Assembly: GCA_965207815.1 (NCBI GenBank)
Contig: OZ242314.1
Coordinates: forward strand, 591,234 to 655,233
Length of the DNA: 64,000 nucleotides
Direction: 5' to 3'
Origin: Tepidiformaceae bacterium
GTDB taxonomy: Bacteria > Chloroflexota > Dehalococcoidia > Tepidiformales > Tepidiformaceae
This document shows, in pieces, positions 1 to 64,000 of this stretch. A model generated the notes under the pieces. It was not told where the DNA came from. It did no database searches and was given only the letters and a program-made list of their open reading frames with translations. Within the stretch, counting starts at the first letter, position 1. Every line of letters begins with the position of its first letter. The position numbers were made by a program, and so were the translations under genes.

Positions 1-137
1 CCCAGCGTCTGCGCCGTCCCCCGGAAGCTCACCGTCGGCTCGCCGTCGACGGTCACCCCGGCGACCACGATCGGATGCCCTTCCGCGAATGCTTCGTTGA
101 AGTCCCGCTTAACCGGCTCGGGCAAAACGATCGCCAC
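1..137 (-). CDS. Pyridoxamine 5'-phosphate oxidase (PPOX)/F420-dependent-like protein, N-terminal part; the gene continues past the window edge
   Basis: My own translation of the reverse strand from GTG at 137 gives VAIVLPEPVKRDFNEAFAEGHPIVVAGVTVDGEPTVSFRGTAQTL. This resembles the N-termini of PPOX-family proteins. It lies directly downstream of the ferredoxin gene. It is too short to appear in the ORF track. Confidence 0.4.
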   Translation of the reverse strand, partial: MAIVLPEPVKRDFNEAFAEGHPIVVAGVTVDGEPTVSFRGTAQTL

Positions 138-141
138 GGCG

Positions 142-345
142 CTAGCCCTCGTCGTCGACCAGGCTGATCGCCTGCGCCGGACACATCTCGATGGCGTCGT
201 TCGCCAGGTCGATCTGCTCCCCCTCGGGGTGCTCGACCGTGACCACCGGCCAGTTCTCCTCGTCCCGCTCGAACACGTCCGGCTGCAGGTAGGAGCACTG
301 CCCCGACTTCAGGCACAGCCGCCGCTCGATTACCAGTTTCTGCAT
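142..345 (-). CDS. Small ferredoxin (3Fe-4S/4Fe-4S type), probable P450 redox partner
   Basis: ORF 142..399. The internal ATG at 345 is preceded by GGAG. The sequence MQKLVIERRLCLKSGQCSYLQPDVF...AIEMCPAQAI is ferredoxin-like. It sits 29 nt downstream of the P450 stop. Confidence 0.8.
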   Translation of the reverse strand: MQKLVIERRLCLKSGQCSYLQPDVFERDEENWPVVTVEHPEGEQIDLANDAIEMCPAQAISLVDDEG

Positions 346-374
346 CGCCTGCTCCGTTCTCCCGGCCCGGCCGG

Positions 375-1619
375 TCAGCTCTTCGAGGGAGGATCCCACG
401 CCACGGGCAGTGTCTCAACGCCGTGCAGCACGGGCGCCGTGATCTCCTCCGGCTCGCCCGTCAGCCGCAGGTTCGGCATCCGCTCCAGCACCAGCTTCAG
501 CGCCACCTTCGCCTCCACCCGCGCGAGGGGCGCGCCCATGCAGTAGTGGATGCCCTGCCCGAACGCGTAGTGCAGCTTCAGATCCTCGTAGTCGCGCGTC
601 ACGTCGAATTTCTCCGGGTCCTCCCATATCTCCGGGTCGAGGTTGGCCGACCCGAACATGCAGAGCACCTTCGTATCCTTCGGCACCTGCACGCCCAGGA
701 ACTCCTGGTCTTGCACCGCCGTCCGGAAGAGCCCGTTCACCGGGGCGTCGTAGCGCAGGCTCTCCTCGACGCACGTCTCGTACAGGTCCGGATTGTTCTT
801 AACCAGCTCCATCTGGTCCGGGTGCTGGAGCAGGCGGTAGATCATGTTGCCGATGAGCTGCGTCGTCGTCGCGCTCCCCGCGATGAAGAGGAAGCCCATG
901 AAGCCGACGATCTCGTCGTCCCGGAGCGTGCGGCCGTTCAGCTCCGTCGTCACGAGCGCCGTGAGGGTGTCCTGCGGCATTGCCTCGCCGGCGGCGTACA
1001 TCGCCCGCCGCTCCGCGATCCTCCCGAGGAAGTACTGCACCTCCTCCTGTCCGCGGGTGCCGCCCGAACGGTCGCCGCCTTCGCCTGCGGCCTGCTCCCG
1101 CATCTGCCGCACCATCTCCTCCTGTTCGAGCGCGTCCGCGGAGATGACGGCGTCCGCCCGCGGGCGCATCTGCTGCACGAGGTCCGGGTCGAGTCCGAGC
1201 AGCCAGGCGATCACGATCAGCGGGATTGGCACCGCCAGCAGCTGCATGAAGTCGCCCTCGCCCTTCTCCACGAAGCCGTCGATGATCTCGTCGACCAGCT
1301 CCGTGATCTCCGGCTCCATCGCCAGCAGGCTGGCCGGGGTGAAGGCGCGGTTCACGATGCGCCGGTCGAAGGTGTGCTCCGGCGGGTCCACGCTCACGAG
1401 CACGCCGCCGCCGCCCTCGCGCGAAAGCCCCGGGCCCAGCTCACTCGTCCAGTTCTTCCAGTCATGCAGCAGCGCCCGCACGTCCTTCTCGCGCGTCACC
1501 GCGTACCAGTCGAACGGCTCCTCGGCGTGCGCCATCGGGCACTCCTCGCGCATGCGCGCGAAGTGCGGGTGCACGTCCTTCTGGAACTCGGGATCGAAGA
1601 AGTCGAAGTCAGAGGCCAT
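375..1619 (-). CDS. Cytochrome P450
   Basis: Heme-binding signature FGQGIHYCMGAPLA, an AGSATT I-helix and an EESLR motif. The start was moved to ATG 1619 (MASDFDFFDPEF), which is preceded by GGAGGAG. The Arg/Gly-rich upstream extension of the ORF was discarded. Confidence 0.9.
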   Translation of the reverse strand: MASDFDFFDPEFQKDVHPHFARMREECPMAHAEEPFDWYAVTREKDVRALLHDWKNWTSELGPGLSREGGGGVLVSVDPPEHTFDRRIVNRAFTPASLLAMEPEITELVDEIIDGFVEKGEGDFMQLLAVPIPLIVIAWLLGLDPDLVQQMRPRADAVISADALEQEEMVRQMREQAAGEGGDRSGGTRGQEEVQYFLGRIAERRAMYAAGEAMPQDTLTALVTTELNGRTLRDDEIVGFMGFLFIAGSATTTQLIGNMIYRLLQHPDQMELVKNNPDLYETCVEESLRYDAPVNGLFRTAVQDQEFLGVQVPKDTKVLCMFGSANLDPEIWEDPEKFDVTRDYEDLKLHYAFGQGIHYCMGAPLARVEAKVALKLVLERMPNLRLTGEPEEITAPVLHGVETLPVAWDPPSKS

Positions 1620-1678
1620 CGGGGCTCCTCCAGTGGGAGGAGACTCTACCCCACAGGCCGGAGAGTGGCCGTGGTTCG

Positions 1679-2368
1679 CTAGCCTGCTTCGCCCCGCGCC
1701 AGCGCCACCGTGTCCGAGGAGTACATGGTGAGGCGTCCCTGGCGTTCCTCTGCGATGCGTCGGCAGCGCTCGGCGGCTTCGTCCGTGGTGGCGCCCGCGA
1801 GCGTGACGCAGGCTGAACAAATCATCATGTTCGCCAGATCCTCGAGGGCGATGCGCCCCCCCGCCCAGTCGATGGTGACGCCGCGGCGGATGCCGCTGAT
1901 GAGCGTAGCCAGCACCGTTGGGTCCACCCAGTCCTGGAGTTGACCGTCCGAACGCATCTCCTCCACGGCCTCGACCAGCGCCTGTAACCCTTCAAGGCGG
2001 AGCGCCCTCCCGAGCCGTTGCCCTCCCGGACGCGATCGGAAGGAATCCATCAGCGTCCGAACGTAAGTAGGTTCACGCCTCATCGTCTCGGCGGTCGAGG
2101 TGAGGATGGCGATGACGCGGTCCAGGCCGCGCACGCCGACGGCCGGTCCGGCCTCTTCGAGGAGCTGCTCGTAGTGCTCCAGCACTGCCTCGTAGAGCAG
2201 CTCGTCCTTGCTCCCGAAGGTGTTGTAAAGGGTCGGCGCGGTCACGCCGGCGGCCTGAGCCAGCCCCTTCATCGTGACGCCTTGATAACCGACGCGCCCG
2301 ACGTACTCCCGCGCAGCGTTCAGGATTCGCTTCCGCCGCTCAAGCCGTTTCTCATCGCCGAGAGGCAT
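1679..2368 (-). CDS. TetR/AcrR family transcriptional regulator
   Basis: The N-terminal HTH RILNAAREYVGRVGYQGVTMKGLAQAAGVTAPTLYNTFGSKDELL is typical of TetR_N. Confidence 0.9.
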   Translation of the reverse strand: MPLGDEKRLERRKRILNAAREYVGRVGYQGVTMKGLAQAAGVTAPTLYNTFGSKDELLYEAVLEHYEQLLEEAGPAVGVRGLDRVIAILTSTAETMRREPTYVRTLMDSFRSRPGGQRLGRALRLEGLQALVEAVEEMRSDGQLQDWVDPTVLATLISGIRRGVTIDWAGGRIALEDLANMMICSACVTLAGATTDEAAERCRRIAEERQGRLTMYSSDTVALARGEAG

Positions 2369-2406
2369 ATGGCGCGATTGTACCAGCGCTCGCCGCCGAG
2401 CCGCCC

Positions 2407-2424
2407 CCTACCACTGGTCCCAGT
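2407..2424. repeat. Direct repeat copy A (CCTACCACTGGTCCCAGT); its partner is at 8541-8558
   Basis: 17 of 18 positions are identical to 8541-8558. This copy overlaps the stop of the GmrSD-like gene. On the reverse strand it encodes a relic ...NWDQW*, which mirrors the nitroreductase C-terminus VHWDQW*. Confidence 0.55.
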
Positions 2425-3405
2425 TAGCCACCCCCTGCGGCTTCCCCTTCAGATGCGAGAGCAAGCACTTCGTTCTCGACGTACCGCTTGAAGGACTCGA
2501 CACTTGTGAAGTGGCGGAACCCATAGTCGTTTGCGATCTGAAGAGTTGCCTGCTCTTCGTCGAGAAGCAAGGCAACTGGCTCGCTTAGCCCTTCCTGCAT
2601 TCCGTGCGGCCAGGCAAGGTCGAGAATCGCCAGCGGGTCGCCAGTGTCTTGGTGCGAGAGTTCGTGCTCGATTTGGCCTTCAGGAAGACCGTACTTCTGG
2701 ACCCAGCTGTTCAGGGCCGCCAAGACCGCTTGTTCCTCGGTGTCTTCGATGCCTCCAGGGATTGCCTTGGGTGCCGGGACCGGGACAGCCGCCAATGGCT
2801 CAGCCACCGTTGGGGGCGTCTCCTCGTGGAGTAACTCCTCAAGCAGGGCGTTTGCCGCATGCGCCAGTAGCTGCTGCCGCGCCTCAAGGAATTGCGGATA
2901 ATTCTCCGTTTCCCACAGATCCTTCTCCATTGGGATCCACTGGGAGGCCAGCGCGCCGGGGTGTTGGGCTTCGATCTCAGGAAAGTACTCCGAGGGAGGC
3001 TTGGCGCCGATCTGCAAGTTCGTGTCCTTCGTCAGAAAGCAAAAGTTCCCAACGGCGTTCACCTGTGATCGATGGTATTCGTTCCGGTACAGCAGGGCCT
3101 TCGGGAAGATGTGGTGGACCTCAAGGCGGTTCATGCTGCCAAGGAGGCCGGTCTTCAGGGCCAACCCAGTGCCCCAGTCCTGAGCTTCTCCGACCCGCGT
3201 CAGTGCGTACAAAACGGGATAGAAGCGAGCCCCTAGGCTCCAGCCCCGGAAGTGTGCGGGCTCAATTCGCAGGCTGCCGTGCCAGAGGCGCAGTTGTTCC
3301 AGCAACTGGTCAACGCCGTGGTCAGGGTCTTCGATGGCCTCAAGGTCTTGGTCGAGGACGGTCTCGGTTGAGCCGGAGAACCTTCCCCACATGGCGCTTT
3401 GGAAA
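2424..3405 (-). pseudogene. GmrSD-like type IV restriction enzyme, C-terminal fragment (DUF1524/HNH-like nuclease half), separated from its N-terminal half by an IS insertion
   Basis: ORF 2424..3392 contains the LEVHHIFPKALL ... NAVGNFCFLTKDTN motifs of DUF1524. Joining it to 7515..8523 restores ...LYWYFQ-SAMWGRFSGSTE... Confidence 0.8.
3398..3405. repeat. Target-site duplication TTTGGAAA (left copy)
   Basis: An identical 8-mer is at 7515-7522. Each copy directly abuts an inverted-repeat terminus. Confidence 0.85.
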
Positions 3406-3448
3406 GGGGACTATATCGCAAAGTGCCCACGGCTCAGGTAGGGTCGGG
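3406..3448. repeat. Left terminal inverted repeat (IRL)
   Basis: About 40 of 43 positions match the reverse complement of 7472-7514, including a 27-bp perfect outer block. Confidence 0.85.
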
Positions 3449-3450
3449 CG

Positions 3451-4323
3451 GTGAGGAAGCGCCTCCCCCGTACGCCTAAGTCCTGCGCCCATTGCGCGCG
3501 GGAGTTTGTTCCAGATCATGGCAACGCCGTGGCGTGCTCCGATGAATGTCGCATGGAGCGGAGGGCGGCGCGCCGCCGTAAGCGCCGCCGCATATGGAGA
3601 CGCAGGCATACCGGCATCCGATGTTTCGGGTGCTTACAGCGGTTCAAGCCCGAAGGTCTGGAACGCTACTGTTCCGAGTCCTGTCGGGAAGGTGGGCTGA
3701 AGCGCTGCGATTGGGACGACTGCGCGGAACGCATTCGGATCGTTCGAGGTAAGCCGACGCGCTATTGCTCCGAGGCTCACATGGAGGCCGCCAGGCGTAG
3801 CGCTCAGGCCCGATCAGAGGCCGCGCGCATCCGGAGGCCGCGCCGCCGACCGTCCAGAGCCCGTCCGGACAAGCACCTGAAGGCACTTGCTAGGGGCGTT
3901 CTGAAGGTTCATCGGGCACGAATGAAACACACCAAAAGGTCGCGGTTCTGTTCTGTCCAATGTGAACTCAAGGATGCTCGCACGAGGGTACGACGGGCGC
4001 AGAGATATCGCGACCGTTACCGGACCGACACGGCGTTTCGCCGATCCGAAAACCGTCGATCGCGCGGGTTACCATCTGAGCGCCGGCGGGAACGGAAGAA
4101 AGCATCAAGAAAGGCGTTTAGAACGGCAGTTTTCCTACAGAGTGCTGGCCGTTGTGAGTATTGCGGGGTGAAGCTGGGCCCTGATTGGCATGTGGATCAC
4201 GTCATGCCCCTCGTGCGAGGGGGAGCGTCTACGCTAGCGAACTGCGTTGCTTCCTGTGTACGTTGCAACATGAAAAAATCTGCCCGTCCCGCGTACGTGA
4301 GACAGGGCGCGCTCCTCGCCTAG
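3451..4323 (+). CDS. HNH endonuclease with an Arg-rich N-terminus carrying four Cys-x2-C...(F/Y)CS-x2-C zinc-finger-like repeats
   Basis: The C-terminus CEYCGVKLGPDWHVDHVMPLVRGGASTLANCVASCVRCNMKK is an HNH motif. The N-terminal repeats are CAHCAREF..ACSDEC, CFGCLQRF..YCSESC, CDWDDC..YCSEAH and FCSVQC. The GTG start lies 2 nt inside IRL. Confidence 0.75.
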   Translation: MRKRLPRTPKSCAHCAREFVPDHGNAVACSDECRMERRAARRRKRRRIWRRRHTGIRCFGCLQRFKPEGLERYCSESCREGGLKRCDWDDCAERIRIVRGKPTRYCSEAHMEAARRSAQARSEAARIRRPRRRPSRARPDKHLKALARGVLKVHRARMKHTKRSRFCSVQCELKDARTRVRRAQRYRDRYRTDTAFRRSENRRSRGLPSERRRERKKASRKAFRTAVFLQSAGRCEYCGVKLGPDWHVDHVMPLVRGGASTLANCVASCVRCNMKKSARPAYVRQGALLA

Positions 4324-4406
4324 GCGACGCGGGCGCCAGAGAACACCGGCGCAGAAGCACCGGCGTAGTTGCACCGGGGGCCGTGCTCCGGATGCTAGAG
4401 TAGGCA

Positions 4407-4447
4407 GACCGCCCGCCTTGAGGTGCTCTAACCCCGGGCGGGCGGTC
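4407..4447. terminator. GC-rich hairpin between the convergent HNH and transposase genes
   Basis: GACCGCCCGCC (4407-4417) pairs with GGCGGGCGGTC (4437-4447) around a 19-nt loop. There is no clear U-tract, so it may be a bidirectional terminator or only a stable structure. Confidence 0.35.
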
Positions 4448-4488
4448 CACCCTCCAAGCGTATCACCGCCGCGACTCAGGCCCCAGCG

Positions 4489-5427
4489 CTACGCCTCCGC
4501 GATGAGGTCCGCGTAGCGGAGCCGCCTACCGATCATCATGCGCGCCAGCAGGCGCATCTGGTCCAGCGTGTCGAGCTCGCGGACGTTGTGGCGGTTCGCG
4601 AACTCCGTGACGTAGCGGTCGAGGTGCTTGTGGCTCATCCAGTGGTAGGTCCCCATGTAGCCGCGCTTCAGCATCGACCAGAAGGACTCGATGCCCTGTG
4701 TGTGCGCCATGTCGCGGACGTACTCACCCGTGCCATGCCGGACGGCCTCGCGGTTCGGGAGCCGGTCGTAGGCGCTCGCCTCGTCCGTGTAGACCATCGC
4801 CCCGTCGGCGGTGTGGTCCCGCACGAATCCGGTCAGGGTCTCCGCGTCCGTGTGGGCGACGACGGCGGCTGAGACGCGGTTTGTGTCGCGGTCTTTCACG
4901 CCCGCGACGGCGGCCTTGCCCACGGTCCCCCGGCCGGCGCGCAGCTTCTTCGAGGCGTGCTTGTTGGCCTCCTTGCCGCCCACGTAGGTCTCGTCGGCCT
5001 CTACCGGTCCGCTGAACAGCTCGCCGCCAGCTTCGGCAGCGGCAGCGCGGAGGCGGTGCGCCAGGTGCCACGCGGACTTCTGCGTGATCTCCAGGTCGCG
5101 GTGGAGCTTGAGGCTGGACACGCCCTTCAGGCTGGTGGTCAGCAGGTACATGGCGAGCGCCCACGTCTGGAACCCGAGCTTCGAGGACTCCATGACCGTA
5201 CCGGTGCGGACGCTGAACCGCTTGCGGCAGTCGCGGCAGCGGAAGCGCATCGTCTTGTGCTTGGCGCCGTCGAGGACGTTCTGCGAGCCGCAGTGGTGGC
5301 AGGCCACGCCATCCGGCCAGCGCTGCTCGACGAACCAGCGCTCGGCGGTGGCGTCGTCGGGGAACATGCGCAGCAGCGCCGTGAGGCTGATGCCCTCGCG
5401 GTTGCTCTTGCCTGGTGCGTTCCCCAT
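4489..5427 (-). CDS. IS1595-family (ISXO2-like) DDE transposase
   Basis: N-terminal zinc ribbon CHHCGS...CRDCRKRF. The DDE_Tnp_IS1595-like core contains EADETYVGG ... VYTDEASAYD ... IESFWSMLKRGYMGTYHWMSHKHLDRYVTEFANRHN. Confidence 0.9.
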   Translation of the reverse strand: MGNAPGKSNREGISLTALLRMFPDDATAERWFVEQRWPDGVACHHCGSQNVLDGAKHKTMRFRCRDCRKRFSVRTGTVMESSKLGFQTWALAMYLLTTSLKGVSSLKLHRDLEITQKSAWHLAHRLRAAAAEAGGELFSGPVEADETYVGGKEANKHASKKLRAGRGTVGKAAVAGVKDRDTNRVSAAVVAHTDAETLTGFVRDHTADGAMVYTDEASAYDRLPNREAVRHGTGEYVRDMAHTQGIESFWSMLKRGYMGTYHWMSHKHLDRYVTEFANRHNVRELDTLDQMRLLARMMIGRRLRYADLIAEA

Positions 5428-5607
5428 GTCTCCGGCTCCTTTAGAGTAGTATAGTGCCCAAAGCGCACGGAGTCAACGCGCCACCTTGACACCCTCCGGC
5501 CCGTAGGCCCCACTGCTGGGGCGGCTGTCGCACTTGACAACCCGCAAGAATCCGCCCCCATACTGTGACCAGCACAGACGGGCGGCAGCCCGGAGGGATA
5601 CACCTAG

Positions 5608-5760
5608 ATGGCCGACGCTGAGCGCAAGCCTGCGCACCATGCAAAGGGACGCCCACCCCGCCCGTACCAGAACGAGCAGGACCTGCGGATCGACATGTCG
5701 CCCGAGGAATTGGCGAAAGCCGTCCTCAGCGGCAAGGGCGTAGACGCGGAAAGCGACTAG
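5608..5760 (+). CDS. Hypothetical 50-aa protein, not in the ORF track
   Basis: My own translation gives MADAERKPAHHAKGRPPRPYQNEQDLRIDMSPEELAKAVLSGKGVDAESD. GGAGGG lies about 9 nt upstream of the ATG, and a TTGACA box is further upstream. Its stop abuts the tRNA on the opposite strand. Confidence 0.3.
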   Translation: MADAERKPAHHAKGRPPRPYQNEQDLRIDMSPEELAKAVLSGKGVDAESD

Positions 5761-5833
5761 CGCCCCAGGCAGGACTCGAACCTGCGACCCCCCAGGTGGT
5801 AACCGGGCGCTCTATCCTCTGAGCTACTGAGGC
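5761..5833 (-). tRNA. Class I tRNA, formal anticodon ACC (would read Gly GGU); isotype ambiguous
   Basis: Hand-folded cloverleaf: GCCUCAG UA GCUC AGAGGAUA GAGC G CCCGG UUACCAC CUGGG GGGUC GCAGG UUCGAGU CCUGC CUGGGGC G. All four stems are intact. It has discriminator G73 and no encoded CCA. Confidence 0.75.
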
Positions 5834-5857
5834 GCTGGAGCAACAAGGAGGGAGAGG

Positions 5858-5941
5858 CGGAGACGGGGAGATTCGAACTCCCGAAACCCGAAGGCTTACC
5901 CGCTTCTGAGGCGGGCTCCATAACCGCTCGGACACGTCTCC
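5858..5941 (-). tRNA. Class II (long variable arm) tRNA with a Ser-type body and anticodon CAG (Leu codon CUG)
   Basis: Hand fold: GGAGACG UG UCCGAGCGGUUAUGGAG CCCGC CUCAGAA GCGGG UAAGCCUUCGGGUUUC GGGAG UUCGAAU CUCCC CGUCUCC G. It has a perfect 7-bp acceptor stem, discriminator G73, A37 and a 16-nt variable arm. CCA is not fully encoded. Confidence 0.8.
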
Positions 5942-5996
5942 GCTCACTCCCTCCCCCGAACCGTACCAGCGCTCCCGACGGAGGCCCAGCGCGCCG

Positions 5997-6419
5997 TCAG
6001 CGCCACCATTCCTCCTCGCACTGCGCCCCGTCCGTGTTCACGAACAGCCGGTCGTCGTAGAACTCGACCGGCACCAGGCAGCGGTAGGTGGGCAGGTACC
6101 GATCCGGCTGCCCGTACTGCGAGCGGACGGCGGCGGTCTCGTAGGCATGGAGCATCTCCACCAGCACGACGCCCTCGCGGTGGGAGTAGCCGACGCACTC
6201 CGCGTAGACCACGCGCGCCTTCGTAGGGTCGCTGTTGCGGCTCATGACGTTGCGCGTGAGCCGGTCGCAGGCCAAGCGTTCGCGCTCGGCCTGGATCTCC
6301 CTGAGTGAGGGCGTGGGCTCGGGTGCCGGCGTCGGGGGAGGTTCGGCGGCTCCCCCGCAAGCTGCGAGGATGGCCAGCGCGACCACGGCGAGTACAAGAA
6401 CGCGTCGCACGGCTAGCAC
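5997..6419 (-). CDS. Cys-rich lipoprotein (hypothetical)
   Basis: Signal peptide plus lipobox (V/M)LAVRRVLVLAVVALAILAAC, followed by a Pro-rich linker. The GTG start overlaps the stop of the upstream small ORF by 7 nt. Confidence 0.6.
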   Translation of the reverse strand: MLAVRRVLVLAVVALAILAACGGAAEPPPTPAPEPTPSLREIQAERERLACDRLTRNVMSRNSDPTKARVVYAECVGYSHREGVVLVEMLHAYETAAVRSQYGQPDRYLPTYRCLVPVEFYDDRLFVNTDGAQCEEEWWR

Positions 6420-6601
6420 TCGAACGTCCGGTTGTACATCTCACAGGACGCCCGCGAGCCCTGCGCGCAGAGGCGCTCCCATCGCTCGCAGTCGCCCTCG
6501 GAACACGCGTCCACAGCGACGGCGCAGCCGCCCACGATGGCGGCGACGAACAGGACGAGGAACAGGTAGGCGCGGACCGGATAGCGCCGCTGGTCTGTCA
6601 C
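6413..6601 (-). CDS. Small Cys-rich lipoprotein (hypothetical)
   Basis: Within ORF 6413..6787 an internal GTG at 6601 gives VTDQRRYPVRAYLFLVLFVAAIVGGCAVAVDACSEGDCERWERLCAQGSRASCEMYNRTFEC, which has a signal/lipobox pattern. The start and RBS are weak. Confidence 0.4.
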   Translation of the reverse strand: MTDQRRYPVRAYLFLVLFVAAIVGGCAVAVDACSEGDCERWERLCAQGSRASCEMYNRTFEC

Positions 6602-6936
6602 AGAGGAGCCCTCTTGCGGCAGGATGAGGCGAACCTGTGGAAAGCCACCGTCGATCCGACATGGGCCGCAAGGGGGCGCGAGCGCGCCCCATCCCGTGAA
6701 TCCCACGCCGGGGTAGGTGACTTTCCACAGTCGCGCTCGATGCTGCGCGACAGCGCAAGGGGTGTCAAGGTTTCCGGCGGGCGGCAAAGGCTCGGGCGGG
6801 TAGGCGTTTTAGCAGAGGGGCTGGGCCTGCGGCTCAGGCGGTGATACGCTTCGGAGGACCGCCCCGGGGCCCTCAAAGGTCTGGTCGGCCACCTCGGGGC
6901 GGTCTCCCGATTCTACCATCCACAGGCTCCCCGCCC

Positions 6937-7149
6937 ATGCCCGTCTACTGCGTGCGCCCTATCCCGTACGGCGGCGGCTGGTACGTCGCGCCGGAGGGCT
7001 CGCCGTTCGCGCTACAGACCTTCCGGCAGCGCGGGGACGCGATCAGGGAGGCGCGCAAGCTGCGCGGCCGGGAGCGGGGAGAGGTCAGGGTGTACGGCTA
7101 TGACGGGCGCTACAGCTACTCGGACACCGCGCCGTGGCTCGGGGACTGA
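6937..7149 (+). CDS. DUF2188-like small protein
   Basis: From the internal ATG at 6937 the sequence is MPVYCVRPIPYGGGWYVAPEGSPFALQTFRQRGDAIREARKLRGRERGEVRVYGYDGRYSY. This fits the DUF2188 pattern (GW.V...g......f....eAi..Ar.......e..v...dG). Confidence 0.55.
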   Translation: MPVYCVRPIPYGGGWYVAPEGSPFALQTFRQRGDAIREARKLRGRERGEVRVYGYDGRYSYSDTAPWLGD

Positions 7150-7469
7150 AGATCGCCCGCCTCGCGCCACTGCGCGAGTCTCGCCGCCCGGTTCTCCATC
7201 TCGGTGGCCGTAACTCCGTCGAGGATTCCCGAATCCGGTTCCGCGTAGAGCCAGAGGTCGTCGAAGTCGTGCGCGACGGTGAAACCGCACCGGTCGCAGA
7301 GCCAGTTCATTGCATTAATCTCGGTGAGAGGCCCGCCGCAGTCTGTGCAGAACCTGGCAACGAAGTAGATGCGGAGGCAGGGCAAACACTGGCGATCCTT
7401 ACCGAACGGCTCCAGCGTCGCGCCGCAGCACAGGCAGGTGTTCGGCTGCGCGTTCTCATGAATGGCCAT
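7116..7469 (-). CDS. Zinc-ribbon protein (hypothetical)
   Basis: Three CxxC pairs are present: CLCCG..CLPC, CTDCGG and CDRCG. The start (GTG 7472 or ATG 7469) sits at the inner edge of IRR, mirroring the HNH gene at IRL. Confidence 0.5.
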   Translation of the reverse strand: MAIHENAQPNTCLCCGATLEPFGKDRQCLPCLRIYFVARFCTDCGGPLTEINAMNWLCDRCGFTVAHDFDDLWLYAEPDSGILDGVTATEMENRAARLAQWREAGDLQSPSHGAVSE

Positions 7470-7471
7470 CA

Positions 7472-7514
7472 CCCGACCCTACCGTACCCGTGGGCACTTT
7501 GCGATATAGTCCCC
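7472..7514. repeat. Right terminal inverted repeat (IRR)
   Basis: Its reverse complement matches IRL at 3406-3448. Confidence 0.85.
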
Positions 7515-7522
7515 TTTGGAAA
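7515..7522. repeat. Target-site duplication TTTGGAAA (right copy)
   Basis: Identical to 3398-3405. Confidence 0.85.
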
Positions 7523-8523
7523 TACCAGTACAGGAGTCGGTCCCGCTCCCTTGCATCGGTAAGATGGCCGCCACGGGCGTCGATGTAACGAGCCATGATG
7601 GGGAGCGCGTATCGGCCAAAGAGGACGCGGTTGTGGTCTAGGCCCAGCCGTCCCCCGATCAGATTCAGCGCGTGATCGACGCTCTTTTCGGCTCTGGCAA
7701 GGCCGTCCTTAACCGCTTCCGTGGCCTCGTCGTGGAGGTACGCGAATCGAGCTTCACCGGTCACGATGGCGTTGACGTTGCGCAGCAGCCAGTCGAGGTT
7801 GAAGTCGTACCCGTTCTCGTGCCACCGAGACAGGATCGCTTGCATCTCCTCGCGCCCCTCCGGCCATGAGCCGCATATCTTGGCGAGCGCCAGATCGCCC
7901 TGGGACAGCTTGGTACCTCCGCTGTTGACTCGATTGAAGATGTCGACAACCACGTCGATCGTCTTGTCAGTGCCGGTCACCTCCTCGACGTGAAGGTCGA
8001 CCTGGCTAATACCGAGGATTCGGTTCAACCTTCCGAACATCGCACCGGTCTCGGCGGCAATATCGGGGTGCTGCGCTAGGCGTGTGATCTGCTCGCCAAC
8101 CCCGTCGTTCCCCTTCTGCATGAGTGCAGAGACATCGATCCAGAGGGGGTCGTCCTGCATCACAGAGGGCTGGTAGAACCGAAACTCCTCGTTACCGAGA
8201 TGGAAGTACAGTCCGCTGAACGCCCTCTCGCTGCCATCGAAAAAGGTCGGCGGCTTGCCCCGGATGATTCCGTAGAGGGAGGTTATCCGCTGCTGGCCAT
8301 CCAGGAGTAGCCGTACCACCCCTGGTGCAAGATCGTGCTCTCCACGATGGCTGACCCCGTCGGCAGGCGTGACCCACACCAGAAGGCTCCCCACAGGGTG
8401 TCGATGGTAGAGGGAATCCATCAACCCCCTGACCTGGTCGCGATTCCAGACATAACCACGCTGAAACTTCGGCAGCGCCATGTAGCCACTGTCGATGTGA
8501 TTGAGAATGTCCGAGACTTGCAT
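7515..8523 (-). pseudogene. GmrSD-like type IV restriction enzyme, N-terminal fragment (DUF262/ParB-like NTPase half)
   Basis: MQVSDILNHIDSGYMALPKFQRGYVWNRDQVRGLMDSLYHRHPVGSLLVW is the DUF262 signature. ORF 7456..8523 runs into IRR and picks up a 19-aa foreign tail, RGLYRKVPTGTVGSGDGHS. Confidence 0.8.
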
Positions 8524-8540
8524 GGCTGGGCCCCTCAGTT

Positions 8541-8558
8541 CCTACCACTGATCCCAGT
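8541..8558. repeat. Direct repeat copy B (CCTACCACTGATCCCAGT); its partner is at 2407-2424
   Basis: This copy covers the last codons and the stop of the nitroreductase gene. See 2407-2424. Confidence 0.55.
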
Positions 8559-9165
8559 GGACGGTCTCCTCGACCGGCAGCCGCGAGACCGGCCCGAAGT
8601 TTCCCATCGGGTAGCCGACCGGGAGCAGGCAGTACGCCTCGACCGTGTCCGGCAGCCCCAGGATCTCCTTCACCCGTGCGCGGTCGCGCAGACCCAGGGT
8701 CGTCGGCGTCGCCCCCAGCCCGAGGGCGCGCGCTGCCAGCAGCACGTTCTGGACCGCCGGCCAGACGTAGCCTCCGCCGCCCGCCCGCGCCGCGTCCGAC
8801 TGCGGCTCCGGGAACTCCAGGCAGGCGATCACGAGCGCCGGGATCTCGTGCATGTGCTCCATCTGCCAGATCACCGCCTCCCGCATCCGGTCGCGCTTGG
8901 CCTGCGACTGGTGCGGCAGTTCCACGACCGGGTCCGCCGCCATGTAGGCGGTGATGTGCTTGCGGTTCTCCTCCGCCAGCAGGCGCTTCGTCTCCGGGTC
9001 GCGGACGACCACCCAGCGCACGTTCTGCACGTTCGAGCCGGTGGGCGCCTGGTTTCCTGACTCCACCAGCTTCCGTAGCAGCTCCTCCGGAACCGGGTCC
9101 GGCTTGATCCGCCGCATCGCGCGGCAGCTGAACATAACCTCAAACAGGCCCAATTCCTCGGACAT
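8542..9165 (-). CDS. Nitroreductase family protein
   Basis: CRAMRRIKPDPVPEELLRKLVESGNQAPTGSNVQNVRWVVV and the overall length are typical of the nitroreductase fold. Confidence 0.85.
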   Translation of the reverse strand: MSEELGLFEVMFSCRAMRRIKPDPVPEELLRKLVESGNQAPTGSNVQNVRWVVVRDPETKRLLAEENRKHITAYMAADPVVELPHQSQAKRDRMREAVIWQMEHMHEIPALVIACLEFPEPQSDAARAGGGGYVWPAVQNVLLAARALGLGATPTTLGLRDRARVKEILGLPDTVEAYCLLPVGYPMGNFGPVSRLPVEETVHWDQW

Positions 9166-9233
9166 GGCGCCCTCCCTGTCACCTCTCGCGTGTGTCCGTG
9201 CGAGACTACGCGACCCAGCACTGGAGGCTACCC

Positions 9234-10013
9234 ATGCCCGACCTGCTCTACGAGAAGCGCGACCAGTTCGCCGTCTTCACCATGAACCGCCCGGAACGCC
9301 TCAACGCCCTCGGCGGCACGATGATGGACGACCTCACCGAGGCCCTCCGCGACTTCAATGACGACCCTGAGATGCGCGCCGGCATCCTCACCGGCACGGG
9401 CCGCGCCTTCAGCGCCGGCGCCGACCTGAAGGAGATGAACCAGCGCAACGTCGACCGTGGCGACAACGCTGCCCCCATCCGCACCTTCGACCCCGCCAGC
9501 AGCCTCCCCTTCTCCCGCTCCCCCAAGCCGTTCATCGCCGCCATCAACGGGCTCTGTATCGCCGGTGGCCTCGAGCGCGCCCTCGACTGCGACATCCGCA
9601 TCTGCTCGACGGAGGCATTCTTCGGCCTCTTCGAGGTGAAGCGCGGCATCCTCGCCGGCTACGCCATCCACCACCTCGCCCGCCTCATCCCCTTCAGTGA
9701 CGCCATGTACATCCTTCTCACCGGCGACCGCGTCGAGCCCGACGACGCCCTCCGCATGGGCCTCGTGCGGGAGGTGCTCGACCCCGACGAGCTGATGCCC
9801 CGGGCCGAGGCCATCGCCGGCATGATCGCCGCGAACGCACCCCTCTCCGTCGAGGGCAGCAAGTTCATGGCCCAGCAGTGGCGGCAGCTCATGATCGACG
9901 AGTCCTACCGCACCGGCGAGTGGGTCAGCCGGGCCGTCCTCAACTCCGAAGACGCCAAGGAAGGCCCCCGCGCCTTCTCCGAGAAGCGCCCGGCCCGCTG
10001 GCAGGGCCGCTAG
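9234..10013 (+). CDS. Enoyl-CoA hydratase/isomerase (crotonase) family
   Basis: FTMNRPERLNAL, GRAFSAGADLKE and AAINGLCIAGGLE motifs. The start was set to ATG 9234, which follows GGAGG. Confidence 0.9.
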   Translation: MPDLLYEKRDQFAVFTMNRPERLNALGGTMMDDLTEALRDFNDDPEMRAGILTGTGRAFSAGADLKEMNQRNVDRGDNAAPIRTFDPASSLPFSRSPKPFIAAINGLCIAGGLERALDCDIRICSTEAFFGLFEVKRGILAGYAIHHLARLIPFSDAMYILLTGDRVEPDDALRMGLVREVLDPDELMPRAEAIAGMIAANAPLSVEGSKFMAQQWRQLMIDESYRTGEWVSRAVLNSEDAKEGPRAFSEKRPARWQGR

Positions 10014-10031
10014 CACAAGGAGCACCCCGCG

Positions 10032-11084
10032 ATGACCTCGAACGAAGCATCCCTGCGCGTCGGCCTCATCGGAGCCGGCGGCAACATGAAGCTGCGCCAC
10101 ATTCCCGGCTTCCAGGAGACGGGCGAGGTCGAGCTCGTCTCCGTCTGCAACCGCAGCGAGGCCAGCGGACGCGCCATCGCCGAGGAGTACGGCATTCCAC
10201 GCGTCGAGCCGGATCCCGCCACCCTCCTGGCCGCCGACGACATCGACGCCGTCTGCATTGGCACCTGGCCGTACATGCACCGCGATCTGACCATCGCCGC
10301 CCTCGAAGCGGGCAAGCACGTCCTCTGCGAGGCGCGCATGGCTATGAACGCCACCGAGGCCCGCGAGATGCTCGCGGCCTCCGAAGCTCGCCCCGACCTC
10401 GTCGCCCAGCTCGTCCCCGCCCCCTTCGACTTCAAGAGCTGGCGAACCGTTCGCCGCCTCCTCGAGGACGACTCCATCGGCGACGTGCGCGATGTGCACG
10501 TCACCGTCCTCGGCGGCGCGTCGCTCAATCTCGACGCACCCCTCCACTGGCGCGACCGCACCGACCTCTCCGGCATGAACGTGATGGCCTACGGCATCTA
10601 CACCGAGATCGTCGCCCGCTGGTTCGGTCCTACCGGATCTGTCCTCGCCCACGGCGCGACGTTCGTCCGCGAGCGCACGAACGCCGAAACCGGCGAGCGC
10701 ACCGCTATCGAGGTGCCCGACAGCCTCGGTGTCTTCGCAGAACTGGAGCGTGGCGGCCGCGTGACCTACCGGGTTTCCACCGTCCTCCACGCCGCCCCGC
10801 CCGAGGCGAACGGCATCTCCGTCTATGGCTCGGCGGGAACCCTCCACTGGCGTCTCGGCGACACGATGACCTTTGCCCCCCTGGGCGAGGAGCCCGCCCC
10901 CCTCGACCCCGACCCGGGCACAGCCGGCGGCTGGCGCGTCGAGCAGGACTTCGTCGACTCCATCCGCCGGGGCGCCCCCGTCACCCTCACCAGCTTCCCC
11001 GACGGCGTCCAGTACATGAGCGTCATCGAGGCCACCCACCGCAGCCGCACCGAAGGCCGCGCCGTCCCCCTCTCCGAGGTCTAG
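10032..11084 (+). CDS. Gfo/Idh/MocA family oxidoreductase
   Basis: The N-terminal Rossmann motif VGLIGAGGNMKLRHIPGF and the EARMA (EKP-like) region. Confidence 0.9.
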   Translation: MTSNEASLRVGLIGAGGNMKLRHIPGFQETGEVELVSVCNRSEASGRAIAEEYGIPRVEPDPATLLAADDIDAVCIGTWPYMHRDLTIAALEAGKHVLCEARMAMNATEAREMLAASEARPDLVAQLVPAPFDFKSWRTVRRLLEDDSIGDVRDVHVTVLGGASLNLDAPLHWRDRTDLSGMNVMAYGIYTEIVARWFGPTGSVLAHGATFVRERTNAETGERTAIEVPDSLGVFAELERGGRVTYRVSTVLHAAPPEANGISVYGSAGTLHWRLGDTMTFAPLGEEPAPLDPDPGTAGGWRVEQDFVDSIRRGAPVTLTSFPDGVQYMSVIEATHRSRTEGRAVPLSEV

Positions 11085-11170
11085 CGGCCGCGCTCGGCTG
11101 GATGTTTCCTCTGGGGTAGGCTCGAACGCGCGCGTGAGCGGCCCTCCACGCGCCCCGAGGCTCGACGTTC

Positions 11171-12745
11171 ATGTTCTTTGCCGGCGCCGCCGCCAAGTCT
11201 TTCGGAGCGCGAGACGTTATTCGCGACCTCTCGTTCGTCGTCAGCGACGGGGAACGGGTGGGGCTCGTCGGGCCGAACGGTGCGGGCAAGTCGACCGTCC
11301 TCAAGCTGCTGGCGGGCGAGCTCGAGCCGGACGAGGGCGAGGCCGGCTTCCGCGGCGGTCGCCTCGGCTACCTCCACCAGGAAACCGGTCTCACCTCGGA
11401 GCTGACCCTCGTCGCCGAGATGTGGCGGGCCTTCCCCGACGCCACCGCGATCGAGCACGAGCTCACCGAGGTCGCGCACGCCATCGAGAGCGCCGCCGGC
11501 GGCGCCCTCGACTCGCTCATCGAGCGGCAGGCCCAGCTCTTCGACGAGTTCGAGGCCGTCGACGGCTACCGCATCGAGGCACGCATCGGGCGCGTGCTCG
11601 ATGGGCTCGGGTTCAGCACGGAGGATCGCGCGAGGCCCTGCGGCGACTTCAGTGGCGGCTGGCAGATGCGCGTAGCGCTCGCGCAGGCGCTCGTCCGCCG
11701 TCCCGAGAACCTGCTCCTCGACGAACCCACCAATCATCTCGACGGCGCCGCCCGCGACTGGCTGGCCGGAGAGCTCAGCGAGTACACCGGTTCACTCATC
11801 ATCGTCACGCACGACGGCCCCTTCCTCGACCAGGTCGCGGGACGCATCCTCGACCTGCGCGACGGCGTGGTCACGTCGTACACCGGGAACTACAGCGACT
11901 ACCAGCAGCAAAAGGCCGCCAGGCTCAAGGCCCAGGACCGCGCCGCCGCCCGCCAGGAGCGTGAGATCGCCCGGCAGGAGCGCTTCATCGAACGCTTCCG
12001 GGCGAAGGCCACGAAGGCCTCCGCCGTGCGCAGCCGCGAGCTCCAGGTGTCGAAGATCGAGCGCATTGAACGCACCCGCAAGGAGGAGGCCGTCTCCTTC
12101 AGCCTCGAGTCCTCGGGCCGCACCGAACGCGATGTACTCCTGTGCAGCGGCGTCTCCCACGCCTACGACGACCACCTCGTTCTGCTCGACATCGACCTGC
12201 ACGTCGAGCGCTCGCAGAAAGTCGTGCTCGTGGGCCCGAACGGGAGCGGCAAGAGCACGCTCCTCAAGATCGCCTCGGGCGACATCCGCCCGAGCGAGGG
12301 TGTCGTCGAGTGGGCTCCGCGCGCCATCCCCGCCTACTACGACCAGCACCAGGATGAAGCGCTCGACCCCGAGCGCACCGTTCTCGAAGAGGTTTCCGCG
12401 GCCGCCCCCGGAGCGCCCGAGGTGCGGCTGCGCTCGATTCTCGGCCAGTTTCTCTTGCGCGGCGACGCCGTCTTCAAGCGCGTGGCTGTCCTTTCCGGGG
12501 GCGAACGCAGCCGCGTCGCCCTCGCCAAGCTCCTCCTCAGGCCCGCCAACGTCCTCCTCCTCGACGAGCCGACCAACCACCTCGACCGCACCACCCGCCG
12601 CAAGCTGATCGAGGCCCTTGAGCGTTACGACGGCACCCTGCTCTGCGCGAGCCACGACCCCGCCCTCGTCGAGCGTGTCGCCACCCGCGTCTACGAGGTC
12701 GCCGATTGCGACATCCGCGAAGTGCTGGAGCACCGCAAGGACTAG
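11171..12745 (+). CDS. ABC-F family ATPase with two ABC domains and no TMD
   Basis: Two Walker A motifs (GPNGAGKST and GPNGSGKST), two signature motifs (FSGGWQMR and LSGGERSR) and an inter-domain coiled linker. Confidence 0.9.
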   Translation: MFFAGAAAKSFGARDVIRDLSFVVSDGERVGLVGPNGAGKSTVLKLLAGELEPDEGEAGFRGGRLGYLHQETGLTSELTLVAEMWRAFPDATAIEHELTEVAHAIESAAGGALDSLIERQAQLFDEFEAVDGYRIEARIGRVLDGLGFSTEDRARPCGDFSGGWQMRVALAQALVRRPENLLLDEPTNHLDGAARDWLAGELSEYTGSLIIVTHDGPFLDQVAGRILDLRDGVVTSYTGNYSDYQQQKAARLKAQDRAAARQEREIARQERFIERFRAKATKASAVRSRELQVSKIERIERTRKEEAVSFSLESSGRTERDVLLCSGVSHAYDDHLVLLDIDLHVERSQKVVLVGPNGSGKSTLLKIASGDIRPSEGVVEWAPRAIPAYYDQHQDEALDPERTVLEEVSAAAPGAPEVRLRSILGQFLLRGDAVFKRVAVLSGGERSRVALAKLLLRPANVLLLDEPTNHLDRTTRRKLIEALERYDGTLLCASHDPALVERVATRVYEVADCDIREVLEHRKD

Positions 12746-12811
12746 CCTCCCCCGGTCTCCCCGCCGCCCGTGTAAGGTTCCCCCGCGCCACCCACGCAGC
12801 GGAGGAAACCA

Positions 12812-14038
12812 ATGCCCGAGGCCATTCCCTTCACCGTCGCCGTCCCCGACGAGGCTATCGAGGACCTCCACCGGCGCATCGACAACACCCGCTTCGCCCC
12901 CGACTTCGCCAACGAGGACTGGCGCTTCGGCATGAACGGCGAGTATCTGCAGTCGTTCCTCCACTCCTGGCGCCACGAGTACGACTGGCGCGAGACCGAG
13001 GCCCGGATCAACTCGTTCAACAACTACCAGGTCGACTTCGATGGCGTGCCTCTCCACTTCATCCACGAGAAGGGGAAGGGCCCCAACCCCATGCCCCTCA
13101 TCCTCACCCACGGCTGGCCCTGGACCTTCTGGGACTTCGAGCAGGTCATCCGTCCCCTCACCGACCCCGCCGCCTACGGCGGCGACCCCGCCGACGCCTT
13201 CGACGTGGTCGTGCCCTCCCTTCCCGGCTTCGGCTTCTCCACGCCGCTCCGCGTCGACGGCCTCCAGACGAGCAAGGGCGTGGATATGTGGGCTGACCTC
13301 ATGACGAACGTCCTCGGCTACGACCGCTTCGCCGCCGCCGGCGGCGACTTCGGCGCGATGATGTCGGGCACCCTGGGCGCCCGCTATCCGGACCGGGTCC
13401 TGGGCGTCTACGTGACCCTGCCCTCCCTCCCCGCCCTCTCCGTCCCCGACAACGTCCCCGAGCCCGGCAGCACGAGCCAGCTGGTGGGCATGCTCATGGG
13501 TCCGGCGATGCGCACCAGCCCCGACGACTTCGCCCCCGAGGAGCGCCACCGCTACGGCGTCATGGAGGATCGCTGGAAGACCGCGCTGTCCCACATCGCC
13601 GTCCACACGACCGACCCGCAGACGCTCGCCTTCGCCCTGCACGACTCGCCCGCCGGGCTCGCCTCCTGGCTCGTCGAGCGCCGCCGCAACTGGAGCGACA
13701 ACGAGGGCAACGTGGAAGAGGCGTTCTCGCGCCAGTTTCTGCTCGACACGGTCAGCATCTACTGGTTCACCGAGAGCTTCGTCACGACCTCACGCTGGTA
13801 CTGGCACACCTTCCGCACGCCGCCGCAGGCCGTACCCGACCCGGAGGCCGCCCGGCAGGTGCCGTTCGGCATGCCCGTTTTCCCCAAGGAGATGATCTTC
13901 GTGCCCCGCGCCGCCGCGGAGGCCACGGCCAACGTGATCCACTGGACGGAGCATCCGCGCGGAGGCCACTTCGCCCCCTCCGAGGTCCCGGACGTCTTCA
14001 CCGACGACGTCCGCGCCTTCTTCCGCAAGCTCCGCTAG
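12812..14038 (+). CDS. Epoxide hydrolase (EH N-terminal domain plus alpha/beta hydrolase)
   Basis: FTVAVPDEAIEDLHRRIDNTRF..., HGWPWTFWDF and the C-terminal HWTEHPRGGHFAPSE. Confidence 0.9.
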   Translation: MPEAIPFTVAVPDEAIEDLHRRIDNTRFAPDFANEDWRFGMNGEYLQSFLHSWRHEYDWRETEARINSFNNYQVDFDGVPLHFIHEKGKGPNPMPLILTHGWPWTFWDFEQVIRPLTDPAAYGGDPADAFDVVVPSLPGFGFSTPLRVDGLQTSKGVDMWADLMTNVLGYDRFAAAGGDFGAMMSGTLGARYPDRVLGVYVTLPSLPALSVPDNVPEPGSTSQLVGMLMGPAMRTSPDDFAPEERHRYGVMEDRWKTALSHIAVHTTDPQTLAFALHDSPAGLASWLVERRRNWSDNEGNVEEAFSRQFLLDTVSIYWFTESFVTTSRWYWHTFRTPPQAVPDPEAARQVPFGMPVFPKEMIFVPRAAAEATANVIHWTEHPRGGHFAPSEVPDVFTDDVRAFFRKLR

Positions 14039-14045
14039 GGAGGGG

Positions 14046-14456
14046 TCAGGCGCGCCCCTCCACGAACGCGAGCACGTCGCCCGCAATCTCGAGCGCTCGC
14101 GCCGAGTCCGTCGCGTCGTAGGCCTCCGCCGGGATGCCCCCGGGGATGGTCGTCGGATAGCGGGAGCCGAGGTCGTATTTGTCCAGCAGGATCGCCATGG
14201 ACCGGATGGCCTCGAACGTCGGGTCGAACGCCACCGCATCCTCGCAAAGGTCGGCCAGCGCCCCGCCCCACACCGCCTCCGCCCCCTGTGCGAGCAGGAA
14301 CGCCGTGACCGCCTTTTCCGCGCACTGCTGCGCGAGGAAGCAGGCCAGCGCGTGCCGCCCCGCCTCCGCTACCAGCTGCCCGTCGGCCAGGTCGTGGCGC
14401 GACTGCGCGAGCCAGCGCGCCGCCTCACCCTCGCCGCTGCGGGGTGACTCAGGCAT
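14046..14456 (-). CDS. HEPN domain protein, putative toxin of a HEPN/MNT pair
   Basis: AARWLAQSRHDLADGQL...ACFLAQQCAEKAVTAFL...LGSRYP is HEPN-like. It overlaps the upstream MNT gene by 8 nt. Confidence 0.8.
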   Translation of the reverse strand: MPESPRSGEGEAARWLAQSRHDLADGQLVAEAGRHALACFLAQQCAEKAVTAFLLAQGAEAVWGGALADLCEDAVAFDPTFEAIRSMAILLDKYDLGSRYPTTIPGGIPAEAYDATDSARALEIAGDVLAFVEGRA

Positions 14457-14775
14457 TGTCCGCCAGCGCCCGACGCAGCACCGGGTCGTCCTCCGCCAAC
14501 CCTTCGAACTCGTCCGGCGTGTACACCCAGAAACGAGTCGCTACCCGCGGCTGCAGGTGCGAGACGAAAAAGTCCGCGCGCCGCCGGAACGGCTCGTCCG
14601 TCTCCCGCACGAGCACCAGGTCCAGCGCGCTCCCCACGTCCACCTCCCCCGTCGCGAGGTCGCCTGTCAGGTACGAACGCTCGACGCCCAGCATCGGCAG
14701 CTCTGCCGCCATGCGCTGCAACTCCGCCTCCAGCAGCTCGCGGCGGCGTTCGGCGAAGCCGATCATCACCGCCAT
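14449..14775 (-). CDS. Nucleotidyltransferase (MNT) domain protein, putative antitoxin
   Basis: YLTGDLATGEVDVGSALDLVLV matches the minimal NTase GSxxxG...DxD pattern. Confidence 0.8.
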   Translation of the reverse strand: MAVMIGFAERRRELLEAELQRMAAELPMLGVERSYLTGDLATGEVDVGSALDLVLVRETDEPFRRRADFFVSHLQPRVATRFWVYTPDEFEGLAEDDPVLRRALADNA

Positions 14776-14780
14776 CGGCG

Positions 14781-15773
14781 TCAGGTCGTGAACAGCGTCG
14801 GCGCGCTGAGCGGAGGCATGATCTCGTCCGGCTCGAGCACGTACGCCTCCTTCTCGTAGATCTGCACGCGGTGCGACCCGAGGTCCGGCACGTACAGGCG
14901 CCCTCGCCCATCGACACGCACCGAGCAGGGTGCTCGCAGCAGGCGCTGTTCCTCCAGATTCGACATCTCCCGCAGGCGCAGCGTCTTCTGGTTGGCGAGG
15001 ATGTACCGGCGCCCGATCGCCGAGAGCGTCGCGTCGCCCCGGAACTGCTGCACGTACCGTCCCGTGTGCGCGAACAGCTGCACGCGGTTGTTCCCACGGT
15101 CGGCCACGTAGATGTCGCCGTGCTCGTCGACCGCCACGCCCGAAGGCCGGTTGAACTCCCCGTTCCCGTCGCCGCTACTCCCGATGACGAGCAGCGGCTC
15201 GCCCTCGTCCGTCAGCTTCTGGACGCGGTCGTTGCGCCAGTCGGCCACGAACACGTCGCTTTCCTCGTCGACCGTCAGGCCCCAGGGCATGTCGAACTGC
15301 CCCGGCTCCGAGCCGTGGCTGCCCCACCCGCCAAGGTGTTGACCCTCCGGCGTGAAGCGCTGGATGCGGTGGTTCCCCGTATCGGCCACCAGTAGCCTCC
15401 CCTCCCTGTCGAAGGCGAGCCCCGACGGCCGATCGAGCTGTTCTGGCCCCGAGCCCTGCTCGCCCCACGTCCGCACGACCTCCCCCTCCGGCGTGAGCAC
15501 GGTAAGGGTGTGCTTGCCTTCGTCCGACACGTACAGATTTCCGTCCGGACCGCGCACGATGCACTGGGGCCAGAGGAAGCTCCCGATCGTGCCCAGGTCT
15601 TCGTCGGCCTGGCTCAGCCGCCGAACGCTCGCGCCAACCTCCGTGCGGCAGACGACGAACAGCACGTCGTCGTCGCCGAGCGCCAGGTCGGTTGGGTACG
15701 AGGTCACGCGGCGCATCCCCACCGTCCTCAGGTAGGGGAAGCCCGCTCGCAGCAGTGCATGCGCCTTTGGCAT
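14781..15773 (-). CDS. NHL-repeat beta-propeller protein
   Basis: Six repeats of the form P.GvavD..G.lyVaD.gNhRvq.f. Confidence 0.85.
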   Translation of the reverse strand: MPKAHALLRAGFPYLRTVGMRRVTSYPTDLALGDDDVLFVVCRTEVGASVRRLSQADEDLGTIGSFLWPQCIVRGPDGNLYVSDEGKHTLTVLTPEGEVVRTWGEQGSGPEQLDRPSGLAFDREGRLLVADTGNHRIQRFTPEGQHLGGWGSHGSEPGQFDMPWGLTVDEESDVFVADWRNDRVQKLTDEGEPLLVIGSSGDGNGEFNRPSGVAVDEHGDIYVADRGNNRVQLFAHTGRYVQQFRGDATLSAIGRRYILANQKTLRLREMSNLEEQRLLRAPCSVRVDGRGRLYVPDLGSHRVQIYEKEAYVLEPDEIMPPLSAPTLFTT

Positions 15774-15783
15774 CGCGAGACCC

Positions 15784-16938
15784 TCAGGCCGCAGCCGTCG
15801 TGAACGGACGGACCTGCTCGAAGTCGCCGCCCACGATCGGCGCCGCCTCCACGCTCATCCACTGCTCCAGCATCGTGCCGTAGATGCCGCGGAAGTCGAT
15901 CGTGTGCTTCAGATCCTCGCCGTTCAGCCAGTCCTTCGGCTTCACCGACGGGTACTCGGCGTAGAGGCCGCCCTGCACCTGCTCCCCGAGAATGTAGGCG
16001 CCCCCGCCCGAGCCGTGGTCCGTCCCCGACCCGTTGTCCTTGATGCGTCGCCCGAACTCGGTGAACACGAGCACGGCCACGTTGTCCGCTGCGTCGTGGT
16101 TGCGCAGGTCCGTCAGGAAGTCGGAGAGCGCCCCGCAGAGTTCGCCGAGCAGGCGGTCGTGATTGCCGGGCTGGTGCGAGTGATAGTCGTAGCCCGCGTG
16201 CTGCGTGTAGAAGACGCGCGTCCCGAGCCCGGCCGTGTGGACCCGCGACACGTCTCGCAGTGCGGTGGCGATCGGGTTCGTGCCCCACTCCACCGTGGTC
16301 GAGTACTGCCCCGGCACCTCCGCCAGCACGTCCGCGCCCGCGAGCACGTCGCGGCCCGTCTGACCGAGGTAGTCGCGTACGAGGCCGGCGCCGACCGCCG
16401 GCGTGTACATCCGCCGGAACAGGTCCAGGTTCGCCTCGCGCTCCTGCTCCTGCTCGATGCTGGTCATCAGGCCGTAGGCGTCGAGGTCGCCCACCGAAGT
16501 GACCGTGACCCCCGGGGCTGCACAGGCCCGCGGCAGGCCTCGCCCGAAGCTGACCGCCGTCAGCGGGTTCTCGCTGCTCGGATCGAGCTCGCGCACGAGC
16601 TTCGCGATCCAGCCTTCCGTCGAGATCCTGTCCGGCTCGCACGTGTGCCAGATGTCCATCCCGCGGAAGTGCGACCGGCTCGAGTTCGGGTAGCCGATGC
16701 CCTGCACGATCGCCACGTCGCCGTCGTCGAACAGCCCCTTCAGTCGCGACGCCGCCGGGTGGAAGCCCAGCGGGCTGTCCTCCGCGAGCGGCAGCACCTG
16801 GTCCTGCGGGATGCCCACGTGCGGGCGCGAGTCGTAGTACGTCCCCTCCGTGTAGGGGATGAGGGTGTTCATGAAGTCGAGCCCGCCGGTCAGCTGGACG
16901 ATGACCAGGACCGGATCGCTCGTGCCGTTGCTTGCCAT
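15784..16938 (-). CDS. DUF1501 domain protein (sulfatase-like fold)
   Basis: VLVIVQLTGGLDFMN...GYPNSSRSHF...TEFGRRIKDNGSGTDHG. The start was moved to ATG 16938, which follows GGAGG. Confidence 0.85.
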   Translation of the reverse strand: MASNGTSDPVLVIVQLTGGLDFMNTLIPYTEGTYYDSRPHVGIPQDQVLPLAEDSPLGFHPAASRLKGLFDDGDVAIVQGIGYPNSSRSHFRGMDIWHTCEPDRISTEGWIAKLVRELDPSSENPLTAVSFGRGLPRACAAPGVTVTSVGDLDAYGLMTSIEQEQEREANLDLFRRMYTPAVGAGLVRDYLGQTGRDVLAGADVLAEVPGQYSTTVEWGTNPIATALRDVSRVHTAGLGTRVFYTQHAGYDYHSHQPGNHDRLLGELCGALSDFLTDLRNHDAADNVAVLVFTEFGRRIKDNGSGTDHGSGGGAYILGEQVQGGLYAEYPSVKPKDWLNGEDLKHTIDFRGIYGTMLEQWMSVEAAPIVGGDFEQVRPFTTAAA

Positions 16939-16948
16939 CTCCAGCCTC

Positions 16949-18313
16949 CTAGGCGAACTGGTACTCGGGCGTGGCCACCACGAGCGTGAGCATTCGCGCG
17001 ACCCGCTCGTCGTGGTCGCCCGCTTCCGCGCCCTCGAGCAGCGCTTCGCGCGTCTCGTCGCTGGCCTCCAGCGGCCCCGCTGCCTCAAGGCACCCGTCGA
17101 CGAGCGTCTCGGCGGGAGCTGACCCGCCGTTCGCGAGCCGCGCCGCCACTGCCTGCGTGCCCGGCGAAGCGGGATCGCCCACCTGCTGGACCGCGAAGTT
17201 CACCCGCTCCATGAGCGTGCCCCCGTCGATCCACTCCTTGCCGGTGTGCCACCCCTCGACGCTGGGCGGGTCCATCAGCTTCTGGCCCATGGCCCCCATC
17301 GCCCCCTGCAGCGCTCCCATCAGCGGCGTCGGGTCGTCGAGCGTTCCCGCGAACTTGAGCACGCCCGCGACGAACTCCGCCGGCGACTTCACCTTCGCGA
17401 ACCGCGCCTGCTTGAAGAACTCCGCGTTCAGTAGCGTGCGCATCACCTTGCGCAGGTCTCCCTCCGTCTCGAGGAAGACCGACGCCAGTTGGTCGATTGC
17501 GTCCTGGTCGTTCGGCGCCTGCACGCTCCAGGCCGCAACCTGGGGTTCGTCCGCCACGAAGAAGTTGTAGAGGTGCCGCGAGATAAAGCGAGCCGTCGCC
17601 TCCTGTCGCACGATGATGTCGATCACGTCCTCGCCGTTGAAGGGGCCGGTCTCGCCCAGGAACGTCTTCTCGCTGTCGTCGTGGTCTTCGGGTCGGTAGA
17701 CGAACCGCGCTGGATACCCCCCGTGCGGGTAGAGCGGGATGGGCTGCTCGAACGTCCAGCCCGTGAACGCCCGGCCCGCTATCTTCACGTCCGTCTCGTC
17801 GTACGTCCCGATCCCCATCGAGAACAGCTCCAACAACTCCCGGCCGTAGTTCTCGTTCGGGTTGTCGGCGTGGTTCTCGCAGTTGTCGAGCCAGTAGATC
17901 ATGGCCGGGTCCCGCGAGAGCGCGATCAACAGGTCGCGCATCTTCCCCAGCCCATGCTCGCGGAAGGTCTGGATCTGGTCGGCCATCGAGAGCATGTGCT
18001 CGCCCTTGAACCAGGCCGTCGCGAAGACGTGGTGCCAGAACAGCGCCATCTTCTCCTCGAGCGGGCGCTGCGTGTTCACCATGCGGTACACCCAGCGCCC
18101 CGCCGAGGCCGTGGTCGTGTCCGGCGAGGTCATCTGCGGGTAGTAGCGGAAGAGAACGTCGTCGCTCACTTCCGGAAAACGATCGGGGTGGAGCAGGTCC
18201 TCCACGACCTCCTCGTAGGGCTGCCCGGCGAGCGTCGCCAGCTCGTCCTGGGTGGCGCCCACCCCCGCCCGTCGTATCAGGTGCGCCAGTAGCGCCGTCC
18301 GCTCGTCAGTCAT
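16949..18313 (-). CDS. DUF1800 domain protein
   Basis: LFWHHVFAT...NENYGRELLELFSMGIG is typical of DUF1800, which is the usual partner of DUF1501. Confidence 0.85.
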   Translation of the reverse strand: MTDERTALLAHLIRRAGVGATQDELATLAGQPYEEVVEDLLHPDRFPEVSDDVLFRYYPQMTSPDTTTASAGRWVYRMVNTQRPLEEKMALFWHHVFATAWFKGEHMLSMADQIQTFREHGLGKMRDLLIALSRDPAMIYWLDNCENHADNPNENYGRELLELFSMGIGTYDETDVKIAGRAFTGWTFEQPIPLYPHGGYPARFVYRPEDHDDSEKTFLGETGPFNGEDVIDIIVRQEATARFISRHLYNFFVADEPQVAAWSVQAPNDQDAIDQLASVFLETEGDLRKVMRTLLNAEFFKQARFAKVKSPAEFVAGVLKFAGTLDDPTPLMGALQGAMGAMGQKLMDPPSVEGWHTGKEWIDGGTLMERVNFAVQQVGDPASPGTQAVAARLANGGSAPAETLVDGCLEAAGPLEASDETREALLEGAEAGDHDERVARMLTLVVATPEYQFA

Positions 18314-18393
18314 TGTTCTTCCCCCGGACTGCGTCAGCGTGTCCCCGCACTATACCCAGCCCCGCAAGGCGATTCAGGGGTTGGAACGGCGTC

Positions 18394-19065
18394 CTAGAGC
18401 TGCATCTCCGGCACGCCTCGGGGTACGGTTAGCGGCGCGTCCGTGAGTGTCACCACCTCCCCCGGCGCCCACCCCGGCGCGACCTCCCGCAGCGTGAGGC
18501 CGTCCGGACCCACCTCCACCACCGCCAAGTCCGTCACGATCAGGTCGACGCAGCCGCGCGCCGTCAGCGGATACGTGCACTCGCGCAGGATGCGCGGCTT
18601 CCCGTCCTTCGTCGTGTGCTCCATCGCCACGATCACGCGTCGCGCCCCCACCGCCAGGTCCATCGCCCCGCCGATGCTGCCCCCACCCCGCTCCGGTACC
18701 GACCAGTTCGCCAGATCGCCCCGCTCCGACACCTGCAGGCCACCGAGCACCGCCGTGTCGATGTGCCCGCCCCGGATCATCGCGAACGAGGCCGCGCTGT
18801 CGAAGAAGCTCGCCCCGGGATTGAGGGTGATGGGCTGGCCGCCGGCGTTCACCAGGTCCTGGTCGTAGGCCTCTTCGCTGAAGCCGCCGTAGCCGAGGAT
18901 GCCGTTCTCCGACTGCAGCAGGATGTTCGCCTCCGGCGGCGCGAACGCCCCCACGAGCGTGGGCAGCCCTACGCCCAGGTTCACGGTGCTTCCCGGCGCC
19001 AGCTCCTGCGCCACCCGCATCGCGACCAGCTCCCGTGTCAGCCGCGGCTTGTGCTCAGCGGCCAT
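18394..19065 (-). CDS. 3-oxoacid CoA-transferase, subunit B
   Basis: VNLGVGLPT...LQSENGILG...GGAMDL motifs. It overlaps the subunit A gene by 11 nt. Confidence 0.9.
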   Translation of the reverse strand: MAAEHKPRLTRELVAMRVAQELAPGSTVNLGVGLPTLVGAFAPPEANILLQSENGILGYGGFSEEAYDQDLVNAGGQPITLNPGASFFDSAASFAMIRGGHIDTAVLGGLQVSERGDLANWSVPERGGGSIGGAMDLAVGARRVIVAMEHTTKDGKPRILRECTYPLTARGCVDLIVTDLAVVEVGPDGLTLREVAPGWAPGEVVTLTDAPLTVPRGVPEMQL

Positions 19066-19750
19066 CCCAGCGCACCTCTACGGGGTCGCAGCGCACGATC
19101 CGGTCCACGTACACCGCGGGCGTGTGGATCTCGTTCGGGGCCAGTTCGCCGGTCTCCACGATCTCCTCCACCTCCACGACCACGAGGTCGGCCGCCGTCG
19201 CCATGACCGCATTGAAGTTGCGCCCCGCCATCCGGTAGCAGAGGTTCCCCAGGCGGTCCGCTCGATGCGCCTTGAGGATGGCCACGTCGGCCCGGAGCGG
19301 GCGCTCCAGCAGCCACTCCTCCCCCTGCCACGAGAGCACGTCCTTCCCCTCCGCCACCTGCGTCCCCACCCCCGTGCGCGTCAAGAACCCCCCGATGCCC
19401 GCGCCCCCTGCCCGGATGCGCTCCGCCAGGGTCCCCTGCGGCACCAGCTCGAGCTCCACCTCGCCCGCGCGGTACTGCTCCTCGAAACGGCTGGCGCGGG
19501 CCGACGAGGCGCGCACCGCGAAGCTCGCGATCGCCTTGGCGATCTGCCGGTCTTCGCACAGCTCGTCAAGCCGGTCTCCGAAGCCGATGTTCGTCGCCAT
19601 CACCGTCAGGTTGCGAGTGCCCCGCCGCTTCAGCGCGAAGATCAGGTTCGTCGGCGAGCTCGCCGAGACGAACCCCCCGACCATCACGCGCGCGCCGTCA
19701 CGGATCCCGTCCAGGGCTTCGTCGGGCGTCTCGTAGATGGTTGCCGTCAT
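19055..19750 (-). CDS. 3-oxoacid CoA-transferase, subunit A
   Basis: From ATG 19750: MTATIYETPDEALDGIRDGARVMVGGF...ELELVPQGTLAERIRAGGAGIGGF. Confidence 0.9.
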   Translation of the reverse strand: MTATIYETPDEALDGIRDGARVMVGGFVSASSPTNLIFALKRRGTRNLTVMATNIGFGDRLDELCEDRQIAKAIASFAVRASSARASRFEEQYRAGEVELELVPQGTLAERIRAGGAGIGGFLTRTGVGTQVAEGKDVLSWQGEEWLLERPLRADVAILKAHRADRLGNLCYRMAGRNFNAVMATAADLVVVEVEEIVETGELAPNEIHTPAVYVDRIVRCDPVEVRWDGR

Positions 19751-19839
19751 CGCTGGTTCAACCGTGCTGAGGAGTCTGGCCGAAAGGCGTAGGCTGCGCG
19801 AACCCACGCCACGGCGTCAAAGCACGGAAGGAGAGAATT

Positions 19840-20646
19840 ATGGCGGGAGAGCTCGAAGGCAAGGTTTCCATCATCACCGGCGGAGGCTCGGGCATGGGCC
19901 GCTCGACGGCCCTGATGTTCTCGCGCGAGGGCGCCGCCGTCGCTATCGCCGACGTCAACGACGAGGGCGGCGAGCAGGTCGCGGCCCAGATCGAGGACAG
20001 CGGCGGGAACGCCCTCTTCGTCCACACCGATACCTCCAGCGAGGCTGACGTGCTCAACGTCGTGTCGAAGACCGTCGAGAAGTTCGGACGGCTGGACTCG
20101 ATGGTCACCGCGGCCGGTATCTCCTACGCCAACTACGTCGAGGGCGACGAGGCCACCGACCCCTTCCTCCACCCCGAGACGGCCACCATCCTCAACAAGC
20201 CCACGGAGCGCTGGCAGAAGGTCATCGACGTCAACCTCACCGGCGTCATGCTCTGCGCGCGCGAGGCCGCCCGCCAGATGGTGGCCGAGGGCCACGGTGG
20301 CACGATCGTCAACTTCTCCTCGATCGCGGCTTACGGCCCCTCCCCCGGCATCATGGACTACTGCGTCGCGAAGGTCGGCGTCGTCATGCTCACCCGCTGC
20401 TTCGCGGTTGAGTTCGGTCCCCACGGCATCCGCGTCAACGCCGTCGCCCCGGGCCCCATCGACACGCCCATGACGGCTTCCCTGCAGCGCACGGGCGCGC
20501 TCCAGCAGCAGGGCGGCGCGCTCCCGCTCGGGCGCATGGCCCAGCCCGAAGAGGTCGCCGAGGCCGTCCTCTTCTTCACCAGCGACCGCTCCAGCTACGT
20601 CACCGGCAAGACGCTCGGCGTCGACGGCGGCACCAACACCGTCTAG
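19840..20646 (+). CDS. Short-chain dehydrogenase/reductase (SDR), paralog 1 of 3
   Basis: TGGGSGMGR cofactor motif, Y-x3-K as YCVAKVGVV, and PGPIDTPM. Confidence 0.9.
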   Translation: MAGELEGKVSIITGGGSGMGRSTALMFSREGAAVAIADVNDEGGEQVAAQIEDSGGNALFVHTDTSSEADVLNVVSKTVEKFGRLDSMVTAAGISYANYVEGDEATDPFLHPETATILNKPTERWQKVIDVNLTGVMLCAREAARQMVAEGHGGTIVNFSSIAAYGPSPGIMDYCVAKVGVVMLTRCFAVEFGPHGIRVNAVAPGPIDTPMTASLQRTGALQQQGGALPLGRMAQPEEVAEAVLFFTSDRSSYVTGKTLGVDGGTNTV

Positions 20647-20661
20647 GCGGAGAAGAGAACC

Positions 20662-21474
20662 ATGGCAGGAGAGCTCGAAGGCAAGGTTTCCATCGTCACC
20701 GGCGGCGGTTCCGGCATGGGCCGCTCGTCGGCCCTGATGTTCGCGCGTGAGGGCGCCGCCGTCGCCATCGCCGACGTCAACGACGAAGGCGGAGAGGCGA
20801 CCGCCGCCCAGATCGAAGACCTCGGCGGCGATGCGCTCTTCATGCACACGGACGTGTCGAGCGAACAGGATGTGCTCAACGTCGTCGCGGAGACGGCCGG
20901 CAAGTTCGGGCGGCTCGACTCGATCGTGACGGCTGCCGGCATCTCCTACGCCAACTACGTCGAGGGCGACGACGAGACGGACCCCTTCCTCAACCCGGAG
21001 GCGGCGAGCAACCTCAACAGGCCCACGGAGTTCTGGCGGAAGGTCATCGATGTGAACCTCACGGGGGTCATGCTCTGCGCCCGCGAGGCGGCCCGCCAGA
21101 TGGTGAACGAGGGGCACGGCGGCACGATCGTCAACTTCGCCTCGATCAACGCCTACAACCCCTCTCCCCTCCTGACTGACTACAGCGTCTCGAAGGCTGG
21201 CGTGGTCATGCTGACCCGCTGCTTCGCCGCCGAGTTCGGCCCCCGGGGCATCCGCGTCAACGCCGTCGCCCCCGGCCCCATCGAGACGCCCATGCTGGCG
21301 CGCGTGCACAGGGCTCTCCCGTCCGGGGCCGCGGATCCGTGGGGAAATGTTCCCCTCCGGCGCACTGCCGACCCCGACGAGGTCGCGGAGGCCGTGCTCT
21401 TCCTCACCAGCGATCGCTCCAGCTACGTCACCGGCAAAACCCTTGGCGTGGACGGCGGCATCGATACCGTCTAG
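20662..21474 (+). CDS. Short-chain dehydrogenase/reductase (SDR), paralog 2 of 3
   Basis: Near-collinear with paralogs 1 and 3. TGGGSGMGR and YSVSKAGVV motifs. Confidence 0.9.
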   Translation: MAGELEGKVSIVTGGGSGMGRSSALMFAREGAAVAIADVNDEGGEATAAQIEDLGGDALFMHTDVSSEQDVLNVVAETAGKFGRLDSIVTAAGISYANYVEGDDETDPFLNPEAASNLNRPTEFWRKVIDVNLTGVMLCAREAARQMVNEGHGGTIVNFASINAYNPSPLLTDYSVSKAGVVMLTRCFAAEFGPRGIRVNAVAPGPIETPMLARVHRALPSGAADPWGNVPLRRTADPDEVAEAVLFLTSDRSSYVTGKTLGVDGGIDTV

Positions 21475-21523
21475 CGGCCGCGCCCTCGCGCTGCCACATC
21501 ACGCAGAACCGGAGGAGAGAACC

Positions 21524-22333
21524 ATGGCAGGAGAGCTTGAAGGCAGGGTTTCCATCGTGACCGGCGGCGGGTCCGGCATGGGCCGGGCGACATCGCTGTT
21601 GCTCGCCCGCGAGGGCGCAGCCGTCGCCATCGCCGACGTCAACGACGAAGGCGGCGAGGCGACCGCCGCCCAGATCGAAGACCTGGGCGGGGAGTCCCTC
21701 TTCGTCCACACCGACGTCTCCAGCGAGTCCGATGTCGTCAACGCGGTCGCAGAGGCGGCCGGCAAGTTCGGCAAGCTCGACTCGATCGTCACGGCCGCCG
21801 GCATCTCCTACGCCAACTACCTCGAGGGCGACGACGACACCGATCCCTTCCTCCATCCCACGGAGGCCGGGTCCAGCCTGAACCGCCCCACGGAGTTCTG
21901 GCAGAAAGTCATCGACGTCAACCTCACGGGCGTCATGCTTTGCGCCCGCGAGGCCGCCCGCCAGATGGTCAAGGAGGGGCACGGCGGCACGATCGTCAAC
22001 TTCGCCTCGACGGCCGCCTACAACCCCTCGCCCAACATGACCGACTACTGCGTCTCCAAGACCGGTGTGGTCATGCTGACGCGCTGCTTCGCCGCCGAGT
22101 TCGGACCCCACGGCATCCGGGTCAACGCCGTCGCCCCCGGACCCATCGAGACGCCCATGCTCGCGCGCGTGCACCGCGCTCGCGGCGGTGCCGGCAGTTT
22201 CAATTCCCTGCCTCTGGGCCGGACCGCCCAGCCCGAGGAGGTTGCCGAGCTCGTCCTCTTCTTCACGAGCGAGCGTTCGAGCTACGTCACCGGCAAGACG
22301 CTCGGCGTCGACGGGGGCACGAGCACGCTGTAG
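21524..22333 (+). CDS. Short-chain dehydrogenase/reductase (SDR), paralog 3 of 3
   Basis: The start was reset to ATG 21524 (MAGELEGRVSIVTGG), after GGAGGAGAGAACC, the same leader as paralog 2. Confidence 0.9.
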   Translation: MAGELEGRVSIVTGGGSGMGRATSLLLAREGAAVAIADVNDEGGEATAAQIEDLGGESLFVHTDVSSESDVVNAVAEAAGKFGKLDSIVTAAGISYANYLEGDDDTDPFLHPTEAGSSLNRPTEFWQKVIDVNLTGVMLCAREAARQMVKEGHGGTIVNFASTAAYNPSPNMTDYCVSKTGVVMLTRCFAAEFGPHGIRVNAVAPGPIETPMLARVHRARGGAGSFNSLPLGRTAQPEEVAELVLFFTSERSSYVTGKTLGVDGGTSTL

Positions 22334-22347
22334 GGACGCCCCGGTGC

Positions 22348-22749
22348 CTACAGCTCTTCCAGCGGCTTCGAAGGCCCCTGGGAGACGATTTCGTCCAGCG
22401 CCAGCAGCGCCTCGAGCGTGTCCTGCACGCGCAGCGGCACGGCGAACTCGCGTGGGATCAGCGGCCGGTTGATCGCGGCGAAGAAGAACTCGCGCGCGTA
22501 CTTCGGCACCTCGGACTCGGTCAGCAGCAGCAGTCCGTAGTTCGCCTGCCGCACGAGCCGTTCCGCCACCTGCTCGTGCGACGGTCCCAGCGGCTGCTCC
22601 GACCCGTCGTCCATGCCCAGCGCGATCGGCCGCGTGCTCTCGTGGAACGGCCCCTCGCCCTCGTACGAGATGCGCATGTAGGTGATGACGTGGCCGTCCG
22701 CGCTCTGCTCGGTGCAGAGCCCGCCGATCCGTTCGAACCGTCCCCGCAT
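22348..22749 (-). CDS. Hypothetical protein (133 aa)
   Basis: Distal part of ORF 22348..23220, starting at ATG 22749 (MRGRFERIGG...). Composition is balanced and I recognised no motif. Confidence 0.45.
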   Translation of the reverse strand: MRGRFERIGGLCTEQSADGHVITYMRISYEGEGPFHESTRPIALGMDDGSEQPLGPSHEQVAERLVRQANYGLLLLTESEVPKYAREFFFAAINRPLIPREFAVPLRVQDTLEALLALDEIVSQGPSKPLEEL

Positions 22750-22935
22750 CGCAGCCTCCCCCGGCCGCCCCGGCCCGCCGATCGTTACAGGGTTTCGCAG
22801 GGGGAACGCAACCCCTCCGCCCTCCTCTGCTCCCCACCACGCTCCGTATTGCCCGACATTACGAAGTCTTAACGTTCGGCGGGCGGCGCAGGCGTTGGAG
22901 TCGTACGCTAGAAGGAGGCTGGAGGTGAGCGTGGC

Positions 22936-23355
22936 ATGAAGTGCGAATTTCTTGCGCTCGCCGACGCCGCCCAGGTCCAGGGCGACCGCATCCTCATCCT
23001 CGGGCGCGGCCTGCGTTGCCTCACGACGGGTGAGGGCTTCCCCTTCAAGCACCACCTCGGAGTGGCCGCGAGCCTGCTCGTCGGCGGACCCGAGACGAAC
23101 CAGCCGCATCACTACACCTTCCGCGTCAGCCCCGAGGACTCGACGAGCGAGTTCGTCGATGTCGAGGGCGACTTCGAGAAGACGCGTCCCGACAACACGC
23201 CTCTCGACGACGACCAGCACATGCTGCTCGCCGCCAACCTGGCCCCCAGCTTCGAGAGCGCCGGCGACTACGTCCTGCGCATGCTTGTGGACGGCGAGGA
23301 GCTCGCCCGCACCAACTTCACGGTCCTCGACTCAGCCCCCGCTCCCGCTTCCTGA
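22936..23355 (+). CDS. Hypothetical protein (139 aa)
   Basis: ORF with coding-like composition, preceded by GGAGG(TGAGCG). I recognised no motif. Confidence 0.5.
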   Translation: MKCEFLALADAAQVQGDRILILGRGLRCLTTGEGFPFKHHLGVAASLLVGGPETNQPHHYTFRVSPEDSTSEFVDVEGDFEKTRPDNTPLDDDQHMLLAANLAPSFESAGDYVLRMLVDGEELARTNFTVLDSAPAPAS

Positions 23356-25067
23356 CGCTGCCCCGCCTGCCCTCTGGAGCGCCCCCTCCCACCCGTGCTA
23401 GGCTCGTATCGCGAGTTGGGGACTCGTCTAATGGTAGGACAGCGGATTCTGGATCCGTATGTGGGGGTTCGACTCCTCCGTCCCCAGCCACTTCGCTCAG
23501 TACGCATAATCGGGTCCGAAAGGCTGATGTCCGCTGTGTCCGCCCCGCCGATGGGGCTGTCGGGCGGGGTGGGGATTGTGTAGCGGATCGTCGCCGTTCC
23601 GGGCTTTACGGCTACTTCCTTCACAAAGGAACGGATGAAGGTCCGGGACTCGGTCAGATCGCTTGTTCTCAGGAAGTCGCTCATCTCCTCGGCGAAGGCG
23701 GCGATGGCGTCCACGCTGTCGAGAACAGCGCGCCGCTCCGACAACGTCCTGCGCGCTTCGTCGGCAGCGGTCTCGAGGCGCTCCTGCCGCTCCTGGTGTT
23801 CCTTGAGACGGGGCAGGATGTCGTTGATCTCGAGGTCGGAGGTCTCGACGGCGTACCAGAGCCGGTCCATGCGCCGGCGCAGCTCGGCCAGCTCCCCCTC
23901 GATGGTCTCCAGCTTCCCCCGCTGCTCGCGAGCCACTCCGTCCATCTCCTCGTCGACGAGCCGCACGAGTTTGCGGATGTTGCTCTCGGTGAGGATGTGC
24001 TCACGAAGCTGCCCGATGATGAGTCGCTCGAAGTTCTTCGCGTTCAGCCGCGGCGTGTCGCAGCTCCCCCGGCCGCGCTTGATGAGGGACTGGCAGACGT
24101 AGTAGGTGTAGCGGCCGCTCTTGGCCTCTGCCGCCGTGAGCGCCCGGCGGCACGTCTGGCACTTGGCCAGCCCGCTGAGCAGGTAGGGGCTGGTCGCGCG
24201 GCGAGGATGGATCTTGGACGGCGCCTTGGCTTGCAGCACCCGCTGTACGCGCCGGAACTCTTCGGGCGAGACGATCGCGGGGAAGGCGTTCTCGACGCGC
24301 ACGGCGCCGAGGCCGTCCTTGGCGGTGGCGCCCCAGATCAAGGTGCCGGTGTAGGCCTCGTTGGTGAGCATCGCGTAGATGGTCGTCTTGTTCCAACGCT
24401 TGCCCCTGGCGCTCGGGATGCCCTCGTCGTTGAGTATCCGGGCGATGGTGAGGACGCTCTCGCCCTTGAGGGCCATGTCGAAGATGCGGCGCATCACGGC
24501 ATCTGCAGGCGGGTTCAGCTCCAGCTTCTGACGCTTGCTGGCACCGTCCTGGACCTCGACCTTGCGGTACCCGTGGGGAGGCACGGGGGCGACCCAGAAG
24601 CCACGCGAGGCCGACTCACGAAGGCCGCGCATGACCTCCTGCGCCAAGTTCTCGCTGTAGAACTCATCGACGCTCTCGATGATCGCTTCCATGAGCTTGC
24701 CCGTGGGCGAGTCGTCGGCGTGCTCCGTGATCGAGACGACGCGGACACCGCGCCGGCGCAGCATCGATTTGAAGGCGACGGCGTGCTCGCGCTTGCGGGT
24801 GAAGCGAGAGAACTTCCAGACCAGGATCTCCCGGAAGGGAGCATCGGGACGCTCGGCGGCATCCAGCATCTTGCGGAACTGGGGCCTATCGGCGACACGA
24901 CCGCTCTCCGCCTCGTCGACGTACTCGTGCACGACGGCGTATCCGTTCTTGTCGGCGTAGTCGCGCAGCGCCCGCAACTGGGCGGACACGGACAGGTCGA
25001 CATCCTGGCGGTCGCTGGAGACGCGCGCGTAGAGGGCGGCGGGGGTTGGGTCGGGTGCGTGCTTCAT
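23268..25067 (-). CDS. Large serine recombinase (integrase)
   Basis: N-terminal resolvase catalytic motif ALYARVSSDRQ, a recombinase domain, a zinc ribbon CQTCRRAL...YYVCQ...GSCD and a coiled-coil. The start is ATG 25067. The last ~75 codons, from about 23490 to the stop at 23268, are antisense to tRNA-Gln and beyond, so the native 3' end is uncertain. Confidence 0.9.
   Translation of the reverse strand: MKHAPDPTPAALYARVSSDRQDVDLSVSAQLRALRDYADKNGYAVVHEYVDEAESGRVADRPQFRKMLDAAERPDAPFREILVWKFSRFTRKREHAVAFKSMLRRRGVRVVSITEHADDSPTGKLMEAIIESVDEFYSENLAQEVMRGLRESASRGFWVAPVPPHGYRKVEVQDGASKRQKLELNPPADAVMRRIFDMALKGESVLTIARILNDEGIPSARGKRWNKTTIYAMLTNEAYTGTLIWGATAKDGLGAVRVENAFPAIVSPEEFRRVQRVLQAKAPSKIHPRRATSPYLLSGLAKCQTCRRALTAAEAKSGRYTYYVCQSLIKRGRGSCDTPRLNAKNFERLIIGQLREHILTESNIRKLVRLVDEEMDGVAREQRGKLETIEGELAELRRRMDRLWYAVETSDLEINDILPRLKEHQERQERLETAADEARRTLSERRAVLDSVDAIAAFAEEMSDFLRTSDLTESRTFIRSFVKEVAVKPGTATIRYTIPTPPDSPIGGADTADISLSDPIMRTERSGWGRRSRTPTYGSRIRCPTIRRVPNSRYEPSTGGRGRSRGQAGQRQEAGAGAESRTVKLVRASSSPSTSMRRT
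23417..23490 (+). tRNA. tRNA-Gln (anticodon CTG), CCA encoded
   Basis: Hand fold: UGGGGAC UC GUCU AAUGGUA GGAC A GCGGA UUCUGGA UCCGU AUGU GGGGG UUCGACU CCUCC GUCCCCA G CCA. Confidence 0.9.
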
Positions 25068-25288
25068 GGTCTCGTGCCTCTCTCGATCGGGGAATATCTC
25101 GGGGTCGGCGGTGGTGCCAACCGGGCCTTGTGAGCTTAGCACAGACGTTCGGAAGTGGGCGGCTGCAGCCCAGTGTCGAAGGCCAGCGTCCCCGCTCTCG
25201 GGAACCAACATCCAGGAGAGGCTGCTGAGTCGGGAACTTAGGCCCGACGCGGTCTATTGCTGAGGCTGCACTTCCGAACCGGAACATC

Positions 25289-27370
25289 CTACGGCTGCCA
25301 CCCCAACAGGTCGTCGCTATGCATCCAGCCCTCCACGCCGTCGCTGGTACGAAGGTGAATCCAGTGACCGTGGCTCCATGTCAGACGGCTGCTGCGGTAC
25401 CCATCAGGGTGGCCGCCCTTGGGATGGAGTGGGGGCCTCACCGACTCGACAACCGCCTTCGCCGGCAGGCACGCGAGGCTCGCCGCGTCCACGTTGCGCG
25501 ACTCGCGCACGTGCCGGCACGACGCACCGGCCGCGACCCTGAGGGTGTCGGCATCAGAGAAGGGCGGCAGCTCCACTCGTGGCTCGCGCAGGGGGGAGTA
25601 CCCCGAACTCTGGTAGGGTCCCCCCGGCGAAAGGTGAACCCGGATCTCCCGGCTGGTCAGTCCCCAGGAGGTGCGGTTGTACGGCAACGCCAGGATGTCG
25701 CCCATTCGCAGGCCAACGTCGGGATCCTTCCGAAGCAGGACTTCCATCGACGCCAACTCTCGACCTTCCAGGTCGACGACCGCAGCGCTCATGACGCGGC
25801 AGGCAGGATCGTAGTTTCGGTCCCCAGGGCAGTAGCCGTAGAGCAACTCCCGAGGCCTGTCCAGGCGACCGGAGTCGTCGTGCGCCGGAATGACCAGGCC
25901 CTGCAGCCAGGGCTCGCTGGCGACGAATTGGCTCACCCAACCCCCTTCCACGCCGAGAATGTCGGTGCCCATGCGCGTTTCAAGCGCCAGGCCTGAGCTG
26001 TCCGCGAGCCAGCGACTGCGCCCGTCGTGCACCTGAAAGCCGGCCCGGGAGGGAAGAGCGCCGTGAACCCTCATGAGCTCCTCCCCGGTCACCGCATCGA
26101 AGAGCGACGTGACGGCGAGCTTCGGGAAGACGCCTGGATCCTCGAACTCCTCCCCCAGGAGGAGCGTCACTGCGGCCACCCGTGTACCGTCCGGTGACAG
26201 GTCCACTCCCAGGTAAAGTCCCAAGGACAGTCCCTGAATGCACAGCACAGACACTTCCGACAGAACGGCAAGATCCCACCCAAACCTCGTGACCGTGCAG
26301 CTGCTGTCCTCGGCCTCGTACGAGATCCTCGCCAGCCCCTCGCCCCCGCGGAGGGCCTGAACTCTGTCCTCCTGGCTGTAGTTGCAAGATGCGGGAACGT
26401 CCACGCGCGTTTGTTTCCCGGTCATAAGGTCAATGGACGTGAGGGCGCCGGAGCAGGTGTGCCGCACGAGGTACCGGCCGTCGGGGTGGGCGAGCCACGC
26501 GCCCGGCGCCTCGCCTCCCTCAGCGCTGTCGTCCAGCTCAAACCAGGCGACGGCCCGGAGGGACGCTTCAACCACTGCGAACTGGTTTCCTCGCCTGAAG
26601 ACGAGGTGCTCGCCGGAGCCTGTCCCCCACCCAAGGAGCGACGGAGTGTGGTCCCCACCCGGCCATGCGGGGACGACTTGCCGGACCAGGGACACCGACG
26701 ATGAGTCCCACGTGTACGTTCGCTCCTCGTGCCGGTCGAACAGCCGCATCCCTTCGGGTGACTCGAGGAGCACGAAGCGGTTCCCCGGCGAGGGGGCCGG
26801 CCTGGAGCACGCCGTCCAGCCCTCGACCCTCCCTGTTTCGATGTCGAGGAAGAACAGGCCAGACTCCCGCGTGAGGGTCAGGACCATGGGCTCGCCCTGA
26901 GCGAACTCCACCCATCCGAGGTCCTCGCGATCCGTCTCGATCACGCGAACGGCCGGTTGCCAGCGTCCGTTCTCTCCGGCCCCTGGGGTGCTTGTCACGG
27001 TGGATGTGGCTTCCGAGGCGGTCGTGGCTGACTCAGGAAGGCACGGTGGCGCTCCCGGCGGCAACGCGACGGCAGGCGTCGGTGAGGGTGTAGCCGTTGG
27101 CGCAGGCGTCACCGTTGGCGTCGACGTTTCCGCTGGTGTTGGCGAGGGCGTAGCGGTGACCGGTGTCACCTCTGCGGTGGGTGCGGATGTGGGTGAAGGG
27201 GACGGTGTGGAGATCGCCGTTGGTGGGACCGTCGCGGTTGGTGAGAGGGTTGCGCTGGGGACCTCCCCCGGCGATGAGTCTTGCTCGTCGCGGTCGCAGC
27301 CAGTGGCGACGAGTGCGACGGCCGCTACGGCCAGCACGGCAAAGCGTTCCGCGACGGACGACAATCTCAT
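25289..27370 (-). CDS. Lipoprotein with a Pro/Thr-rich linker, a large beta-rich domain and a C-terminal SH3b-like tail
   Basis: From ATG 27370: MRLSSVAERFAVLAVAAVALVATGC (lipobox), then about 90 aa of PT-rich linker. The C-terminus is WIHLRTSDGVEGWMHSDDLLGW. Confidence 0.7.
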   Translation of the reverse strand: MRLSSVAERFAVLAVAAVALVATGCDRDEQDSSPGEVPSATLSPTATVPPTAISTPSPSPTSAPTAEVTPVTATPSPTPAETSTPTVTPAPTATPSPTPAVALPPGAPPCLPESATTASEATSTVTSTPGAGENGRWQPAVRVIETDREDLGWVEFAQGEPMVLTLTRESGLFFLDIETGRVEGWTACSRPAPSPGNRFVLLESPEGMRLFDRHEERTYTWDSSSVSLVRQVVPAWPGGDHTPSLLGWGTGSGEHLVFRRGNQFAVVEASLRAVAWFELDDSAEGGEAPGAWLAHPDGRYLVRHTCSGALTSIDLMTGKQTRVDVPASCNYSQEDRVQALRGGEGLARISYEAEDSSCTVTRFGWDLAVLSEVSVLCIQGLSLGLYLGVDLSPDGTRVAAVTLLLGEEFEDPGVFPKLAVTSLFDAVTGEELMRVHGALPSRAGFQVHDGRSRWLADSSGLALETRMGTDILGVEGGWVSQFVASEPWLQGLVIPAHDDSGRLDRPRELLYGYCPGDRNYDPACRVMSAAVVDLEGRELASMEVLLRKDPDVGLRMGDILALPYNRTSWGLTSREIRVHLSPGGPYQSSGYSPLREPRVELPPFSDADTLRVAAGASCRHVRESRNVDAASLACLPAKAVVESVRPPLHPKGGHPDGYRSSRLTWSHGHWIHLRTSDGVEGWMHSDDLLGWQP

Positions 27371-27668
27371 CGGACACTCAGCATAGGACCGCGGGTGCCG
27401 AATTACCCCACCCGTTCCCGCTAAGCCTGCCAGCGGGCGCGAGCACCCTCGAGGAGAGCGCGCCGTGGGCACCGGAGGCAAAGGCTCGCTCATGCTCTAC
27501 CAGACGTGGAGAGCCACTCGCACACGGGGTCCCGCTCATCGTCCGCCACTACAACAACCACCACCGCGAGCCCCCGAATCGCGCGGCCGAGGCCACAACG
27601 ACCAGACACCTTCCCGATCTCCCCAAGCCCGCGTGGGGCAACCTGTGCCGCAGAGGCGAGGCGACGGT

Positions 27669-30600
27669 TCACTGGCCCGTGTCCGCGTCCTCGCCCCCTT
27701 CCCCTTCCTCCTCGGAGCGCGCAGCGCACGGGCTGTTCACATCAAGGGTGAAGGTCGCCGTCACGGACTTGTTTCCGTCCATGGTGACGGTCGTGCTCGC
27801 GTCGGTGCTGGTCAGGTCGCCCGACCACGCGGAGAACTCCGTCCTGCTGCCGAAGATACAGATGCCTCCAGCCGCCGTGATCTTCGCCTTGCTGTTCGCG
27901 TTGTAGGTTCCGGCCCCGGTCGCCGCTCCCCAGCCGGTGGGCGAGATGGTGATGGTGAGCGTGTACTGGATGCGCTTGAAGTTCGCTGTGCGGGTGAGGT
28001 TCTCCGTCGGCTCCAGCTTCAGCTCCTGCCGGCCTGTCAGGCACGTGCTGGCCCGCCCAGCCGGGAACGGCGTGCCCCAGCCCGTGAAGCACCAGCCGTC
28101 GGAGGCCTCCGCCCAGATCGTGGTCTCCGTTCCGCACTGCACCCTCCCGCTGCCGCCGAAGGTGCCGCCCGTGCCGCCCGTGCCCGCTGACACCGTCACC
28201 GAGCAGTAGCGGATGCTGAAGTTGGCAGTCACCTTCACCGTGGTCGCGGTTTCGCTGGTCTCCACCGTGCAGGTGGCGCCGTCCTCTCCGTCGGCGGGGC
28301 ACCCGCTCCAGCCCGAGAAGTACCAGCCGACGCCCGACGGACTCGCCGTGAGCACGACCTCATCACCGCAGTCGACCGTGCCGCTCCCGCTCACGCTCCC
28401 CCTGTCGGTGTCGTCGGGCTCGCCCGTGACCTTGCACCTGATCGCTTCGAAGGTAGCAGTCGCGGTCACGCTCTGACTCGCGCCGCTGGTCGTCACCGTG
28501 CAGGTCGCCTTGTTCTCGCTGACGCTGGTGCAGCCGCTCCAGGACGCGACCCGGTTGTTGGTTACGCGAGTGGCCGTAAGCGTGGCATCCTTCCCGCAAT
28601 CGACTTCACCCCCGCCGCTCACCGTGCCGCGGCTACCGTCAGCCGGGATGTGGGCGCCCGTGACCGTGCACTTCTTCACCTCGAAGGTGGCGGTCACGGT
28701 CTTCGAGGTGACTGTCTCGCTGGTCGGCACCGTGCAGGTCGCGCCGCTGCAGCCGCTCTCCGACCAGCCCGTCAGCTGACCGTTCGTCTTCGCTTCGGCG
28801 GTGAGCGGAACCGCCGTGCCGCAGTCGACCTCGACCGGTTCAGCGGGGCTCACCGTGCCGAGGGACGTGTCGTTCGACTCGCCCGTGACCGTGCAGCGTA
28901 TCGCTCCGAACCCGACCACCACGGTCACGTTCTGATTGGCGCCGCTGGTCGGGACGGTGCAGGTGGTTCCGGTGCCGCTGCAGCCACCCCCGTTCCACGA
29001 CTTGACCTCGTTGTTGGTCACGCGACTCGCCCTGAGCGGGACGCCAGTGCCGCAGTTGACCGTCCCGCCGCCGCTCACCCTGCCGCGGCTGCCGTCAGCG
29101 GGGACGTGGAAGGCCGTGACGGTGCAGCGCTTGTACTCGAACGTGGCCGTGGCCGTCACCGAGGGCGTGCTCGCGCTGGTCGTCACCGTGCAGGTGCTCT
29201 TGTCGTCGCTGACGCTGGTGCAGCCGCTCCAGGACTGGACCTGGGTGTCGATCGAGGCAGGGGTCGCCCTGAGCGTGACAGGAGCGCCGCAGGTGACCGT
29301 GCCACCACCTCTCACCGTCCCGAGGCTACCGTCGGCAGGGACGTGAGCGCCCGTGACCGTGCACTCGGGGGCCTCGGGCGTGGCTCTGACTTCGGCACTC
29401 GGCCCGCTTGGCCCGGCCGCGTTCACCGCACGGATCTGGATGGCGTAGAGCGTGTCGTTCGTGAGGTTCGGAACCGTGTAGCGCGTCAGCGTCGCGGCGC
29501 TGGCTCCCGACGCACCGCTGCCCGCGGACGGGATGTCCGTCCACGTGTCCCAGGTGGCACCTTCTGCGTCCGGCGTGGCCTTCACGCGGTACTGGTACTT
29601 GGTGATGCTCGAGTCGCTCGGGTCGGTCCAGCGAATCGTGACGCTGCTGTCGCCTGCCTCTGCCACGGACAGTCCCGTGGGGGTGCCGGGCAGGGCGAGG
29701 AAGAGCGCCATCACAGTCGTGTCAGCGTTCATCGTGACGGTGCAGGTCGCCGTTATGCCGGAGTCATCGACTTTGCTCGGCGTGCAGCGTCCCGCCTGAT
29801 CGCTCACCTCGACCTCCCAGCCCCTGAACCGATAGCCCGGCGCCGCCGTCGCCATGACCACGACCACGCTTGCCTCGGGAAACGCTCGGTCGCACTCCAC
29901 CGTGTCTCCGTCCTCGCTGCAGGTGACGACCCCACCGACACCCGCCGACCCGGTCAGGGTGTACATGACGGAGGGGGTCGCCATCACCTTTGCGCTGGGT
30001 TGACTCCACCCCTGGGCGTCCCTGACCCGCATCTGCACCGCGTAGTCGGTTCCGTTCTGCAGGCTCGTCAGCGTGTGGGTCGTGGCCGTGGAGGCAATCG
30101 CCTGCCACGGGCCCCAGGTCGCCCCGCTGTCCGTGCTCGTCCGCACGCCGTAGCCGGCGAGGGCGCCCGTGACCGTCGGAATCTTCCACGCCAGCCCGAT
30201 CGTCGTATCCCCGGCCGTCGCGGTCAGCGCCGTGAAGGTGGCCGTCGCGAACACCGACCGGGAGAGGCCGCTCGTCGTCACCGTGCACGTCGTCCCGCTG
30301 ACACTGGTGCAGTTGCTCCAGCCGGTGAAGGTGTAGTCCGCGTCCGCTGTGGGCTCCAGGGTGACGTCCTCTCCACAGGGGGCGTTGGCGCTTGCGATCC
30401 CGCTGCCGCCCGCGTTCACGCTACCGCCTGTCTGGTTGCCGATGACCGTTCCCCCGATGTCCACCGGACGGGTCTTCCCGTTCACCGTGCACTGCAAGCG
30501 CGTGAAGGTGGCCCCGACGTGGAGGGGCCTCTCGCCTGTATGGGTCTCCGCGACCGTGACGGTGCACGTGTTGCCGTCCGCCTTGCCCGCCGGGCAGCCC

Positions 30601-31979
30601 GTCCAGCCGTCCTCGAAGCCGTAGTTTGCCGTCGCTTCCGCCGTCAATTCGTGCGCTCCGCAGGTGAGGGTGACGCCGGTTGCGCTCACGACTGTCTCAC
30701 CGGCCTTCACCACCCCCCCGCCAGCGGGCGACACCGAGGCGGTCACCGTACCGGTGCAGGGCGCCAGCGGGCGCGCCGTGACACCGATGGCGGGGCTGCG
30801 CAGATCGCTCCGGTTATTGAGCACCGTCCGCAGCTCGACCTCGTACGAGCGCCCCCCCGTGAGGCCCGTGAGCTCGTGCGTGTGGGAGCCGCTGGCTGCT
30901 GCCCAGGTACTCCAGTTTGTCTCCGGCCGCGTCTCCAGCCGGTGGCGGACCTCGTAGCCCGTGACCATGAAGTCACCGGGGTCGTCCCACTCGAGCGTCA
31001 GCTGCTGCACGCTCTGCCTGGCGGACAACCCCGTCGGCGGACAGGGGCGCACAGGGGTAGCCGCCGCCGCGGGCGTCGAGCTCGCCAGCGTGAAGACCAC
31101 CGTGTCCGAGCAGAACATGGGGTACTCCACGCCGTCGGGGTAGTAGCCCTTGGGGAAGCCGTCGCCCGTGAGGATGCCCGACGAGGGGTTGCGCTGGGCG
31201 TTGCCCCGGTTGCGGAACACTCTGGCGGTGCCGCTGGGCGTGTGCCCCCACTGGTGCAGATGCGGGCCCGTCGTCCCGCAGGTACTGGCATCCCGCAGCG
31301 ACGCATCCACCCTGCCATCGTTCTTGCCGTAGGCGACCCTGCCCACGCGCGTGAACGCGAGGGCCGCGAGACCGCTCGTGCCGGTGGGCAGGTTGAGCAG
31401 GTCCTGCTCGTGCACGGACGGGAGCATGTGCGTGTAGTGCATCTCCGCCACCAGATCGTTGTTGCCGTCCCACACCCTGACCTTGACCTTCTTGCACACG
31501 TCCACCCCGGCGAACGTGACCTCTGCGTTGAAGCCGGGATCGCGCGTGTTGGCCCGGAACACGACATAGACGGGCTGCAAGGGGGTTGCCCTCTCGGGGG
31601 AGCCCGCCACGTAGGGCATGACCATGTCGATGCCGTCGCCGTCCGTGTTCCCCGAGAAGCACCCCCTGTTCGTGTGCCAGCCGCAGCTCTCGTCCAGGTT
31701 GCGGAGGGTCCAGCTGGTGTCCATCCCTCCAACGAATCCCGGCTGCAGCCCGGGCAGAACCTCGTATTCGTAGGTGCCCGCCTGCGCCGCCCTCACGGTG
31801 CCGCCGGCAGGAGCGACGGGAGCAGCGGGCGGCGGGCCGGGAGGGGTCGCCGGCGGGGTGGGCGACGGCTCCACCGCCTGTGCCGACGGCGAGGGCGGGG
31901 CATCCCCGGACAGCGGCAGCAGCGCCAGCGCGAGCACGGCCACCCCGAGGGCAACGACGATGGCGGTCGTCGCCCTCAT
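27669..31979 (-). CDS. Secreted 1436-aa multi-domain protein: N-terminal globular domain (possibly a metallopeptidase), three FN3 domains and at least 12 Cys-framed repeat modules of about 80 aa (InlB B-repeat-like)
   Basis: Signal peptide MRATTAIVVALGVAVLALALLP. FN3-like segments include PTGLSARQSVQQLTLEWDDP...YEVELR. Repeated modules follow C-TVT...G.V.(G/S)GG.V.CG..V.L.A....V.SWSGC...TCTV.....V.V.A.F. The ATGA overlap with the upstream LRR gene indicates coupling. Confidence 0.85.
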   Translation of the reverse strand: MRATTAIVVALGVAVLALALLPLSGDAPPSPSAQAVEPSPTPPATPPGPPPAAPVAPAGGTVRAAQAGTYEYEVLPGLQPGFVGGMDTSWTLRNLDESCGWHTNRGCFSGNTDGDGIDMVMPYVAGSPERATPLQPVYVVFRANTRDPGFNAEVTFAGVDVCKKVKVRVWDGNNDLVAEMHYTHMLPSVHEQDLLNLPTGTSGLAALAFTRVGRVAYGKNDGRVDASLRDASTCGTTGPHLHQWGHTPSGTARVFRNRGNAQRNPSSGILTGDGFPKGYYPDGVEYPMFCSDTVVFTLASSTPAAAATPVRPCPPTGLSARQSVQQLTLEWDDPGDFMVTGYEVRHRLETRPETNWSTWAAASGSHTHELTGLTGGRSYEVELRTVLNNRSDLRSPAIGVTARPLAPCTGTVTASVSPAGGGVVKAGETVVSATGVTLTCGAHELTAEATANYGFEDGWTGCPAGKADGNTCTVTVAETHTGERPLHVGATFTRLQCTVNGKTRPVDIGGTVIGNQTGGSVNAGGSGIASANAPCGEDVTLEPTADADYTFTGWSNCTSVSGTTCTVTTSGLSRSVFATATFTALTATAGDTTIGLAWKIPTVTGALAGYGVRTSTDSGATWGPWQAIASTATTHTLTSLQNGTDYAVQMRVRDAQGWSQPSAKVMATPSVMYTLTGSAGVGGVVTCSEDGDTVECDRAFPEASVVVVMATAAPGYRFRGWEVEVSDQAGRCTPSKVDDSGITATCTVTMNADTTVMALFLALPGTPTGLSVAEAGDSSVTIRWTDPSDSSITKYQYRVKATPDAEGATWDTWTDIPSAGSGASGASAATLTRYTVPNLTNDTLYAIQIRAVNAAGPSGPSAEVRATPEAPECTVTGAHVPADGSLGTVRGGGTVTCGAPVTLRATPASIDTQVQSWSGCTSVSDDKSTCTVTTSASTPSVTATATFEYKRCTVTAFHVPADGSRGRVSGGGTVNCGTGVPLRASRVTNNEVKSWNGGGCSGTGTTCTVPTSGANQNVTVVVGFGAIRCTVTGESNDTSLGTVSPAEPVEVDCGTAVPLTAEAKTNGQLTGWSESGCSGATCTVPTSETVTSKTVTATFEVKKCTVTGAHIPADGSRGTVSGGGEVDCGKDATLTATRVTNNRVASWSGCTSVSENKATCTVTTSGASQSVTATATFEAIRCKVTGEPDDTDRGSVSGSGTVDCGDEVVLTASPSGVGWYFSGWSGCPADGEDGATCTVETSETATTVKVTANFSIRYCSVTVSAGTGGTGGTFGGSGRVQCGTETTIWAEASDGWCFTGWGTPFPAGRASTCLTGRQELKLEPTENLTRTANFKRIQYTLTITISPTGWGAATGAGTYNANSKAKITAAGGICIFGSRTEFSAWSGDLTSTDASTTVTMDGNKSVTATFTLDVNSPCAARSEEEGEGGEDADTGQ
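27780..30770. repeat. Tandem in-frame coding repeats (about 230-250 bp units) inside the 1436-aa gene
   Basis: The repeats are visible at protein level as recurring CTVTG...SWSGC...TCTVTTS...VTATATFE blocks. They are divergent at DNA level and the boundaries are approximate. Confidence 0.6.
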
Positions 31980-34099
31980 CGGGGGTTCGCTCCCTCGAAG
32001 AGGCTGCGCATGATGGCGAGGAGGCGCTCATAGGCGGCCGGGGTGCCGCGCAAGCCGAGGCTGCCACTCAACCCCTCGATCTCGTAGACGGAATCCGTTG
32101 AAGCGTCGTAGACGGCAATGTGAAAGCCGCTCGTGGGACGGTGCTGGGCACCAACCGGGCTGTACGTGACGATCGCCGGGCGGCCCGCGATCGTGCGCAG
32201 CTCCGTGACGAAGCGCTTGCCGTCGTTGACCACCCAGGTGGCCGCGCCGGCGTAGTAGCGGTGCGTGGCGTGCACGCCCCTGATCACCACGGCCGCGACG
32301 CCGCCGGACTCCCAGTACGCCTCGTAGCCCGGACGGCTGTGGCCGCCGCCGACGTACAACCCGCTGAAGGTCCACCCCGCGGGCAGCGCCGGCTCGCGCC
32401 AGTAGGGCAACCGCCGGGCCTCCTCCAGACTCGTGATCCGCTCGCCCACCTTGTTCGCCGGGGAGCGAAAGCGCTCCGCTTGTTGGGTGTCCACGGAGGC
32501 CTTGAGCACGACGCTCGCGGGCGGGCTCCCCACGCTCCCCGGCTGCGACTGCACGTAAGGCGTCACCTGCCAGGGCCCGTGGATCACGGCGAAGCCCGCG
32601 AGCTGCGTACCGCCGAGGCGCGCCAGCGGTAGCGCCGTCCCCACCGTGATGGTCATCGCCGTCGAAGTCGCCCCGGACGCACCCCCGCCCGCCGGCGCCG
32701 GCAGCGAACCCGTCTTGCAGCTCTGCCAGGCGTACGTCTCCGGCCGCACGCTGAACTCGCGGAACCTAGCCCCCTCGCCCGCGGCTGAGGCGCCCGTCAC
32801 GCGGTAGCGTACGAAGCAGTCGCTGGCCTGGTTCCACTCGATGAGATCGCCGTTCTCCACGTCGCGGTAGACCTCTGCCCGGGAAGCGTCGGCGGCGTCG
32901 GAGGTGTGGATCTTCAGCATGGTGGCCGTGCCGTCGCGCAGGGCCTCGTAGGTGGTGACCGCCTTCATGGTGCCGTCCTCGCCCTCGGCCAGGAGGGCGT
33001 AGCTGCCCGCCGTCGCAACCGCGCCGGTGGTGTCGTAGGTGTCGTAGGAGAAGCTGACGGACGGCAGGGCACAGCTCCCGATCCCGAGCGTGGCGAGGTC
33101 GTTGTTCGCCACACGACGCAGAGCGCGCGGCAGGCAGCCCGTGAAGGTGTTCTGGCCGAGGAAGAGCCGCTCGAGGCTGGACAGGCCCGCGAGCTCCGGC
33201 GGGATACTCCCCGTCAGCCGGTTCTGGTAGAGATAGAGGCCCTTGAGACTGGTGAGGTTGCCGAGTTCCGCCGGGATGGCGCCGCGGAGGAAACTCTGGC
33301 TGAGGCTCAGCTGCTCCAGCTTCGCCAGAGCGCCCAGCTCGGGCGGGATGCTCCCCCCCAGCGAGGTGCGGGAGAGGGAGAGGCTGGTGAGCTCGTCGAG
33401 GTGACCCAGCGTGGTGGGAATACTCCCTGTCAACTTGTTCCAGGAGAGGTCGAGACTGCCCAGCGCGCTCAGCGCTCCGAGCTTCGCGGGCACGCCGCCC
33501 GTGAGGCCGCGCAGCCGCAAGGTGAGTCCCGTCACGCGTGACGGTGTGCCTGAGACGGTGACGCCGTCCCAGCCCGTGATCGCAGTGTCTGCGCTCCAGT
33601 TGAGGGTGCCGGTGCCCCGCAGCGCGTCCTTCGCGGCCATGAGGATGTTGCAGTCCTTCGCCAAATCGGGGACTTGCGCAGGCGCTTGTCCCAGCGTGGT
33701 TTGCGTACAGACCGTGGGGACGGTGAGGTGGGCCGTCACCGTCATGTCACCGGAAATCTGGAATCTGCTCGGATTCTCGAACAGGTCGAAGGTAATCCCG
33801 CCCCCGAAATCCAGCGTCCAGCGGCGCAAGGTGCAGCCTCTTGCCGCATTCGCCTTCACCTTGACGTAGGAGTTCTTGGGGAACGTCCACTCGGACCCGG
33901 GAGAGACCGTGCTCGTGTCGCTCGAGAGTTGCGCCGTGACCGTGGCGCATCCCACCGGCGAGGCGGCTGTCGTCAGCGAGACGGTCGCCCCCTGCGCCGC
34001 CGCCGGAGAGGCCGAGTCGCGCGACGCCAGGATGACCGTCAGCGTCAGCCCGACCACCGTCAGCGACAGCGCTCCCAGGACCAGCCGGCGCTTACCCAC
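31976..34099 (-). CDS. Secreted or membrane-anchored leucine-rich-repeat protein (plant-type 24-residue LRRs) with an unknown C-terminal domain
   Basis: N-terminal hydrophobic anchor LVLGALSLTVVGLTLTVIL. One B-repeat-like module. About six LRRs of the form L..L..L.LS.N.LTGSIP.ELG.L. The start is GTG. Confidence 0.85.
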   Translation of the reverse strand: MGKRRLVLGALSLTVVGLTLTVILASRDSASPAAAQGATVSLTTAASPVGCATVTAQLSSDTSTVSPGSEWTFPKNSYVKVKANAARGCTLRRWTLDFGGGITFDLFENPSRFQISGDMTVTAHLTVPTVCTQTTLGQAPAQVPDLAKDCNILMAAKDALRGTGTLNWSADTAITGWDGVTVSGTPSRVTGLTLRLRGLTGGVPAKLGALSALGSLDLSWNKLTGSIPTTLGHLDELTSLSLSRTSLGGSIPPELGALAKLEQLSLSQSFLRGAIPAELGNLTSLKGLYLYQNRLTGSIPPELAGLSSLERLFLGQNTFTGCLPRALRRVANNDLATLGIGSCALPSVSFSYDTYDTTGAVATAGSYALLAEGEDGTMKAVTTYEALRDGTATMLKIHTSDAADASRAEVYRDVENGDLIEWNQASDCFVRYRVTGASAAGEGARFREFSVRPETYAWQSCKTGSLPAPAGGGASGATSTAMTITVGTALPLARLGGTQLAGFAVIHGPWQVTPYVQSQPGSVGSPPASVVLKASVDTQQAERFRSPANKVGERITSLEEARRLPYWREPALPAGWTFSGLYVGGGHSRPGYEAYWESGGVAAVVIRGVHATHRYYAGAATWVVNDGKRFVTELRTIAGRPAIVTYSPVGAQHRPTSGFHIAVYDASTDSVYEIEGLSGSLGLRGTPAAYERLLAIMRSLFEGANPR

Positions 34100-34332
34100 A
34101 ACTCACCCGTACGCCGGGAGCGCGGCGATGAACGGTGGCGCCACGAAGGCGAAGGGAGCGGTTAGCGCCAGCTTGACCCATGGTGCAAACCTCTTGCCGT
34201 GAGGGACTTCCCTGGCGCTTCAGACAGGCCCGGTCGTGCCTGTAGGAGCCCGGCCCCGACCACGGCTGGTGGAGCCGCGCCGAAGTCTGCCACCACCTGC
34301 ATGACCAAAATGTGATCCATGTCGAGTTTCTT

Positions 34333-34349
34333 GGTGACAATTTGTGACT
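34333..34349. promoter_or_regulatory. Direct repeat GGTGACAATTTGTGACT (two GTGAC half-sites 10 bp apart) in the divergent intergenic region
   Basis: The repeat lies in an AT-richer patch 20-35 nt upstream of the putative start of the kinase/OmpR-type fusion gene. OmpR-family wHTH domains typically bind direct repeats spaced by one helical turn. Its function is inferred only. Confidence 0.3.
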
Positions 34350-34369
34350 TCGGGCCACTCGCGGCATGA

Positions 34370-36817
34370 TTGCCGCTGTTGAAGCCGGTCGCAGCGTCCG
34401 TGAGAGCGGGAGCGCGGTGGCCTTTGGAGTCCTGTCGGGGTGACGAGTTGGATCGGATAGACGAGCTCACGCGAGAGGTAGCGGACCTGCGCGAGCGCCT
34501 CGCACGCCTGAGCGAGGCTGGCCTCCGCATCAACGAGAGCCTCGACTTCGATACGGTGTTGCAAGAAGTCGTTGATGGCGCCCGAGCGCTGACGGCTTCG
34601 CGCTACGGGGCGATCACCATCTCGGGCGAGACCGGGCAGACGCCCCACTTCATCGTCTCCGGCCTCACTAGGGAGGCGTACCAGGGGCTGTGGGACACAC
34701 TGGACGGGCTGGGATTCTTCGAGTACCTCAGCGGGCTCGAGGAGCCCCTGCGGGTTTCCGACATTGACAGCCACTTGAAGGCGCTGGGTATGCCCGGGTT
34801 CCTGCCCTCGGCGCCCGCGACCTCCATGCTGGTGGCGCCGATCCGCCACCAGGGAGCGGGTGTTGGGACTATCTACCTGTCCCGTGGCGCGAACGGGTCG
34901 GAGTTCACTATGGAGGACGAGGAGACACTGGTGATGTTCGCCTCCCAGGCGGCGATGGTCATCGCCAACGCCCGCAAACACCGGGAGGAGCGGCGGACCA
35001 GGGCTGACCTCGAGACGCTCATCGACACCTCCCCGGTGGGCGTGACGGTCTTCGACGCCGTGACCGGCGCTCCCAAGTCCCTCAACCCCGAGGCCCGCAG
35101 GATCGTCGACAGCTTGCGCGATCCAGGTCAGAGCCCGGAGGACCTGCTGGACGTGGTGACCTTCCGGCGCTCCGATGGGCAGGAGATCTCGCTGCGGGAA
35201 TACTCCATGGCCGAGCTCCTGAGCACGGGCGAAACGGTGCGGGCCGAGGAGATCGTCCTGCGCGTCCCCGACGGGCGGAGCGTTACGGTGCTGCTCAACG
35301 CGACACCCATTCGTTCAGAGCAGGGCGTGGTCGAGTCGGTCGTCGTTACCCTGCAGGACATGGCGGCAGTGGAGGAACTGGAGCGTCTACGGGCCGAGTT
35401 CCTGGCGATGGTCAGCCATGAGCTGCGGGCTCCCCTGAGCTCCATCAAGGGCTCCGCCACCACCGTACTGGGCTCCACCGCGGACGCCGACCCCGCGGTG
35501 ATCCGCCAGTTCTTCCGCATCATTGAGGACCAGGCAGATCACATGAATGCGCTGGTGTCCGACCTGCTGGACGTCGCCCGCATCGAGACGGGCACGCTGG
35601 CGGTCAATCCTGAACCGGCGGAAGCAGCCGTGCTGATTGACAGGGCGAGAAACGCCTTCACGAACGGGAACCGTCTGGAGATTGACGTCGAGCCGGATCT
35701 CCCCCTGGTCATGGCGGACCGGCGGCGCATCGTCCAGGTGCTGGGCAACCTGCTGTCCAACGCAGCCCAGCACTCCCCGGAGTCGTCCGTCGTCAGGTTG
35801 ACCGCGGAGCGGCAGGGCGTTCACGTGGCGGTCTCGGTGGTCGATGAGGGGCGTGGCATCCCGGCGGAGAGCTTGCCCCTCCTGTTCCGTAAGTTCTCCA
35901 GGACGCACTTCGAGGAGCAGGAAGGGGATACGGGCCTAGGTCTGGCCATCTGCAAGGGGATCGTGGAGGCGCATGGGGGGCGCATCTGGGCCGAGAGCGA
36001 CGGAGCCGGTGTGGGAGCGCGCTTCACCTTCACTCTTCCCTCGGTAGAAGGAACGGGGACCGGCGCTTCGAGCGCACTTCCGCCCGTCCCGCGCCCGTCC
36101 GCTTCGCGCCGTGGGCAGACGGAGGTGGACGAACGGGTGCGCGTCCTTGCCGTTGAAGACGACCCCAACGACCTTTGGTACGTGCGCGACGCGCTCGTCC
36201 AATCAGGCTATGCGCCCGTCGTGACCGGGGACCCGCGGGAGGCGCTCAGGCTGGTGGAAGAGAAGAGGCCCGACCTAGTGCTGCTGGACCTGATGTTGCC
36301 CGGAACGAACGGCATCGACCTGATGAGGGAGATGCTCGACACGGCGGACATGCCGGTTATCTTCCTGTCCGCCTACGGTGGGGACGAGTTCGTCGCCCGC
36401 GCCTTGGAGATGGGCGCCGTCGACTACGTGGTCAAGCCCTTCTCGCCGACAGAGCTCTCCGCCAGGATCAAGGCGGCCCTCCGCCAACGGGATGTGTCCG
36501 AACCCTTGGAACCGTACGTTCTGGGCGACCTGACCGTCGACTACGCCGGGCGCAGCGTGACGCTCGCCGGCCATCCAGTCCGACTGACTTCAACGGAGTA
36601 CCGACTGCTCGCCGAGCTCTCGGCCAACGCCGGGCGGGTGGTGACCCACCAACATCTGCTGGACCGAGTCTGGGGAGGGCGGGGCGACCGCGACTTGCGG
36701 CCCATGCGCACCATCGTGCGCAAGCTCCGCCGCAAACTGGGCGAGGATGCCGACAACCCCACGTATATCTTCACCGAGGCGCGCGCTGGCTTCCGGATGC
36801 CCAGAGGAGAAGCTTAG
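34370..36817 (+). CDS. Fused sensor histidine kinase and OmpR-family response regulator (GAF-PAS-HisKA-HATPase_c-REC-wHTH)
   Basis: H-box MVSHELRAPLSSI, N box LGNLLSNAAQHSP, G boxes DEGRGIP and GLGLAICKGIVEAHGG, REC RVLAVEDDP...DLVLLDLMLPG...KPF, and wHTH LTSTEYRLLAEL...RTIVRKLRRKLGED...ARAGFRM. The start (TTG 34370) is uncertain. Confidence 0.9.
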   Translation: MPLLKPVAASVRAGARWPLESCRGDELDRIDELTREVADLRERLARLSEAGLRINESLDFDTVLQEVVDGARALTASRYGAITISGETGQTPHFIVSGLTREAYQGLWDTLDGLGFFEYLSGLEEPLRVSDIDSHLKALGMPGFLPSAPATSMLVAPIRHQGAGVGTIYLSRGANGSEFTMEDEETLVMFASQAAMVIANARKHREERRTRADLETLIDTSPVGVTVFDAVTGAPKSLNPEARRIVDSLRDPGQSPEDLLDVVTFRRSDGQEISLREYSMAELLSTGETVRAEEIVLRVPDGRSVTVLLNATPIRSEQGVVESVVVTLQDMAAVEELERLRAEFLAMVSHELRAPLSSIKGSATTVLGSTADADPAVIRQFFRIIEDQADHMNALVSDLLDVARIETGTLAVNPEPAEAAVLIDRARNAFTNGNRLEIDVEPDLPLVMADRRRIVQVLGNLLSNAAQHSPESSVVRLTAERQGVHVAVSVVDEGRGIPAESLPLLFRKFSRTHFEEQEGDTGLGLAICKGIVEAHGGRIWAESDGAGVGARFTFTLPSVEGTGTGASSALPPVPRPSASRRGQTEVDERVRVLAVEDDPNDLWYVRDALVQSGYAPVVTGDPREALRLVEEKRPDLVLLDLMLPGTNGIDLMREMLDTADMPVIFLSAYGGDEFVARALEMGAVDYVVKPFSPTELSARIKAALRQRDVSEPLEPYVLGDLTVDYAGRSVTLAGHPVRLTSTEYRLLAELSANAGRVVTHQHLLDRVWGGRGDRDLRPMRTIVRKLRRKLGEDADNPTYIFTEARAGFRMPRGEA

Positions 36818-36840
36818 GTTAGTCGTGAAAGGAGTCCCAG

Positions 36841-37233
36841 ATGGCCGACAGCACTGAAACGCGAGCATGGCCTCCGGGCCTCTGGGATCGAGCTAAGCGG
36901 CGCGACTACGGCGACCTAGACTCGTATCTCCAATCCACCCCCCTTGAAGACGCCCTGCTCGACATCGAGACGTCGCTCGATGAAGCGATAGTGGATGGCG
37001 ACGTCGACTCGGAACGGCTCCGTCGCTTGCTCGGTCTCTCCGCGTACCACGCTTGCAGCGCTCATGGCATGGAACAGCAGCGCCATTTGCAGTCCTTTGA
37101 CATCGACCCGTTCCAGATGCTGATCGCTTGGGCGCTTGGATACGGCATGAATGAGGCCGCCGCCATCCTTAGGAGGATGATGACCAAAGCTCGTCGCGAG
37201 TCCCGGGACGACGATCCCCCTCAGATCTTCTGA
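36841..37233 (+). CDS. Hypothetical protein (130 aa)
   Basis: ORF 24 nt downstream of the kinase fusion gene, with an AGGAG-like sequence upstream. I recognised no motif. Confidence 0.5.
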   Translation: MADSTETRAWPPGLWDRAKRRDYGDLDSYLQSTPLEDALLDIETSLDEAIVDGDVDSERLRRLLGLSAYHACSAHGMEQQRHLQSFDIDPFQMLIAWALGYGMNEAAAILRRMMTKARRESRDDDPPQIF

Positions 37234-37368
37234 TGGCCTGTCCCGCCCGGGACCCTGTCACCTTCTGTACTAGATGCTCGCCTCGCACATCGGGCCGGGA
37301 CGCTGTGGTCTTGTACAGGCCGGGAGGAGGCGTAGTCACGGGGCTTTATCAACAGGCGTTGCCTCCCC

Positions 37369-39006
37369 TTAGCCGCTGGTACCCCTGACGCGAAGTTCAC
37401 CGTCGCCTAGGACGGCCCAGGCCGATGGGTCGAGCACCCCCCGCTCCTCGAGCGCAGCCCTGTGGGAAACCCGGAGCGGCACCTCGATCCCCGTCCGCTC
37501 CATCTCCCCCTGCGCCACACGCCGGAAGTGGACCTGGGCGAGTTCGTCGTCGAACACCACCAGGACCGCGGGCCAGGCCCCGTGGTCTTCGAGGGGGCGT
37601 TCGGAGGAGTAATAACGCAGGTAGGGGGCGAGGCGGGCGGCCATCGTGACCGGCCGCACTGCGCGGCGCTCCCACTCCAGGAAAAAGGGCCAGGTGCGCT
37701 CGCCCCGGCGCAGGATCCCGAAGGCGTCGGGTTGGACGGAGTGAAGCGCCTCGCCGTGCCGGAAGTACCTTGACGCACGCTGGGGCGGATCGAGCTGGAC
37801 CACCTCCCAGCCACGTTCGCGCGCCTGCCGCGCCAGCGCAGCGACGAAGCTATGGACGGCCTCCGTGTGCTCCAGGTTCCGGAGGAGTTGCCGGCTGCGC
37901 GAACCGGAAACACAGCGCCAATCGAGCGACTCACGTGGCTCAATCGGTGTGGCGCTCCAGCGCTTGCGTACGGCTCCCACAGAAGCGCGGTCGCGACGAG
38001 CGATGAGGGCCAGTCCACGATTCGTGACGGCGAGCCGGCGGCGTCCGGCGATGACAGTGCGAGTAGCGAGGTCAAACTCCTCCAGTCGGAGCAGGAGTTG
38101 CGATGCCCTCTGCGGGGAGACGCCGAGCAACCCCGCCAGATCCCCCAGGGTGATCCAGGGCCAGTCGAAGACGAGGTCGAGGGCGCGCTTCTCGGCTGGT
38201 CTGAGCAGCGACGGCAGGAGTTGCTCCTCGGAATTAGCACCCCTGGGGAGGAGTGCCCGACCTTGCCTCGGCTCCGATGGCACCACCCCTTGCCGGGAGA
38301 CGACCGATAGCGCGTCGCTCAGCCCCAACGCGCCTGCGAGCGAGGGCAGACGCCAGATGGGGCGATCCGCGCCGGACGCGGCTACGTGCCGCTCCAACGC
38401 GAGAAAGGCGGGAATCGGCGCATCACGAAGCAGCCTGCGCGCATGGCGCAGCCGTACTTCGTCGGGAACGATCATGAGAGTCGCTCCGGGTAGGGGTCCT
38501 TCATACAGCCTCCGGAGCCGCTTGGAGAAGCCGGTGCGGTCCGAGGCCAACCCCTGCCGGATGATGCCAAGGCTGCGACCTTCGGGAAGCACGAGGGCCG
38601 TGTCCAGGGGAGAGGCCCGGAACCAGCGGAAGCGGAGGGGATGCGCGATGGAGGAGACGGTGGCAGCGAGGCGGTAGATGACAGCAAGGGCGTCGAGGCG
38701 CCCGAGAAGGAGGCGGCGCCAGTGGGCGGAGACGGGGCGCGCCCCCAGCAGCTCATCCACCTCGAGGTCCAGTTCGAGAGCCAGCCGCCGCACGCCCGCG
38801 GCGGTGAGGTGGAAGCGCCGCGTGGGCGGGATGAGGTCGGTCGCGTGGGGAAGGGAGGCAGCAAGCCCCTCTTCCTTGAGGCGGGCGGTCGCCGTGTAGA
38901 CCGCCCCTTGTGACCAGCCGCTGAGGGCGACGAGGTCGAGCCGGTCACAGAACGGCGTGGCCGCCAGCTGGCGCAGCAACGCGTGCTCGCAGGTGTCGGG
39001 CTTCAC
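37369..39006 (-). CDS. Replication-relaxation (Replic_Relax) family protein, tandem duplicated module
   Basis: There are two similar halves, each with a wHTH-like segment (LLRQLAATPFCDRLDLVALSGWS.. and ALDLVFDWPWITLGDLAGLLGVS..). The second half carries RNLEHTEAVHSFV...SVQPDAFG...FLEWERR, typical of Replic_Relax. The start was set to GTG 39006, which follows GGAGGAGGAG. The 260-aa upstream ORF extension was discarded. Confidence 0.7.
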   Translation of the reverse strand: MKPDTCEHALLRQLAATPFCDRLDLVALSGWSQGAVYTATARLKEEGLAASLPHATDLIPPTRRFHLTAAGVRRLALELDLEVDELLGARPVSAHWRRLLLGRLDALAVIYRLAATVSSIAHPLRFRWFRASPLDTALVLPEGRSLGIIRQGLASDRTGFSKRLRRLYEGPLPGATLMIVPDEVRLRHARRLLRDAPIPAFLALERHVAASGADRPIWRLPSLAGALGLSDALSVVSRQGVVPSEPRQGRALLPRGANSEEQLLPSLLRPAEKRALDLVFDWPWITLGDLAGLLGVSPQRASQLLLRLEEFDLATRTVIAGRRRLAVTNRGLALIARRDRASVGAVRKRWSATPIEPRESLDWRCVSGSRSRQLLRNLEHTEAVHSFVAALARQARERGWEVVQLDPPQRASRYFRHGEALHSVQPDAFGILRRGERTWPFFLEWERRAVRPVTMAARLAPYLRYYSSERPLEDHGAWPAVLVVFDDELAQVHFRRVAQGEMERTGIEVPLRVSHRAALEERGVLDPSAWAVLGDGELRVRGTSG

Positions 39007-39369
39007 CGTGCCGCTCCTCCTCCCCCTGTTGGGGTGATCGAGTCTGCGGCCACTGACCCGCTCCGAGTAACGCCCCGCGAGGGGGTACAGGTATGCACCC
39101 GGGATGCATGCGTGCACCCCCTTCCAGGACGTGCCCACGGGAGGCGAGATGTGGTGTGCTGAAACCCGCCCGTGCACGAACCGGGACAGCTCGTGAGGGC
39201 CCCGGACGTGTACAGGGAAGAGAGGTGAGTTGCAATTTTGCACCGCCCCTCGTGAGCCCATGGAACCGCGCGTTTCCGGGGGAACTGCGGCGACATCAGG
39301 GAACAGGGACTCGAAAGGGCGGGTTGTGCCTGACGAGGGCGCAATCGGCGCCTGGAAGGACAAGTTTGC

Positions 39370-40350
39370 ATGCGGAGGATGTCCCGGGGGAGTACGCCTG
39401 CACAGCGGAAGGCCCCGTCGGCTGCTGCCGGTGGCGGAAGCCCGCAGAGGAGCGAGAGCGAGCGGGACCAGCAAGAGAAAGAGCTGGTCGCACTCCTGCA
39501 TGACATGGTGAAGGAGCGGGGGCGTGTGGAAACGGCGGAGGCGCTGGGCATTGACACCAGGACGCTGGCCACCAGCCTGAAGCAGACGAGGCTCTCCCGG
39601 CGGGTGCGCAAGGCCCTGGAGCTGGAGCTCGCCACCAACTCCGGTCAGGAGGAGGCAGTAGCTCGGATGGAGGAGCGAGTGGCGCTCCTCGAAGGGGAGT
39701 TGGCTGGTCTCAAGACGGCCATGGTGGCCGGGTTCCAGGCCCTGCGCGATGCACAGCGGCAGAGGGTGGCGCAGCCACAGCGACAACTCCCACGGTCGGT
39801 GTCAGTCCATGGAGGCGAGTCTCAGGTGGAAGCGGCCGACCCCGACCACGAGCCCGTGGTGGGAGGGCTGCCGTCGCAAGGGCAACGCCGACAGAGAAAC
39901 GAGTCGACGGAGTCGAAGGCACCGCCGGCACCGGCGAAGAAGCCTCGGCGGCAGTACCCCGACCTCGTCACCAGCGAGGCCCAGCCCGATGACGAGCAGG
40001 TCTACGGCACCGCCTGGCCGCTCGTCGACGAGTGGCGGCGTCTCTGGGGCGAGCACAAGCGTCCGGGGAAGGGGCTGGCGTGGCTGAAGCGTGAGGTACG
40101 CATCCTCGAACTGGAGGTGGCGATGCTGCAGGAGCACGAACTGACGCTCCCGCCGGCGACATACCCCCAGCGGGGCCTGGAACTGCACAGCCACCTCGGC
40201 TGGCGCCTGCGGGCGCTGGCCAACAGGCGGCGGTCCCGGGCGTGGGCCACGGTACGGCTCTGGGTTCGACGCGGCATCGTGTTCGGGCTGCTGCTGGCCG
40301 CGGCCTCCTCCATGGCGCTGATCTCAGCGTCACAGGGTTCCCCAAGCTGA
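39370..40350 (+). CDS. Hypothetical coiled-coil protein with a C-terminal TM helix
   Basis: ORF divergent from the Replic_Relax gene. It has an HTH-like segment VETAEALGIDTRTLATSLKQ, heptad-rich stretches and a C-terminal IVFGLLLAAASSMALI. The start is uncertain. Confidence 0.5.
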   Translation: MRRMSRGSTPAQRKAPSAAAGGGSPQRSESERDQQEKELVALLHDMVKERGRVETAEALGIDTRTLATSLKQTRLSRRVRKALELELATNSGQEEAVARMEERVALLEGELAGLKTAMVAGFQALRDAQRQRVAQPQRQLPRSVSVHGGESQVEAADPDHEPVVGGLPSQGQRRQRNESTESKAPPAPAKKPRRQYPDLVTSEAQPDDEQVYGTAWPLVDEWRRLWGEHKRPGKGLAWLKREVRILELEVAMLQEHELTLPPATYPQRGLELHSHLGWRLRALANRRRSRAWATVRLWVRRGIVFGLLLAAASSMALISASQGSPS

Positions 40351-40933
40351 AGTACCTGGGCAGACGAGGGTTGGACGTACGGACCTGGGTTAGCCCTGCT
40401 CCTGCCCGGCGACTCGGCAGTGTGGGACGTCATGGGCGTGCACAGAGAAAAGAGGGGGATTGCAGAAAGGCAATCGAGGCGAGAACCCCAGTCGGTACAA
40501 GGGGAAACGCCCCCTATCGGACGTAGACAGTAAGCGATTCGGTTCCGGGGCCCATTCCACGCGAAATCGGCAAATTGCCTAGCCGAAATTGACTTTGGTA
40601 ACCGGGACAACGGCGATGTGCGGAAGCCGATTGCGAGGGGACGATGCCAAGTCGTGACCCCTAGTGACGTCAGCTATGACGAGGGTGCTGCCGTCGCAGG
40701 CAAAGGTGGCGGCTTGGGCCACGCCTCGTAGAGTTGCTAGGGTGGCAAAGGCGAACCAGTACACTATGTTCGTAGTTGGTTGGCATCCTACGGTTGCCGT
40801 CACCAGCGGGGACGGAGAATTACCCCACCCTTGGCTGCCATCGTGAGACTCCCAGGAGCCGCCCGCCCCGCGCAATACCAGCTGGAGCGTCGGCTTCCCT
40901 CCGGCCAGGGACAGTTCGTTTGTAGGTTCGCTG

Positions 40934-42166
40934 ATGCCCAGTGTGACGATACATAACCCTGACAGATACATGGCTGACTTGCGACAGATACTCTCGCAAG
41001 GTCGTAAGCGCCTTGGCCTGTTGGTAGGCGCAGGGGCACCGACTGCAATCCGCGTCGATGCCGATGGCAGCATTGTCGAACATGGCGGGAGTCCCTTGAT
41101 TCCCAATATCACGGACCTGACAGGGGCCGTTGTCGATGCGCTCACGGAAGGTGACCGCGGTGTAGTCAAAGTGCTGGAAGAGGAAATCGAAGGGCGGATC
41201 AACATCGAAACAATCTTGACCCAAGTGCGGCTCTTGTCCCAAGCGATTGGGAACTCCGAAATTCACGGCTTGAACTCAGCGGCATACCACTCCCTGGGGC
41301 AGCGCATGTGCGCTGCAGTTGGCGAACGCGTCCGCGTCAATCTACCCGTAGATCCCAATCCTTTCTCGGAAGTTATTTCTTGGATTTCTGGTGCAACTAG
41401 AACACACTCTGTGGAGATATTCACTCCGAACTACGACCTACTCTTTGAAGAAGCATTTGAAAGAGCGCGAGCACCTTTCTTTGATGGATTTAGCGGGTCG
41501 CACAGACCGTTCTTTGATGCTGCAAGTGTCTCCACCGATACTCTTCCTCCTCGTTGGTCCAGGCTGTGGAAGCTCCACGGCTCTCTTGGTTGGGAATTTT
41601 CGGGGAGCACAGTGGTGAGAACTGGGAGTAGGGAAGCGACTGAACTGATCTATCCCGATCACCTGAAGTATGACCAAGTGACCCGGCTTCCTTACTCCGC
41701 ACTCTTCGAGCGCCTACGCTCTTTCCTGACTACGCCAGATACTCTTCTCCTGTGTTCCGGGTTTTCTTTCCTAGATGCTCACATCTGCGCAGTGCTAGAC
41801 GAGGCAATGGCCGCGAATAGTCATACGGCAATCCTTGCCTTTCAGTATCGCAAACTCAAGGAAGAGGAAGCGGCTGTCAGCATCGCGAGTTCCCGACCCA
41901 ATATGAGCGTGTATGCGCGGGACGGTGCGGTCATAAGCGGAGTTGCGGGGCGTTGGGAACCAGGCCAAGGCCTGAACGAGGATTGGGAGGAGATCCGGCA
42001 GACATTTTGGCGGGCTGCATCTACGGACGATGATGCGGAGTTCCTACTTGGTGACTTTGCCAAGTTCGCTAAATTCCTAGCGTTGGCTCAGACACAGCGG
42101 CTGGCATCGCCTCCAGCGGACAGCGGTGGCGACTCGGCTGAAGTCATGCCAGTTGGTGCGGAGTAG
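40934..42166 (+). CDS. SIR2-like (SIR2_2) NADase-type protein of a SIR2-HerA defence pair
   Basis: LLVGAGAPTAI, FTPNYDLLFEEAF and WKLHGSLGW motifs. GC content is markedly lower than in the flanks. Confidence 0.85.
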   Translation: MPSVTIHNPDRYMADLRQILSQGRKRLGLLVGAGAPTAIRVDADGSIVEHGGSPLIPNITDLTGAVVDALTEGDRGVVKVLEEEIEGRINIETILTQVRLLSQAIGNSEIHGLNSAAYHSLGQRMCAAVGERVRVNLPVDPNPFSEVISWISGATRTHSVEIFTPNYDLLFEEAFERARAPFFDGFSGSHRPFFDAASVSTDTLPPRWSRLWKLHGSLGWEFSGSTVVRTGSREATELIYPDHLKYDQVTRLPYSALFERLRSFLTTPDTLLLCSGFSFLDAHICAVLDEAMAANSHTAILAFQYRKLKEEEAAVSIASSRPNMSVYARDGAVISGVAGRWEPGQGLNEDWEEIRQTFWRAASTDDDAEFLLGDFAKFAKFLALAQTQRLASPPADSGGDSAEVMPVGAE

Positions 42167-44003
42167 CCAATTGCTCAGTCGTGACCCCACATATCTCGGA
42201 GAGATTGCAGCAGTTTCTGGTGCTGCGATCACTGTCCATCTTGCCCAGTCGATCGCGTCTGGGCTGTCGATGATCCGCGGCAGGACTTATAGGGTGGGGC
42301 AGGTTGGTAGCTTCGTCAGGGTGCCACAGGGATACCAAGACTTCTTCGGGGTGGTGTCGGAAGTTGGAGCGAGTGCCGTGCCCGAGCGTGTGGACGCCGT
42401 AGACGACACTGGCCGTTGGATGAAGGTCGAGCTTGTTGGCGAGGTAATCGCCGGACGATTTGAGCGTGGCGTTAGTCAGTATCCAAATATCGGGGACTCA
42501 GTTCACTTGGCCATCGAGGACAATCTTCGGAGGATCTATGACGTCGATGGTCGTGGTTATGTCGCTATTGGCTCGCTTGCGAGCGCCGAGGGAATAACGG
42601 CAAACGTCGCACTCGATGAATTGGTGACGCGTCACTCCGCAGTGCTGGGATCTACCGGTTCCGGAAAGTCTACGACTGTAGCCAGCCTCTTGAGGGCCGT
42701 GACAGCTGCCAACGCCGAGGGCGAACGATACCAGAGTGCCCGAGTGCTGATGCTGGACGTACATGGGGAGTACGCGGTGCCCCTCTCCGATATGGCCCAG
42801 GTTTTCAGTGTCGAACCCCAGCACGGCGAGGAACGCTTAGTTATCCCCTACTGGGCTCTGGATACGGAGAATCTCCTGGAATTCTTGGCCGGTGGCTTGG
42901 AGGGAAATCGAGAGACCGCATTTACGGACAAGATATTCGAACTAAAAGCGAAATCGCACGAATCCCAATCGTTCCCAGGTGTCCACTCAAGCTCCATTAC
43001 CGTGGACACGCCCTTGCCGTTCAGTCTCAAGCGGCTGTGGCATGAGCTCATCGACTTTGAAATTGCCACCTTCGAGGGGAAGGAGCGGGATCAGTCGACT
43101 CTGCAGAGTCAGGGGGATCCAGAAACACTAACGCCACCGCGCTACAAACCTCACGCGATGGGTGCGGCCGGGCCCTTCCTCAACCAACAGGCTTTCGGGA
43201 TACAGCGCCCGCTCAACCTTCTGCGTTCGCGGCTGCTGGATCGGCGCTATGACTTCCTGCTGCGGCCGGGACCTTGGGAACCCGACCTTGAGGGCCGACC
43301 TGAAAGGGATCTTGACGCCCTCCTACAAGGTTGGCTGGGTGGCAAAAGGCCCATCACCATCCTCGACCTCTCGGGGGTACCAAGTAGCGTCCTTGAACGG
43401 CTGGTCGGTTCGATACTCAAGATTGTCTACGAAGCACTGTTCTGGAGCCGCGAGAAGACGGAGGGCGGCGTTCAACGGCCGCTATTGATTGTCATGGAAG
43501 AGGCTCACAGGTATCTCTCTGACACATCGGGGGGCGAGGCTTCCGAAGTTGTTGAGAGAATTGTGAAGGAAGGGAGAAAGTACGGTGTAGGTGCCATGGT
43601 AGTGAGCCAGCGTCCATCCGAGGTACACGAGACTATACTGTCCCAGTGCGGCACGTTTTTTGCTCTGCGTCTTTCAAACCCAGCGGATCGTGCGCGCGTT
43701 CAAGGGACGTTGCCAGATAGCCTGGTCGGGCTCCTCGAAGTCCTTCCGATTCTCCGCACGGGAGAAGCAATCGTGACCGGAGAAGCGGCCAAGCTTCCCA
43801 TGCGCTGCCGTGTTTCGCTCCCTCCCAAGGAACACCGGCCTCGCAGCGAAGATCCGCAGGTGAGCGCGCAGTGGCGATTGATGAGACGGGACGAGGGCTA
43901 CCAGCGGGTCGTGGCGTCATGGCGTGCACAGAGCCCACTGGCGGTCGAAAAGCAGTTGGACATCGAGAGGACACCAGTCGAAGATGACTCCGACTGGGAG
44001 TAA
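42126..44003 (+). CDS. HerA-like (DUF87/FtsK-HerA superfamily) ATPase
   Basis: Walker A LGSTGSGKSTTVASLL, Walker B LLIVMEEAHRYL and an N-terminal barrel-like IGEIAAVSGAAITVHL. The start is uncertain: ATG 42126 or GTG 42156, both overlapping the SIR2 3' end. Confidence 0.85.
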   Translation: MATRLKSCQLVRSSQLLSRDPTYLGEIAAVSGAAITVHLAQSIASGLSMIRGRTYRVGQVGSFVRVPQGYQDFFGVVSEVGASAVPERVDAVDDTGRWMKVELVGEVIAGRFERGVSQYPNIGDSVHLAIEDNLRRIYDVDGRGYVAIGSLASAEGITANVALDELVTRHSAVLGSTGSGKSTTVASLLRAVTAANAEGERYQSARVLMLDVHGEYAVPLSDMAQVFSVEPQHGEERLVIPYWALDTENLLEFLAGGLEGNRETAFTDKIFELKAKSHESQSFPGVHSSSITVDTPLPFSLKRLWHELIDFEIATFEGKERDQSTLQSQGDPETLTPPRYKPHAMGAAGPFLNQQAFGIQRPLNLLRSRLLDRRYDFLLRPGPWEPDLEGRPERDLDALLQGWLGGKRPITILDLSGVPSSVLERLVGSILKIVYEALFWSREKTEGGVQRPLLIVMEEAHRYLSDTSGGEASEVVERIVKEGRKYGVGAMVVSQRPSEVHETILSQCGTFFALRLSNPADRARVQGTLPDSLVGLLEVLPILRTGEAIVTGEAAKLPMRCRVSLPPKEHRPRSEDPQVSAQWRLMRRDEGYQRVVASWRAQSPLAVEKQLDIERTPVEDDSDWE

Positions 44004-44014
44004 GGACGGGACCG

Positions 44015-44227
44015 ATGAATAGGCAGCAAGTGGCTTCCTCGAATGTAGGGGCGATCGGATACGACGCACAAAGCCAGACTCTTGAAGTCGAGTTCCTAAG
44101 TGGTTGGGTCTATCAGTACTACGGAGTTCCCGTCCATATATATGAGGAATTTTTACAAGCATCTTCAAAGGGAAGGTTCCTCAACCAATACATCAAGGAC
44201 TCTTATCCGTATTCTAGAGTGGAGTGA
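44015..44227 (+). CDS. KTSC domain protein (70 aa)
   Basis: SSNVGAIGYDAQSQTLEVEFLSGWVYQYYGVPVHIYEEFLQASSKGRFLNQYIK is the KTSC pattern. The gene starts 11 nt after the herA stop. Confidence 0.75.
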   Translation: MNRQQVASSNVGAIGYDAQSQTLEVEFLSGWVYQYYGVPVHIYEEFLQASSKGRFLNQYIKDSYPYSRVE

Positions 44228-44281
44228 GGAAATCCTTAGCACAACACGTCGGGAGGCGTCTCAACTCCACGACAGCCCCTG

Positions 44282-47200
44282 TCAGTTTCCCTCTGCACCG
44301 CCAGCCTCGACCGCCTGGAAGATTTCCCGAGCGAGGACGGCGAAGGCAATCTCCTGAAACTCGGGGTCGCTCAGATAGCGGGTGACGAGGGCGTCGTTCT
44401 TGCCCGTACGCTCGATCATTAGCTTGCCGATGCGGTCGCGAATGCCGAGGCTGAACTTGTCGAACGGGTTGGCGACGGCGATCTGGCGCACGTCTTCGTC
44501 GCGGAGGGCGCGCTCCTTGACCTGCTCGAAAAAGAGGCGGTCCTCGTCCGTGAAGTTGGTGCCGAACCGCTCGTTGAGCTGCTCGATGATCTCCGAGAGC
44601 GGCGCCTTCTCCTCCCCCGGCTTGCCCGTGCCCACGGCGGTCGGGCTCACCACGTAGGCCTCCCGCTCTTCCTCGAAGGCGACGGTACCGGACGAGACAC
44701 GCTCCAGGCGGTAGTACTCGAGGCTCACGTCGTCCCCCAGGTCGATAGGACCCTCACGGGCCGGCTGGAGGGAGGGGAGGAGGAGTCGCCCAAACGATGC
44801 GAGCCGCTCCTGTTCGCTGTCGCCGTACGGGATGATCTGGCTGAGGAAGGAGTAGAGGTTCACGAACGCGCTGAGCCGGTCGCGGAAGGCGTTCTGTTCG
44901 TCCTCGTCGAGACTCTGGAAGCGGTCCCGAGCAGGCTGGAGGCACTCCTCGATTCGCGCGTGGTCGCCGGGTTGCTGCCGCGCAACGGGCAGGTAGAAAA
45001 CCTTCGCGAACGCCTCCACCTCGCTCGCGTAGTAGACCTGCATACCGTCGAGCTCGTGCTTCAGCTGCTCAAGCTGGTGCGGGTCCGAGGCTTCCAGCAG
45101 CTGCGTGCGGTCGTAGTAGGGGGCGAAGGCGTCCCGGATGTCCCTGGGATCGTTCACGAAGTCGAGGACGAAGGGAGCCTCCTTGCCGGGCGAGACTCGG
45201 TTGAGGCGCGAGAGCGTCTGTACCGCCTGAACGCCGTCGAGCCGCTTGTCGACGTACATGGCCTGCAGCAGCGGCTGATCGAAGCCCGTCTGGTACTTCT
45301 CCGCGACGAGCAGGATCTGGTAGTCGGGCGACGCGAAGCGAGCCGGCAGCCTAGCTTCGCCTATCGGTTTGCCCGTCACGACGTCGATGTTCATGGCGGG
45401 CTCGGTGAACTCCTCGCCGGTGTCGGGATCGGTGACCGTCCCGCTGAAGGCCACGAGCGGGCGGATGTCGTCGTAGGCGCGCTCAGCGATGTAGCCCTGG
45501 AAGGCCTGCATGTACCGGACGGCGTGGAGCCTCGACCCCGTGACCACCATCGCCTTCGCCCTGCCACCGATGCGATGGCGGACACTATCGCGGAAGTGCT
45601 CGACGATGACCTCGGTCTTTTGGGAGATGTTGTGGGGGTGAAGGGTCATGAACTTGGCCAGCGCGACGGCCGTCCGGCGCTTGGGCACGTCCGGATCGTC
45701 CGCGGCCTGCTTCGCGATGCGGTAGTAGGTGTTGTAGTCGGTGTAGTTCTGGAGCACGTCGAGGATGAAGCCCTCCTCGATCGCCTGGCGCATGCTGTAG
45801 ACGTGGAAGGGCTCCGGCTTGCCGCTGGGACCGGGGCGGCCGAACAGCTCGACGGTCTTGCCCTTGGGCGTCGCCGTGAACGCGAAGAACGAGAGGTTGG
45901 GCTGGGGGGCGCGTGACTCGACCATCGCGGTGAGGCCGTCCTGCCAGTCCTCTGGTTCCTCGTCTGTCTGGTTGCGCGACCCGAGAATGGCCTTCATCCC
46001 CCGCGCGGTCTCGCCGGTCTGACTGGAGTGCGCCTCGTCGACAATGACGGCGTAGCGGCGGCTCGCGATCTCCCGCCGCCACTGACCCGCCTGCTCCTGC
46101 TCCGCCTCCGAAGGATCCTCGGACGGAGCCGCGCCGGCGATGGTCAGGAGCCCTTTCAGGACGAAGGGGAACTTCTGCAGCGTCGTGATAACGATCTTCG
46201 TGCCATCGACGAGCGCCTGGGCGAGCTGCCGGGAGTCCTGGTCGATGGCCTTCACGACGCCCTGGGCGTGCTCGATCTGGTAGATGGCGTCCTGCAACTG
46301 CTGGTCGAGGACGCGTCGGTCGGTGATGACGACGACACAGTCGTAGACCTTCTCGTCGGCGGCGTTGTGCAGGCTTGAGAGCCGGTGGGAGAGCCAGGAG
46401 ATGCTGTTCGTCTTGCCGCTGCCGGCGGAGTGCTGGATGAGGTAGTTGCGGCCGGGACCGTCCGCCTTGACGGTGGCCACGAGCTTGCTGACCGAGTCGA
46501 GCTGGTGGTAGCGAGGGAAGATGACGATCTCGCGTTTCTCGGTGCGCGGGCCCTTCTCGTCCTCGGCCTTCTCCTCACGAGTCTCGAGGAACACGTAGGA
46601 GCCGAGGATGTCGAGGAAGCGTTCCTTCTCGAGCACGTCCTGCCAGAAGTAGCCGGTGCGGTAGCCGGATGGGTGCTGCGGGTTGCCGGCTCCGCAGCGG
46701 ACGGCGCCCGGGTCACTGCCGCGGTTGAAGGGCAGGAAGCGTGTGGCCTCGCCGGCGAGCCGCGTGGTCATGTGGACCTGTTCCGGGTCGGCAGCGAAGT
46801 GGACAAGGGCTCGCTTCTGGAACCGGAAGAGGGGCGCGTTCGGGTCTCGGTCCTGCTGGTACTGGCGGACCGCGCTGCGCCACGTCTGGCCGGTCATCGG
46901 GTTCTTCAGCTCGCAGGTGGCGACGGGCACGCCGTTGAGCGCGAAGAGGAGGTCGACTTCATCGCCCTTCCCCGGGTGGCAGCGCGCCTGGCGCGTGACC
47001 GTCAGATCGTTGCGCTCGAAGCGAGTCAGGGCGTCCGGGTTGAGGCCGGACGCAGGCTTGAAGTAGGCAAGCCGGAAGGTCTTGCCGGAGAAACGGAAGC
47101 CGTGGCGGAGGACGTGCAGGGAGCCTTTGAGATCGAGCTCCCTGTTCAGCGTCTCGGTGATGGCAGAGTCCAGGTTGTCCCCGTGGAGCGCGACCATGTC

Positions 47201-47365
47201 AGCCCAGAGTTCCGGCTGGGTGTCCCGGATAAACGCGAGGGCGTCGGCGGAGAACAGCGCCCGGTCGACATCCCAGTCTTCACGGTCGCCCTGCCGCCAG
47301 CCGCCGTCGAGCAGCATCGACTCGACGGTGGACTCGAACGCGAACTCGTTCGTCTGGCTACTCAT
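44282..47365 (-). CDS. hsdR: Type I restriction enzyme, R subunit
   Basis: HSAGSGKTNSISW (Walker A), DEAHSSQTG (DEAH box), helicase C motifs and a C-terminal DUF3387-like tail. The ATG at 47365 forms an ATGA overlap with the upstream DUF4411 stop. Confidence 0.95.
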   Translation of the reverse strand: MSSQTNEFAFESTVESMLLDGGWRQGDREDWDVDRALFSADALAFIRDTQPELWADMVALHGDNLDSAITETLNRELDLKGSLHVLRHGFRFSGKTFRLAYFKPASGLNPDALTRFERNDLTVTRQARCHPGKGDEVDLLFALNGVPVATCELKNPMTGQTWRSAVRQYQQDRDPNAPLFRFQKRALVHFAADPEQVHMTTRLAGEATRFLPFNRGSDPGAVRCGAGNPQHPSGYRTGYFWQDVLEKERFLDILGSYVFLETREEKAEDEKGPRTEKREIVIFPRYHQLDSVSKLVATVKADGPGRNYLIQHSAGSGKTNSISWLSHRLSSLHNAADEKVYDCVVVITDRRVLDQQLQDAIYQIEHAQGVVKAIDQDSRQLAQALVDGTKIVITTLQKFPFVLKGLLTIAGAAPSEDPSEAEQEQAGQWRREIASRRYAVIVDEAHSSQTGETARGMKAILGSRNQTDEEPEDWQDGLTAMVESRAPQPNLSFFAFTATPKGKTVELFGRPGPSGKPEPFHVYSMRQAIEEGFILDVLQNYTDYNTYYRIAKQAADDPDVPKRRTAVALAKFMTLHPHNISQKTEVIVEHFRDSVRHRIGGRAKAMVVTGSRLHAVRYMQAFQGYIAERAYDDIRPLVAFSGTVTDPDTGEEFTEPAMNIDVVTGKPIGEARLPARFASPDYQILLVAEKYQTGFDQPLLQAMYVDKRLDGVQAVQTLSRLNRVSPGKEAPFVLDFVNDPRDIRDAFAPYYDRTQLLEASDPHQLEQLKHELDGMQVYYASEVEAFAKVFYLPVARQQPGDHARIEECLQPARDRFQSLDEDEQNAFRDRLSAFVNLYSFLSQIIPYGDSEQERLASFGRLLLPSLQPAREGPIDLGDDVSLEYYRLERVSSGTVAFEEEREAYVVSPTAVGTGKPGEEKAPLSEIIEQLNERFGTNFTDEDRLFFEQVKERALRDEDVRQIAVANPFDKFSLGIRDRIGKLMIERTGKNDALVTRYLSDPEFQEIAFAVLAREIFQAVEAGGAEGN

Positions 47366-47862
47366 GAACCAGGTGACGGGCCGAGCACAAATCGGGCTTG
47401 CTCGTTCCTCAACATTTCGTACGGCGTGACGCACTTGAGGCCAAGCCCAATGCACGCATCGGGAATCTTGATCTTGCGAGTGGACCCTGACGCGCGCTCG
47501 TGCGTGACAACAACATGCTGACCGGCATATGCCTGCCCGACGAGATAGTAGTCCGCCACTTGAAAGAAGGTGCTTATGGCACCGGGCTCATAGTTCTGGC
47601 TGGTGGCCCACGTGCTCACTGCACTGAGTGCAGGAAGGAGGGTCGCGTCCGGCGGTACAAAGAAGTCACCGCCTTGGGCCGCAGCCCAAGTAGCTAGGTC
47701 ATCCTTACCGGCCTCCAATTCATCGCCGACCCTCTCGATGCTGTACACCACGCCTGCCTCGTTCTGCTCGATCAGCCAGTCCCAGAAGGCCGGGCAGAAG
47801 TCGAAGCCGTAGTGCAGATTCTTTGCGCTGATGAACACGTTGGCGTCGAGAAGATAGGCCAT
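47362..47862 (-). CDS. DUF4411 (PIN-like nuclease fold) protein
   Basis: MAYLLDANVFISAKNLHYGFDFCPAFWDWL... is the DUF4411 N-terminal signature. Its start codon directly abuts the stop of the upstream ImmA-like gene. Confidence 0.8.
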   Translation of the reverse strand: MAYLLDANVFISAKNLHYGFDFCPAFWDWLIEQNEAGVVYSIERVGDELEAGKDDLATWAAAQGGDFFVPPDATLLPALSAVSTWATSQNYEPGAISTFFQVADYYLVGQAYAGQHVVVTHERASGSTRKIKIPDACIGLGLKCVTPYEMLRNEQARFVLGPSPGS

Positions 47863-49008
47863 CTACGCGCCCATCCCCAGCGACTCTGCGAGGCGTTCGA
47901 ACGAGGACTGCTTCCTGACTCCGAGGAGACGATACGCCTCCGTATAGGACGTTCTGCCCTCTAGCGCGCTCGCGATAAGGGCACGTGTAAGGCGCTTGCC
48001 GGCACGCGCACTGACATTCCTGACGGCATCTCCACCGGATCTGGGGGGCAATGCTTCGAGACGCGCCAGCTCTTCGCGATATGCAGCACGGAATTCCGCC
48101 CAGCCAAGCGCTCCCACATCGTGAAGGCGACGGATCGCGACCAGCCTGCTTACCTTGCAGCGACGGGCCAGCCCTTGAACCTCCTCGCTCAAATCTCCGG
48201 TGGGGTCGAACTCTGCACGTACCAGTTCAGCCGGGGCGAGCAACTCAGCCGCAACCTGGTTGCACCAGAGCTCAACCCTGTGGTCGGGGTCACTCTCGGC
48301 GGGGGCGTTCGAGACCCCCGATTCGCCGAGCCAGACATGGCAGAGCTCGTGGGCAAGGGTGTACATCTGCGCGGCCTTCGTGTCAGCCCCGTTAATGAAG
48401 ACCAGCGGCGCAACCGGGTCGGCCAGAGTGAACCCGCGGAACTCTGAGGGGTCGAGTTGGCGGTGAGTATTGCTGCCCACGATGCCGCTCACCATCACCA
48501 GGACGCCCAACCCATCGGTCTGCGCAATGAATTGGCGCAGCGCCTCAGACCATGTCGACAACTGTCTCCGGTGCTCCACATCGAATCCCAAAGCTTGGCC
48601 CAACTCCCCGGCCACGACAGGTGGATCGGCGCCTGTGTCGACGCTGCCGACGAACTCGAGCGGTGGCTCGCCGGCGATGCGCGCTTCTTCGCGGTACCAC
48701 TCTTGGCGCTGTTGGCACAGGTAGATCGTGTCGAGCAAGTCGGGAGAGGGACGGCTGATGGGCACGTCGCCGACCGTACGGAAGTCAGGGAGGGGAAGCT
48801 CTTCCGTCGGCGGCTCCGTCAGGAACAGGAAGCCAATCGGCGTGTGGGTAGCCTTCGCAAAGTCCTCAAGCTGTCGGAACGTGGGCAGCAGCGAGCCACG
48901 CTCCCACTCGTCCAGCCGCGGAAACCGGCGCTGGAGGTCATCCGTACTCTTGCCGGACCTCTCCCGGGCCCAGCGGAGCAGGTTGGGCTCGATGCCAACC
49001 CGGTTCAT
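47863..49008 (-). CDS. XRE-type HTH plus ImmA/IrrE (COG2856) zinc metallopeptidase
   Basis: N-terminal HTH-like LLRWARERSGKSTDDLQRRF and the HExxH motif AHELCHVWLGESG. It overlaps hsdS by 4 nt. Confidence 0.85.
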   Translation of the reverse strand: MNRVGIEPNLLRWARERSGKSTDDLQRRFPRLDEWERGSLLPTFRQLEDFAKATHTPIGFLFLTEPPTEELPLPDFRTVGDVPISRPSPDLLDTIYLCQQRQEWYREEARIAGEPPLEFVGSVDTGADPPVVAGELGQALGFDVEHRRQLSTWSEALRQFIAQTDGLGVLVMVSGIVGSNTHRQLDPSEFRGFTLADPVAPLVFINGADTKAAQMYTLAHELCHVWLGESGVSNAPAESDPDHRVELWCNQVAAELLAPAELVRAEFDPTGDLSEEVQGLARRCKVSRLVAIRRLHDVGALGWAEFRAAYREELARLEALPPRSGGDAVRNVSARAGKRLTRALIASALEGRTSYTEAYRLLGVRKQSSFERLAESLGMGA

Positions 49009-50414
49009 GTTGGCGATTCTCGCACATCGACCTTACCGGTGACGGCGGCGGTGATGAGAGCGGTCCTGTATTCCTGCAGCCGCTCGATGGCCGACTCAGC
49101 CCCTCCCCCCATCTCGTCGAGTGCCGCCGTCTGGCCATCAAGGAAGATTCCGATCGCTCGCTGCTCTGCGAGGGGTGGAACGGGAACGACGGTCTCCCCC
49201 ACAGCCGAGTTGGGAAGCCCATACCGCGTGACCCCCGAAGCGGAAGTCTGAAGCTGTTGGTTCACCGCCACGGACTGCATCACGCGGAATAAGAACGCTG
49301 GCTCCAGCGATGAACTGGGGCTGATGATGCCGAGGTGATAGCCGCAAACGAAGTCGTCAGCGGTCTCTTCGATCAGTGCTGGGACAGCGATGTCGCGCCA
49401 GTCTTCGGAGTCCTTGGTGATCAAGACATCGCCCACGCGCAACCGGAAACGTGCGATCTCGCGCGGCGAGGCAGTGGCCTTCATGAAGTCACCGTCGCCA
49501 GCGCGGATCCGGTCCTGGTAGTACACGTCGGTGTAGTTGCACAGCCTGACTGCGACTTCACCCTCCTCGGCCTTCTTGTCCACGCTGCTGGCCCGGTACG
49601 ACGCGACGTGCTCCAGCCGCCTGACCTCCCAGTGCTCCGCCACATCGCCGAGCCACTCGACGCCCGAGGGCTTGAGGCGGGGCGAGGGGTCGAGGCCGGC
49701 GGCACGGGCGGCGTCGGCCGGGATGCCGCCCGTCACGGAGCGGGTGATGAGCGCTGTCCGGTACTCCTGCAGACGCTCGACGAGCTGCCGCTTCTTCGCC
49801 ACGAGCGCGTCGATGCGCTCCGTCTCTCGGTCGAGGAAGGCAGCGATCGCGCGCTGCTCGTCGAGAGGAGGGAGGGGGAGGACAGCGTTGCCCACTGCCG
49901 AGTTTGGCAGCCCATACCGCGTGACTCCCGAGGCGGAGGTCTGAAGCTGCTGATTTACGGAGCCGGACTGCATCAGCCGGAAAAGGAAGCCGGAATCCAG
50001 TTCCTCGCGAGCCCTGATGATCCCGAGGTGATACCCGCACACGAAGTCGGGAGCAGTCTCTTCGATGAGGGCCGGCACCCCGATGTCCCGCCAGTCTTCC
50101 GAGTCCTTCGTGATCAAGACATCGCCCACCCGCAACCGAAAACGTGCCATCTCGCGCGGCGAGGCAGTGGCCTCCATGAAGTTACCGGCGCTAGCGCGGA
50201 TCCGGTCCTGGTAGTACACGTCGGTGTAGTTGCACAGCCTGACTGCGACCTCACCCTCCTCGGCCTTCTTGTCCACGCTGCTGGTCCGGTAAGACGCAAC
50301 GTGCTCCAGCCGCCTCACATCCCAGTGCTTCGGCACGTCGCCGAGCCACTCAACACCGGAGGGGCGGTAGGCAGGGTAGGGGTGCTGGGGGCTCATGTGA
50401 GTCTCGCTAGCCAA
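49005..50414 (-). CDS. hsdS: Type I restriction enzyme, S subunit, with two near-identical target recognition domains
   Basis: It has two Methylase_S modules. Residues 18-228 and 249-459 align collinearly at roughly 85% identity by eye. Conserved spacers include LPPLDEQRAIAAFLD and ERLQEYRTALIT. Confidence 0.9.
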   Translation of the reverse strand: MASETHMSPQHPYPAYRPSGVEWLGDVPKHWDVRRLEHVASYRTSSVDKKAEEGEVAVRLCNYTDVYYQDRIRASAGNFMEATASPREMARFRLRVGDVLITKDSEDWRDIGVPALIEETAPDFVCGYHLGIIRAREELDSGFLFRLMQSGSVNQQLQTSASGVTRYGLPNSAVGNAVLPLPPLDEQRAIAAFLDRETERIDALVAKKRQLVERLQEYRTALITRSVTGGIPADAARAAGLDPSPRLKPSGVEWLGDVAEHWEVRRLEHVASYRASSVDKKAEEGEVAVRLCNYTDVYYQDRIRAGDGDFMKATASPREIARFRLRVGDVLITKDSEDWRDIAVPALIEETADDFVCGYHLGIISPSSSLEPAFLFRVMQSVAVNQQLQTSASGVTRYGLPNSAVGETVVPVPPLAEQRAIGIFLDGQTAALDEMGGGAESAIERLQEYRTALITAAVTGKVDVRESPT

Positions 50415-51816
50415 GGTCGATCAGTGGGGCCAGCGCGTCACGGTCTAGGCCGAACCGGGTGGGCTGGCTCATACACTCGTCCACTACCTTGAGGATTCTC
50501 TCCAGGCGCTCACTATCACCACCGCCCAAACGCTGATGCTCTTGGGACAGGTACTCTGGGTGATCCGGTGCGGAATGATCCACCAGACGCAGGAGCTGCG
50601 ACCTGACCTGGAATGCATCGTCCGCACAGTAGATGGCGGCCGCTATCCGGTCGAGACCCTCGTCGTCGTACATCAAGTGGTGGCTAAAGCGGCGCCGATT
50701 CGCACGAGTGAGATCGTTGAAGTAGTCGACGACTTGGGCCCCACGAGCACTGCCCTCCATGTACCGGCGGTACAGCCCGGGATTGGCAACCTTCAACGCA
50801 ACGAGCCCGGCGAAGAGATATTGATCGACCAGCGCACGCCCACGGTCACTCGCCACGGCCAGGGACACCACCCGAACGCAGTAGTCCATGTCGCGCAGCG
50901 AGAGGCCCATGTTTCCGACCAGTAAGGGCAAGGCACTGACTAGCAGGTCAACCTCGACCTGAACCCCGCTCTCCTTAGGAGCGCGCCTCCGGTAAAGAAC
51001 CCGGTGGAGTTCGTACCGCTCCATCAGGAATTTGCAGAACTCAACGGGGTCCGGTTCCGGCAGCGTGAAATTCATGTCGAAGAAGCGCCGCAGGTAGGCT
51101 CCCGCGTCGATCTCGCCGTAGACCGACTGAAGCGACTTCACGAGCTCGCTTCGGTTGATGCCGAAGACGAACACGATGCTGTCCACGTCGAAGATGTGCT
51201 TGACGCGCTCCAAGAGCTTGATCGCGAAGGTCGGGCGGCACCGGTCAAGCTCGTCGATGATGAAGATGAGGGGCTGGCCGGTCTCCTCGTGCACTGCGCT
51301 GGCGAGTTTGGATAGCTGATCCTTCACCGTCGTCTTCGTCTCTTGCTGCGCTCGATAGTCGTCCAGCAGGCCTTCGGCAGTCAGGTCATCTAGGTGGATG
51401 GCCGTCCCGGCGATGTGCTTCGTGATAATTCCCAACGCAGCGTTGGCGACAGCGAGCGCCGCCTTCTTGAGCGTGCCGTCGTCGAAGTAGTCGGAGAGTT
51501 GCCCGATGATCGCCAGCAGCGGGTCATCGGAGAAGTCGTCCGCCCACGCATTGAAGTAGATGGCCTGCCAGCCCTGGTTCTCAAGGTCCTGCTGCCAACG
51601 CTTCAACAGGAAGGTCTTCCCGGTCCCCCAGCCACCGTCGACGCTAATGACGAAAGGCGCCTGCTGACCCTCGACCACTTTGGTCAGGCGGTCGGCGACT
51701 TCCCTGCGCCGAAGCACATCGTCGTCCCATGGGGCGTCCGCGTTGATATCGGGGTCGACGACCTTGAGGGGCGGCGCGTCGGGGCGCGCCTCGGTGGACT
51801 CAGGCTCCTGGGTCAT
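50407..51816 (-). CDS. KAP family P-loop NTPase
   Basis: VISVDGGWGTGKTFLLKRW (Walker A) and IFIIDELDRCRP (Walker B, the KAP hallmark DELDRC). The gene is embedded between hsdM and hsdS and overlaps hsdS by 8 nt. Confidence 0.85.
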   Translation of the reverse strand: MTQEPESTEARPDAPPLKVVDPDINADAPWDDDVLRRREVADRLTKVVEGQQAPFVISVDGGWGTGKTFLLKRWQQDLENQGWQAIYFNAWADDFSDDPLLAIIGQLSDYFDDGTLKKAALAVANAALGIITKHIAGTAIHLDDLTAEGLLDDYRAQQETKTTVKDQLSKLASAVHEETGQPLIFIIDELDRCRPTFAIKLLERVKHIFDVDSIVFVFGINRSELVKSLQSVYGEIDAGAYLRRFFDMNFTLPEPDPVEFCKFLMERYELHRVLYRRRAPKESGVQVEVDLLVSALPLLVGNMGLSLRDMDYCVRVVSLAVASDRGRALVDQYLFAGLVALKVANPGLYRRYMEGSARGAQVVDYFNDLTRANRRRFSHHLMYDDEGLDRIAAAIYCADDAFQVRSQLLRLVDHSAPDHPEYLSQEHQRLGGGDSERLERILKVVDECMSQPTRFGLDRDALAPLIDLG

Positions 51817-51819
51817 GCG

Positions 51820-53922
51820 TCAGCTTCTCACCACATCCGAGAGCAGGTCCGTGATCTCCTGCTCCAGTGCCTGCAGGTCCGACTCGATCTCCTCGAGCGG
51901 GCGCGGTGGCTCGTACACGTAGAAGTGGCGGTTGAGGGGAATCTCATAGCCGATCTTTGTCTTGCTCTTGTCCACCCAGGCGTCGGGCACATGCGGTAGT
52001 ACCTCGCGCTCGATGTAGGCGTCGACGCCCTCGCGGAGGGGAACGGTCTCGGTGGCGCGGAGCTCGGTGTCGGGCTCGGGGTTGCCATTACGGTCGAGAC
52101 AGACGGCGGCCTCAGGGTCGCGCTCCCCGAGGGCGGCAAGGATGACCTTCCGCTCGGGCGCGGCCAGACGCAGGTCGGCGTCCTTGGCCGCAGCGTTCAG
52201 CATCTCAACGAACGCCTCGCGGTCCCACACCACCTCGCCACCCGTCGCCTCCGCGAGCGAACCGAGCAGAGCGCGGATGGCTTCTTGACGCGCCCGGCCT
52301 TCCGCCACCTCTGCATCGTGCGCGGTCCCGGGCCGCTTCCGACTCGTCGACAGGTTCTGGAACGCACGCTCGTCCTCAATACGTGCGATGCGCTCCGGCG
52401 TGACGGCGAAGTTCAGGCGCAGGGGACGCTCGACTGTCACTTTGCGGTAGCCGAAGTCCTCGTTCGCGAACACCTTGCTCACAACGCGCGGCCGAGTGCG
52501 GGGTTCGCGCGTGACGGGGTCCTCGTCGGTCTGGTCGCGCGTCTCCCCGTCCTCGAAGTTCCCATGGATGATCGTGAGGTCGTCGATCTGCTCGGGCGAC
52601 AGCTCGTTCCGCTTGTTGCCGAGGCTCTTGCGCATCTTCACGAAGAAATGGCGCCCGTCGATGAGCTGCACATTGCCCTGGCGGTGTGGCTCCTTACGGT
52701 TCGTGAGCACCCAGATGTAGGTGGAGATGCCGGTGTTGTAGAAGAGTTGATCGGGAAGCGCGACGATGGCCTCGAGCCAGTCGTTCTCGATGATCCACTG
52801 GCGGATGTTGCTCTCGCCGCTGCCGGCGTCGCCTGTGAACAGCGGCGAGCCATTGAAGACGATGGCGATGCGGCTGCCGCCCTCCTCGACAGCCTGCGTC
52901 TTCGAGAGCATGTGCTGCAGGAACAGCAGGGAGCCGTCGTTGATCCTGGGAAGTCCGGCGCCGAAGCGGCCGTCGTAGCCGAGCGTGCGCGCCTCGTAGT
53001 CGATGTCGTGTTGTTGCTGCTTCCACTCCACGCCGAAGGGCGGATTGGCGAGCATGTAGTCGAAGGTGTGCCTCCGGCCGTCGGGACGGCGGGCGTAGCC
53101 GTCTTGCCTGAACGTGTCGCCGAGGATGATGTTGTCGGCGTCGTCGCCCTTCAGGAGCATGTCGGACTTGCAGACGGCCCACGACTCGTCGTTCATGTCC
53201 TGCCCATACAGGATTGGCCTCGAGTCCCGGTTGTGCTCGCGGAGGTACTTGTCGGCCTCGGAGAGCATGCCGCCGGTACCACACGCCGGGTCGTAGATGG
53301 TCTTCACGACGTGGCCGCGTCCGAGGTCGGGCTCCGGCGAGAGGAGCAGGCTGACCATCAGCCGAATGACCTCACGCGGCGTGAAGTGCTCCCCTGCCTC
53401 CTCGTTCGCCTGCTCAGCCCCAATGCGGATCAATTCCTCGAACACGTAGCCCATCTGGATGTTGTCGACGCGACCCGGCGAGAGGTCGACCCCAGCGAAC
53501 GCCTGGATGACCTGGAACAGCACGTTCTTCTCGCCCATGCGCACGACCTGAGCGTCGAATGCGAAGCGCTCCATGATCTCGTGCACGTTTGGGGAGAAGT
53601 CGCGGATGTAGGCGCTGAGGTTCTGCGCGAGGTTGTTGGGGTCGTCGAGCAGCCGTCCGAAGTCGAACAGCGAGGTGTTGTAGAAGGCCCGCCCGGACGC
53701 CTGGAGAAGGCGACTCACGCGCACCTGCTCGTTCGCGTCCGCATAGGCGGCGTCGGCATCGAGCACCGCCTCCTTCGTGTCCGAGAGCACGCAGTCGAAG
53801 CGTCGCAGCACGGTCAGCGGGAGGATGACCTTGCGGTACTCGTTCCGCTTGTAGTGCCCCCGCAACAGGTTGCAGATGTTCCAGATGAAGTTCGCAAGCT
53901 CAGCGTGCGTCCGCGGGTTCAT
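51820..53922 (-). CDS. hsdM: Type I restriction enzyme, M subunit (N6-adenine DNA methyltransferase)
   Basis: HsdM_N LANFIWNICNLLRG, SAM motif IYDPACGTGGML and catalytic LANPPFG. The start was reset to ATG 53922. Confidence 0.95.
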   Translation of the reverse strand: MNPRTHAELANFIWNICNLLRGHYKRNEYRKVILPLTVLRRFDCVLSDTKEAVLDADAAYADANEQVRVSRLLQASGRAFYNTSLFDFGRLLDDPNNLAQNLSAYIRDFSPNVHEIMERFAFDAQVVRMGEKNVLFQVIQAFAGVDLSPGRVDNIQMGYVFEELIRIGAEQANEEAGEHFTPREVIRLMVSLLLSPEPDLGRGHVVKTIYDPACGTGGMLSEADKYLREHNRDSRPILYGQDMNDESWAVCKSDMLLKGDDADNIILGDTFRQDGYARRPDGRRHTFDYMLANPPFGVEWKQQQHDIDYEARTLGYDGRFGAGLPRINDGSLLFLQHMLSKTQAVEEGGSRIAIVFNGSPLFTGDAGSGESNIRQWIIENDWLEAIVALPDQLFYNTGISTYIWVLTNRKEPHRQGNVQLIDGRHFFVKMRKSLGNKRNELSPEQIDDLTIIHGNFEDGETRDQTDEDPVTREPRTRPRVVSKVFANEDFGYRKVTVERPLRLNFAVTPERIARIEDERAFQNLSTSRKRPGTAHDAEVAEGRARQEAIRALLGSLAEATGGEVVWDREAFVEMLNAAAKDADLRLAAPERKVILAALGERDPEAAVCLDRNGNPEPDTELRATETVPLREGVDAYIEREVLPHVPDAWVDKSKTKIGYEIPLNRHFYVYEPPRPLEEIESDLQALEQEITDLLSDVVRS

Positions 53923-54459
53923 ACGCTCTCGGTCTTCAGGCGGACCTGCCTTGGCAGGCCCCTGGCAGGGTGTCTCGCCAGCCGGTGGGCGACGGGGCCA
54001 CATTGTGGCCGCTGCCGGGGTCTACCGCTACGGGGTTCATTCCAGAACCCCCCTCCAGGACCTTACGCGTCCTCCGATGCGCGGGAACACTGGCAAGCCC
54101 AAGACGGGAGTGCAGAAGCATGGACGACGCAACACAGGACACATACACCCCGGAACAGCGCGAGACGCTCGAGGCAGGTCTGCGGATACTGGCGCGGGTG
54201 ATCGTTCGGGAGCACCTGCGTCGGCAGGCAGGGGTTCAAGCTGATCCCAACGAAACCGCCTCCGGACCAGAGACGCGCTCCATTGGAGACGGCGCAGGGG
54301 CGTAGCGCAGATCGTCAGCGACGAGAGATCTCGCCTCGGGGGACGAGTTGACAGGCGTTGAAGGCCTCCTCGTCAGCCAGGCCCCACAGGGCGTTTGCCA
54401 GTAGGATCGTGAGTGCGATCGCATCTGGCCCTGCCAATGTTCCTCGTCGGCGATGAAAC

Positions 54460-57111
54460 TTGAACCACAACAGGCTTCGCGGCTACCTACGAGCGCTGTC
54501 CCGCGGGGCGCGTCAGCTTCGAGGGCTTGCCGGACGGACGAGGCAGACGCTCTCCAACCCCCAATTCCTGAGCGCCGTCTTGATCCTCGACGTGCTGGCT
54601 ATCCTCTTCCTCGTGTCCGTAGCGACTCATGTGCCCGACTGGCTTCCGGACCAGCACGACTCAGCGTCTCTCATTGGAACCCTCCTGACAGCCCAGGCGG
54701 CGATCGCAGCCCTCACCGTCGCGGTGACACTCTTCGCAATGCAGGTCATTGGCACAAGGCGGAACGCCGAGGACCGCACTCACAAGGAGTACATCCGACG
54801 ATCGTGGGTGCGACCCATCTCGTCGTGGAGCGTGGCGGCTGTGGGCGCGACCGGCTTCGTATTGCTGGCTCTGCACTTCGGCGGTTCGGCTGAGGTCGCG
54901 GCGGCCGATGCCCAGGGGTTGGGCAATCTTGCCCTGTTCGCGCCAGTTGGCTTCACGGCCAACTTGGCGCTAGCGGTCGTACTCCTTTATCGGGCCATTC
55001 ACCTCAGCGGCCCCGACCAATGGCGCAAACTCAGGCTTGCAGTCTTCAAGGATCAAGTGCGCGAAGCAGTTCAGGTGTTCCTTGGGCGTGTCCGAAGGGC
55101 TGCTGCTGCTCGTAACAACGAGGAGCCAGACTTCACTACGGCCTTCCCGGACCCGGGAGAAGAGGCTGCGAGTGAGGCGATCCGAGCGGTGCTGGGTGAT
55201 GCGCAACGAGCGATCGAAGAGCGTCTGAGTGGGGAATTCGCCCGGTCTCTTGACTCGGTCAGGGAATTGGTAGAGCACGCCATGGAGGAGATCGAGCAAG
55301 CGGGAGTCAGGTGGGCCCCACCCGGATCACAGCCTAGTTGGCCACCGCTAAGGGAATTGGATGACGACCTCTACTCACTCCGGAAGGAAGTCATCGGCCG
55401 CGACGATAGAGAACACGTCGAAGCTCTGCTGCACCTTGACTACTGGCTCCTGAGCACCGGAATGCTTCGCGGCTGTGGGGAGTTGTTTACCGTTGCACTC
55501 GAAGGGTATCGAAAGAACTCCGAGATCGCACGCCGGACCGACGACAACGAGTCGACCGAGCCATTTCGCGACCGCGTCTGGCAACTGGCTCAGGGACTCA
55601 TTCTCCACGTATCACTCACGGAAGCCGAGCCATACCTGACCCAGATGGTCCGCCACCAAGAGCGCTTGTTGTCCGACGCGATGGCTCTCGATCTCGCGGC
55701 AGACTTCGAGAGGATTCACAAGGCATTTCAGAGCGTCCTGCGCGCAGTCCGGTACCATCGGGACCTCTGGGAAACACCAAGGGCAGGACCCTCAGGACTG
55801 TACCAGCAGTTGGAGCAGAACTACCGCATCGCGCTAATGGGCCTTGGAGGACGCGCAGTGCTTCTGGCCGAGGCAGGAACCATCACCGAACTGGCTCCTT
55901 ACCTCAATGTTGTGGCGGGCGAGTATGGCGATCCCGACCGTTTGGCCAGTGACCTAGGGCCAGCACTTGATCGCGACGACCGCATGTACCCCTCCCAGTG
56001 GTTCGAGTGGGAACGAGAGGGCGCTCAGAGCCTCGAACTCCGACCGATCGAGCCGAAGCAATACCCCCTCAACTACTTTGTCGTCCGTCTGCTGGAGCTT
56101 GCTTTCGACGGAATGCCAGCCCTGAATCTACAGGGACACGCGAGCCGAGTGCTCGACTGGTTCAACCAGAACTCAGCCTGGCTAAGTCCATATGCCCAGC
56201 CTGACGGCGACATGACCATCGAGCAGTGTCACGAGGCTGTCGTCGCCGCTCTCCAGACTGCACTTGGTGAGGACTCAGTGTCCGAAGACCATGAGTTGAT
56301 CTCCCGCCAACTCAGTCAGGATAGAGTCGATGGCTTCGTCGCTAGCGTGTACGCCGGGGCATTTTCTAACAACGCCATCGAGAGCATCTTCAGGAGAAAC
56401 GGTGCGTTCCTCTACCTGTCAAACAACGCTGGCGACATCCCTGAGGAACGTGGTTTCCGCCAGTTCGAGAGGAAGGCGTTTCTTGCCGAAGCACCGGAAG
56501 GTGCCAAGACGTACTACGCCCCGCTCGAAATTGAGGAGTTTGGGTGGACCCTCGCCGACGACATCCTGCAGTTACTCTGCGAGGCACTGGATGATGCGCC
56601 CCGTAGACCATCCCCCATCGAGACAGGTCGGGCCTTCCTCCGAGCGGTTGACAGGGCTATCGAAGACCTTAGCCCGTCTGGTGAAGTCCTCGGCGTGCTG
56701 GCAGGGGACTGGAACGACATTGTTGATCGCCTGGACTTGGAGGAGCCCACCGGCTATGTGCCTCGGTGGCGTTCCCCAGAGGCTGAGTACGCCCAATACC
56801 GTGGCATCCCACTCTTGATCGGACCTGAGTACGGCCAGCGCCGCCTGTTCGTCGTTGAGCCTAGTCTGTGGGGGTGCCTTGTCCGTGCTCAGGTGGAGGG
56901 CGATCGAGACCTCCTAGTCGAGGTCGAGCCCATCACCGCAGAACGGGCACAGTATCTCCTGGATGCCAATCCGGCCCACTTCCCTGACGAGCCCGATGCA
57001 GCGTCGAAGCTGCGAAGGCTACAGACTTTGGTGGAGGTTGGTGTTGCCGCCCGCGTAGAGTTCCGGGTTGTCGACCCATCTCGTGCACGGCGTATCAATC
57101 CCTCCGAGTGA
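54460..57111 (+). CDS. Hypothetical 883-aa protein with four N-terminal TM helices and a large cytoplasmic domain
   Basis: Hydrophobic segments are AVLILDVLAILFLVSVA, LIGTLLTAQAAIAALTVAVTLFAM, VAAVGATGFVLLALHF and LALFAPVGFTANLALAVVLLY. I recognised no catalytic motif in the remaining ~680 aa. The TTG start is uncertain. Confidence 0.65.
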   Translation: MNHNRLRGYLRALSRGARQLRGLAGRTRQTLSNPQFLSAVLILDVLAILFLVSVATHVPDWLPDQHDSASLIGTLLTAQAAIAALTVAVTLFAMQVIGTRRNAEDRTHKEYIRRSWVRPISSWSVAAVGATGFVLLALHFGGSAEVAAADAQGLGNLALFAPVGFTANLALAVVLLYRAIHLSGPDQWRKLRLAVFKDQVREAVQVFLGRVRRAAAARNNEEPDFTTAFPDPGEEAASEAIRAVLGDAQRAIEERLSGEFARSLDSVRELVEHAMEEIEQAGVRWAPPGSQPSWPPLRELDDDLYSLRKEVIGRDDREHVEALLHLDYWLLSTGMLRGCGELFTVALEGYRKNSEIARRTDDNESTEPFRDRVWQLAQGLILHVSLTEAEPYLTQMVRHQERLLSDAMALDLAADFERIHKAFQSVLRAVRYHRDLWETPRAGPSGLYQQLEQNYRIALMGLGGRAVLLAEAGTITELAPYLNVVAGEYGDPDRLASDLGPALDRDDRMYPSQWFEWEREGAQSLELRPIEPKQYPLNYFVVRLLELAFDGMPALNLQGHASRVLDWFNQNSAWLSPYAQPDGDMTIEQCHEAVVAALQTALGEDSVSEDHELISRQLSQDRVDGFVASVYAGAFSNNAIESIFRRNGAFLYLSNNAGDIPEERGFRQFERKAFLAEAPEGAKTYYAPLEIEEFGWTLADDILQLLCEALDDAPRRPSPIETGRAFLRAVDRAIEDLSPSGEVLGVLAGDWNDIVDRLDLEEPTGYVPRWRSPEAEYAQYRGIPLLIGPEYGQRRLFVVEPSLWGCLVRAQVEGDRDLLVEVEPITAERAQYLLDANPAHFPDEPDAASKLRRLQTLVEVGVAARVEFRVVDPSRARRINPSE

Positions 57112-57247
57112 GTCTGACAACCCGAATCTCTCCCACGCGGTGCTTCCCCGCGAGACCCTCCAATGGAAGGGCGGAGCGCGGTCGTCTTTGGCGGCCGGTA
57201 TTCCCAAGACCGTTCAATCGGGTCACTCCGGGACGGTCCCGCGAGCC

Positions 57248-57478
57248 TCAGTGACGGCAGTTATGCGGGCTTGCACCAGCATCAGACGTTGACTGAGGCG
57301 GGACAAGATCGCCGAACTCCCGCGCTGTGTCGAGCCAGAGCTCTGCCGCCTGCTCAACGCTCTTTAGGGCTGCCAATCTGGTGTCGCCGTGGGCGCTGCA
57401 ACCGGGAAGCTCGGGAGCCTTCGCGATGAAAGCGTCGTCCTCGTTGCTCCAGTAGATGATGATTTCGTACTTGTGCAT
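57248..57478 (-). CDS. hicB: HicB-like (UPF0150) antitoxin-fold protein
   Basis: From ATG 57478: MHKYEIIIYWSNEDDAFIAKAPELPGCSAHGDTRLAALKSVEQAAELWL, the classic HicB N-terminal domain. No hicA is visible next to it. Confidence 0.7.
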   Translation of the reverse strand: MHKYEIIIYWSNEDDAFIAKAPELPGCSAHGDTRLAALKSVEQAAELWLDTAREFGDLVPPQSTSDAGASPHNCRH

Positions 57479-57694
57479 CCAGCCTCTGAGAGTCAACAAG
57501 CTCCTGGTGGATCATAGCGCTCGAACGCTACAGAGAGACCTCCCAGCGGAAGGTTCGCAGCACGGCAGCCTGTGGCCAGCCACCTCGCTCCCCTCCTGAT
57601 TCCTGCTCCGCGGCGAACGTACCGCGCCTCCCGCCAGGGCTGTCCCTCGTCCCTGAAGGGGAAGGTGTGGTAGTAGTAGCCGGGGAGTTACCGC

Positions 57695-58651
57695 ATGGCA
57701 TTGGACTGGGCGACCGCTGGGCTGCTGGAGCAGATGGCCGCGGGGGGCGGCAAGCCCCTGCACGAGAGCAGCGTCGAGGAGGCGCGGGCGCTCGCTGCCG
57801 GCATGGTCGAGCAGGTGGGCCCGGCGCCGGCGATGTTCCGCGTCGAGGAGCACAGCCTCGCCGTGCCGGGCGGCGCCGTGCCGGTCCGCGTGCTGGTCCC
57901 GATCGAGCGCCCCGCCGGGGTCATCGTCTACTACCACGGGGGCGGCTGGGTCGTCGGCTCGATCGACGAGAGCGATACCGTCGCCCGCAAGCTCGCCGAG
58001 CGCACGTCGTGCTCGGTCGTCCTCGTCGAGTACCGCCTCGCGCCCGAGCACCGCTACCCGACGGCCGTCGATGACTCCTGGGTCGCACTGGGATGGGTCG
58101 GCGAACACCTTGCCGAAGTCGCCGCGCCGGGCGCTTCCCTCTTCGTCGCCGGCGACAGCGCCGGTGGCAACCTCGCAGCCGTCATGGCCCTACGCGCCCG
58201 CGACCGCGGGGGTCCGCCGATCGCGACGCAGATCCTGATCTACCCGGTAACCGACGCCGACTTCGAACGGCCCTCGTACACCGACCCCGAAAACCAGCTC
58301 CTCCTGACCCGCGAGGCGATGGTCTGGTTCTGGGACCACTACGCACCCGACGCTACGCAGCGGGCCGAAGTGGACGCCTCCCCCTTGCGCGCCGCCGACC
58401 TTGCCGGGCTCCCGCCCGCCGTCGTCCTGACCGCCGAGCACGACGTGTTGCGCGACGAGGGCGAGGCCTACGCCGACCGCCTCCGGGAGGCGGGCGTGCC
58501 GGTGAACTTCATCCGCCACGAAGGCCAGACCCACGGCTTCTTCACGCTGCTGATGCTGCCCGGGAGCGAGCGGGGCTTCCAGCAGGTGGTGAAGGCCGTG
58601 CGCGCGGTGATCTACGAGCGCTCCAGGGAAGCCGCCGAGCCGGTACAGTAG
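57695..58651 (+). CDS. Alpha/beta hydrolase, hormone-sensitive-lipase-type esterase
   Basis: HGGGW oxyanion motif, GDSAGGNL nucleophile elbow, and C-terminal DVLRDEG and HGF. Confidence 0.9.
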   Translation: MALDWATAGLLEQMAAGGGKPLHESSVEEARALAAGMVEQVGPAPAMFRVEEHSLAVPGGAVPVRVLVPIERPAGVIVYYHGGGWVVGSIDESDTVARKLAERTSCSVVLVEYRLAPEHRYPTAVDDSWVALGWVGEHLAEVAAPGASLFVAGDSAGGNLAAVMALRARDRGGPPIATQILIYPVTDADFERPSYTDPENQLLLTREAMVWFWDHYAPDATQRAEVDASPLRAADLAGLPPAVVLTAEHDVLRDEGEAYADRLREAGVPVNFIRHEGQTHGFFTLLMLPGSERGFQQVVKAVRAVIYERSREAAEPVQ

Positions 58652-58698
58652 CCCGCGCGACAGGGCCCGCGGGCCGTCCCCGACGAGGGAGGACAGAC

Positions 58699-60333
58699 AT
58701 GACGACCGACACCAGCCGCGTGGAACTCGATGCCGTCGTGATCGGCGCCGGCTTCTCCGGGATGTACATGCTCCACCGGCTGCGCGATGTGCTCGGCCTC
58801 TCTGCGCGCGTGTTCGAGGCCGGCGATGAGGTCGGCGGTACCTGGTACTGGAACCGCTACCCCGGGGCCCGCTGCGACTCGGAGTCCTACCTCTACTGCT
58901 TCTCTTTCGATAAGGACCTCGCCCAGGAGTGGACCTGGAGCGGCAAGTACCCGGAGCAGCCCGAGATCCTGCGCTACCTCAGCCACGTCGCCGACCGGTT
59001 CGACCTGCGCCGCGATATCCAGTTCGAGACGCGCGTCACCGCCGCGCACTTCCGCGAAGACCTCAACCGCTGGGAGATCGAGACGGACCAGGGCGACCGC
59101 GTGCTCGCGCGCTACTTCATCACCGGCGTCGGCTGCATCTCGGCGGGACAGGTCCCCGAGATCGAAGGCCTCGAGAACTTCCAGGGCGAGTGGCACCACA
59201 CCGGCGCGTGGCCGCACGAAGGCGTCGACTTCGCGGGCAAGCGCGTCGGCGTGATCGGCACCGGTTCCAGCGGCGTCCAGGCGATCCCCGTGATCGCCGG
59301 GCAGGCCGACCACCTGACCGTATTCCAGCGCACCCCGCAGTACACGATCCCGGCTCGCCACGGCACCGTCACGCCCGAGTTCCTCGAAGAGGTCAAGGAG
59401 CAGTACGACGAGATCTTCGAGAAGACCCGCTTCTCGGCGGGTGGTACGCCCTACGGCGAGCCGGAGCTCTCGGCCCTGGACGTCGACGACGAGGAGCGCC
59501 GCGACGTCTACGAGGCCGCCTGGGAGGAGGGCGGGTTCCGCTTCCTCCTCACGACCTTCAGCGACATCCGCGTCGACCGGCGCGCGAACGACACGGCCGC
59601 CGAGTTCATCCGCTCGAAGATCCGCGGGATCGTCGACGACCCCGAGACCGCCGAAAAATTGCTTCCCCGCGACCACCCCTTCGGGGCGAAGCGCACGCTC
59701 ATCGACACCAACTACTACGAAACCTATAACCGGGACAATGTCGACCTGGTCGACATCCGGCACGCGCCGATCGAGGAGATCACCGCCAACGGCCTCCGCA
59801 CCCGCGACGGCGAGTACGAGCTCGACGTGATCGTGTTCGCGACGGGCTATGACGGGATGACCGGCGCGTTCAACCGCATCGACATCCGCGGCCGCGGAGG
59901 GGAGCGGCTCAGGGAGAAGTGGGCGGAGGGCCCGCGCGCGTACCTGGGCTTGTCACCCGCGGGGTTCCCCAACATGTTCATGATCACCGGTCCCGGCAGT
60001 CCCTCGGTGCTGAGCAACATGCCGCCGACGATCGAGCAGCACGTCGAGTACATCTCGGACTTCGTCGCCTACATGGGCGAGCACGATCTCGAGACGGCCG
60101 AGGCGGAGGCCGGCGCCGAGGCGGAGTGGGTCGACCACGTGAACGAGACGGCCAACGAGACGCTCTACATGCTGGCGGACTCCTGGTACCTGGGCGCCAA
60201 CATCCCCGGCAAGCCGCGCGTGTTCATGCCCTACGCCGGCGGCCTCGACGTCTACCGCGAGAAGTGCGAAGAGATCGCGGCGGCTGGGTACGAGGGATAC
60301 GTGCTCCGAAGCCGGGAGCCGGTCGAGGTCTGA
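58699..60333 (+). CDS. Baeyer-Villiger (cyclohexanone-type) flavin monooxygenase
   Basis: From ATG 58699: GAGFSGM (FAD), BVMO fingerprint FQGEWHHTGAWP and GTGSSGVQ (NADPH). The long upstream ORF extension (from 58093) overlaps the esterase gene and was discarded. Confidence 0.9.
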   Translation: MTTDTSRVELDAVVIGAGFSGMYMLHRLRDVLGLSARVFEAGDEVGGTWYWNRYPGARCDSESYLYCFSFDKDLAQEWTWSGKYPEQPEILRYLSHVADRFDLRRDIQFETRVTAAHFREDLNRWEIETDQGDRVLARYFITGVGCISAGQVPEIEGLENFQGEWHHTGAWPHEGVDFAGKRVGVIGTGSSGVQAIPVIAGQADHLTVFQRTPQYTIPARHGTVTPEFLEEVKEQYDEIFEKTRFSAGGTPYGEPELSALDVDDEERRDVYEAAWEEGGFRFLLTTFSDIRVDRRANDTAAEFIRSKIRGIVDDPETAEKLLPRDHPFGAKRTLIDTNYYETYNRDNVDLVDIRHAPIEEITANGLRTRDGEYELDVIVFATGYDGMTGAFNRIDIRGRGGERLREKWAEGPRAYLGLSPAGFPNMFMITGPGSPSVLSNMPPTIEQHVEYISDFVAYMGEHDLETAEAEAGAEAEWVDHVNETANETLYMLADSWYLGANIPGKPRVFMPYAGGLDVYREKCEEIAAAGYEGYVLRSREPVEV

Positions 60334-60359
60334 CCGTCTGACCCGGCGCCACGTTCGCC

Positions 60360-62201
60360 TCACTGGCTGTCACCAGCTGCGGCCGCTCGCTCCCCGGCGA
60401 AGTCCGTGAGCTCGCCGAGCAGGAAGCGGAAGTCGCGGTAGGCCTCCGTCCCGCTCAGATCCAGCCGCAGCAGGCGGAGTTCCTCCCGCAGCTTCGAGAG
60501 ATCGGCGTGAACGCTCGCGGTGTCCGGCTCGGCGTTCTCGTGCTCTGCCGAGAGCGCGCTGTAGCGGTCGGCCGTCAGCGCCACGATCCCACCCAGCCGG
60601 AACAGGGAGTCGTCCACGGCATCGAACCGGGAGTCCACCCGTCCGGCGATGTCGGCGTGCTGGCTGCGCTCCCCGCCCGAGCTCGGGTCGACCCAGCGCA
60701 CCTCCACCGATCCCAGCTTCACCGGGGTGTCGCCCCCCTTCATGGGGCCGTCGTCGCCGTGGAGCTCGACTTCGTAGAAGACGGTCGTGGCGGCCGTCGA
60801 GTAAATCTCCGCGAACTCCTTGCGGCTCTCCTCGAAGGTGTGGTCCGGGGTGACGCGGTTCTCGTACCCGAGGATGCGCCACGCCTTCACGACCCCCGCG
60901 TCCCACGTCACCTGTGCCCGCGTCTGATCCGCGAACGGCGTCGAGAGGGCCAGCCAGTTCTCGCGGCTGAACGTCTCCCGCGCCTGCTCCGTGTCGTTCA
61001 GGTAGCGGTACCAGCCGTCGCCGTGCTGGGCCAGCTGCTCCAGCAGGTAGTCGTTGTAGTTTCCGAGCCCGACCCCGATCGTGATCAGGCGGAGCGGGTT
61101 CAGGCGGTCGGCATCGGGGGCTGAGCCGAGGATGCCGAAGGGGTCCGTCACGTCCACGTTCGCGACGCCGTCCGACATCAGGATGATGTAGTTGAAGGCC
61201 TCCGGGCGCTCGCGCCGCGCCGCGTCAGCGAGCCGAACGCCGAGGTTGAGGCCGGCCTGCACGTTCGTGCTGTCGTGCGGGTTCAGCCGGGCGATGGACG
61301 ACACGACGTCCGCGTCGTCCGGCGTCGTGTGTTCGACGGTGTAGGCATGAAGGACATCCGTCGTGAAGTGCACAACCGCGATGCGGTCGCGTGCGCTCAG
61401 GCTCTGCCGGATCGTCTCCGCCGCCGCCCGCGCGATTGCCACCCGGTTGCCGCCCGACATCGACCCCGACGCGTCGAGCACGAGCGTCACGTTCAGCGGC
61501 GTGTCGTCGGGTAGCTGCGGAGCCTGGAAGCCGATGCGGACGAGATGCAGGCTGGTTTCGAGTGGATGCCGGGCGGCGACGGCCGTGATGCCGAAGCTGC
61601 CGGTGTCGTCCGGAAGAGCGTAGTCGTAGTCGAAGGCGTTAACCCACTCCTCGGCCCGCACCGAATCGGGTTCCACGTTGTAGTGGTTCTTGGCCCACGT
61701 CAGGGCGAGCAGGTACGACGTGCGGTCGACGTCGAGGCTGAAGGTCGAGACCGGGTCGACCGAGGTCGCGACGAAGGGCAGGCGGCTGTAGTCCCGGAAT
61801 GTCGTGTCCTCGGGCTGCCCCCGCTCAAGCTGTCCGAACAGCTCCTCGGGTCCTCCCCCGCCCTTGCCGGCGGACCCGCCGATTCCCACCACGGCGCGCC
61901 TGCTCTGGGCGCGCACCTTCCCCTGCTCGCGGCTGGAGGTCCGGGTCGTAGCGCAGTCGGCGCAGGGGTCGCTCGCCGTCGCTACCGCCTCCCCGGTGGG
62001 GGTCTCCGTGGGCTCGGCCTCGGCGGCCGTGTCCTGCCCCGGCCCCGGCTCGACCGGCTGCCCCGGAGCCATTGCCAGGGGAGTTCCATCGCCGCCGCCG
62101 GGGTTGTCGCTGGTGCCGCCGTAGGCGACCACCGCCAGGGCGAGGAGCGCAGCCGTCGCTCCTCCCACGAGGGCCCGGGCTATCCACTTTGTGAGTCGCA
62201 T
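60360..62201 (-). CDS. Secreted von Willebrand factor type A domain protein (YfbK-like)
   Basis: Signal peptide, MIDAS motif VLDASGSMSG, and vWA plus C-terminal DUF3520-like architecture. Confidence 0.85.
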   Translation of the reverse strand: MRLTKWIARALVGGATAALLALAVVAYGGTSDNPGGGDGTPLAMAPGQPVEPGPGQDTAAEAEPTETPTGEAVATASDPCADCATTRTSSREQGKVRAQSRRAVVGIGGSAGKGGGGPEELFGQLERGQPEDTTFRDYSRLPFVATSVDPVSTFSLDVDRTSYLLALTWAKNHYNVEPDSVRAEEWVNAFDYDYALPDDTGSFGITAVAARHPLETSLHLVRIGFQAPQLPDDTPLNVTLVLDASGSMSGGNRVAIARAAAETIRQSLSARDRIAVVHFTTDVLHAYTVEHTTPDDADVVSSIARLNPHDSTNVQAGLNLGVRLADAARRERPEAFNYIILMSDGVANVDVTDPFGILGSAPDADRLNPLRLITIGVGLGNYNDYLLEQLAQHGDGWYRYLNDTEQARETFSRENWLALSTPFADQTRAQVTWDAGVVKAWRILGYENRVTPDHTFEESRKEFAEIYSTAATTVFYEVELHGDDGPMKGGDTPVKLGSVEVRWVDPSSGGERSQHADIAGRVDSRFDAVDDSLFRLGGIVALTADRYSALSAEHENAEPDTASVHADLSKLREELRLLRLDLSGTEAYRDFRFLLGELTDFAGERAAAAGDSQ

Positions 62202-62453
62202 GTCAGCCTCCTTGTCGCGTGGGGCGGGTCGGGGTCGCCCACCGCCACGTCACCGGCTGGAACCGCTGGTCGAGGTGCGATTGCTGCCGGTCATGGGCCG
62301 ACTGTAGGGACGGAAGTGCCGAATTACCCCGGCCGTTTTCGGGGAATGTCGAAGATTCCTCGCGACCACGGAAAGGGGTCGCAGGCCGCCTGCGAGAGGC
62401 GGATACTGGGGCGCGCGGATCACACCCAGGCCAGATCCCCACTGGAGTTGACC

Positions 62454-63335
62454 ATGCCCTTCACGAACCCCGGGTTCCTTGTCTCGACCGACTGGCTGGC
62501 TGGCCACCTGCAGGACGACAACGTGCGCGTCTTCGAGTCGACGGTGTTTCTGCGCCCCGGTGACGGCGGAGGCTTCCGCGTCGAGTCGGGCCGCGCGGAG
62601 TACGAGTCGGGACACATTCCCGGCGCCGGGTTCCTCGACCTGCAGGCCGACTTCTCCGACAACGACCAGCGCTTGCGGTTCATGATGCCTTCCGCCGAGG
62701 CCTTCGCCGAGGCAGCCGGACGGCACGGCATCTCCGAGTCCTCGCGGCTCGTGCTCTACGACCGCTCCGGGTCGATGTGGGCCGCGAGGCTGTGGTGGAT
62801 GTTCCGGTCGATGGGGTGCCGGAACGGCGCCGTGCTCGATGGCGGCTGGCAGCGCTGGACTGCCGAAGGCCGCGCCGTGTCCACGGATGCAGCCACGTAC
62901 GCGTCCACGAACTTCACGCCCACGCCCGACCCCGCCCGGTTCGCCGACCTGGACGAGGTTCGGGCGTTCATCGAGTCCGGGGACGCGGGCGGCAGCTGCC
63001 TGGTCAACGCCCTCGGGCGCGACCAGCACTCCGGTGCCGACGGCGGCCAGCGCTACGGGCGCGCCGGGCACATTCCCGGCGCGGTCAACGTGCCCGCGAT
63101 GGAGCTGACCGATCCCGAGACGGGGCTTTACCGCCCGGCGGAGGAGCTGGCCTCGCTCTTCGAGCAGGAGGGCGTGGACCGGACGCGGCGCGTCGTGACC
63201 TACTGCGGCGGCGGCATCGCCGCCTCCAGCGACGCCTTCGTCCTCTCCCTGCTCGGGTACGAGGACATCGCCGTCTACGACGCCTCGATGTCCGAGTACG
63301 CCGCCGATCCGTCCCTGCCCCTGGTGGTCGAGTAG
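62454..63335 (+). CDS. Rhodanese-domain sulfurtransferase (thiosulfate/3-mercaptopyruvate type, two rhodanese domains)
   Basis: From ATG 62454, after GGAG: LVSTDWLAGHL...GHIPGA... and the active-site loop YCGGGIAAS. Confidence 0.9.
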   Translation: MPFTNPGFLVSTDWLAGHLQDDNVRVFESTVFLRPGDGGGFRVESGRAEYESGHIPGAGFLDLQADFSDNDQRLRFMMPSAEAFAEAAGRHGISESSRLVLYDRSGSMWAARLWWMFRSMGCRNGAVLDGGWQRWTAEGRAVSTDAATYASTNFTPTPDPARFADLDEVRAFIESGDAGGSCLVNALGRDQHSGADGGQRYGRAGHIPGAVNVPAMELTDPETGLYRPAEELASLFEQEGVDRTRRVVTYCGGGIAASSDAFVLSLLGYEDIAVYDASMSEYAADPSLPLVVE

Positions 63336-63361
63336 CCGCCCCCGCCCCGGCTCCCTTGTGA

Positions 63362-64000
63362 CTACTCGACCGTGATCGTTGCCGGGTCGACACCCAGCCG
63401 CACGAGGATCGCGTCGAGCTCCGCCTCCGTCCGCATCTCCCGCACCAGCGAGAAGAACTCGAGAAGGTTGCCTGTCTCCTCCCACACGCGTTCGACCTTC
63501 GGCCCGATCGGGTCGGACGACTGCGGCAGGGTCGCGTACGACCCGTAGAAGGCGAAGTAGGCCTGGTTGATCTTGCGGATGAAGACTCCGTGTTCCGCCA
63601 GGTGCAGCCGGCGCTCCTCCATCAGCGCTTCTGCCTCCGCCACCCGGCCCGCCGCCAGCAGGTCGTCGACGGCAAGCCGCAATTCCCGCATCTCCGTGCT
63701 GAAGGAGAGGGACGACTGCTCCCGCGACGGCGCCCGTCCGTCTGCCCCCTCCGGCAGGTCGATGGGGTGCAGTTCGCGGGCGATGCGCGCAATCTCCACC
63801 TCCGCCACGTTCGCCACCGTCTCGTTCAGCGTCGGTCCGTCGGGCGTGTTGTAGGCGATGCCCAGCGGGTAGAAGGCGAGATAGAAGTGGACCCACTCAT
63901 GCGCCGCCGTTCGCAGGATCGAGTAGTACGACCGGTCTTCGCGAATGATCGCCGGGTAGACCGCAAGCCCGCCGATGGGCACCACCACCGACACCGTGTC
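63362..64000 (-). CDS. Putative zinc-dependent peptidase-like protein (HExxH), truncated by the window edge
   Basis: It contains AAHEWVHFY (HExxH). The ORF is open to the end of the window, so the N-terminus is missing. Confidence 0.55.
   Translation of the reverse strand, partial: DTVSVVVPIGGLAVYPAIIREDRSYYSILRTAAHEWVHFYLAFYPLGIAYNTPDGPTLNETVANVAEVEIARIARELHPIDLPEGADGRAPSREQSSLSFSTEMRELRLAVDDLLAAGRVAEAEALMEERRLHLAEHGVFIRKINQAYFAFYGSYATLPQSSDPIGPKVERVWEETGNLLEFFSLVREMRTEAELDAILVRLGVDPATITVE

Follow-up and report, generated by a model that had tools for sequence, protein, structure and literature searches.

We found that positions 3406–7514 of the 64-kb stretch of DNA analysed here (the window) very probably form a single mobile unit of 4109 bp, a transporter insertion sequence (tIS) of the IS1595 family, which landed in a gene for a GmrSD/BrxU-like restriction enzyme. 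The unit is flanked by a perfect 8-bp duplication, TTTGGAAA, which occurs exactly twice in the window (Table 1), and is bounded by inverted repeats whose arms begin GGGGACTATATCGCAAAGTGCCCACGG, at 3406 on the forward strand and at 7514 on the reverse strand. The two ends are identical over their first 27 nt, with similarity reaching approximately 48 nt, and arms extended to 56 nt, so as to take in the duplication, are 88% complementary. Both the duplication and the repeats had been noted in an earlier sequence-only reading of this DNA and are present as described.

When 3406–7522 is deleted, the reverse-strand ORFs at 7456..8523 and 2424..3392 become a single ORF of 660 aa, confirming the frame of about 660 aa proposed earlier, and the restored junction reads ...RDRLLYWYFQ followed by SAMWGRFSGSTE.... 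More than 100 intact homologs (650–665 aa, up to 80% identical, 100% coverage) are collinear with the restored ORF and align with it across the junction without an indel. The restored protein is GmrSD/BrxU-like, with a clear DUF262 domain that carries DGQQR (GmrSD_N, PF03235; aa 3–216, E 1.3e-26). The PADLOC profile HEC-05 matched it in a single stretch spanning the junction (aa 70–522, E 3.2e-43; profile positions 113 to 593 of 600), and the best sequence match in the PDB was BrxU (7p9k, E 1.3e-18). The other half of the domain assignment made previously, a DUF1524/HNH-like C terminus, is less secure. No Pfam family matched this half at E <0.01 when the full restored protein was searched, and, when the half was searched alone, GmrSD_C (PF07510, DUF1524) scored 19.3 bits (E 0.0011), under the 23-bit cut-off. 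Together with the conserved E-x-HHIFP...N...N motif, the reach of the HEC-05 profile as far as aa 522 and the similarity to BrxU in a Foldseek search (probability 1.0, E 0.02; no match with E ≤0.001), this sub-threshold score points weakly to DUF1524. The fold matches of the C-terminal part (AlphaFold model with mean pLDDT 81), to the HNH domains of BrxU and Cas9, are weak.

HEC-05 represents BrxU-type GmrSD-like proteins with the functional motifs DGQQR and (D/E)HIxP (10.1101/2024.01.29.577857), and both motif positions are conserved in the interrupted gene. Sequence and model comparisons suggest that the restored protein resembles BrxU/HEC-05 (PDB 7P9K; PMC8565348; 10.1101/2024.01.29.577857), the nearest to it of the solved structures by sequence and by fold, in being one polypeptide with an N-terminal DUF262 domain (DGQQR and LxDS motifs), a long helical linker and a C-terminal His-Me motif (xHIxP...N...N). 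However, the nuclease part aligns at only approximately 20% identity, His stands in place of the acidic residue of DHIYP (HHIFP), and a conserved C-terminal domain of approximately 110 aa, which matched no family, is added. The gene is also interrupted and does not adjoin BREX. The insertion sits at codons 333/334 (WYFQ|S motif) of this gene, which would encode a single-polypeptide type IV restriction enzyme, and it cuts off the DUF262 NTPase domain at the N terminus from the predicted His-Me nuclease at the C terminus. Because the two domains are thus separated, the enzyme has presumably been inactivated. The 5′ part now extends by 22 codons into the inverted repeat, where it meets a stop. 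The DUF262 fragment (355 aa) and an ORF for the C-terminal part (322 aa) are both still open, and no secondary lesion is seen in either half of the gene. Given this intactness, the perfect duplication and the perfect 27-nt ends, the event looks recent. Such an insertion is nothing unusual in itself; the oddity lies in a tRNA-shaped gene that the element family conserves, along with an RNA leader.

In other genomes and metagenomes, we found five more independent insertions of this clade. They share the termini but differ in their flanks, and each has an 8-bp duplication of its own: L001 (TTGCATTG, element of 3461 bp), L082 (CTTCCAAA, 3063 bp), L083 (ATTGGAAA, 3013 bp, splitting a fumarase gene), L084 (TTGAGGAA, 2800 bp) and L086 (CTTTGAAA, 3229 bp). 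As other copies of the transposase keep these ends, the inverted repeats are the true termini of the element, as had been supposed. Hence, it is the whole cargo-bearing unit that transposes. Wider relatives, at 46–69% identity in the transposase, share GGGRMYTATATAC ends and AT-rich duplications of 8 bp and carry 2–6 kb of cargo, for example, a putative MTase and REase pair in L002 and an MTase-HNH fusion in L007. The 4.1 kb could instead comprise an IS of approximately 1.1 kb inside unrelated DNA with two solo inverted repeats, or a pair of MITEs, on either side by chance, in which case the "cargo" would not travel with the transposase. Consistent with this, the transposase lies mid-unit, with 1.08 kb of DNA on one side and 2.09 kb on the other, versus a start approximately 90 nt from one inverted repeat in most relatives, and a repeat-like string, AGTGCCCA, occurs just upstream of it. 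That string, however, makes up the −10 region of the promoter for the transposase and is in the wrong orientation, and a search for the 27-mer end allowing up to three mismatches returned only the two known sites in the window (shuffled sequences expect 0), with no third copy. The five other insertions also share the gene order as well as the ends, each with its own duplication. The short-IS reading is close to refuted, and we give it almost no weight.

The proposed assignment of the transposase to IS1595 is upheld by profile matches (PF12762, E 3.6e-37; PF12760, E 2.6e-07; NCBIfam transpos_IS1595, NF033547, E 3e-53), and the gene is the sole copy in the window. The DDE transposase would recognise the terminal inverted repeats, and the 4.1-kb unit would insert as a whole via an 8-bp staggered cut, with a probable preference, within GC-rich genomes, for 8-mers that are rare and AT-rich (TTTSSAAA type). 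The element is probably most like the ISNwi1 subgroup, for which ISfinder lists passenger genes; we take the ISfinder end consensus of this ISNwi1-like subgroup to be GGnnatTAT, with a DDEK motif, and 4.1 kb presumably falls inside the size range of ISNwi1-type tIS. The tIS class of cargo-bearing ISs has already been described for IS1595 (10.1101/2021.05.26.445724), and the element belongs to this described kind. It has in common with these a DDE transposase with an N-terminal zinc ribbon (PF12762, PF12760), inverted repeats starting GGGG-ACTATAT, an 8-bp duplication and passenger genes between the repeats. It differs in having a central transposase with cargo on both sides, and in that its clade conserves a DUF2188 gene and a tRNA-like gene along with a structured leader and a lipoprotein cassette; our literature searches turned up no description of any of these in IS1595 elements.

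The insert could also be viewed as a degraded prophage or phage-derived island that integrated by site-specific recombination, with the IS1595 transposase as a later passenger, as phages typically have HNH endonucleases, tRNA genes and small lipoproteins among their accessory genes. PHROG matches (HNH families for the HNH protein and one PHROG for DUF2188) fit this view. Nonetheless, the element has no integrase, structural or replication genes, and searches of 50,697 phage genomes gave no matches beyond generic tRNA similarity. Three scans of viral contigs likewise failed to find the element (two matches in one scan were attributable to chance). Moreover, inverted repeats with an 8-bp duplication are a signature of DDE transposition and not of att recombination. 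A phage origin is highly improbable.

Table 1. Features of the element and of the interrupted gene, in window coordinates.
Feature	Position	Strand	Evidence or remark
3′ gene part: linker, His-Me/HNH-like motif EVHHIFP...N...N, conserved C-terminal domain	2424..3397	-	
Left target-site duplication, TTTGGAAA	3398..3405	.	8-mer unique to the two flanking sites in the window
Terminal inverted repeat, HNH side (far end relative to transposase start)	3406..3453	+	first 25 nt identical in L001
Four CxxC...CSxxC zinc-ribbon repeats and C-terminal HNH nuclease domain, 290 aa, slot 3	3451..4323	+	
GC-rich hairpin repeat A, between convergent HNH and transposase genes	4377..4487	.	inverted copy of 6820-6930
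IS1595-family DDE transposase, 312 aa, N-terminal zinc ribbon	4489..5427	-	PF12762, PF12760, NCBIfam
Promoter-like site TTGACT-17-TATACT, then AAAGGAG, upstream of transposase	5448..5476	-	10/12 matches; kept in L001
Conserved 50-aa ORF (...YQNEQDLRIDMSPEELAKAVLSGKG...), divergent from transposase	5608..5760	+	
tRNA-like gene called tRNA-Gly(ACC), variable anticodon arm	5760..5833	-	ARAGORN; Rfam tRNA 60.9 bits
tRNA-Leu(CAG), long variable arm	5856..5941	-	ARAGORN; Rfam tRNA 55.4 bits
Predicted lipoprotein, 140 aa, signal peptide ...LAILAAC, variable cassette	5997..6419	-	translation; lipobox-like LAAC
Cys-rich predicted lipoprotein, 63 aa, GTG start, ...AAIVGGC, first cassette gene	6413..6604	-	translation; lipobox-like VGGC
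Conserved -35 box (TTGACA) and structured leader of ~140 nt, ending at cassette RBS and GTG	6596..6774	-	
GC-rich hairpin repeat B, between DUF2188 and leader promoter	6820..6930	.	
DUF2188 protein, 70 aa, clade-conserved	6937..7149	+	PF09954, E 1.3e-07
Cys-rich zinc-ribbon-like protein, 118 aa, variable slot 1	7116..7472	-	window copy only
Terminal inverted repeat, DUF2188 side	7467..7514	-	
Right target-site duplication, TTTGGAAA	7515..7522	.	
5′ gene part: codons 1 to ~333, DUF262 domain with DGQQR	7523..8523	-	

All of the gene content listed in the sequence-only reading was recovered (HNH protein, two tRNAs, two lipoproteins, DUF2188 and, weakly, the zinc ribbon), but its description of everything beyond approximately 1 kb of transposase as passengers holds only in part. 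Sequence comparison within the clade shows that the DUF2188 gene, 50-aa ORF, structured leader with its promoter and tRNA-like gene are conserved parts rather than random cargo. DUF2188 is 74–93% identical in L001, L082, L083, L084 and L085 and frameshifted in L086 and L088. The 50-aa ORF, which has no Pfam family match, is 88–98% identical in L001, L082, L083 and L086 and 57–60% in L084, L085 and L088, and similar small ORFs occur at the right end of the distant relatives L002, L007 and L021. The leader region is the best conserved DNA of the element (89% identical to L001; four copies aligned), and its consensus fold across five copies (−65 kcal/mol) includes compensatory changes in three pairs; it has no Rfam match at E ≤1. 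In the direction of the transposase, the backbone runs from an inverted repeat through DUF2188 (reverse), the promoter with the structured leader, the lipoprotein cassette, the tRNA-like gene, the 50-aa ORF (reverse) and the transposase to the other inverted repeat.

Three slots swap cargo between element copies. In the window copy, these hold the zinc-ribbon gene (slot 1), the two Cys-rich lipoproteins and tRNA-Leu(CAG) (slot 2), and the zinc-ribbon-HNH nuclease (slot 3). The 118-aa slot 1 protein matched Zn_ribbon_6 (double zinc ribbon) weakly in Pfam (E 0.0035) and has no homolog at any related locus. Among the predicted lipoproteins, the 140-aa protein has no Pfam family match and is 39% identical to the protein in the same slot of L086, while the 63-aa protein belongs to no family and has no homolog among the related loci. 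The HNH domain (PF01844, aa 235–279, E 6e-12) is also matched by PHROG HNH endonuclease families, and the N-terminal part of the same protein is 41% identical to a ZnF/HTH protein, lacking HNH, that occupies this position in L001. The HNH gene was found only in the window copy of the element, and its product is a near-orphan among 5.8 billion proteins, with one full-length, 100% identical match (P0241, presumably from the same genome) and one weak match.

The suggestion that the element is a vehicle that moves tRNAs stands insofar as a tRNA-shaped gene is conserved; however, its loops are non-standard in four of five copies, and tRNA-Leu(CAG) occurs in the window copy only (it is absent from L001 by alignment, and the elements in L082, L083 and L086 contain no second tRNA). 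Alignment and folding of five homologs showed that the tRNA-like gene keeps its cloverleaf while the anticodon arm differs in each lineage and is mostly non-canonical. Both genes could be ordinary decoders spread by the IS to supplement codon usage, as they score well above the Rfam tRNA threshold of 29 bits and fold as cloverleaves, the Gly-like copy in the window has a regular 7-nt loop with U33, and tRNA-Leu(CAG) combines a regular loop with a long variable arm. We nonetheless consider this doubtful. The conserved gene has C33 in L082, G33 in L083 and a 6-nt loop in L001 and L086, and position 34 in the window copy is A (anticodon ACC), an anticodon that to our knowledge is unused for Gly in bacteria. 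All copies carry G73 and C3:G70 rather than U73 and G3:C70, the identity set for Gly in bacteria, and CCA is not encoded, as read from the sequence. The restriction of tRNA-Leu(CAG) to one element copy also argues against this reading. Phage-encoded tRNAs with altered anticodon loops evade anticodon nucleases (PMC10264068; PMC11555353) and may offer an analogy, as here, too, a tRNA-shaped gene on a mobile element varies in its anticodon arm while the remainder is conserved. In contrast to those tRNAs, the carrier here is an IS without a known nuclease partner, and several of the loops (6 nt, or without U33) look incompatible with decoding.

The element further contains two inverted copies of a GC-rich hairpin repeat, with folding energies of −62 kcal/mol (copy A, z −3.1) and −56 kcal/mol (copy B, z −2.6). 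Copy B lies within a 124-nt stretch (approximately 6806–6929) that is missing from L001, L082 and L083.

The octamer TTTGGAAA occurs exactly twice in the 64-kb window, and directly inside these two copies lie inverted repeats that begin GGGGACTATATCGCAAAGTGCCCACGG, are identical over 27 nt and remain similar to ~48 nt. No further copy of the 27-mer was found in the window with up to three mismatches allowed, and none is expected by chance. The sequence-only reading had proposed an 8-bp duplication bracketing inverted repeats, and both are borne out; they delimit an element of 4109 bp whose G+C content (66.7%) matches that of the window (66.5%). With the element and one duplication removed, the deduced empty site would read ...CTGTACTGGTATTTCCAAAGCGCCATGTGG.... 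An inverted repeat-like string 5' of the transposase was also considered as a relic repeat, which would imply two fused elements, but was rejected since it corresponds to the promoter -10 region and has the wrong orientation.

Coordinates of features in the window, in loci carrying copies of the same element clade (L001, L082, L083, L084, L086, L088) and in distant relatives (L002, L007, L021)
Locus	Feature	Coordinates	Strand	Remarks
Window	Element	3406-7514
Window	8-bp duplications	3398-3405, 7515-7522
Window	Halves of the interrupted gene	2424-3397, 7523-8523	-
Window	C-terminal domain of the interrupted gene product	2424-2760	-	~110 aa
Window	Promoter and structured leader	6596-6774	-	leader ~140 nt
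Window	GC-rich hairpin, inverted copies	4377-4487, 6820-6930		partial third at 5952-5990
Window	Small ORF	5608-5760	+	...YQxxxxxLxxDxxxEELAKAVL...
L084	Small ORF	7990-8160		same motif
Window	tRNA-shaped gene	5760-5833	-
L001	tRNA-shaped gene	3858-3929	-
L082	tRNA-shaped gene	5558-5632
L083	tRNA-shaped gene	5558-5633
L086	tRNA-shaped gene	5588-5660
L001	DpdB/DndB-like gene	5417-6634		158 bp from element
L088	McrB-like AAA protein gene	4997-7252		PADLOC PDC-S02; near element
L002	MT-A70-like methyltransferase and putative endonuclease	6966-8332		by eye from translations (DPPW motif), without family search
L007	Methyltransferase-HNH fusion	1530-2954
L021	Shortened version of the L007-type fusion	1449-1808
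L002	Similar small ORF, right end	8266-8502		by eye
L007	Similar small ORF, right end	2947-3138		by eye
L021	Similar small ORF, right end	1832-2020		by eye

Scanning the 23-nt end against 185,579 species genomes yielded one locus (L001), in a Tepidiformaceae (Chloroflexota) MAG, where two inverted end matches stand 3461 bp apart with TTGCATTG on either side. Four further insertions were recovered from metagenome contigs via close transposase relatives (77%–96% identity), with elements and duplications of 3063 bp and CTTCCAAA (L082), 3013 bp and ATTGGAAA (L083, splitting a fumarase gene), 2800 bp and TTGAGGAA (L084), and 3229 bp and CTTTGAAA (L086, adjoining a host tRNA-Arg gene). A contig from another sample (L085) is near-identical to that of L084, and a seventh copy (L088) is truncated by the end of its contig. 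The same ends occur at six different sites (the window, L001, L082, L083, L084, and L086), and at each of them a separate 8-bp duplication brackets the element; judging from this comparison, the unit moves as a whole together with its cargo. The outer repeats, already taken for the element's limits in the sequence-only reading, are hence its true termini, as the same ends recur at all five other insertions.

The transposase (312 aa) matched Pfam family PF12762 (E 3.6e-37; 128 bits, cut-off 27) and the NCBIfam IS1595 model NF033547 (E 3e-53; 181 bits, cut-off 75), and its N-terminal zinc ribbon matched PF12760 (aa 23–69; E 2.6e-07; 30.9 bits, cut-off 25.4), in agreement with the IS1595 assignment made earlier without database searches. 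Insertion sequences (ISs) with passenger genes are an established category, termed transporter ISs (tISs) and said to be limited to the IS1595 and IS66 families (10.1101/2021.05.26.445724). All copies described here hold non-transposase genes between the same ends, with content that varies at three places (slots 1–3), as in a tIS. By eye, the element ends (GGGGACTAT) and the motif DETY...TDE...ESFWSMLK look consistent with the ISfinder subgroup ISNwi1, which is characterized by ends of the form GGnnatTAT and a DDEK catalytic motif. A plasmid search returned transposases of at most 45% identity, all named merely "IS1595 family transposase." A search of phage genomes with the element gave nothing beyond generic tRNA similarity, and no real match emerged when viral contigs were scanned for the end, for a degenerate form of it, or for the core of the leader (two leader-core matches were due to chance).

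Deletion of the element and one duplication copy fuses two reverse-strand ORFs into a single 660-aa ORF, for which more than 100 intact full-length relatives (650–665 aa, up to 80% identity over 100% of the query) were found among 5.8 billion proteins. In an alignment with nine intact relatives, the junction between ...RDRLLYWYFQ and SAMWGRFSGSTE... was collinear, free of gaps, and situated within a nearly invariant block, and the reading frame previously restored from sequence alone is thereby upheld. The two domains then assigned to the restored protein fared differently: GmrSD_N/DUF262 (PF03235) covers aa 3–216 (E 1.3e-26), whereas GmrSD_C (PF07510, DUF1524) matched the C-terminal half at 19.3 bits (E 0.0011), under the 23-bit cut-off. 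The DGQQR motif, associated with nucleotide hydrolysis in GmrSD-like enzymes (10.1101/2024.01.29.577857), is present as D75-G-Q-Q-R79 and is invariant among the aligned homologs. The PADLOC model HEC-05, representing GmrSD-like enzymes of the BrxU type (10.1101/2024.01.29.577857), matched the restored protein in one stretch across the junction (aa 70–522; E 3.2e-43; profile positions 113 to 593 of 600), and the sole solved structure returned by a profile search was BrxU (7p9k, E 1.3e-18).

In the C-terminal half, E429, H431, H432, N450, N454, and N463 do not vary among the aligned homologs (motif E-V-H-H-I-F-P...N...N), and the HHIFP-type motif pairs weakly with hvDHIYPk of BrxU in the profile alignment. 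An AlphaFold model of this half (mean pLDDT 81) comprises helices around a nuclease core, and was matched by Foldseek to BrxU 7p9m (probability 1.00, rmsd 4.9 Å, E 0.02) and to Cas9 HNH domains (E 3e-3). In the restored product, both domains lie on one polypeptide and are separated by a long linker. The protein is GmrSD/BrxU-like in architecture and probably in mechanism, its C-terminal His-Me/HNH nuclease domain being a candidate by formal thresholds. A further C-terminal domain (aa ~550–660; IPGGIE...LDLAWP...GFRHFT...) follows the nuclease region; it is conserved, has no Pfam family, and was modeled confidently as an alpha/beta fold (pLDDT about 90–97).

The G+C content of the interrupted gene (60%–61%) is lower than that of its flanks (67%–70%), which consist of TetR/P450 and nitroreductase/enoyl-CoA hydratase genes, and suggests that the restriction gene was horizontally acquired. 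As secondary lesions are absent from both gene halves, the insertion of the element is probably recent. The knock-out of a defense gene proposed in the sequence-only reading is thus essentially right, in that an IS1595 tIS lies inside a GmrSD/BrxU-like gene whose split reading frame predicts its inactivation. Both the element and the event are of a previously known kind: the basic classification is unaffected by the unusual cargo, and insertion into a restriction gene is an ordinary event. Nonetheless, the window provides a clean, apparently recent, and fully reconstructable case of defense-gene loss by transposition in a GC-rich genome, probably that of a Tepidiformaceae-like member of the Chloroflexota.

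Duplications in the close clade resemble TTTGGAAA, and those of distant relatives are AT-rich. Of all 8-mers in the window, only 0.93% have at least six A/T. The restriction gene, with its lower G+C content, occupies 3.3% of the window's length but accounts for 5.6% of these AT-rich 8-mers, and so offers more sites of the type targeted by the IS. Three of the seven clade insertions are in or beside defense-type genes, namely the GmrSD-like gene of the window, the DpdB/DndB-like gene at L001, and the McrB-like gene at L088. The preference for AT-rich 8-mers, together with the higher A+T content of the GmrSD-like target gene relative to its flanks, may bias the element towards defense-type loci, although with seven insertions this pattern is suggestive and not significant.

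Comparison of the window copy with those at L001, L082, L083, L084, and L086 separated a backbone from the cargo slots. In the direction of the transposase, the order is inverted repeat, slot 1, DUF2188 gene (reverse), promoter and leader, slot 2 (a lipoprotein cassette), tRNA-like gene, 50-aa ORF (reverse), transposase promoter (TTGACT-17-TATACT), transposase, slot 3, and inverted repeat. The copy at L084 is without the leader, cassette, and tRNA block, with the DUF2188 gene directly divergent from the transposase and the small ORF downstream. Everything besides the transposase had initially been regarded as cargo; passengers do lie inside the ends, but the DUF2188 gene, small ORF, leader, and tRNA-like gene belong to the conserved backbone of the clade. 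Cargo in each of the three slots makes the window copy the largest of the clade. Slot 1 contains a Cys-rich protein of 118 aa that has no relatives, slot 2 two Cys-rich lipoproteins and a tRNA-Leu(CAG), and slot 3 a predicted Zn-ribbon-HNH nuclease of 290 aa. In this nuclease, the Zn-ribbon part is homologous to an HNH-less ZnF/HTH protein in the same place at L001, and the protein is otherwise an orphan. A GC-rich hairpin of ~110 nt was also observed in two inverted copies at module boundaries, accompanied by a partial third; it was found neither elsewhere in the 64-kb window nor in other element copies, and had no match in Rfam, even at E ≤1.

Within the clade, DUF2188 proteins are 74%–93% identical and the small ORFs 57%–98%, and such conservation makes IS-associated functions more likely for both than random cargo. 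No solved structure matched DUF2188 by sequence, and its link to defense in the literature is by prediction only. The small ORF may encode an unrecognized accessory protein of the IS, and ORFs that resemble it by eye lie at the right end in distant relatives; a single-sequence search of 1.8 billion representatives gave three matches, the query being too short. Together, the DUF2188 gene, conserved small ORF, structured leader, swappable lipoprotein genes, and tRNA-shaped gene widen the known cargo of IS1595 tISs, and the conserved leader and the tRNA-like gene with its lineage-specific anticodon arms are the noteworthy parts.

No other DNA of the element is as well conserved as the promoter and leader, which share 89% identity with L001, and yet the lipoprotein genes downstream are unrelated between copies. 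The leader folds into a long hairpin (consensus -65 kcal/mol) with compensatory changes at three pairs, and part of its sequence is the complement of the ribosome-binding site, making anti-RBS pairing possible. It matched no Rfam family at E ≤1.

The tRNA-shaped gene scored 60.9 bits against Rfam RF00005 in the window and 51.7–53.9 bits in its four homologs (threshold 29). Acceptor, D, and T arms are near-identical in the five copies, with compensatory pairs in the acceptor, T, and anticodon stems, whereas the anticodon stem and loop differ by lineage. The loops read UUACCAC in the window (A34), GCACCAG in L082 (C33), GGGCCAU in L083 (G33), and GUCGCA, of 6 nt, in both L001 and L086, whose stems differ by compensatory changes. 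Hence, the earlier description of the element as a vehicle for tRNAs holds for the tRNA shape, found in five copies, but not for a standard anticodon loop (7 nt with U33 and purine 37), which only the window copy possesses. Moreover, the A34 found in the window copy and in L082 is an unusual feature in bacteria. The bacterial tRNA-Gly identity set, as in E. coli, comprises U73, G1:C72, C2:G71, G3:C70, C35, and C36; C35-C36 is present in three of the five copies, but all five have G73 and C3:G70 in place of U73 and G3:C70. At 55 of 73 positions the gene agrees with the host tRNA-Arg(CCG) adjoining the L086 element, but other host tRNAs are equally similar, and the comparison speaks neither for nor against an origin as a copy of this neighbor. 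Retention of the tRNA shape alongside non-standard loops indicates that the gene is selected for this shape and probably not for standard decoding.

The tRNA-like RNA could possibly be a processing signal, or take part as a mimic in conflicts centered on the anticodon arms of tRNAs, for which phage tRNAs in such conflicts offer an analogue (PMC10264068). A more speculative and rather improbable extension is that the promoter, 140-nt leader, exchangeable lipoprotein cassette, and tRNA-shaped RNA form a dedicated expression and processing platform of the IS, as opposed to a passenger acquired by accident, and that the RNA in it is a tRNA mimic. The mimic would serve either as a decoy or antidote against nucleases that target anticodon arms or as an RNase P/Z processing signal, and the lineage-specific anticodon arm on a near-constant cloverleaf would be explained by the RNA being a mimic rather than a decoder. 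If true, such a platform would give insertion sequences an accessory function of a new kind. A functional tRNA-like RNA would also link IS elements to the tRNA-centered arms race that has been described to date in phages.

The wider family was represented by eighty metagenome loci with transposases 46%–69% identical, where elements have ends of the form GGGRMYTATATAC... and AT-rich 8-bp duplications, measure 2.0–3.1 kb (6.1 kb in one case), and have the transposase adjoining one end with the cargo behind it. Inverted repeats flanked by an 8-bp duplication were seen in ~12 distant relatives. Three distant relatives (L002, L007, and L021) carry restriction-modification-type cargo.

Follow-up and report, generated by a model that had tools for sequence, protein, structure and literature searches.

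A transposon-borne bacterial tRNA gene with a serine-type body and a CAG anticodon: a potential missense tRNA associated with a mobile element

Natural tRNAs whose body and anticodon belong to different amino acids are raw material for genetic-code change and for programmed mistranslation, and two groups of them have been documented in bacteria, namely the tRNAProX family and the allo-tRNAs, the latter of aberrant structure. The allo-tRNAs, from bacteria that are mostly soil dwellers, have a long variable arm, are charged by SerRS and carry non-serine anticodons, including those that read CUG, CUA, UUA and UUG (PMC5389517). In E. coli, those of Ser identity with Leu anticodons place serine at Leu codons and, on induction, are toxic and arrest growth; their genes are found in polycistrons with irregular tRNAs and in the vicinity of transposon or toxin-antitoxin genes, and numerous copies are inactive (PMC5389517). 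Neither SerRS nor LeuRS uses the anticodon (PMC7373986), and a synthetic chimera that joins a tRNA-Ser body to the Leu anticodon GAG is charged by E. coli SerRS, such that Leu codons are read as Ser in vitro (PMC11099018). The tRNAProX molecules of Streptomyces and Kitasatospora, also natural bacterial tRNAs in which the amino acids of body and anticodon differ, combine a proline body with anticodons that begin with A34 and specify Ala, Asn or Thr, and a ProRS paralogue is dedicated to them (PMC11415595). In CTG-clade yeasts (Candida, Ascoidea) a chromosomal tRNA-Ser(CAG) goes together with a CUG codon that is reassigned, or used in two senses, across the genome. The tRNA-Ser(CAG) of Ser2-clade yeasts has A37 (PMC11415595).

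Here we describe a class II tRNA gene at 5858..5941, on the minus strand, of a 64,000-nucleotide stretch of DNA from a soil bacterium (the window, i.e. the whole stretch that was analysed). The gene is intact and a hybrid, combining a tRNA-Ser-type body with a CAG anticodon. As with the allo-tRNAs, Ser identity (here, identity elements shared in silico) is paired with a Leu anticodon, and the gene has an irregular tRNA as its tandem neighbour within a transposon. The two differ in architecture, in that the tRNA-Sec-related allo-tRNAs have 8/4 or 9/3 acceptor/T-stem arrangements (PMC5389517), whereas that of the class II tRNA is 7/5, its would-be eighth acceptor pair being U8 against C65, which cannot pair. 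Unlike the allo-tRNAs, it also has the ordinary D arm and acceptor stem of tRNA-Ser, and it is demonstrably cargo of a recently moved IS1595-family transposon. With the yeast tRNA-Ser(CAG) it shares the serine body and CAG anticodon and, with that of the Ser2 clade, A37; such a hybrid is possible in both settings because SerRS is blind to the anticodon. The CTG-clade gene, however, is eukaryotic and chromosomal and goes with a changed use of CUG, whereas here CUG stands at Leu positions. A likeness to the mistranslating tRNAs of Streptomyces, drawn in a preliminary description of this DNA, is not supported, since the class II tRNA has C34 and a Ser-type body and none of the defining features of tRNAProX (proline body, A34, ProRS paralogue); the allo-tRNAs are the nearer precedent.

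On the minus strand, which the preliminary description did not specify, ARAGORN reports a tRNA-Leu(cag) at 5856-5941, and 5858-5941 matches the Rfam tRNA model with 55.4 bits (E = 3e-9). The 7-bp acceptor stem (GGAGACG/CGUCUCC) is linked by U8 and G9 to the D arm (UCCG-AGCGGUUA-UGGA), which is followed by G26, an anticodon arm with a 5-bp stem (CCCGC-CUCAGAA-GCGGG), the 16-nt variable region UAAGCCUUCGGGUUUC, and a T arm, likewise with a 5-bp stem (GGGAG-UUCGAAU-CUCCC). The variable region forms a 5-bp stem (A:U, A:U, G.U, C:G and C:G) with a UUCG loop. The anticodon loop is fully canonical (7 nt, with C32, U33, A37 and A38), the conserved bases for tertiary interactions are all kept and, across 84 nt, there are no stem mismatches and no losses of conserved bases. 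The structural details previously listed are all correct on re-reading the sequence, and the description of a flawless class II cloverleaf is apt as regards a well-formed gene, but not as regards thermodynamics; the minimum free energy fold (-37.8 kcal/mol) differs from the cloverleaf (-34.3 kcal/mol), as it also does for a canonical tRNA-Ser control. G73 is followed by the 3' trailer CCU (5855-5857), i.e. the full CCA is not encoded, and the difference claimed earlier from the bacterial-type tRNA-Gln at 23417-23490, which ends in CCA, is confirmed.

The body of the class II tRNA is serine-type, not leucine-type. With serine and leucine covariance models of our own construction, which are distinct from the tRNAscan-SE isotype models, it scores 75.2 bits (Ser) versus 47.1 bits (Leu). 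The models correctly separate E. coli tRNA-Ser (n=4; serU, serT, serV and serX, 80-86 for Ser versus 38-51 for Leu) from E. coli tRNA-Leu (n=7; leuQ/P/V, leuW, leuX and leuZ, 39-49 versus 83-89), and further controls behaved likewise, with 58.4 versus 81.8 for a Synechococcus tRNA-Leu and 86.2 versus 42.8 for a metagenomic tRNA-Ser(GGA). Position-specific log-odds (Ser minus Leu) sum to +58.9 bits over all positions, to +35.5 bits when the D arm is left out, and to +27.7 bits when both D and anticodon arms are left out; the strongest Ser-favouring contributions come from G73, A3:U70, C48 and G2:C71. In reference tRNA sets drawn for the most part from viral contigs and in part chosen by D-arm patterns, the discriminator is A73 in 89/90 class II Leu tRNAs, G73 in 86/87 Ser tRNAs and A73 in 16/17 Tyr tRNAs; A73 also occurs in nine of ten genome-derived Leu tRNAs. 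The base pairs G2:C71, A3:U70 and C11:G24, which are acceptor- and D-stem determinants of E. coli tRNA-Ser, are all present. GGA, with which the acceptor stem begins, occupies positions 1-3 in 52/87 Ser tRNAs, and the 16-nt variable region is within the 14-22 nt range of the Ser set. The class II tRNA has G15:C48, where the Leu set has A15 (81/90) and U48 (82/90), and it does not have the GGAAU-GG-AGAC-type D arm of bacterial tRNA-Leu. Among tRNAs of viral contigs its D-arm motif has 72 carriers, 63 of them Ser and none Leu; all 23 of the class II tRNAs nearest to it are Ser (23/23), and a metagenome scan with the acceptor and D stems had a canonical tRNA-Ser(GGA) as its sole match. The serine-type body that had been proposed is thus upheld by covariance models, log-odds, nearest neighbours and discriminator census alike.

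Two features depart from those of a typical tRNA-Ser. The D arm (GG-UUAU-GGA) is, at 16 nt, one nucleotide short, 51/87 of the Ser tRNAs having 17; the missing nucleotide corresponds to position 20b, which in the T. thermophilus SerRS-tRNA structure helps to orient the variable arm, and the efficiency of serylation is therefore uncertain. The anticodon, CAG, is of leucine type, neither of the serine forms (NGA or GCU) being present, and its loop, CUCAGAA with A37, contrasts with the UUCAGG(U/G) and G37 of six sampled bacterial-type tRNA-Leu(CAG) genes.

The class II tRNA gene is cargo of a 4.1-kb transposon, the ~48-nt terminal inverted repeats of which lie at 3406..3453 (GGGGACTATATCGCAAAGTGCCCACGG...) and 7467..7514, flanked by copies of an 8-bp target duplication, TTTGGAAA, at 3398-3405 and 7515-7522. 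The transposase (4489..5427, minus strand) has Pfam matches to DDE_Tnp_IS1595 and to a Zn ribbon (E = 3.6e-37 and 2.6e-07), the latter N-terminal, and by this domain arrangement, its inverted repeats and its 8-bp duplication the element belongs to the IS1595 family. In the ISfinder classification, 8-bp target duplications and passenger-carrying subgroups are both features of the family; we know of no described IS1595 member with tRNA or tRNA-like genes, and a literature search for tRNA-carrying members found none. The insertion splits a GmrSD/HEC-05 defence gene into a C-terminal half (2424..3392, minus strand) and an N-terminal, DUF262-containing half (7523..8523, minus strand). Excision of the transposon in silico restores a 660-aa GmrSD ORF, from which it follows that the insertion is recent. 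The transposon has been recently active and is otherwise intact, and the location of the tRNA gene in a mobile element, as first described, is borne out by the inverted repeats, the target duplication and the restored ORF.

A sigma-70-like transposase promoter (TTGACT-17-TATACT, 5448..5476, minus strand), found by scanning and conserved in the relative L240, sits downstream of both tRNAs of the element. The promoter scan found no consensus promoter upstream of the class II tRNA. Alignment with relatives reveals an extended -10-like motif, TGgTACGGT (5960..5968, minus strand), 18 nt upstream of tRNA position 1, as a putative promoter element; it is orthologous to the TG(T/A)TACGGT of the relatives' TTGACA...TACGGT promoter, the -35 of which is gone here together with a 12-nt deletion. 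Downstream of the class II tRNA, after a 24-nt spacer, lies an irregular tRNA or tRNA-like element of Gly type (5761..5833, minus strand), in which ACC stands where the anticodon would be and the discriminator is G73; in this order the two form a small tRNA module that occupies the interval between ORF140 and the transposase gene. In related transposons, the acceptor, D and T arms of the Gly-type element are near-invariant, whereas the anticodon arm is hypervariable and swapped wholesale, often without U33 or a 7-nt loop and with compensatory stem changes at four pairs. Judged from these alignments, the Gly-type element is clearly not constrained as a decoder. Its variable loop was also considered as a guide RNA, and a by-eye comparison with target duplications and flanks showed no relationship.

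Of five closely related elements, this one alone has the class II tRNA; the four closest relatives of the transposon have only a hairpin homologous to the anticodon arm, with a loop of 10-12 nt. The relatives come from long-read soil metagenome assemblies (ENA ERZ2506xxxx and ERZ2507xxxx series); the transposase homologues at ~78% identity (L116-L118) are not accompanied by a tRNA. This distribution suggests that the transposon family does not stably maintain the class II tRNA, and the idea of "deliberate" mistranslation, raised in the preliminary description, is difficult to reconcile with a tRNA unique to one copy.

Relatives of the class II tRNA are likewise scarce elsewhere. When phages, plasmids and E. 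coli genomes were searched by BLAST with the tRNA region, only weak and partial matches came up, all annotated as tRNA-Ser and none as tRNA-Leu, and a pattern combining the D arm with CAG had no match in IMG/VR viral contigs. The exact D-arm variant with the T loop, the anticodon being left free, gave 0 matches in the representative genomes of 185,579 species; the source genome therefore lies outside that collection. Scanning genomes for a D arm like that of Ser tRNAs, followed by CUCAGAA, yielded 34 stretches, where by a hand estimate ~35 are expected by chance, and the only tRNAs among these were archaeal tRNA-Leu(CAG) and one degenerate gene of a Gemmatimonadetes MAG, which was the only related hybrid found.

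With respect to the genetic code, CUG is an ordinary and abundant Leu codon in the host. In 14 host genes, CUC occurs at 48.5 and CUG at 36.8 per 1000 codons, so that CUG is not, as had been supposed, the most used Leu codon. The 14 alignment columns in which the transposase gene has CUG contain 61% Leu together with other hydrophobic residues in 119 homologues, Ser being absent from the six commonest residues. Nothing points to a genetic-code change in the host, and a reassignment like that of the CTG clade, which had been offered as a parallel, is contradicted both by the abundance of CUG and by its Leu/hydrophobic positions. Given this usage, the outcome of Ser delivery would be mistranslation rather than reassignment, and strong expression should be highly deleterious because CUG makes up 3.7% of codons.

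We infer a pathway in which the class II tRNA would be transcribed from the retained extended -10 element, processed by RNase P and 3' trimming, completed by CCA addition and charged by SerRS, the latter because it is the long variable arm and the acceptor end, rather than the anticodon, that SerRS recognises. LeuRS would be expected to reject it because of G73 in place of A73 and G15:C48 in place of A15:U48. Serine would then be delivered at CUG in competition with the host tRNA-Leu(CAG), the predicted consequence being proteome-wide Leu-to-Ser mistranslation, toxic if strong, with no change of code. By analogy with the allo-tRNAs and the engineered chimeras, serylation and decoding of CUG as Ser are plausible. 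We give about even credence to the class II tRNA being a potentially active hybrid missense tRNA, with a Ser body and CAG, of the "irregular, mobile-element-associated" kind; we say only potentially active because the family comparison suggests that it is not stably maintained. Its expression is probably weak, and its evolutionary lifetime probably short. Weighing against activity are the lost -35, the short D arm, the frequency of CUG, the absence of the tRNA from the four closest transposon relatives and the lack of decoder constraint on the Gly-type neighbour. A more far-reaching proposal, which on present evidence is distinctly unlikely, is that this IS1595-family lineage carries a tRNA-derived small-RNA module that here includes a functional, Ser-charged CUG reader, i.e. 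a mobile source of Leu-to-Ser mistranslation. Were this so, the tRNA, horizontally transferable with the transposon, could act as a toxin, as a weapon in conflicts or as a diversifier under stress, and its conserved Gly-type partner, the anticodon arm of which is freely exchanged, would represent a new class of functional RNA encoded by transposons.

Other explanations have to be weighed against that of a potentially active missense tRNA. Both tRNAs may be non-decoding, tRNA-derived RNA elements, for example RNase P/Z processing signals by which the transposase mRNA is cut away from cargo or read-through transcripts, with anticodons that are irrelevant and drift. The behaviour of the Gly-type element, in which acceptor, D and T arms are kept while the anticodon arm is replaced and stem changes are compensated, is consistent with such a role, as are the retention by relatives of only the hairpin equivalent to the class II anticodon arm and the separate position of the transposase promoter downstream of the tRNAs; many allo-tRNA-like genes near transposon or toxin-antitoxin genes are, moreover, translationally inactive (PMC5389517). 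The class II tRNA itself, however, has a canonical anticodon loop on a 5-bp stem and all its tertiary bases, and once matured it would decode CUG anyway, SerRS and the ribosome being blind to "purpose"; we regard a non-decoding role as possible, if doubtful. It is unlikely, in our view, that the gene is an inert relic, i.e. an unexpressed former tRNA-Ser gene of the transposon lineage, the anticodon of which has drifted and which is heading for the deleted state of its relatives. Its singleton status, its pattern-level absence from the 185,579 representative genomes and IMG/VR, and the loss of the promoter -35 with the 12-nt deletion all accord with decay, and disagreement between anticodon and isotype often marks decaying tRNA-derived elements, according to the tRNAscan-SE authors (PMC8450103). 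Against this, 84 nt are without a stem mismatch, yet at least two anticodon changes separate CAG from any Ser anticodon, a combination that makes neutral decay improbable; in addition, the -10 element is kept, and the transposon is recently active and otherwise intact.

That the gene encodes a genuine, LeuRS-charged leucine tRNA, either lineage-specific or of archaeal type, is extremely improbable, even though archaeal tRNA-Leu(CAG) genes share with it an NCCGAGYGG D arm and a CUCAGAA loop with A37, and one Thermoplasmatota gene shares even the 16-nt D arm. The archaeal genes all have A73 and GCG... acceptor stems and score about evenly on the Ser and Leu models (~72/72, versus 75/47 for the class II tRNA), and on these grounds an archaeal-type tRNA-Leu identity is rejected. 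The prevalence of A73 in bacterial-type and genome-derived Leu tRNAs (89/90 and 9/10) argues against a leucine tRNA more generally, and the host context is bacterial (bacterial-type tRNA-Gln, TetR, P450 and a sigma-70-like promoter). Selection for a toxic or regulatory role, be it in a toxin-like or addiction module, as a stress-induced diversifier of the proteome, or as a weapon or counter-weapon in conflicts between phages and host defences, has some appeal in that induced allo-tRNAs of Ser identity with Leu anticodons kill E. coli, and in that, in soil bacteria, genes of this type are found clustered with toxin-antitoxin systems and the genes of transposons (PMC5389517); the element has, furthermore, landed within a defence gene and encodes an HNH nuclease. 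We nevertheless consider such selection very unlikely, as the class II tRNA is not conserved across the transposon family, no partner antitoxin, dedicated synthetase or regulator is recognised within the element (nor any aminoacyl-tRNA synthetase gene in the element or the scanned ORFs of the window), and no related hybrid is found elsewhere except the degenerate Gemmatimonadetes case.

If the class II tRNA is active, a structurally canonical tRNA-Ser(CAG) on a just-moved transposon would show that a code-breaking adaptor can spread horizontally by means of a simple mobile element. The system is compact and testable, comprising one 84-nt gene, one candidate promoter and a clear prediction of Ser at CUG. 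The conserved tRNA-like element, whose anticodon arm is hypervariable, calls for an explanation and is worth study in itself.

The remaining cargo of the transposon appears in part variable and in part conserved. ORF140 (5997..6419, minus strand), which lies immediately upstream of the class II tRNA gene and in the same orientation, is a lipoprotein-like variable cargo gene found only in this genome; a search for homologues returned nothing except an entry that is probably ORF140 itself. The transposase has relatives on plasmids and in viruses, but these were too distant for an informative comparison. Comparison with closer relatives identifies a DUF2188 gene (6937..7149, plus strand) as a conserved component of the transposon family. 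At 3451..4323, on the plus strand, a domain search finds a protein rich in Zn ribbons with a C-terminal HNH nuclease domain, the N-terminal part of which is homologous to a 247-aa protein of the transposon relative L003, an element whose own target duplication is CAATGCAA.

ARAGORN places three tRNA genes in the window, all supported by the Rfam tRNA model: the gene of interest, called as tRNA-Leu(cag) (5856-5941, minus strand), an adjoining 'tRNA-Gly(acc)' (5760-5833, minus) and tRNA-Gln(ctg) (23417-23490, plus). The first, hereafter tRNA(CAG), scores 55.4 bits (E=3e-9) with the Rfam model at 5858-5941 on the minus strand, a strand that the preliminary description omitted. Its RNA reads, 5' to 3', GGAGACG UG UCCG-AGCGGUUA-UGGA G CCCGC-CUCAGAA-GCGGG, then the variable region UAAGCCUUCGGGUUUC, then GGGAG-UUCGAAU-CUCCC CGUCUCC G. 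The acceptor stem, D arm, G73, the 16-nt variable region including its 5-bp stem and the CU-CAG-AA loop bearing A37 are all as first described, as is the missing encoded CCA, for which the genome has CCU, whereas the tRNA-Gln ends in CCA. In the minimum-energy structure from ViennaRNA (-37.8 kcal/mol, versus -34.3 for the cloverleaf), the D-arm strand is paired to the variable arm; a canonical tRNA-Ser control likewise fails to fold as a cloverleaf, and we therefore give this result no weight.

With the anticodon left free, the D-arm motif of tRNA(CAG) was found in 72 tRNAs in viral contigs, 63 of them Ser, 4 Tyr, 3 Cys, 1 His, 1 Gly and none Leu. A bacterial-type tRNA-Leu reference was collected by a second scan and, after cloverleaf parsing, the reference set comprised 87 distinct Ser, 90 Leu and 17 Tyr class II tRNAs. 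The discriminator is G in tRNA(CAG) and in 86/87 Ser, versus A in 89/90 Leu and 16/17 Tyr; its tertiary pair is G15:C48, as in Ser, versus A15 in 81 and U48 in 82 of the 90 Leu. A position-specific classifier gave log-odds of +58.9 bits toward Ser, +35.5 bits without the D arm, which was left out because the Ser set had been selected on it, and +27.7 bits without the D and anticodon arms, values at or above the leave-one-out median of real tRNA-Ser; with the anticodon masked, the nearest neighbours were all Ser (23/23). Infernal covariance models made from 44 Ser and 50 Leu sequences scored tRNA(CAG) at 75.2 and 47.1 bits, respectively, compared (Ser/Leu) with 86.2/42.8 for a metagenomic tRNA-Ser(GGA), 85.7/48.9, 82.6/50.5, 81.3/38.3 and 80.4/41.3 for E. 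coli serU, serT, serV and serX, 58.4/81.8 for Synechococcus tRNA-Leu(UAA) and 39-49/83-89 for E. coli leuQ/P/V, leuW, leuX and leuZ. The Ser-minus-Leu margin (+28 bits) falls a little below the +32 to +43 seen for canonical tRNA-Ser. Model scores, log-odds, neighbours and discriminator together bear out the serine-type body originally proposed, and that the gene is a true tRNA-Leu is barely credible. Its D arm is 1 nt shorter than in most bacterial tRNA-Ser, and the combination of this D arm with its T loop occurred in none of the representative genomes of 185,579 species.

Scanning genomes for a Ser-like D arm together with CUCAGAA also turned up archaeal tRNA-Leu(CAG) genes, with A37, in Aenigmatarchaeota and Thermoplasmatota MAGs (L086, L098, L104, L114). 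Their D arm is of the same style and their anticodon loop identical to that of tRNA(CAG), making them a pitfall when 'Ser-like' is judged on the D arm alone. We rejected an archaeal-type tRNA-Leu because the archaeal genes all have A73 and GCG-type acceptor stems and score about equally with the bacterial Ser and Leu models (about 72/72; 58/58 for the Thermoplasmatota gene), and because the gene lies in a bacterial host context. In a Gemmatimonadetes MAG (JANYCP010000310.1; L107, 1068-1152), another bacterial tRNA-like gene of class II, with a CAG anticodon and G73, leans toward Ser (53.7 versus 32.8 bits) and is probably degenerate, given mismatches in its acceptor (2:71) and anticodon stems.

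The claim that the gene is transposon-borne stands. The IS1595-family element has terminal inverted repeats of ~48 nt (3406-3453 and 7467-7514), bordered by an 8-bp direct target duplication (TTTGGAAA). When 3406-7522 is removed in silico, one uninterrupted GmrSD reading frame of 660 aa re-forms, from which it follows that the insertion is precise and recent. The transposase (Pfam E=3.6e-37) is served by a sigma-70-like promoter of its own; the element further encodes a DUF2188 protein, a Zn-ribbon/HNH protein, the lipoprotein-like ORF140 and the two tRNAs. The literature searched, itself of incomplete coverage, yielded no report of tRNA genes on IS1595-family elements. The GmrSD/HEC-05 defence gene that the element breaks in two constitutes a 6.1-kb segment (2425-8540) flanked by an 18-nt direct repeat, CCTACCACTG(G/A)TCCCAGT (2407-2424 and 8541-8558). 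The entire cassette is missing from a metagenome contig (L001/L002) that is 96.5-98.6% identical to 1-2424 and 8541-23490, which suggests, on this comparison, that a single defence gene was inserted or deleted between the TetR and nitroreductase genes.

Transposases 88-96% identical to that of the window are present on four other contigs (L240, L005, L003 and L004), which share with it the DUF2188 gene, a ~180-bp conserved stretch, the Gly-like tRNA and the inverted repeats, the latter not visible in L240, a 1.8-kb fragment; L003 has the same repeats with another 8-bp duplication, CAATGCAA. Between the ~180-bp stretch and the Gly-like tRNA lies a segment that differs per element and always encodes a different, unrelated small lipoprotein or membrane-anchored protein (window 5997-6419, minus; L003 4956-5504; L004 4853-5428; L005 4846-5437); ORF140 has no homologue among 5.8 billion protein clusters besides probably its own record. 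The Gly-like element (window 5761-5833, minus; L240 170-241; L003 5587-5658 and 4149-4220; L004 5558-5632; L005 5558-5631; L243 5064-5136) has near-invariant acceptor, D and T arms in the sub-family, with its anticodon arm swapped wholesale; the 17-nt anticodon arm is the sole difference between the window and L240 copies, the transposases of which are 96% identical. Stem pairing is preserved through compensatory changes; decoding by this element is unlikely because its loops often lack U33 or a 7-nt length, and it could serve as a signal for RNase P/Z processing.

The class II tRNA is absent from all four relatives. Upstream of the Gly-like tRNA, each has a conserved promoter-like TTGACA...TG(T/A)TACGGT motif and a GC-rich 9-bp hairpin, GUGGCCCGC-CUCCGAAGAA-GCGGGCCAC, with a loop of 10-12 nt (L240 133-170; L003 5551-5587; L004 5518-5558; L005 5522-5558). 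Eighteen nt of this hairpin match the anticodon arm of tRNA(CAG) (GCCCGCCUC...AGAAGCGGG) save for a 3-nt loop difference, in an otherwise collinear context, and on this alignment the two are homologous. The window retains the extended -10 (TGgTACGGT, 5960-5968) at a distance of 18 nt ahead of the first tRNA position; the -35 has been lost by a 12-nt deletion. The simplest reading, short of proof, is that the lineage once had a whole class II tRNA, of which the relatives deleted all but the anticodon hairpin. That two insertions should have assembled a perfect tRNA round an existing hairpin is much less probable. Under loss or gain alike, a complete class II tRNA is not stable in this family. 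More distant relatives (transposase about 78% identity) have no tRNAs of any kind, and in a 71% relative the Gly-like element is located downstream of the transposase.

CUG, first taken as likely the most used Leu codon, ranks second in 14 host genes (36.8 per 1000 codons, versus 48.5 for CUC). In 119 homologues of the transposase, Leu (61%) and further hydrophobic residues occupy the positions of its 14 CUG codons, the same holding for its CUC codons, and its Ser codons align with Ser. The genetic code is unchanged in the host, so that a working tRNA(CAG) would cause mistranslation.

Neither SerRS nor LeuRS reads the anticodon, the long variable arm being what SerRS depends on (PMC7373986). 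In vitro, an E. coli tRNA-Ser chimera given a Leu anticodon reads Leu codons as Ser (PMC11099018). In E. coli, natural allo-tRNAs that combine Ser identity with Leu anticodons place Ser where Leu is encoded and, once induced, arrest growth (PMC5389517). On these grounds we adopt the reading that tRNA(CAG), if transcribed and matured, would yield Ser-tRNA(CAG) competing at CUG codons, to which we give about an even chance. Against it we count the weakened expression signals, the atypical D loop, high predicted toxicity, the relatives without a class II tRNA and the clearly non-decoding neighbour. That neighbour lends some plausibility to a tRNA-derived structural or processing RNA, which we nonetheless consider doubtful. 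An unexpressed relic, compatible with the lost -35 and set against the retained -10 and intact cloverleaf, is rather unlikely, and a selected toxin-like function, against which the lack of conservation of the gene in the family counts, is highly improbable. The gene as first described is thus confirmed, and the meaning originally given to it is upheld in part. Judged by sequence, the gene appears to be a canonical-architecture, transposon-borne tRNA-Ser(CAG), a singleton of putative activity; this Ser-tRNA(CAG) candidate, possibly short-lived or silent, is unusual and directly testable.

The nearest precedent is the allo-tRNAs of soil bacteria, which have Ser identity and Leu anticodons, including CUG readers, and are found in polycistrons alongside irregular tRNAs and close to transposon or toxin-antitoxin genes, many copies being inactive (PMC5389517). 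tRNA(CAG) would act like these yet, with a 7/5 acceptor/T architecture rather than their defining 8/4 or 9/3, is not itself an allo-tRNA. Of the likenesses proposed previously, that to the CTG-clade yeast tRNA-Ser(CAG) holds for the combination of body and anticodon, whereas reassignment is the yeast's alone, CUG here being abundant and at Leu positions; that to Streptomyces mistranslation extends solely to the broad notion that body and anticodon disagree, nothing further being common with tRNAProX. 'Hybrid' tRNAs are a category recognised by the authors of tRNAscan-SE, comprising candidate code-breakers and decaying elements (PMC8450103).

Elsewhere in the window, synteny with the related contig breaks off precisely where tRNA-Gln has its 3' end (23490; region 23417-25211). 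The junction lies within a large ORF for a serine recombinase (23268-25211, minus) that also overlies tRNA-Gln on the opposite strand, which suggests an island integrated at this tRNA. A lower-GC stretch holds a type I restriction-modification system (44282-54003; hsdR 44282-47455, hsdS 49005-50414, hsdM 51820-54003), near which an LRR protein is encoded at 31976-34099 and a hybrid histidine kinase/response regulator at 34370-36817. What looks like a toxin-antitoxin pair, a 136-aa HEPN-domain protein with a 108-aa partner overlapping it (14046-14775, minus), is sited in conserved host DNA outside the transposon.

Follow-up and report, generated by a model that had tools for sequence, protein, structure and literature searches.

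The window analysed here is a stretch of 64,000 nucleotides from a Tepidiformaceae bacterium. On its minus strand, at positions 44282-53922, the ORF listing and the direct reading of the junctions place six genes in the order hsdM, KAP NTPase, hsdS, HTH-M78 peptidase, DUF4411 and hsdR (Table 1), within a locus that sits in a low-GC island. The initial annotation had given this gene order together with all five junctions, each +3 nt or less, and both were recovered: hsdM and KAP are separated by a 3-nt gap, hsdS and the M78 gene overlap by 4 nt, M78 and DUF4411 follow each other with a 0-nt gap, and the start of hsdR overlaps the stop codon of DUF4411 by 4 nt (ATGA). The 8-nt overlap listed between KAP and hsdS holds if hsdS starts at TTG 50414, but ATG 50396 is the more probable start, because the resulting 10-nt gap is also present in the related loci L093, L095 and L096. 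Even so, 10 nt cannot accommodate a promoter. The starts of hsdM and hsdR match the gene lengths called in L093.

Table 1. Features of the six-gene operon and its flank, in window coordinates.
Feature	Position	Strand	Basis
hsdR, restriction/translocase subunit, 1027 aa	44282-47365	-	Pfam HSDR_N, SWI2_SNF2, ResIII, T1R_D3-like; PADLOC REase_I
Guest 2b, VapC52-like DUF4411 PIN-fold toxin, 166 aa, predicted tRNase	47362-47862	-	Pfam DUF4411 1.7e-50
Guest 2a, VapB52-like antitoxin, 381 aa	47863-49008	-	Pfam Peptidase_M78 6.5e-14; PDB 9VZY chain A match
Swappable cassette, here M78-DUF4411	47366..49017		Homology break with respect to sister operons L095, L096 and L001
hsdS, specificity subunit	49005-50414 (start probably ATG 50396)	-	Pfam Methylase_S; PADLOC Specificity_I 5.8e-115
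Guest 1, soluble KAP-family P-loop NTPase, 469 aa	50407-51816	-	Pfam KAP_NTPase 4.9e-38; PADLOC PDC-S20 5.4e-98
hsdM, type I methyltransferase subunit, 700 aa	51820-53922	-	Pfam N6_Mtase 2.5e-58, HsdM_N 5.7e-25
Conserved region upstream of hsdM	53923..54231		About 82% DNA identity with L093 and L001, past the hsdM start

The absence of internal promoter space, also proposed initially, applies to the intergenic DNA, and we limit it to this since the promoter and terminator scan was uninformative (0 promoters by consensus, terminator-like sites at the level of shuffled controls); promoters may lie inside coding sequence. The conserved region upstream of hsdM is a candidate promoter/regulatory region of the operon. 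A 61-aa plus-strand ORF is also found there, at 54120-54305, where a 55-aa gene is called in L093, and a Pfam scan matched it to no family.

The type I restriction-modification (R-M) system is complete: HsdM, HsdS and HsdR each carry a full domain set and catalytic motifs. More specifically, the NPPF and DPACGTGG motifs are intact in HsdM (PADLOC MTase_I 2.3e-275), and DEAH and GSGKT are found in the hsdR translation. With respect to the L093 proteins, HsdM is 87% identical (dN/dS 0.16) and HsdR 90% identical (dN/dS 0.12). The hsdS gene contains a 693-nt internal duplication, with halves that are 91% identical in DNA and two near-identical target-recognition halves. HsdM and HsdS would methylate host DNA at a bipartite, probably palindromic site, and HsdR would translocate and cut unmodified DNA.

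The arrangement is not unique to this genome: L093, an independent assembly, repeats both the six genes and their junctions, as do L097-L102, where HicAB is added. Comparison with L093 shows purifying selection on each of the six genes (dN/dS 0.09-0.20, a range that leaves out the swapped HsdS), and the guest genes are thus not pseudogenes. As order and junctions recur in independent assemblies and all six genes are under purifying selection, the six-gene arrangement is more than chance.

The first guest, KAP, lies at the hsdM/hsdS junction. Its residues from about 31 to 267 form the conserved P-loop core, which contains a helical insert, and those from about 268 to 469 a C-terminal domain that is all-helical and hypervariable. 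This domain has 25-39% identity in L001 and L002, where HsdM and HsdR are 75-89% identical; DNA homology to L001 ends inside KAP, at 51007. Walker A and Walker B are invariant in the KAP alignment. The nearest PDB folds to the AF2 model (pLDDT 78) are the RADAR ATPase RdrA, ORC/Cdc6, RFC and McrB, and weaker PADLOC matches are PifA and QatA. No transmembrane segment was predicted, the transmembrane insert of the family being absent, and no effector domain was recognised by domain and fold comparison. The genes from which the PDC candidates were drawn lie within BREX, DISARM or type I R-M systems (10.1101/2024.01.29.577857), and single-gene KAP NTPases were shown in 2026 to act against phage, with Walker B required (PMC13552941). 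We consider KAP a PDC-S20-type candidate defence gene. It probably works as a ring-forming, AAA+/STAND-like switch, whose conserved ATPase core would be driven by the fast-changing C-terminal domain, putatively the phage-sensing part. Its effector output is a guess, because the protein has neither a transmembrane insert nor a recognisable effector domain.

The order hsdM-KAP-hsdS is stable in this lineage, an observation that we count as new: it is kept in 10 of the 11 members of the window's KAP subclade, it is maintained down to 47% KAP identity, and it is found with two R-M families, the second one with an HsdR of 38% identity (L011, L020, L027 and L028). This constancy raises the question of whether KAP is a guest at all, or rather an accessory or regulatory R-M subunit acting, for example, in HsdM2S/HsdR assembly, restriction alleviation or target choice. 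A subunit role would suit the spacing of -4 to +3 nt that KAP keeps to its flanking genes hsdM and hsdS (the window, L001, L002, L011 and L035), the missing effector domain and the place of KAP, which adjoins hsdS in every case where it is embedded and is its direct neighbour in 20 of the 25 KAP loci with R-M genes. However, no R-M gene lies within 10 kb of KAP in 55 of the 80 relatives, which have no conserved partner and heterogeneous neighbours and are interleaved on the tree with the embedded ones. Furthermore, L035 combines the window's R-M family with a distant KAP allele (37% identity), many metagenome operons of the form hsdM-hsdS-M78-DUF4411-hsdR have no KAP, and, as mentioned, other KAP NTPases defend as single genes. 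We regard a subunit role as improbable.

The second guest consists of two genes. From its N-terminus, the antitoxin contains a five-helix HTH, the DFR motif at residues 75-77, a zinc peptidase of the M78/IrrE type (H220-E-x-x-H224, E246) and, at the C-terminal end, a helical domain. Pfam makes no call for the HTH; the model shows it as a bundle of five helices, and it is also seen when the protein is aligned with the N-terminal domain of VapB52. The match to 9VZY chain A covers the full length (residues 6-376 against 2-386, E 2.9e-19), and HExxH, E246 and DFR are invariant in antitoxin alignments A3 and A5. The DUF4411 protein matches 9VZY chain D (E 1.4e-8) and 9VZZ (E 2.8e-8), with D6, D21, D54, D104 and E122 invariant in its alignment. 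Both proteins are 96% identical to their L093 counterparts, with dN/dS of 0.09. The pair is homologous to VapBC52 (PDB 9VZY), judging from these alignments, which run end to end in the antitoxin and over residues 23-146 only in DUF4411, with low identity.

In M. tuberculosis, VapBC52 forms a 1:2 complex in which ssDNA triggers self-cleavage of the antitoxin at an FR motif, freeing the PIN tRNase; VapC52 cuts tRNA loops including anticodon loops, and VapB52 binds and neutralises the toxin (PMC13273310). For this organism we infer a comparable biochemistry, in which the DUF4411 PIN nuclease, as a dimer, would be silenced by its large HTH-M78 antitoxin until an infection signal, single-stranded DNA in the case of VapB52, leads the zinc peptidase of the antitoxin to remove the antitoxin's own N-terminal toxin-binding domain at the DFR motif. 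The freed nuclease would then cut anticodon or variable loops of tRNA, stopping translation and causing abortive infection or growth arrest. The activation mechanism may nevertheless differ from that of VapB52, since the 'cysteine switch' C229 of the latter corresponds to an invariant serine, S233, in this subfamily.

The nearest folds to the antitoxin model (IrrE, PprI, PrpR and CapP), a PADLOC capP match (2.5e-12) and the resemblance of the VapB52 N-terminal domain to an R-M controller protein (PMC13273310) could also be read in another way. By analogy with CapP/CapH, ImmA/ImmR or an R-M controller protein, HTH-M78 would chiefly respond to damage or infection by controlling transcription of hsdR or of the entire operon, with DUF4411 secondary, consistent with the translational coupling of hsdR to the pair in many operons. 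We find this very improbable: no separate repressor substrate is encoded, VapB52 neutralises its toxin by binding, and the two genes are passed on together, with their 0-nt junction, even where no hsdR lies downstream.

DNA homology to L095, L096 and L001 ends at 49018 and returns at the hsdR ATG (47365/47366). In place of the M78-DUF4411 pair, a reverse-oriented SocA_Panacea pair (PanAT) is present in L095 and L096, a 183-aa reverse-strand ORF in L001, and DUF4160/DUF2442-like, DUF433/PIN-like or macro-domain genes or a 273-aa gene in other sister operons; HicAB nearby and BrnTA add to the toxin-antitoxin (TA) types at the slot or close to it. The dS with respect to L093 is lower in the cassette (0.19-0.20) than in its neighbours (0.44-0.71), which fits a separate exchange of the cassette. 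The hsdS/hsdR junction is a swappable cassette slot, exchanged cleanly between sister operons, which we count as new.

Such a collection of TA genes could suggest that the pair serves mainly for addiction or stabilisation, or is selfish cargo retaining the low-GC island, with no real role in phage defence; a 69%-identical M78-DUF4411 pair lies alone on Croceicoccus plasmid p2, among other TA genes. On the other hand, overexpression of VapC52 protected M. smegmatis against phage D29 (PMC13273310), stand-alone copies of the pair adjoin variable defence genes (GmrSD, AAA_15+HNH and DUF6414), and the pair is more conserved than the host R-M enzymes, which is unusual for a decaying selfish element. 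This explanation appears to us distinctly improbable.

About one third of the close metagenome homologs of DUF4411 occupy precisely the position between hsdS and hsdR, which we also count as new. The enrichment is very strong: hsdR is directly downstream in 18 of 54 informative loci, often with a 4-nt overlap, and hsdS directly upstream in 12 of 39. The loci span GC contents of 0.45-0.69, with adjoining HsdR proteins 44-69% identical to that of the window, and an Acetobacter plasmid provides a named example. Because of these counts and this GC spread, together with the KAP-hsdS adjacency, the recurrence could mean that the guests depend functionally on R-M, and not simply that the site is convenient for insertion. 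As in PrrC, the tRNase pair, and perhaps KAP, would then form a second line that responds to the condition of the R-M system or to its products, either through ssDNA arising as restricted phage DNA is degraded or through a phage anti-restriction protein disabling HsdMSR. The ssDNA trigger of VapB52 and the anticodon loops cut by VapC52 (PMC13273310) are parallel to PrrC in the same slot, and the persistence of hsdM-KAP-hsdS points in the same direction.

Against such layered immunity, both guests are found intact and alone in many genomes, the pair brings its own antitoxin, and unrelated TA cassettes occupy the slot in sister operons. Stand-alone M78-DUF4411 pairs with 79-80% DUF4411 identity occur in L081-L090, those of L091 and L092 have upstream only a 78-aa HsdM_N relic, and the antitoxin tree mixes embedded copies with stand-alone ones, with at least 14 changes of state. 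A toxin firing at each successful restriction would moreover be costly. We consider triggering by the R-M system possible, although rather unlikely. The reading that we favour, and hold to be reasonably probable, is a composite defence operon in which a type I R-M backbone hosts two self-sufficient modules at two internal junctions, both presumably read from the same transcript as the R-M genes. We consider established a link between guests and R-M that is genetic, consisting of a predicted shared transcript, translational coupling and co-inheritance; as the guests are also found alone, we treat functional wiring to the restriction complex as a hypothesis. The proposal of two guest modules in the operon is thus retained, as a PDC-S20-type NTPase and, by homology to VapBC52, a protease-regulated PIN nuclease, while a role as back-up arms that are wired to the R-M complex, or restrained by it, is not supported, both guests being autonomous elsewhere.

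In summary, two putative anti-phage modules are inserted in the gene junctions of an intact type I R-M operon, and the toxin of one belongs to a family known to cut tRNA. Our literature search found no paper on the exact six-gene combination, as the initial annotation had supposed; the principle of embedded defence, the KAP candidate and the TA family are nevertheless already published. Each part comes from a known family, and the operon is therefore a good example of a known design and not a new kind of system. The comparison with PrrC is apt, since VapC52 cuts tRNA in the anticodon loop and the pair stands where PrrC does, with the difference that it carries an antitoxin of its own. DarTG2, located between hsdS and hsdR in EPEC (PMC12255303), and TgvAB, inside a type I R-M system of V. 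cholerae (PMC11411939), are precedents for independent guests in such a slot.

We read the six long ORFs that occupy 44282-53922 on the minus strand, in the order hsdM, KAP NTPase, hsdS, HTH-M78 peptidase (antitoxin), DUF4411 (toxin) and hsdR, as a composite operon, in which two modules, each autonomous, are probably transcribed and inherited together with a predicted working type I R-M system. The initial annotation had proposed very tight junctions between these genes. Read directly, they consist of a 3-nt spacing from the hsdM stop to the KAP ATG, a 4-nt overlap of the hsdS stop with the M78 ATG, a 0-nt junction between the M78 TAG and the DUF4411 ATG, and an overlap of the DUF4411 TGA with the hsdR ATG as ATGA, all as proposed. 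The 8-nt overlap described between KAP and hsdS stands only if hsdS starts at TTG 50414; from ATG 50396, which is likely the correct start, the two genes are separated by a 10-nt gap, the same as in L093 (a metagenome scaffold carrying the same six genes) and in the related loci L095 and L096, and the HsdS N-terminus becomes similar to those of its homologs. The hsdM and hsdR starts chosen earlier give proteins of 700 and 1027 aa, the lengths called in L093, and all the domain calls were confirmed by Pfam (see the table).

As far as the sequence allows us to judge, the backbone has the components that define a type I R-M system, namely HsdM, HsdS with two TRDs, and HsdR with predicted nuclease and SF2 translocase domains. 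The motifs DPACGTGG and NPPFG (AdoMet/NPPF) are present in the hsdM translation, as are DEAH and GSGKT in the translation of hsdR, whose match to TIGR00348 (hsdR) reached 1e-51, under the curated cut-off. Analysis of hsdS revealed an internal duplication of 693 nt, with TRD halves that are 91% identical in DNA, so that a palindromic bipartite recognition site is predicted. The GC content of the operon stretch is 0.55-0.67, against 0.68-0.70 in the flanks, and a scan of the window revealed no tRNA or integrase at the edges of this low-GC island. A consensus promoter scan of the locus gave 0 promoter-like sites, with terminator-like sites at the level of the shuffled control, and was uninformative.

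Features of the operon and its surroundings, with protein identity and dN/dS with respect to L093
Feature	Coordinates	Strand	Matches and description	Identity to L093	dN/dS
Replic_Relax-like ORF	37369-39786	-	Replic_Relax-like C-terminal part, weak (Pfam 6.6e-07)		
SIR2-HerA-KTSC cluster	40934-44227	+			
SIR2	40934-42166	+	PADLOC 2.1e-155		
HerA	42126-44003	+	PADLOC 1e-158		
KTSC	44015-44227	+	Pfam 2.3e-25		
hsdR		-	Pfam HSDR_N, SWI2_SNF2, ResIII, T1R_D3-like	90%	0.12
DUF4411 toxin		-	Pfam DUF4411 1.7e-50	96%	0.09
M78 antitoxin		-	Pfam Peptidase_M78 6.5e-14	96%	0.09
hsdS	49005-50414	-	Pfam Methylase_S; Specificity_I 5.8e-115, two matched stretches		
Repeats in hsdS	49321-49620 and 50014-50313				
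KAP NTPase	50407-51816	-	Pfam KAP_NTPase (PF07693) 4.9e-38	76%	0.20
KAP C-terminal block	50407-51007	-	Exchanged between otherwise near-identical operons		
hsdM		-	Pfam N6_Mtase 2.5e-58, HsdM_N; PADLOC MTase_I 2.3e-275	87%	0.16
hsdM upstream region	53923-54305		~82% conserved with L093 and L001		
61-aa ORF	54120-54305	+	No family match		
883-aa ORF	54460-57111	+	No match in Pfam, PADLOC or NCBIfam	50%	0.23

On one side of the operon, the SIR2-HerA-KTSC cluster converges on hsdR, and the same trio follows hsdR in L093. KAP homologs are also found directly beside SIR2-HerA in three other loci (L010, L014 and L026), so that these modules travel together. On the other side, the 883-aa ORF is divergent from hsdM and shows strongly hydrophobic stretches from its N-terminus on; L093 has a 944-aa homolog at the equivalent position, and the ORF is possibly an uncharacterised defence-island gene. 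Between this ORF and hsdM, the conserved stretch of ~300 nt contains the 61-aa ORF, at a place where L093 has a 55-aa gene, and could encode a small operon regulator. Just outside the low-GC island, at ~36800-40600, the ORFs other than the Replic_Relax-like one match no family. The flanking ORFs scanned (36841-44003, 54460-57111) gave no CBASS-related match.

KAP homologs were aligned and 80 genomic loci were fetched and annotated by tblastn and iterated HMMs. The order hsdM-KAP-hsdS-slot-hsdR, where the slot is the hsdS/hsdR junction, is found in Tepidiformaceae and Dehalococcoidia MAGs (L001-L005, L007), with identities to the window of 72-88% for HsdM, 69-89% for HsdR and 47-60% for KAP, in a Victivallis MAG (L035) and, with a second HsdR family (38-39% identity), in L011, L020, L027 and L028. 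L093 carries exactly the six genes with identical junctions, flanked as in the window by the convergent HerA-SIR2 pair and the divergent homolog of the 883-aa ORF, while in L097-L102, which come from several samples, the six-gene operon is accompanied by a HicAB pair and hsdS is split into genes of 203 and 238 aa. In the comparison with L093, purifying selection acts on all the operon genes apart from hsdS, whose TRDs are swapped. The initial annotation had named two findings that would weigh against it, an arrangement unique to this genome and guests that are pseudogenes; as the operon recurs in L093 and, with HicAB, in L097-L102, and as the guests are under purifying selection, neither applies.

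The first guest, the KAP NTPase (469 aa), matches the PADLOC family PDC-S20 (PDLC04959) at 5.4e-98, residues 20-382 aligning with positions 6-387 of the 464 in the profile, and its PADLOC matches to PifA and QatA are weaker and cover the P-loop only. The Walker motifs (G64, G66, K67, T68 and D188-E-L-D-R-C-R-P195) are invariant in the KAP alignment. In the AF2 model (pLDDT 78), a P-loop core carrying a helical insert is joined to a C-terminal half made up of helices only. Among solved structures, its fold is closest to the RADAR ATPase RdrA, ORC/Cdc6, RFC and McrB, and the model shows no effector domain; searching the PDB with a profile of the KAP alignment gave no structure related in sequence. 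The transmembrane helices within the P-loop domain that Aravind et al. 2004 reportedly described as a hallmark of the KAP family are absent here. In the model, the insert (residues 114-179) forms a soluble helical hairpin, and no transmembrane segment was predicted in the protein; the sole borderline hydrophobic window (Kyte-Doolittle 1.68) lies elsewhere, at residue 289. The PDC candidates are predictions drawn from genes found inside BREX, DISARM or type I R-M loci (10.1101/2024.01.29.577857), and single-gene KAP NTPases protect Enterococcus against phage in a Walker-B-dependent manner (PMC13552941). A literature search for 'PDC-S20' returned no paper, and the accessible part of the supplementary tables of Payne et al. 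has no PDC-S20, DUF4411 or M78 entry.

Type I R-M genes are present at <=10 kb in 25 of the 80 KAP loci, and in 20 of those 25 KAP touches hsdS (15 upstream, 5 downstream), while the remaining 55 loci have heterogeneous neighbours. We rejected a conserved partner for stand-alone KAP, as the 54 same-strand neighbours fall into 65 unrelated Pfam families, none of them found in more than 2 members. The NJ tree places the window KAP in a subclade of 11 members, 10 of which have the hsdM-KAP-hsdS order, and elsewhere embedded and solitary genes are interleaved. Within the protein, the P-loop core is 70-86% conserved, whereas residues 268-469 are only 25-39% identical in L001 and L002, despite 75-89% identity of their HsdM and HsdR to those of the window. 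DNA homology to L001 ends at 51007 (~KAP residue 270) and is picked up again within the conserved 5' portion of hsdS. By this drop in identity and this break in homology, the C-terminal domain behaves as a swappable cassette, and we infer that it is a specificity or sensor domain. The variable core between the conserved hsdM and hsdR is made of this domain, the HsdS TRDs and the slot. Co-variation of the KAP C-terminal domain with the slot cassette or with the TRDs was rejected, since L093, L095 and L096 share the domain and differ in both.

The hsdS/hsdR slot (47366-49017 in the window) carries different genes in sister operons, whose family names were assigned by reading sequences and not by profiles: a DUF4160/DUF2442-like pair in L002 and L007, a DUF433 and PIN-like pair in L011 and L028, a macro-domain gene in L020, a 273-aa gene in L035, and a SocA_Panacea pair in reverse orientation in L095 and L096. 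The borders of the slot are sharp, with the homology of the window DNA to L095, L096 and L001 stopping at 49018, 11 nt before the hsdS stop, and picking up again exactly at the hsdR ATG. The dS of the cassette with respect to L093 is 0.19-0.20, against 0.44-0.71 for the neighbouring genes, which fits a separate exchange of the cassette.

In the window, the slot is occupied by the second guest, the pair of HTH-M78 antitoxin (381 aa) and DUF4411 toxin (166 aa). Proteins with HTH, DUF955/COG2856 and DUF4411 were predicted to form a three-component TA system by Matelska et al. 2017 (PMC5499597). By phmmer against the PDB, the M78 protein matches chain A of 9VZY from end to end (residues 6-376 against 2-386, E 2.9e-19), and the DUF4411 protein matches chain D of 9VZY (1.4e-8) and 9VZZ (E about 1e-8). 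Both structures are of M. tuberculosis VapBC52, in which VapB52 binds two molecules of VapC52, a PIN tRNase acting on anticodon or variable loops; once activated by ssDNA, the IrrE-type peptidase of VapB52 cleaves VapB52 itself near a conserved FR motif and so detaches the N-terminal domain that binds the toxin, and VapC52 expression protects M. smegmatis from phage D29 (PMC13273310).

Several residues of this system can be recognised in the window pair. In the antitoxin, H220, E221, H224 and E246 are invariant in both antitoxin alignments (HExxH being 220-224), and D75-F76-R77, which aligns with the DFR of VapB52 (the proposed site of self-cleavage, where the N-terminal and middle domains meet), does not vary among 9 sequences of 38-96% identity; a further 38 homologs all keep D75 and R77, and at least 90% of them keep F76. 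A cysteine-switch residue occluding the zinc site was described for VapB52 (C229) and also for CapP. At the corresponding position (second His + 9) the window protein has Ser233, invariant in both alignments, as is C249, after the third zinc ligand. The pair has the three-part antitoxin, the FR motif and the DUF4411 toxin of a VapBC52-type system, and does not have the cysteine switch. In the toxin, D6, D21, D54, D104 and E122 are invariant; D6 carries the same number as the residue changed in VapC52 D6A, but this stretch falls outside the HMMER alignment. The antitoxin model, built from database homologs (pLDDT 67), has a five-helix N-terminal HTH, and the folds nearest to it (IrrE, PprI, PrpR and CapP) are the relatives listed for VapB52 (PMC13273310); the 9VZY chains were not among the PDB fold matches of the model. 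By analogy, the mechanism of the TA pair can be transferred from VapBC52, with the missing cysteine switch as a caveat.

We then asked how often such pairs are embedded. Close homologs found by exact-sequence look-up (79-80% DUF4411 identity), are mostly stand-alone beside variable defence genes, and two of them, L091 and L092, have just a 78-aa HsdM_N relic upstream of the pair (5321-7489). An unbiased metagenome scan with the DUF4411 alignment gave 80 loci at 66-77% identity. In 18 of the 54 loci with at least 600 nt downstream, hsdR directly follows DUF4411, often with a 4-nt overlap, and hsdS directly precedes the antitoxin in 12 of the 39 with enough upstream sequence; overall, the pair is embedded in 23 of 60 informative metagenome loci. 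These counts make hsdM-hsdS-M78-DUF4411-hsdR a common architecture. The embedded metagenome loci have a GC content of 0.45-0.69, encode HsdR 44-69% identical to that of the window, and include no KAP gene; the six-gene form with KAP is the rarer union of two modules, each prone to lodge in R-M operons. On plasmids, the pair was found in the order HTH-hsdM-hsdS-ImmA-DUF4411-Abi-hsdR in Acetobacter vaccinii, and alone among TA genes in Croceicoccus. In the antitoxin tree, embedded and solitary members are interleaved, with at least 14 state changes.

Decayed R-M operons that still have intact guests were also observed. In L013 (10001-16042), a truncated hsdS and hsdR surround KAP, a BrnT/BrnA-like pair (by sequence reading) and M78-DUF4411, in L024 (5981-15869) only an hsdM fragment is left, and a short hsdS fragment is kept in L161 and L170; L091 and L092, with their HsdM_N relic, belong here too. 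Guests seem to outlive their host operon, or to move together with its pieces.

In the EcoprrI (prr) type I R-M locus, the gene between hsdS and hsdR encodes PrrC, a nuclease of tRNA anticodon loops. PrrC is a single polypeptide with an ABC-ATPase-like domain and a nuclease, held latent by the R-M complex. A layered, PrrC-like wiring of the guests to the R-M complex, as the initial annotation had proposed, seems unlikely to us, given that intact copies of both guests are frequent outside R-M operons, that the pair carries its own antitoxin and that the slot takes many unrelated TA cassettes, with DarTG2 in EPEC (PMC12255303) and TgvAB in V. cholerae (PMC11411939) as precedents for independent guests in it, even though the strong enrichment of both guests beside hsdS and hsdR gives real support to such wiring. 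In the composite operon that we favour, both guests would be autonomous modules, transcribed and inherited together with the R-M backbone.

It appears quite doubtful that M78-DUF4411 is a widespread PrrC-like second arm, that is, an ssDNA-triggered tRNase co-adapted or coupled with one large type I R-M family. Under such co-adaptation, the antitoxin would sense ssDNA from processed HsdR-cut phage DNA, or the failure of restriction, and would then, as VapB52 does, release an anticodon-loop tRNase, while KAP, with its cassette-like C-terminal domain, would be a third, swappable phage sensor acting via the same complex. If this were true, about one third of the members of this TA subfamily would tie restriction mechanistically to the arrest of translation.

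The nesting of defence genes in type I R-M operons is already known (PrrC, TgvAB, DarTG2, 'guilt by embedding'), the KAP family is a catalogued candidate and the TA family was characterised in 2026. We found no literature report of the two-slot architecture, of the cassette behaviour of the KAP C-terminal domain, or of the embedding of about one third of the VapBC52-like subfamily. The locus is a clean natural case of two embedding sites in one operon, a stable one, with KAP between hsdM and hsdS, and a cassette slot with sharp borders at the hsdS/hsdR junction, where about one third of a large and highly conserved subfamily resides in hosts of very different GC content. Considering that the trigger (ssDNA) and the target (tRNA loops) of VapBC52 are known, cross-talk between an abortive module and a restriction enzyme is directly testable. 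The C-terminal domain of PDC-S20 is moreover nominated as the variable and probably phage-sensing part of a defence candidate.

Compared with known systems, the pair resembles VapBC52 (Rv2515c/Rv2514c) in its gene order, in the antitoxin layout (HTH, FR motif, HExxH M78 and helical C-terminal domain) and in a toxin that, like VapC52, is a DUF4411 PIN protein with Asp at position 6. It differs in that identity is low, the cysteine-switch residue is Ser in the window subfamily and the window pair is a predicted TA system; this pair also lies inside a type I R-M operon, to which it is translationally coupled, a setting that is not described for VapBC52. RosmerTA, a phage-defence TA system (Millman et al. 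2022, 10.1101/2022.05.11.491447), likewise pairs a Zn-peptidase antitoxin with a toxin, and was rejected, since the RmrA matches are weak and restricted to the M78 domain (best 7.2e-12) and DUF4411 matched no PADLOC family, RmrT included. CapH/CapP was rejected as well, the capP profile matching the peptidase domain only (2.5e-12).

The window KAP matches PDC-S20 (Payne et al., 10.1101/2024.01.29.577857), itself a candidate, for which the accessible part of Payne et al. does not report the stable hsdM-KAP-hsdS order or the cassette-like C-terminal domain. With EF_KAP and its relatives (PMC13552941), PifA, QatA and Tmn it shares the Walker motifs and a P-loop core of the KAP type, beyond which the proteins are variable, and it differs from them in having neither transmembrane helices nor QatBCD partners. 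QatABCD was rejected, as the match to NCBIfam QatA reached 45 bits, the cut-off being 600, and the neighbours are hsdM and hsdS.

What the pair has in common with PrrC is its place between hsdS and hsdR and its predicted target, tRNA, to which the role of a second-line, abortive arm may be added by analogy, whereas the window nuclease belongs to the PIN proteins and comes with a peptidase-antitoxin of its own. Membership in PrrC/RloC was rejected, none of the six proteins having matched the PrrC or RloC model in PADLOC. Finally, the operon resembles two tested cases of a TA or defence module nested in, and expressed with, type I R-M, namely DarTG2 in the RptR-RMS-DarTG2-M48 island of EPEC (PMC12255303) and the GmrSD-like TgvAB in VPI-2 of V. 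cholerae (PMC11411939), whose authors regard the hsdS/hsdR site as a probable recombination hotspot (PMC12255303, PMC11411939). A homolog of RptR was not identified at the window locus, and the guests there are DarTG2 and a GmrSD-like system, with one module in each operon, in contrast to the two found here.
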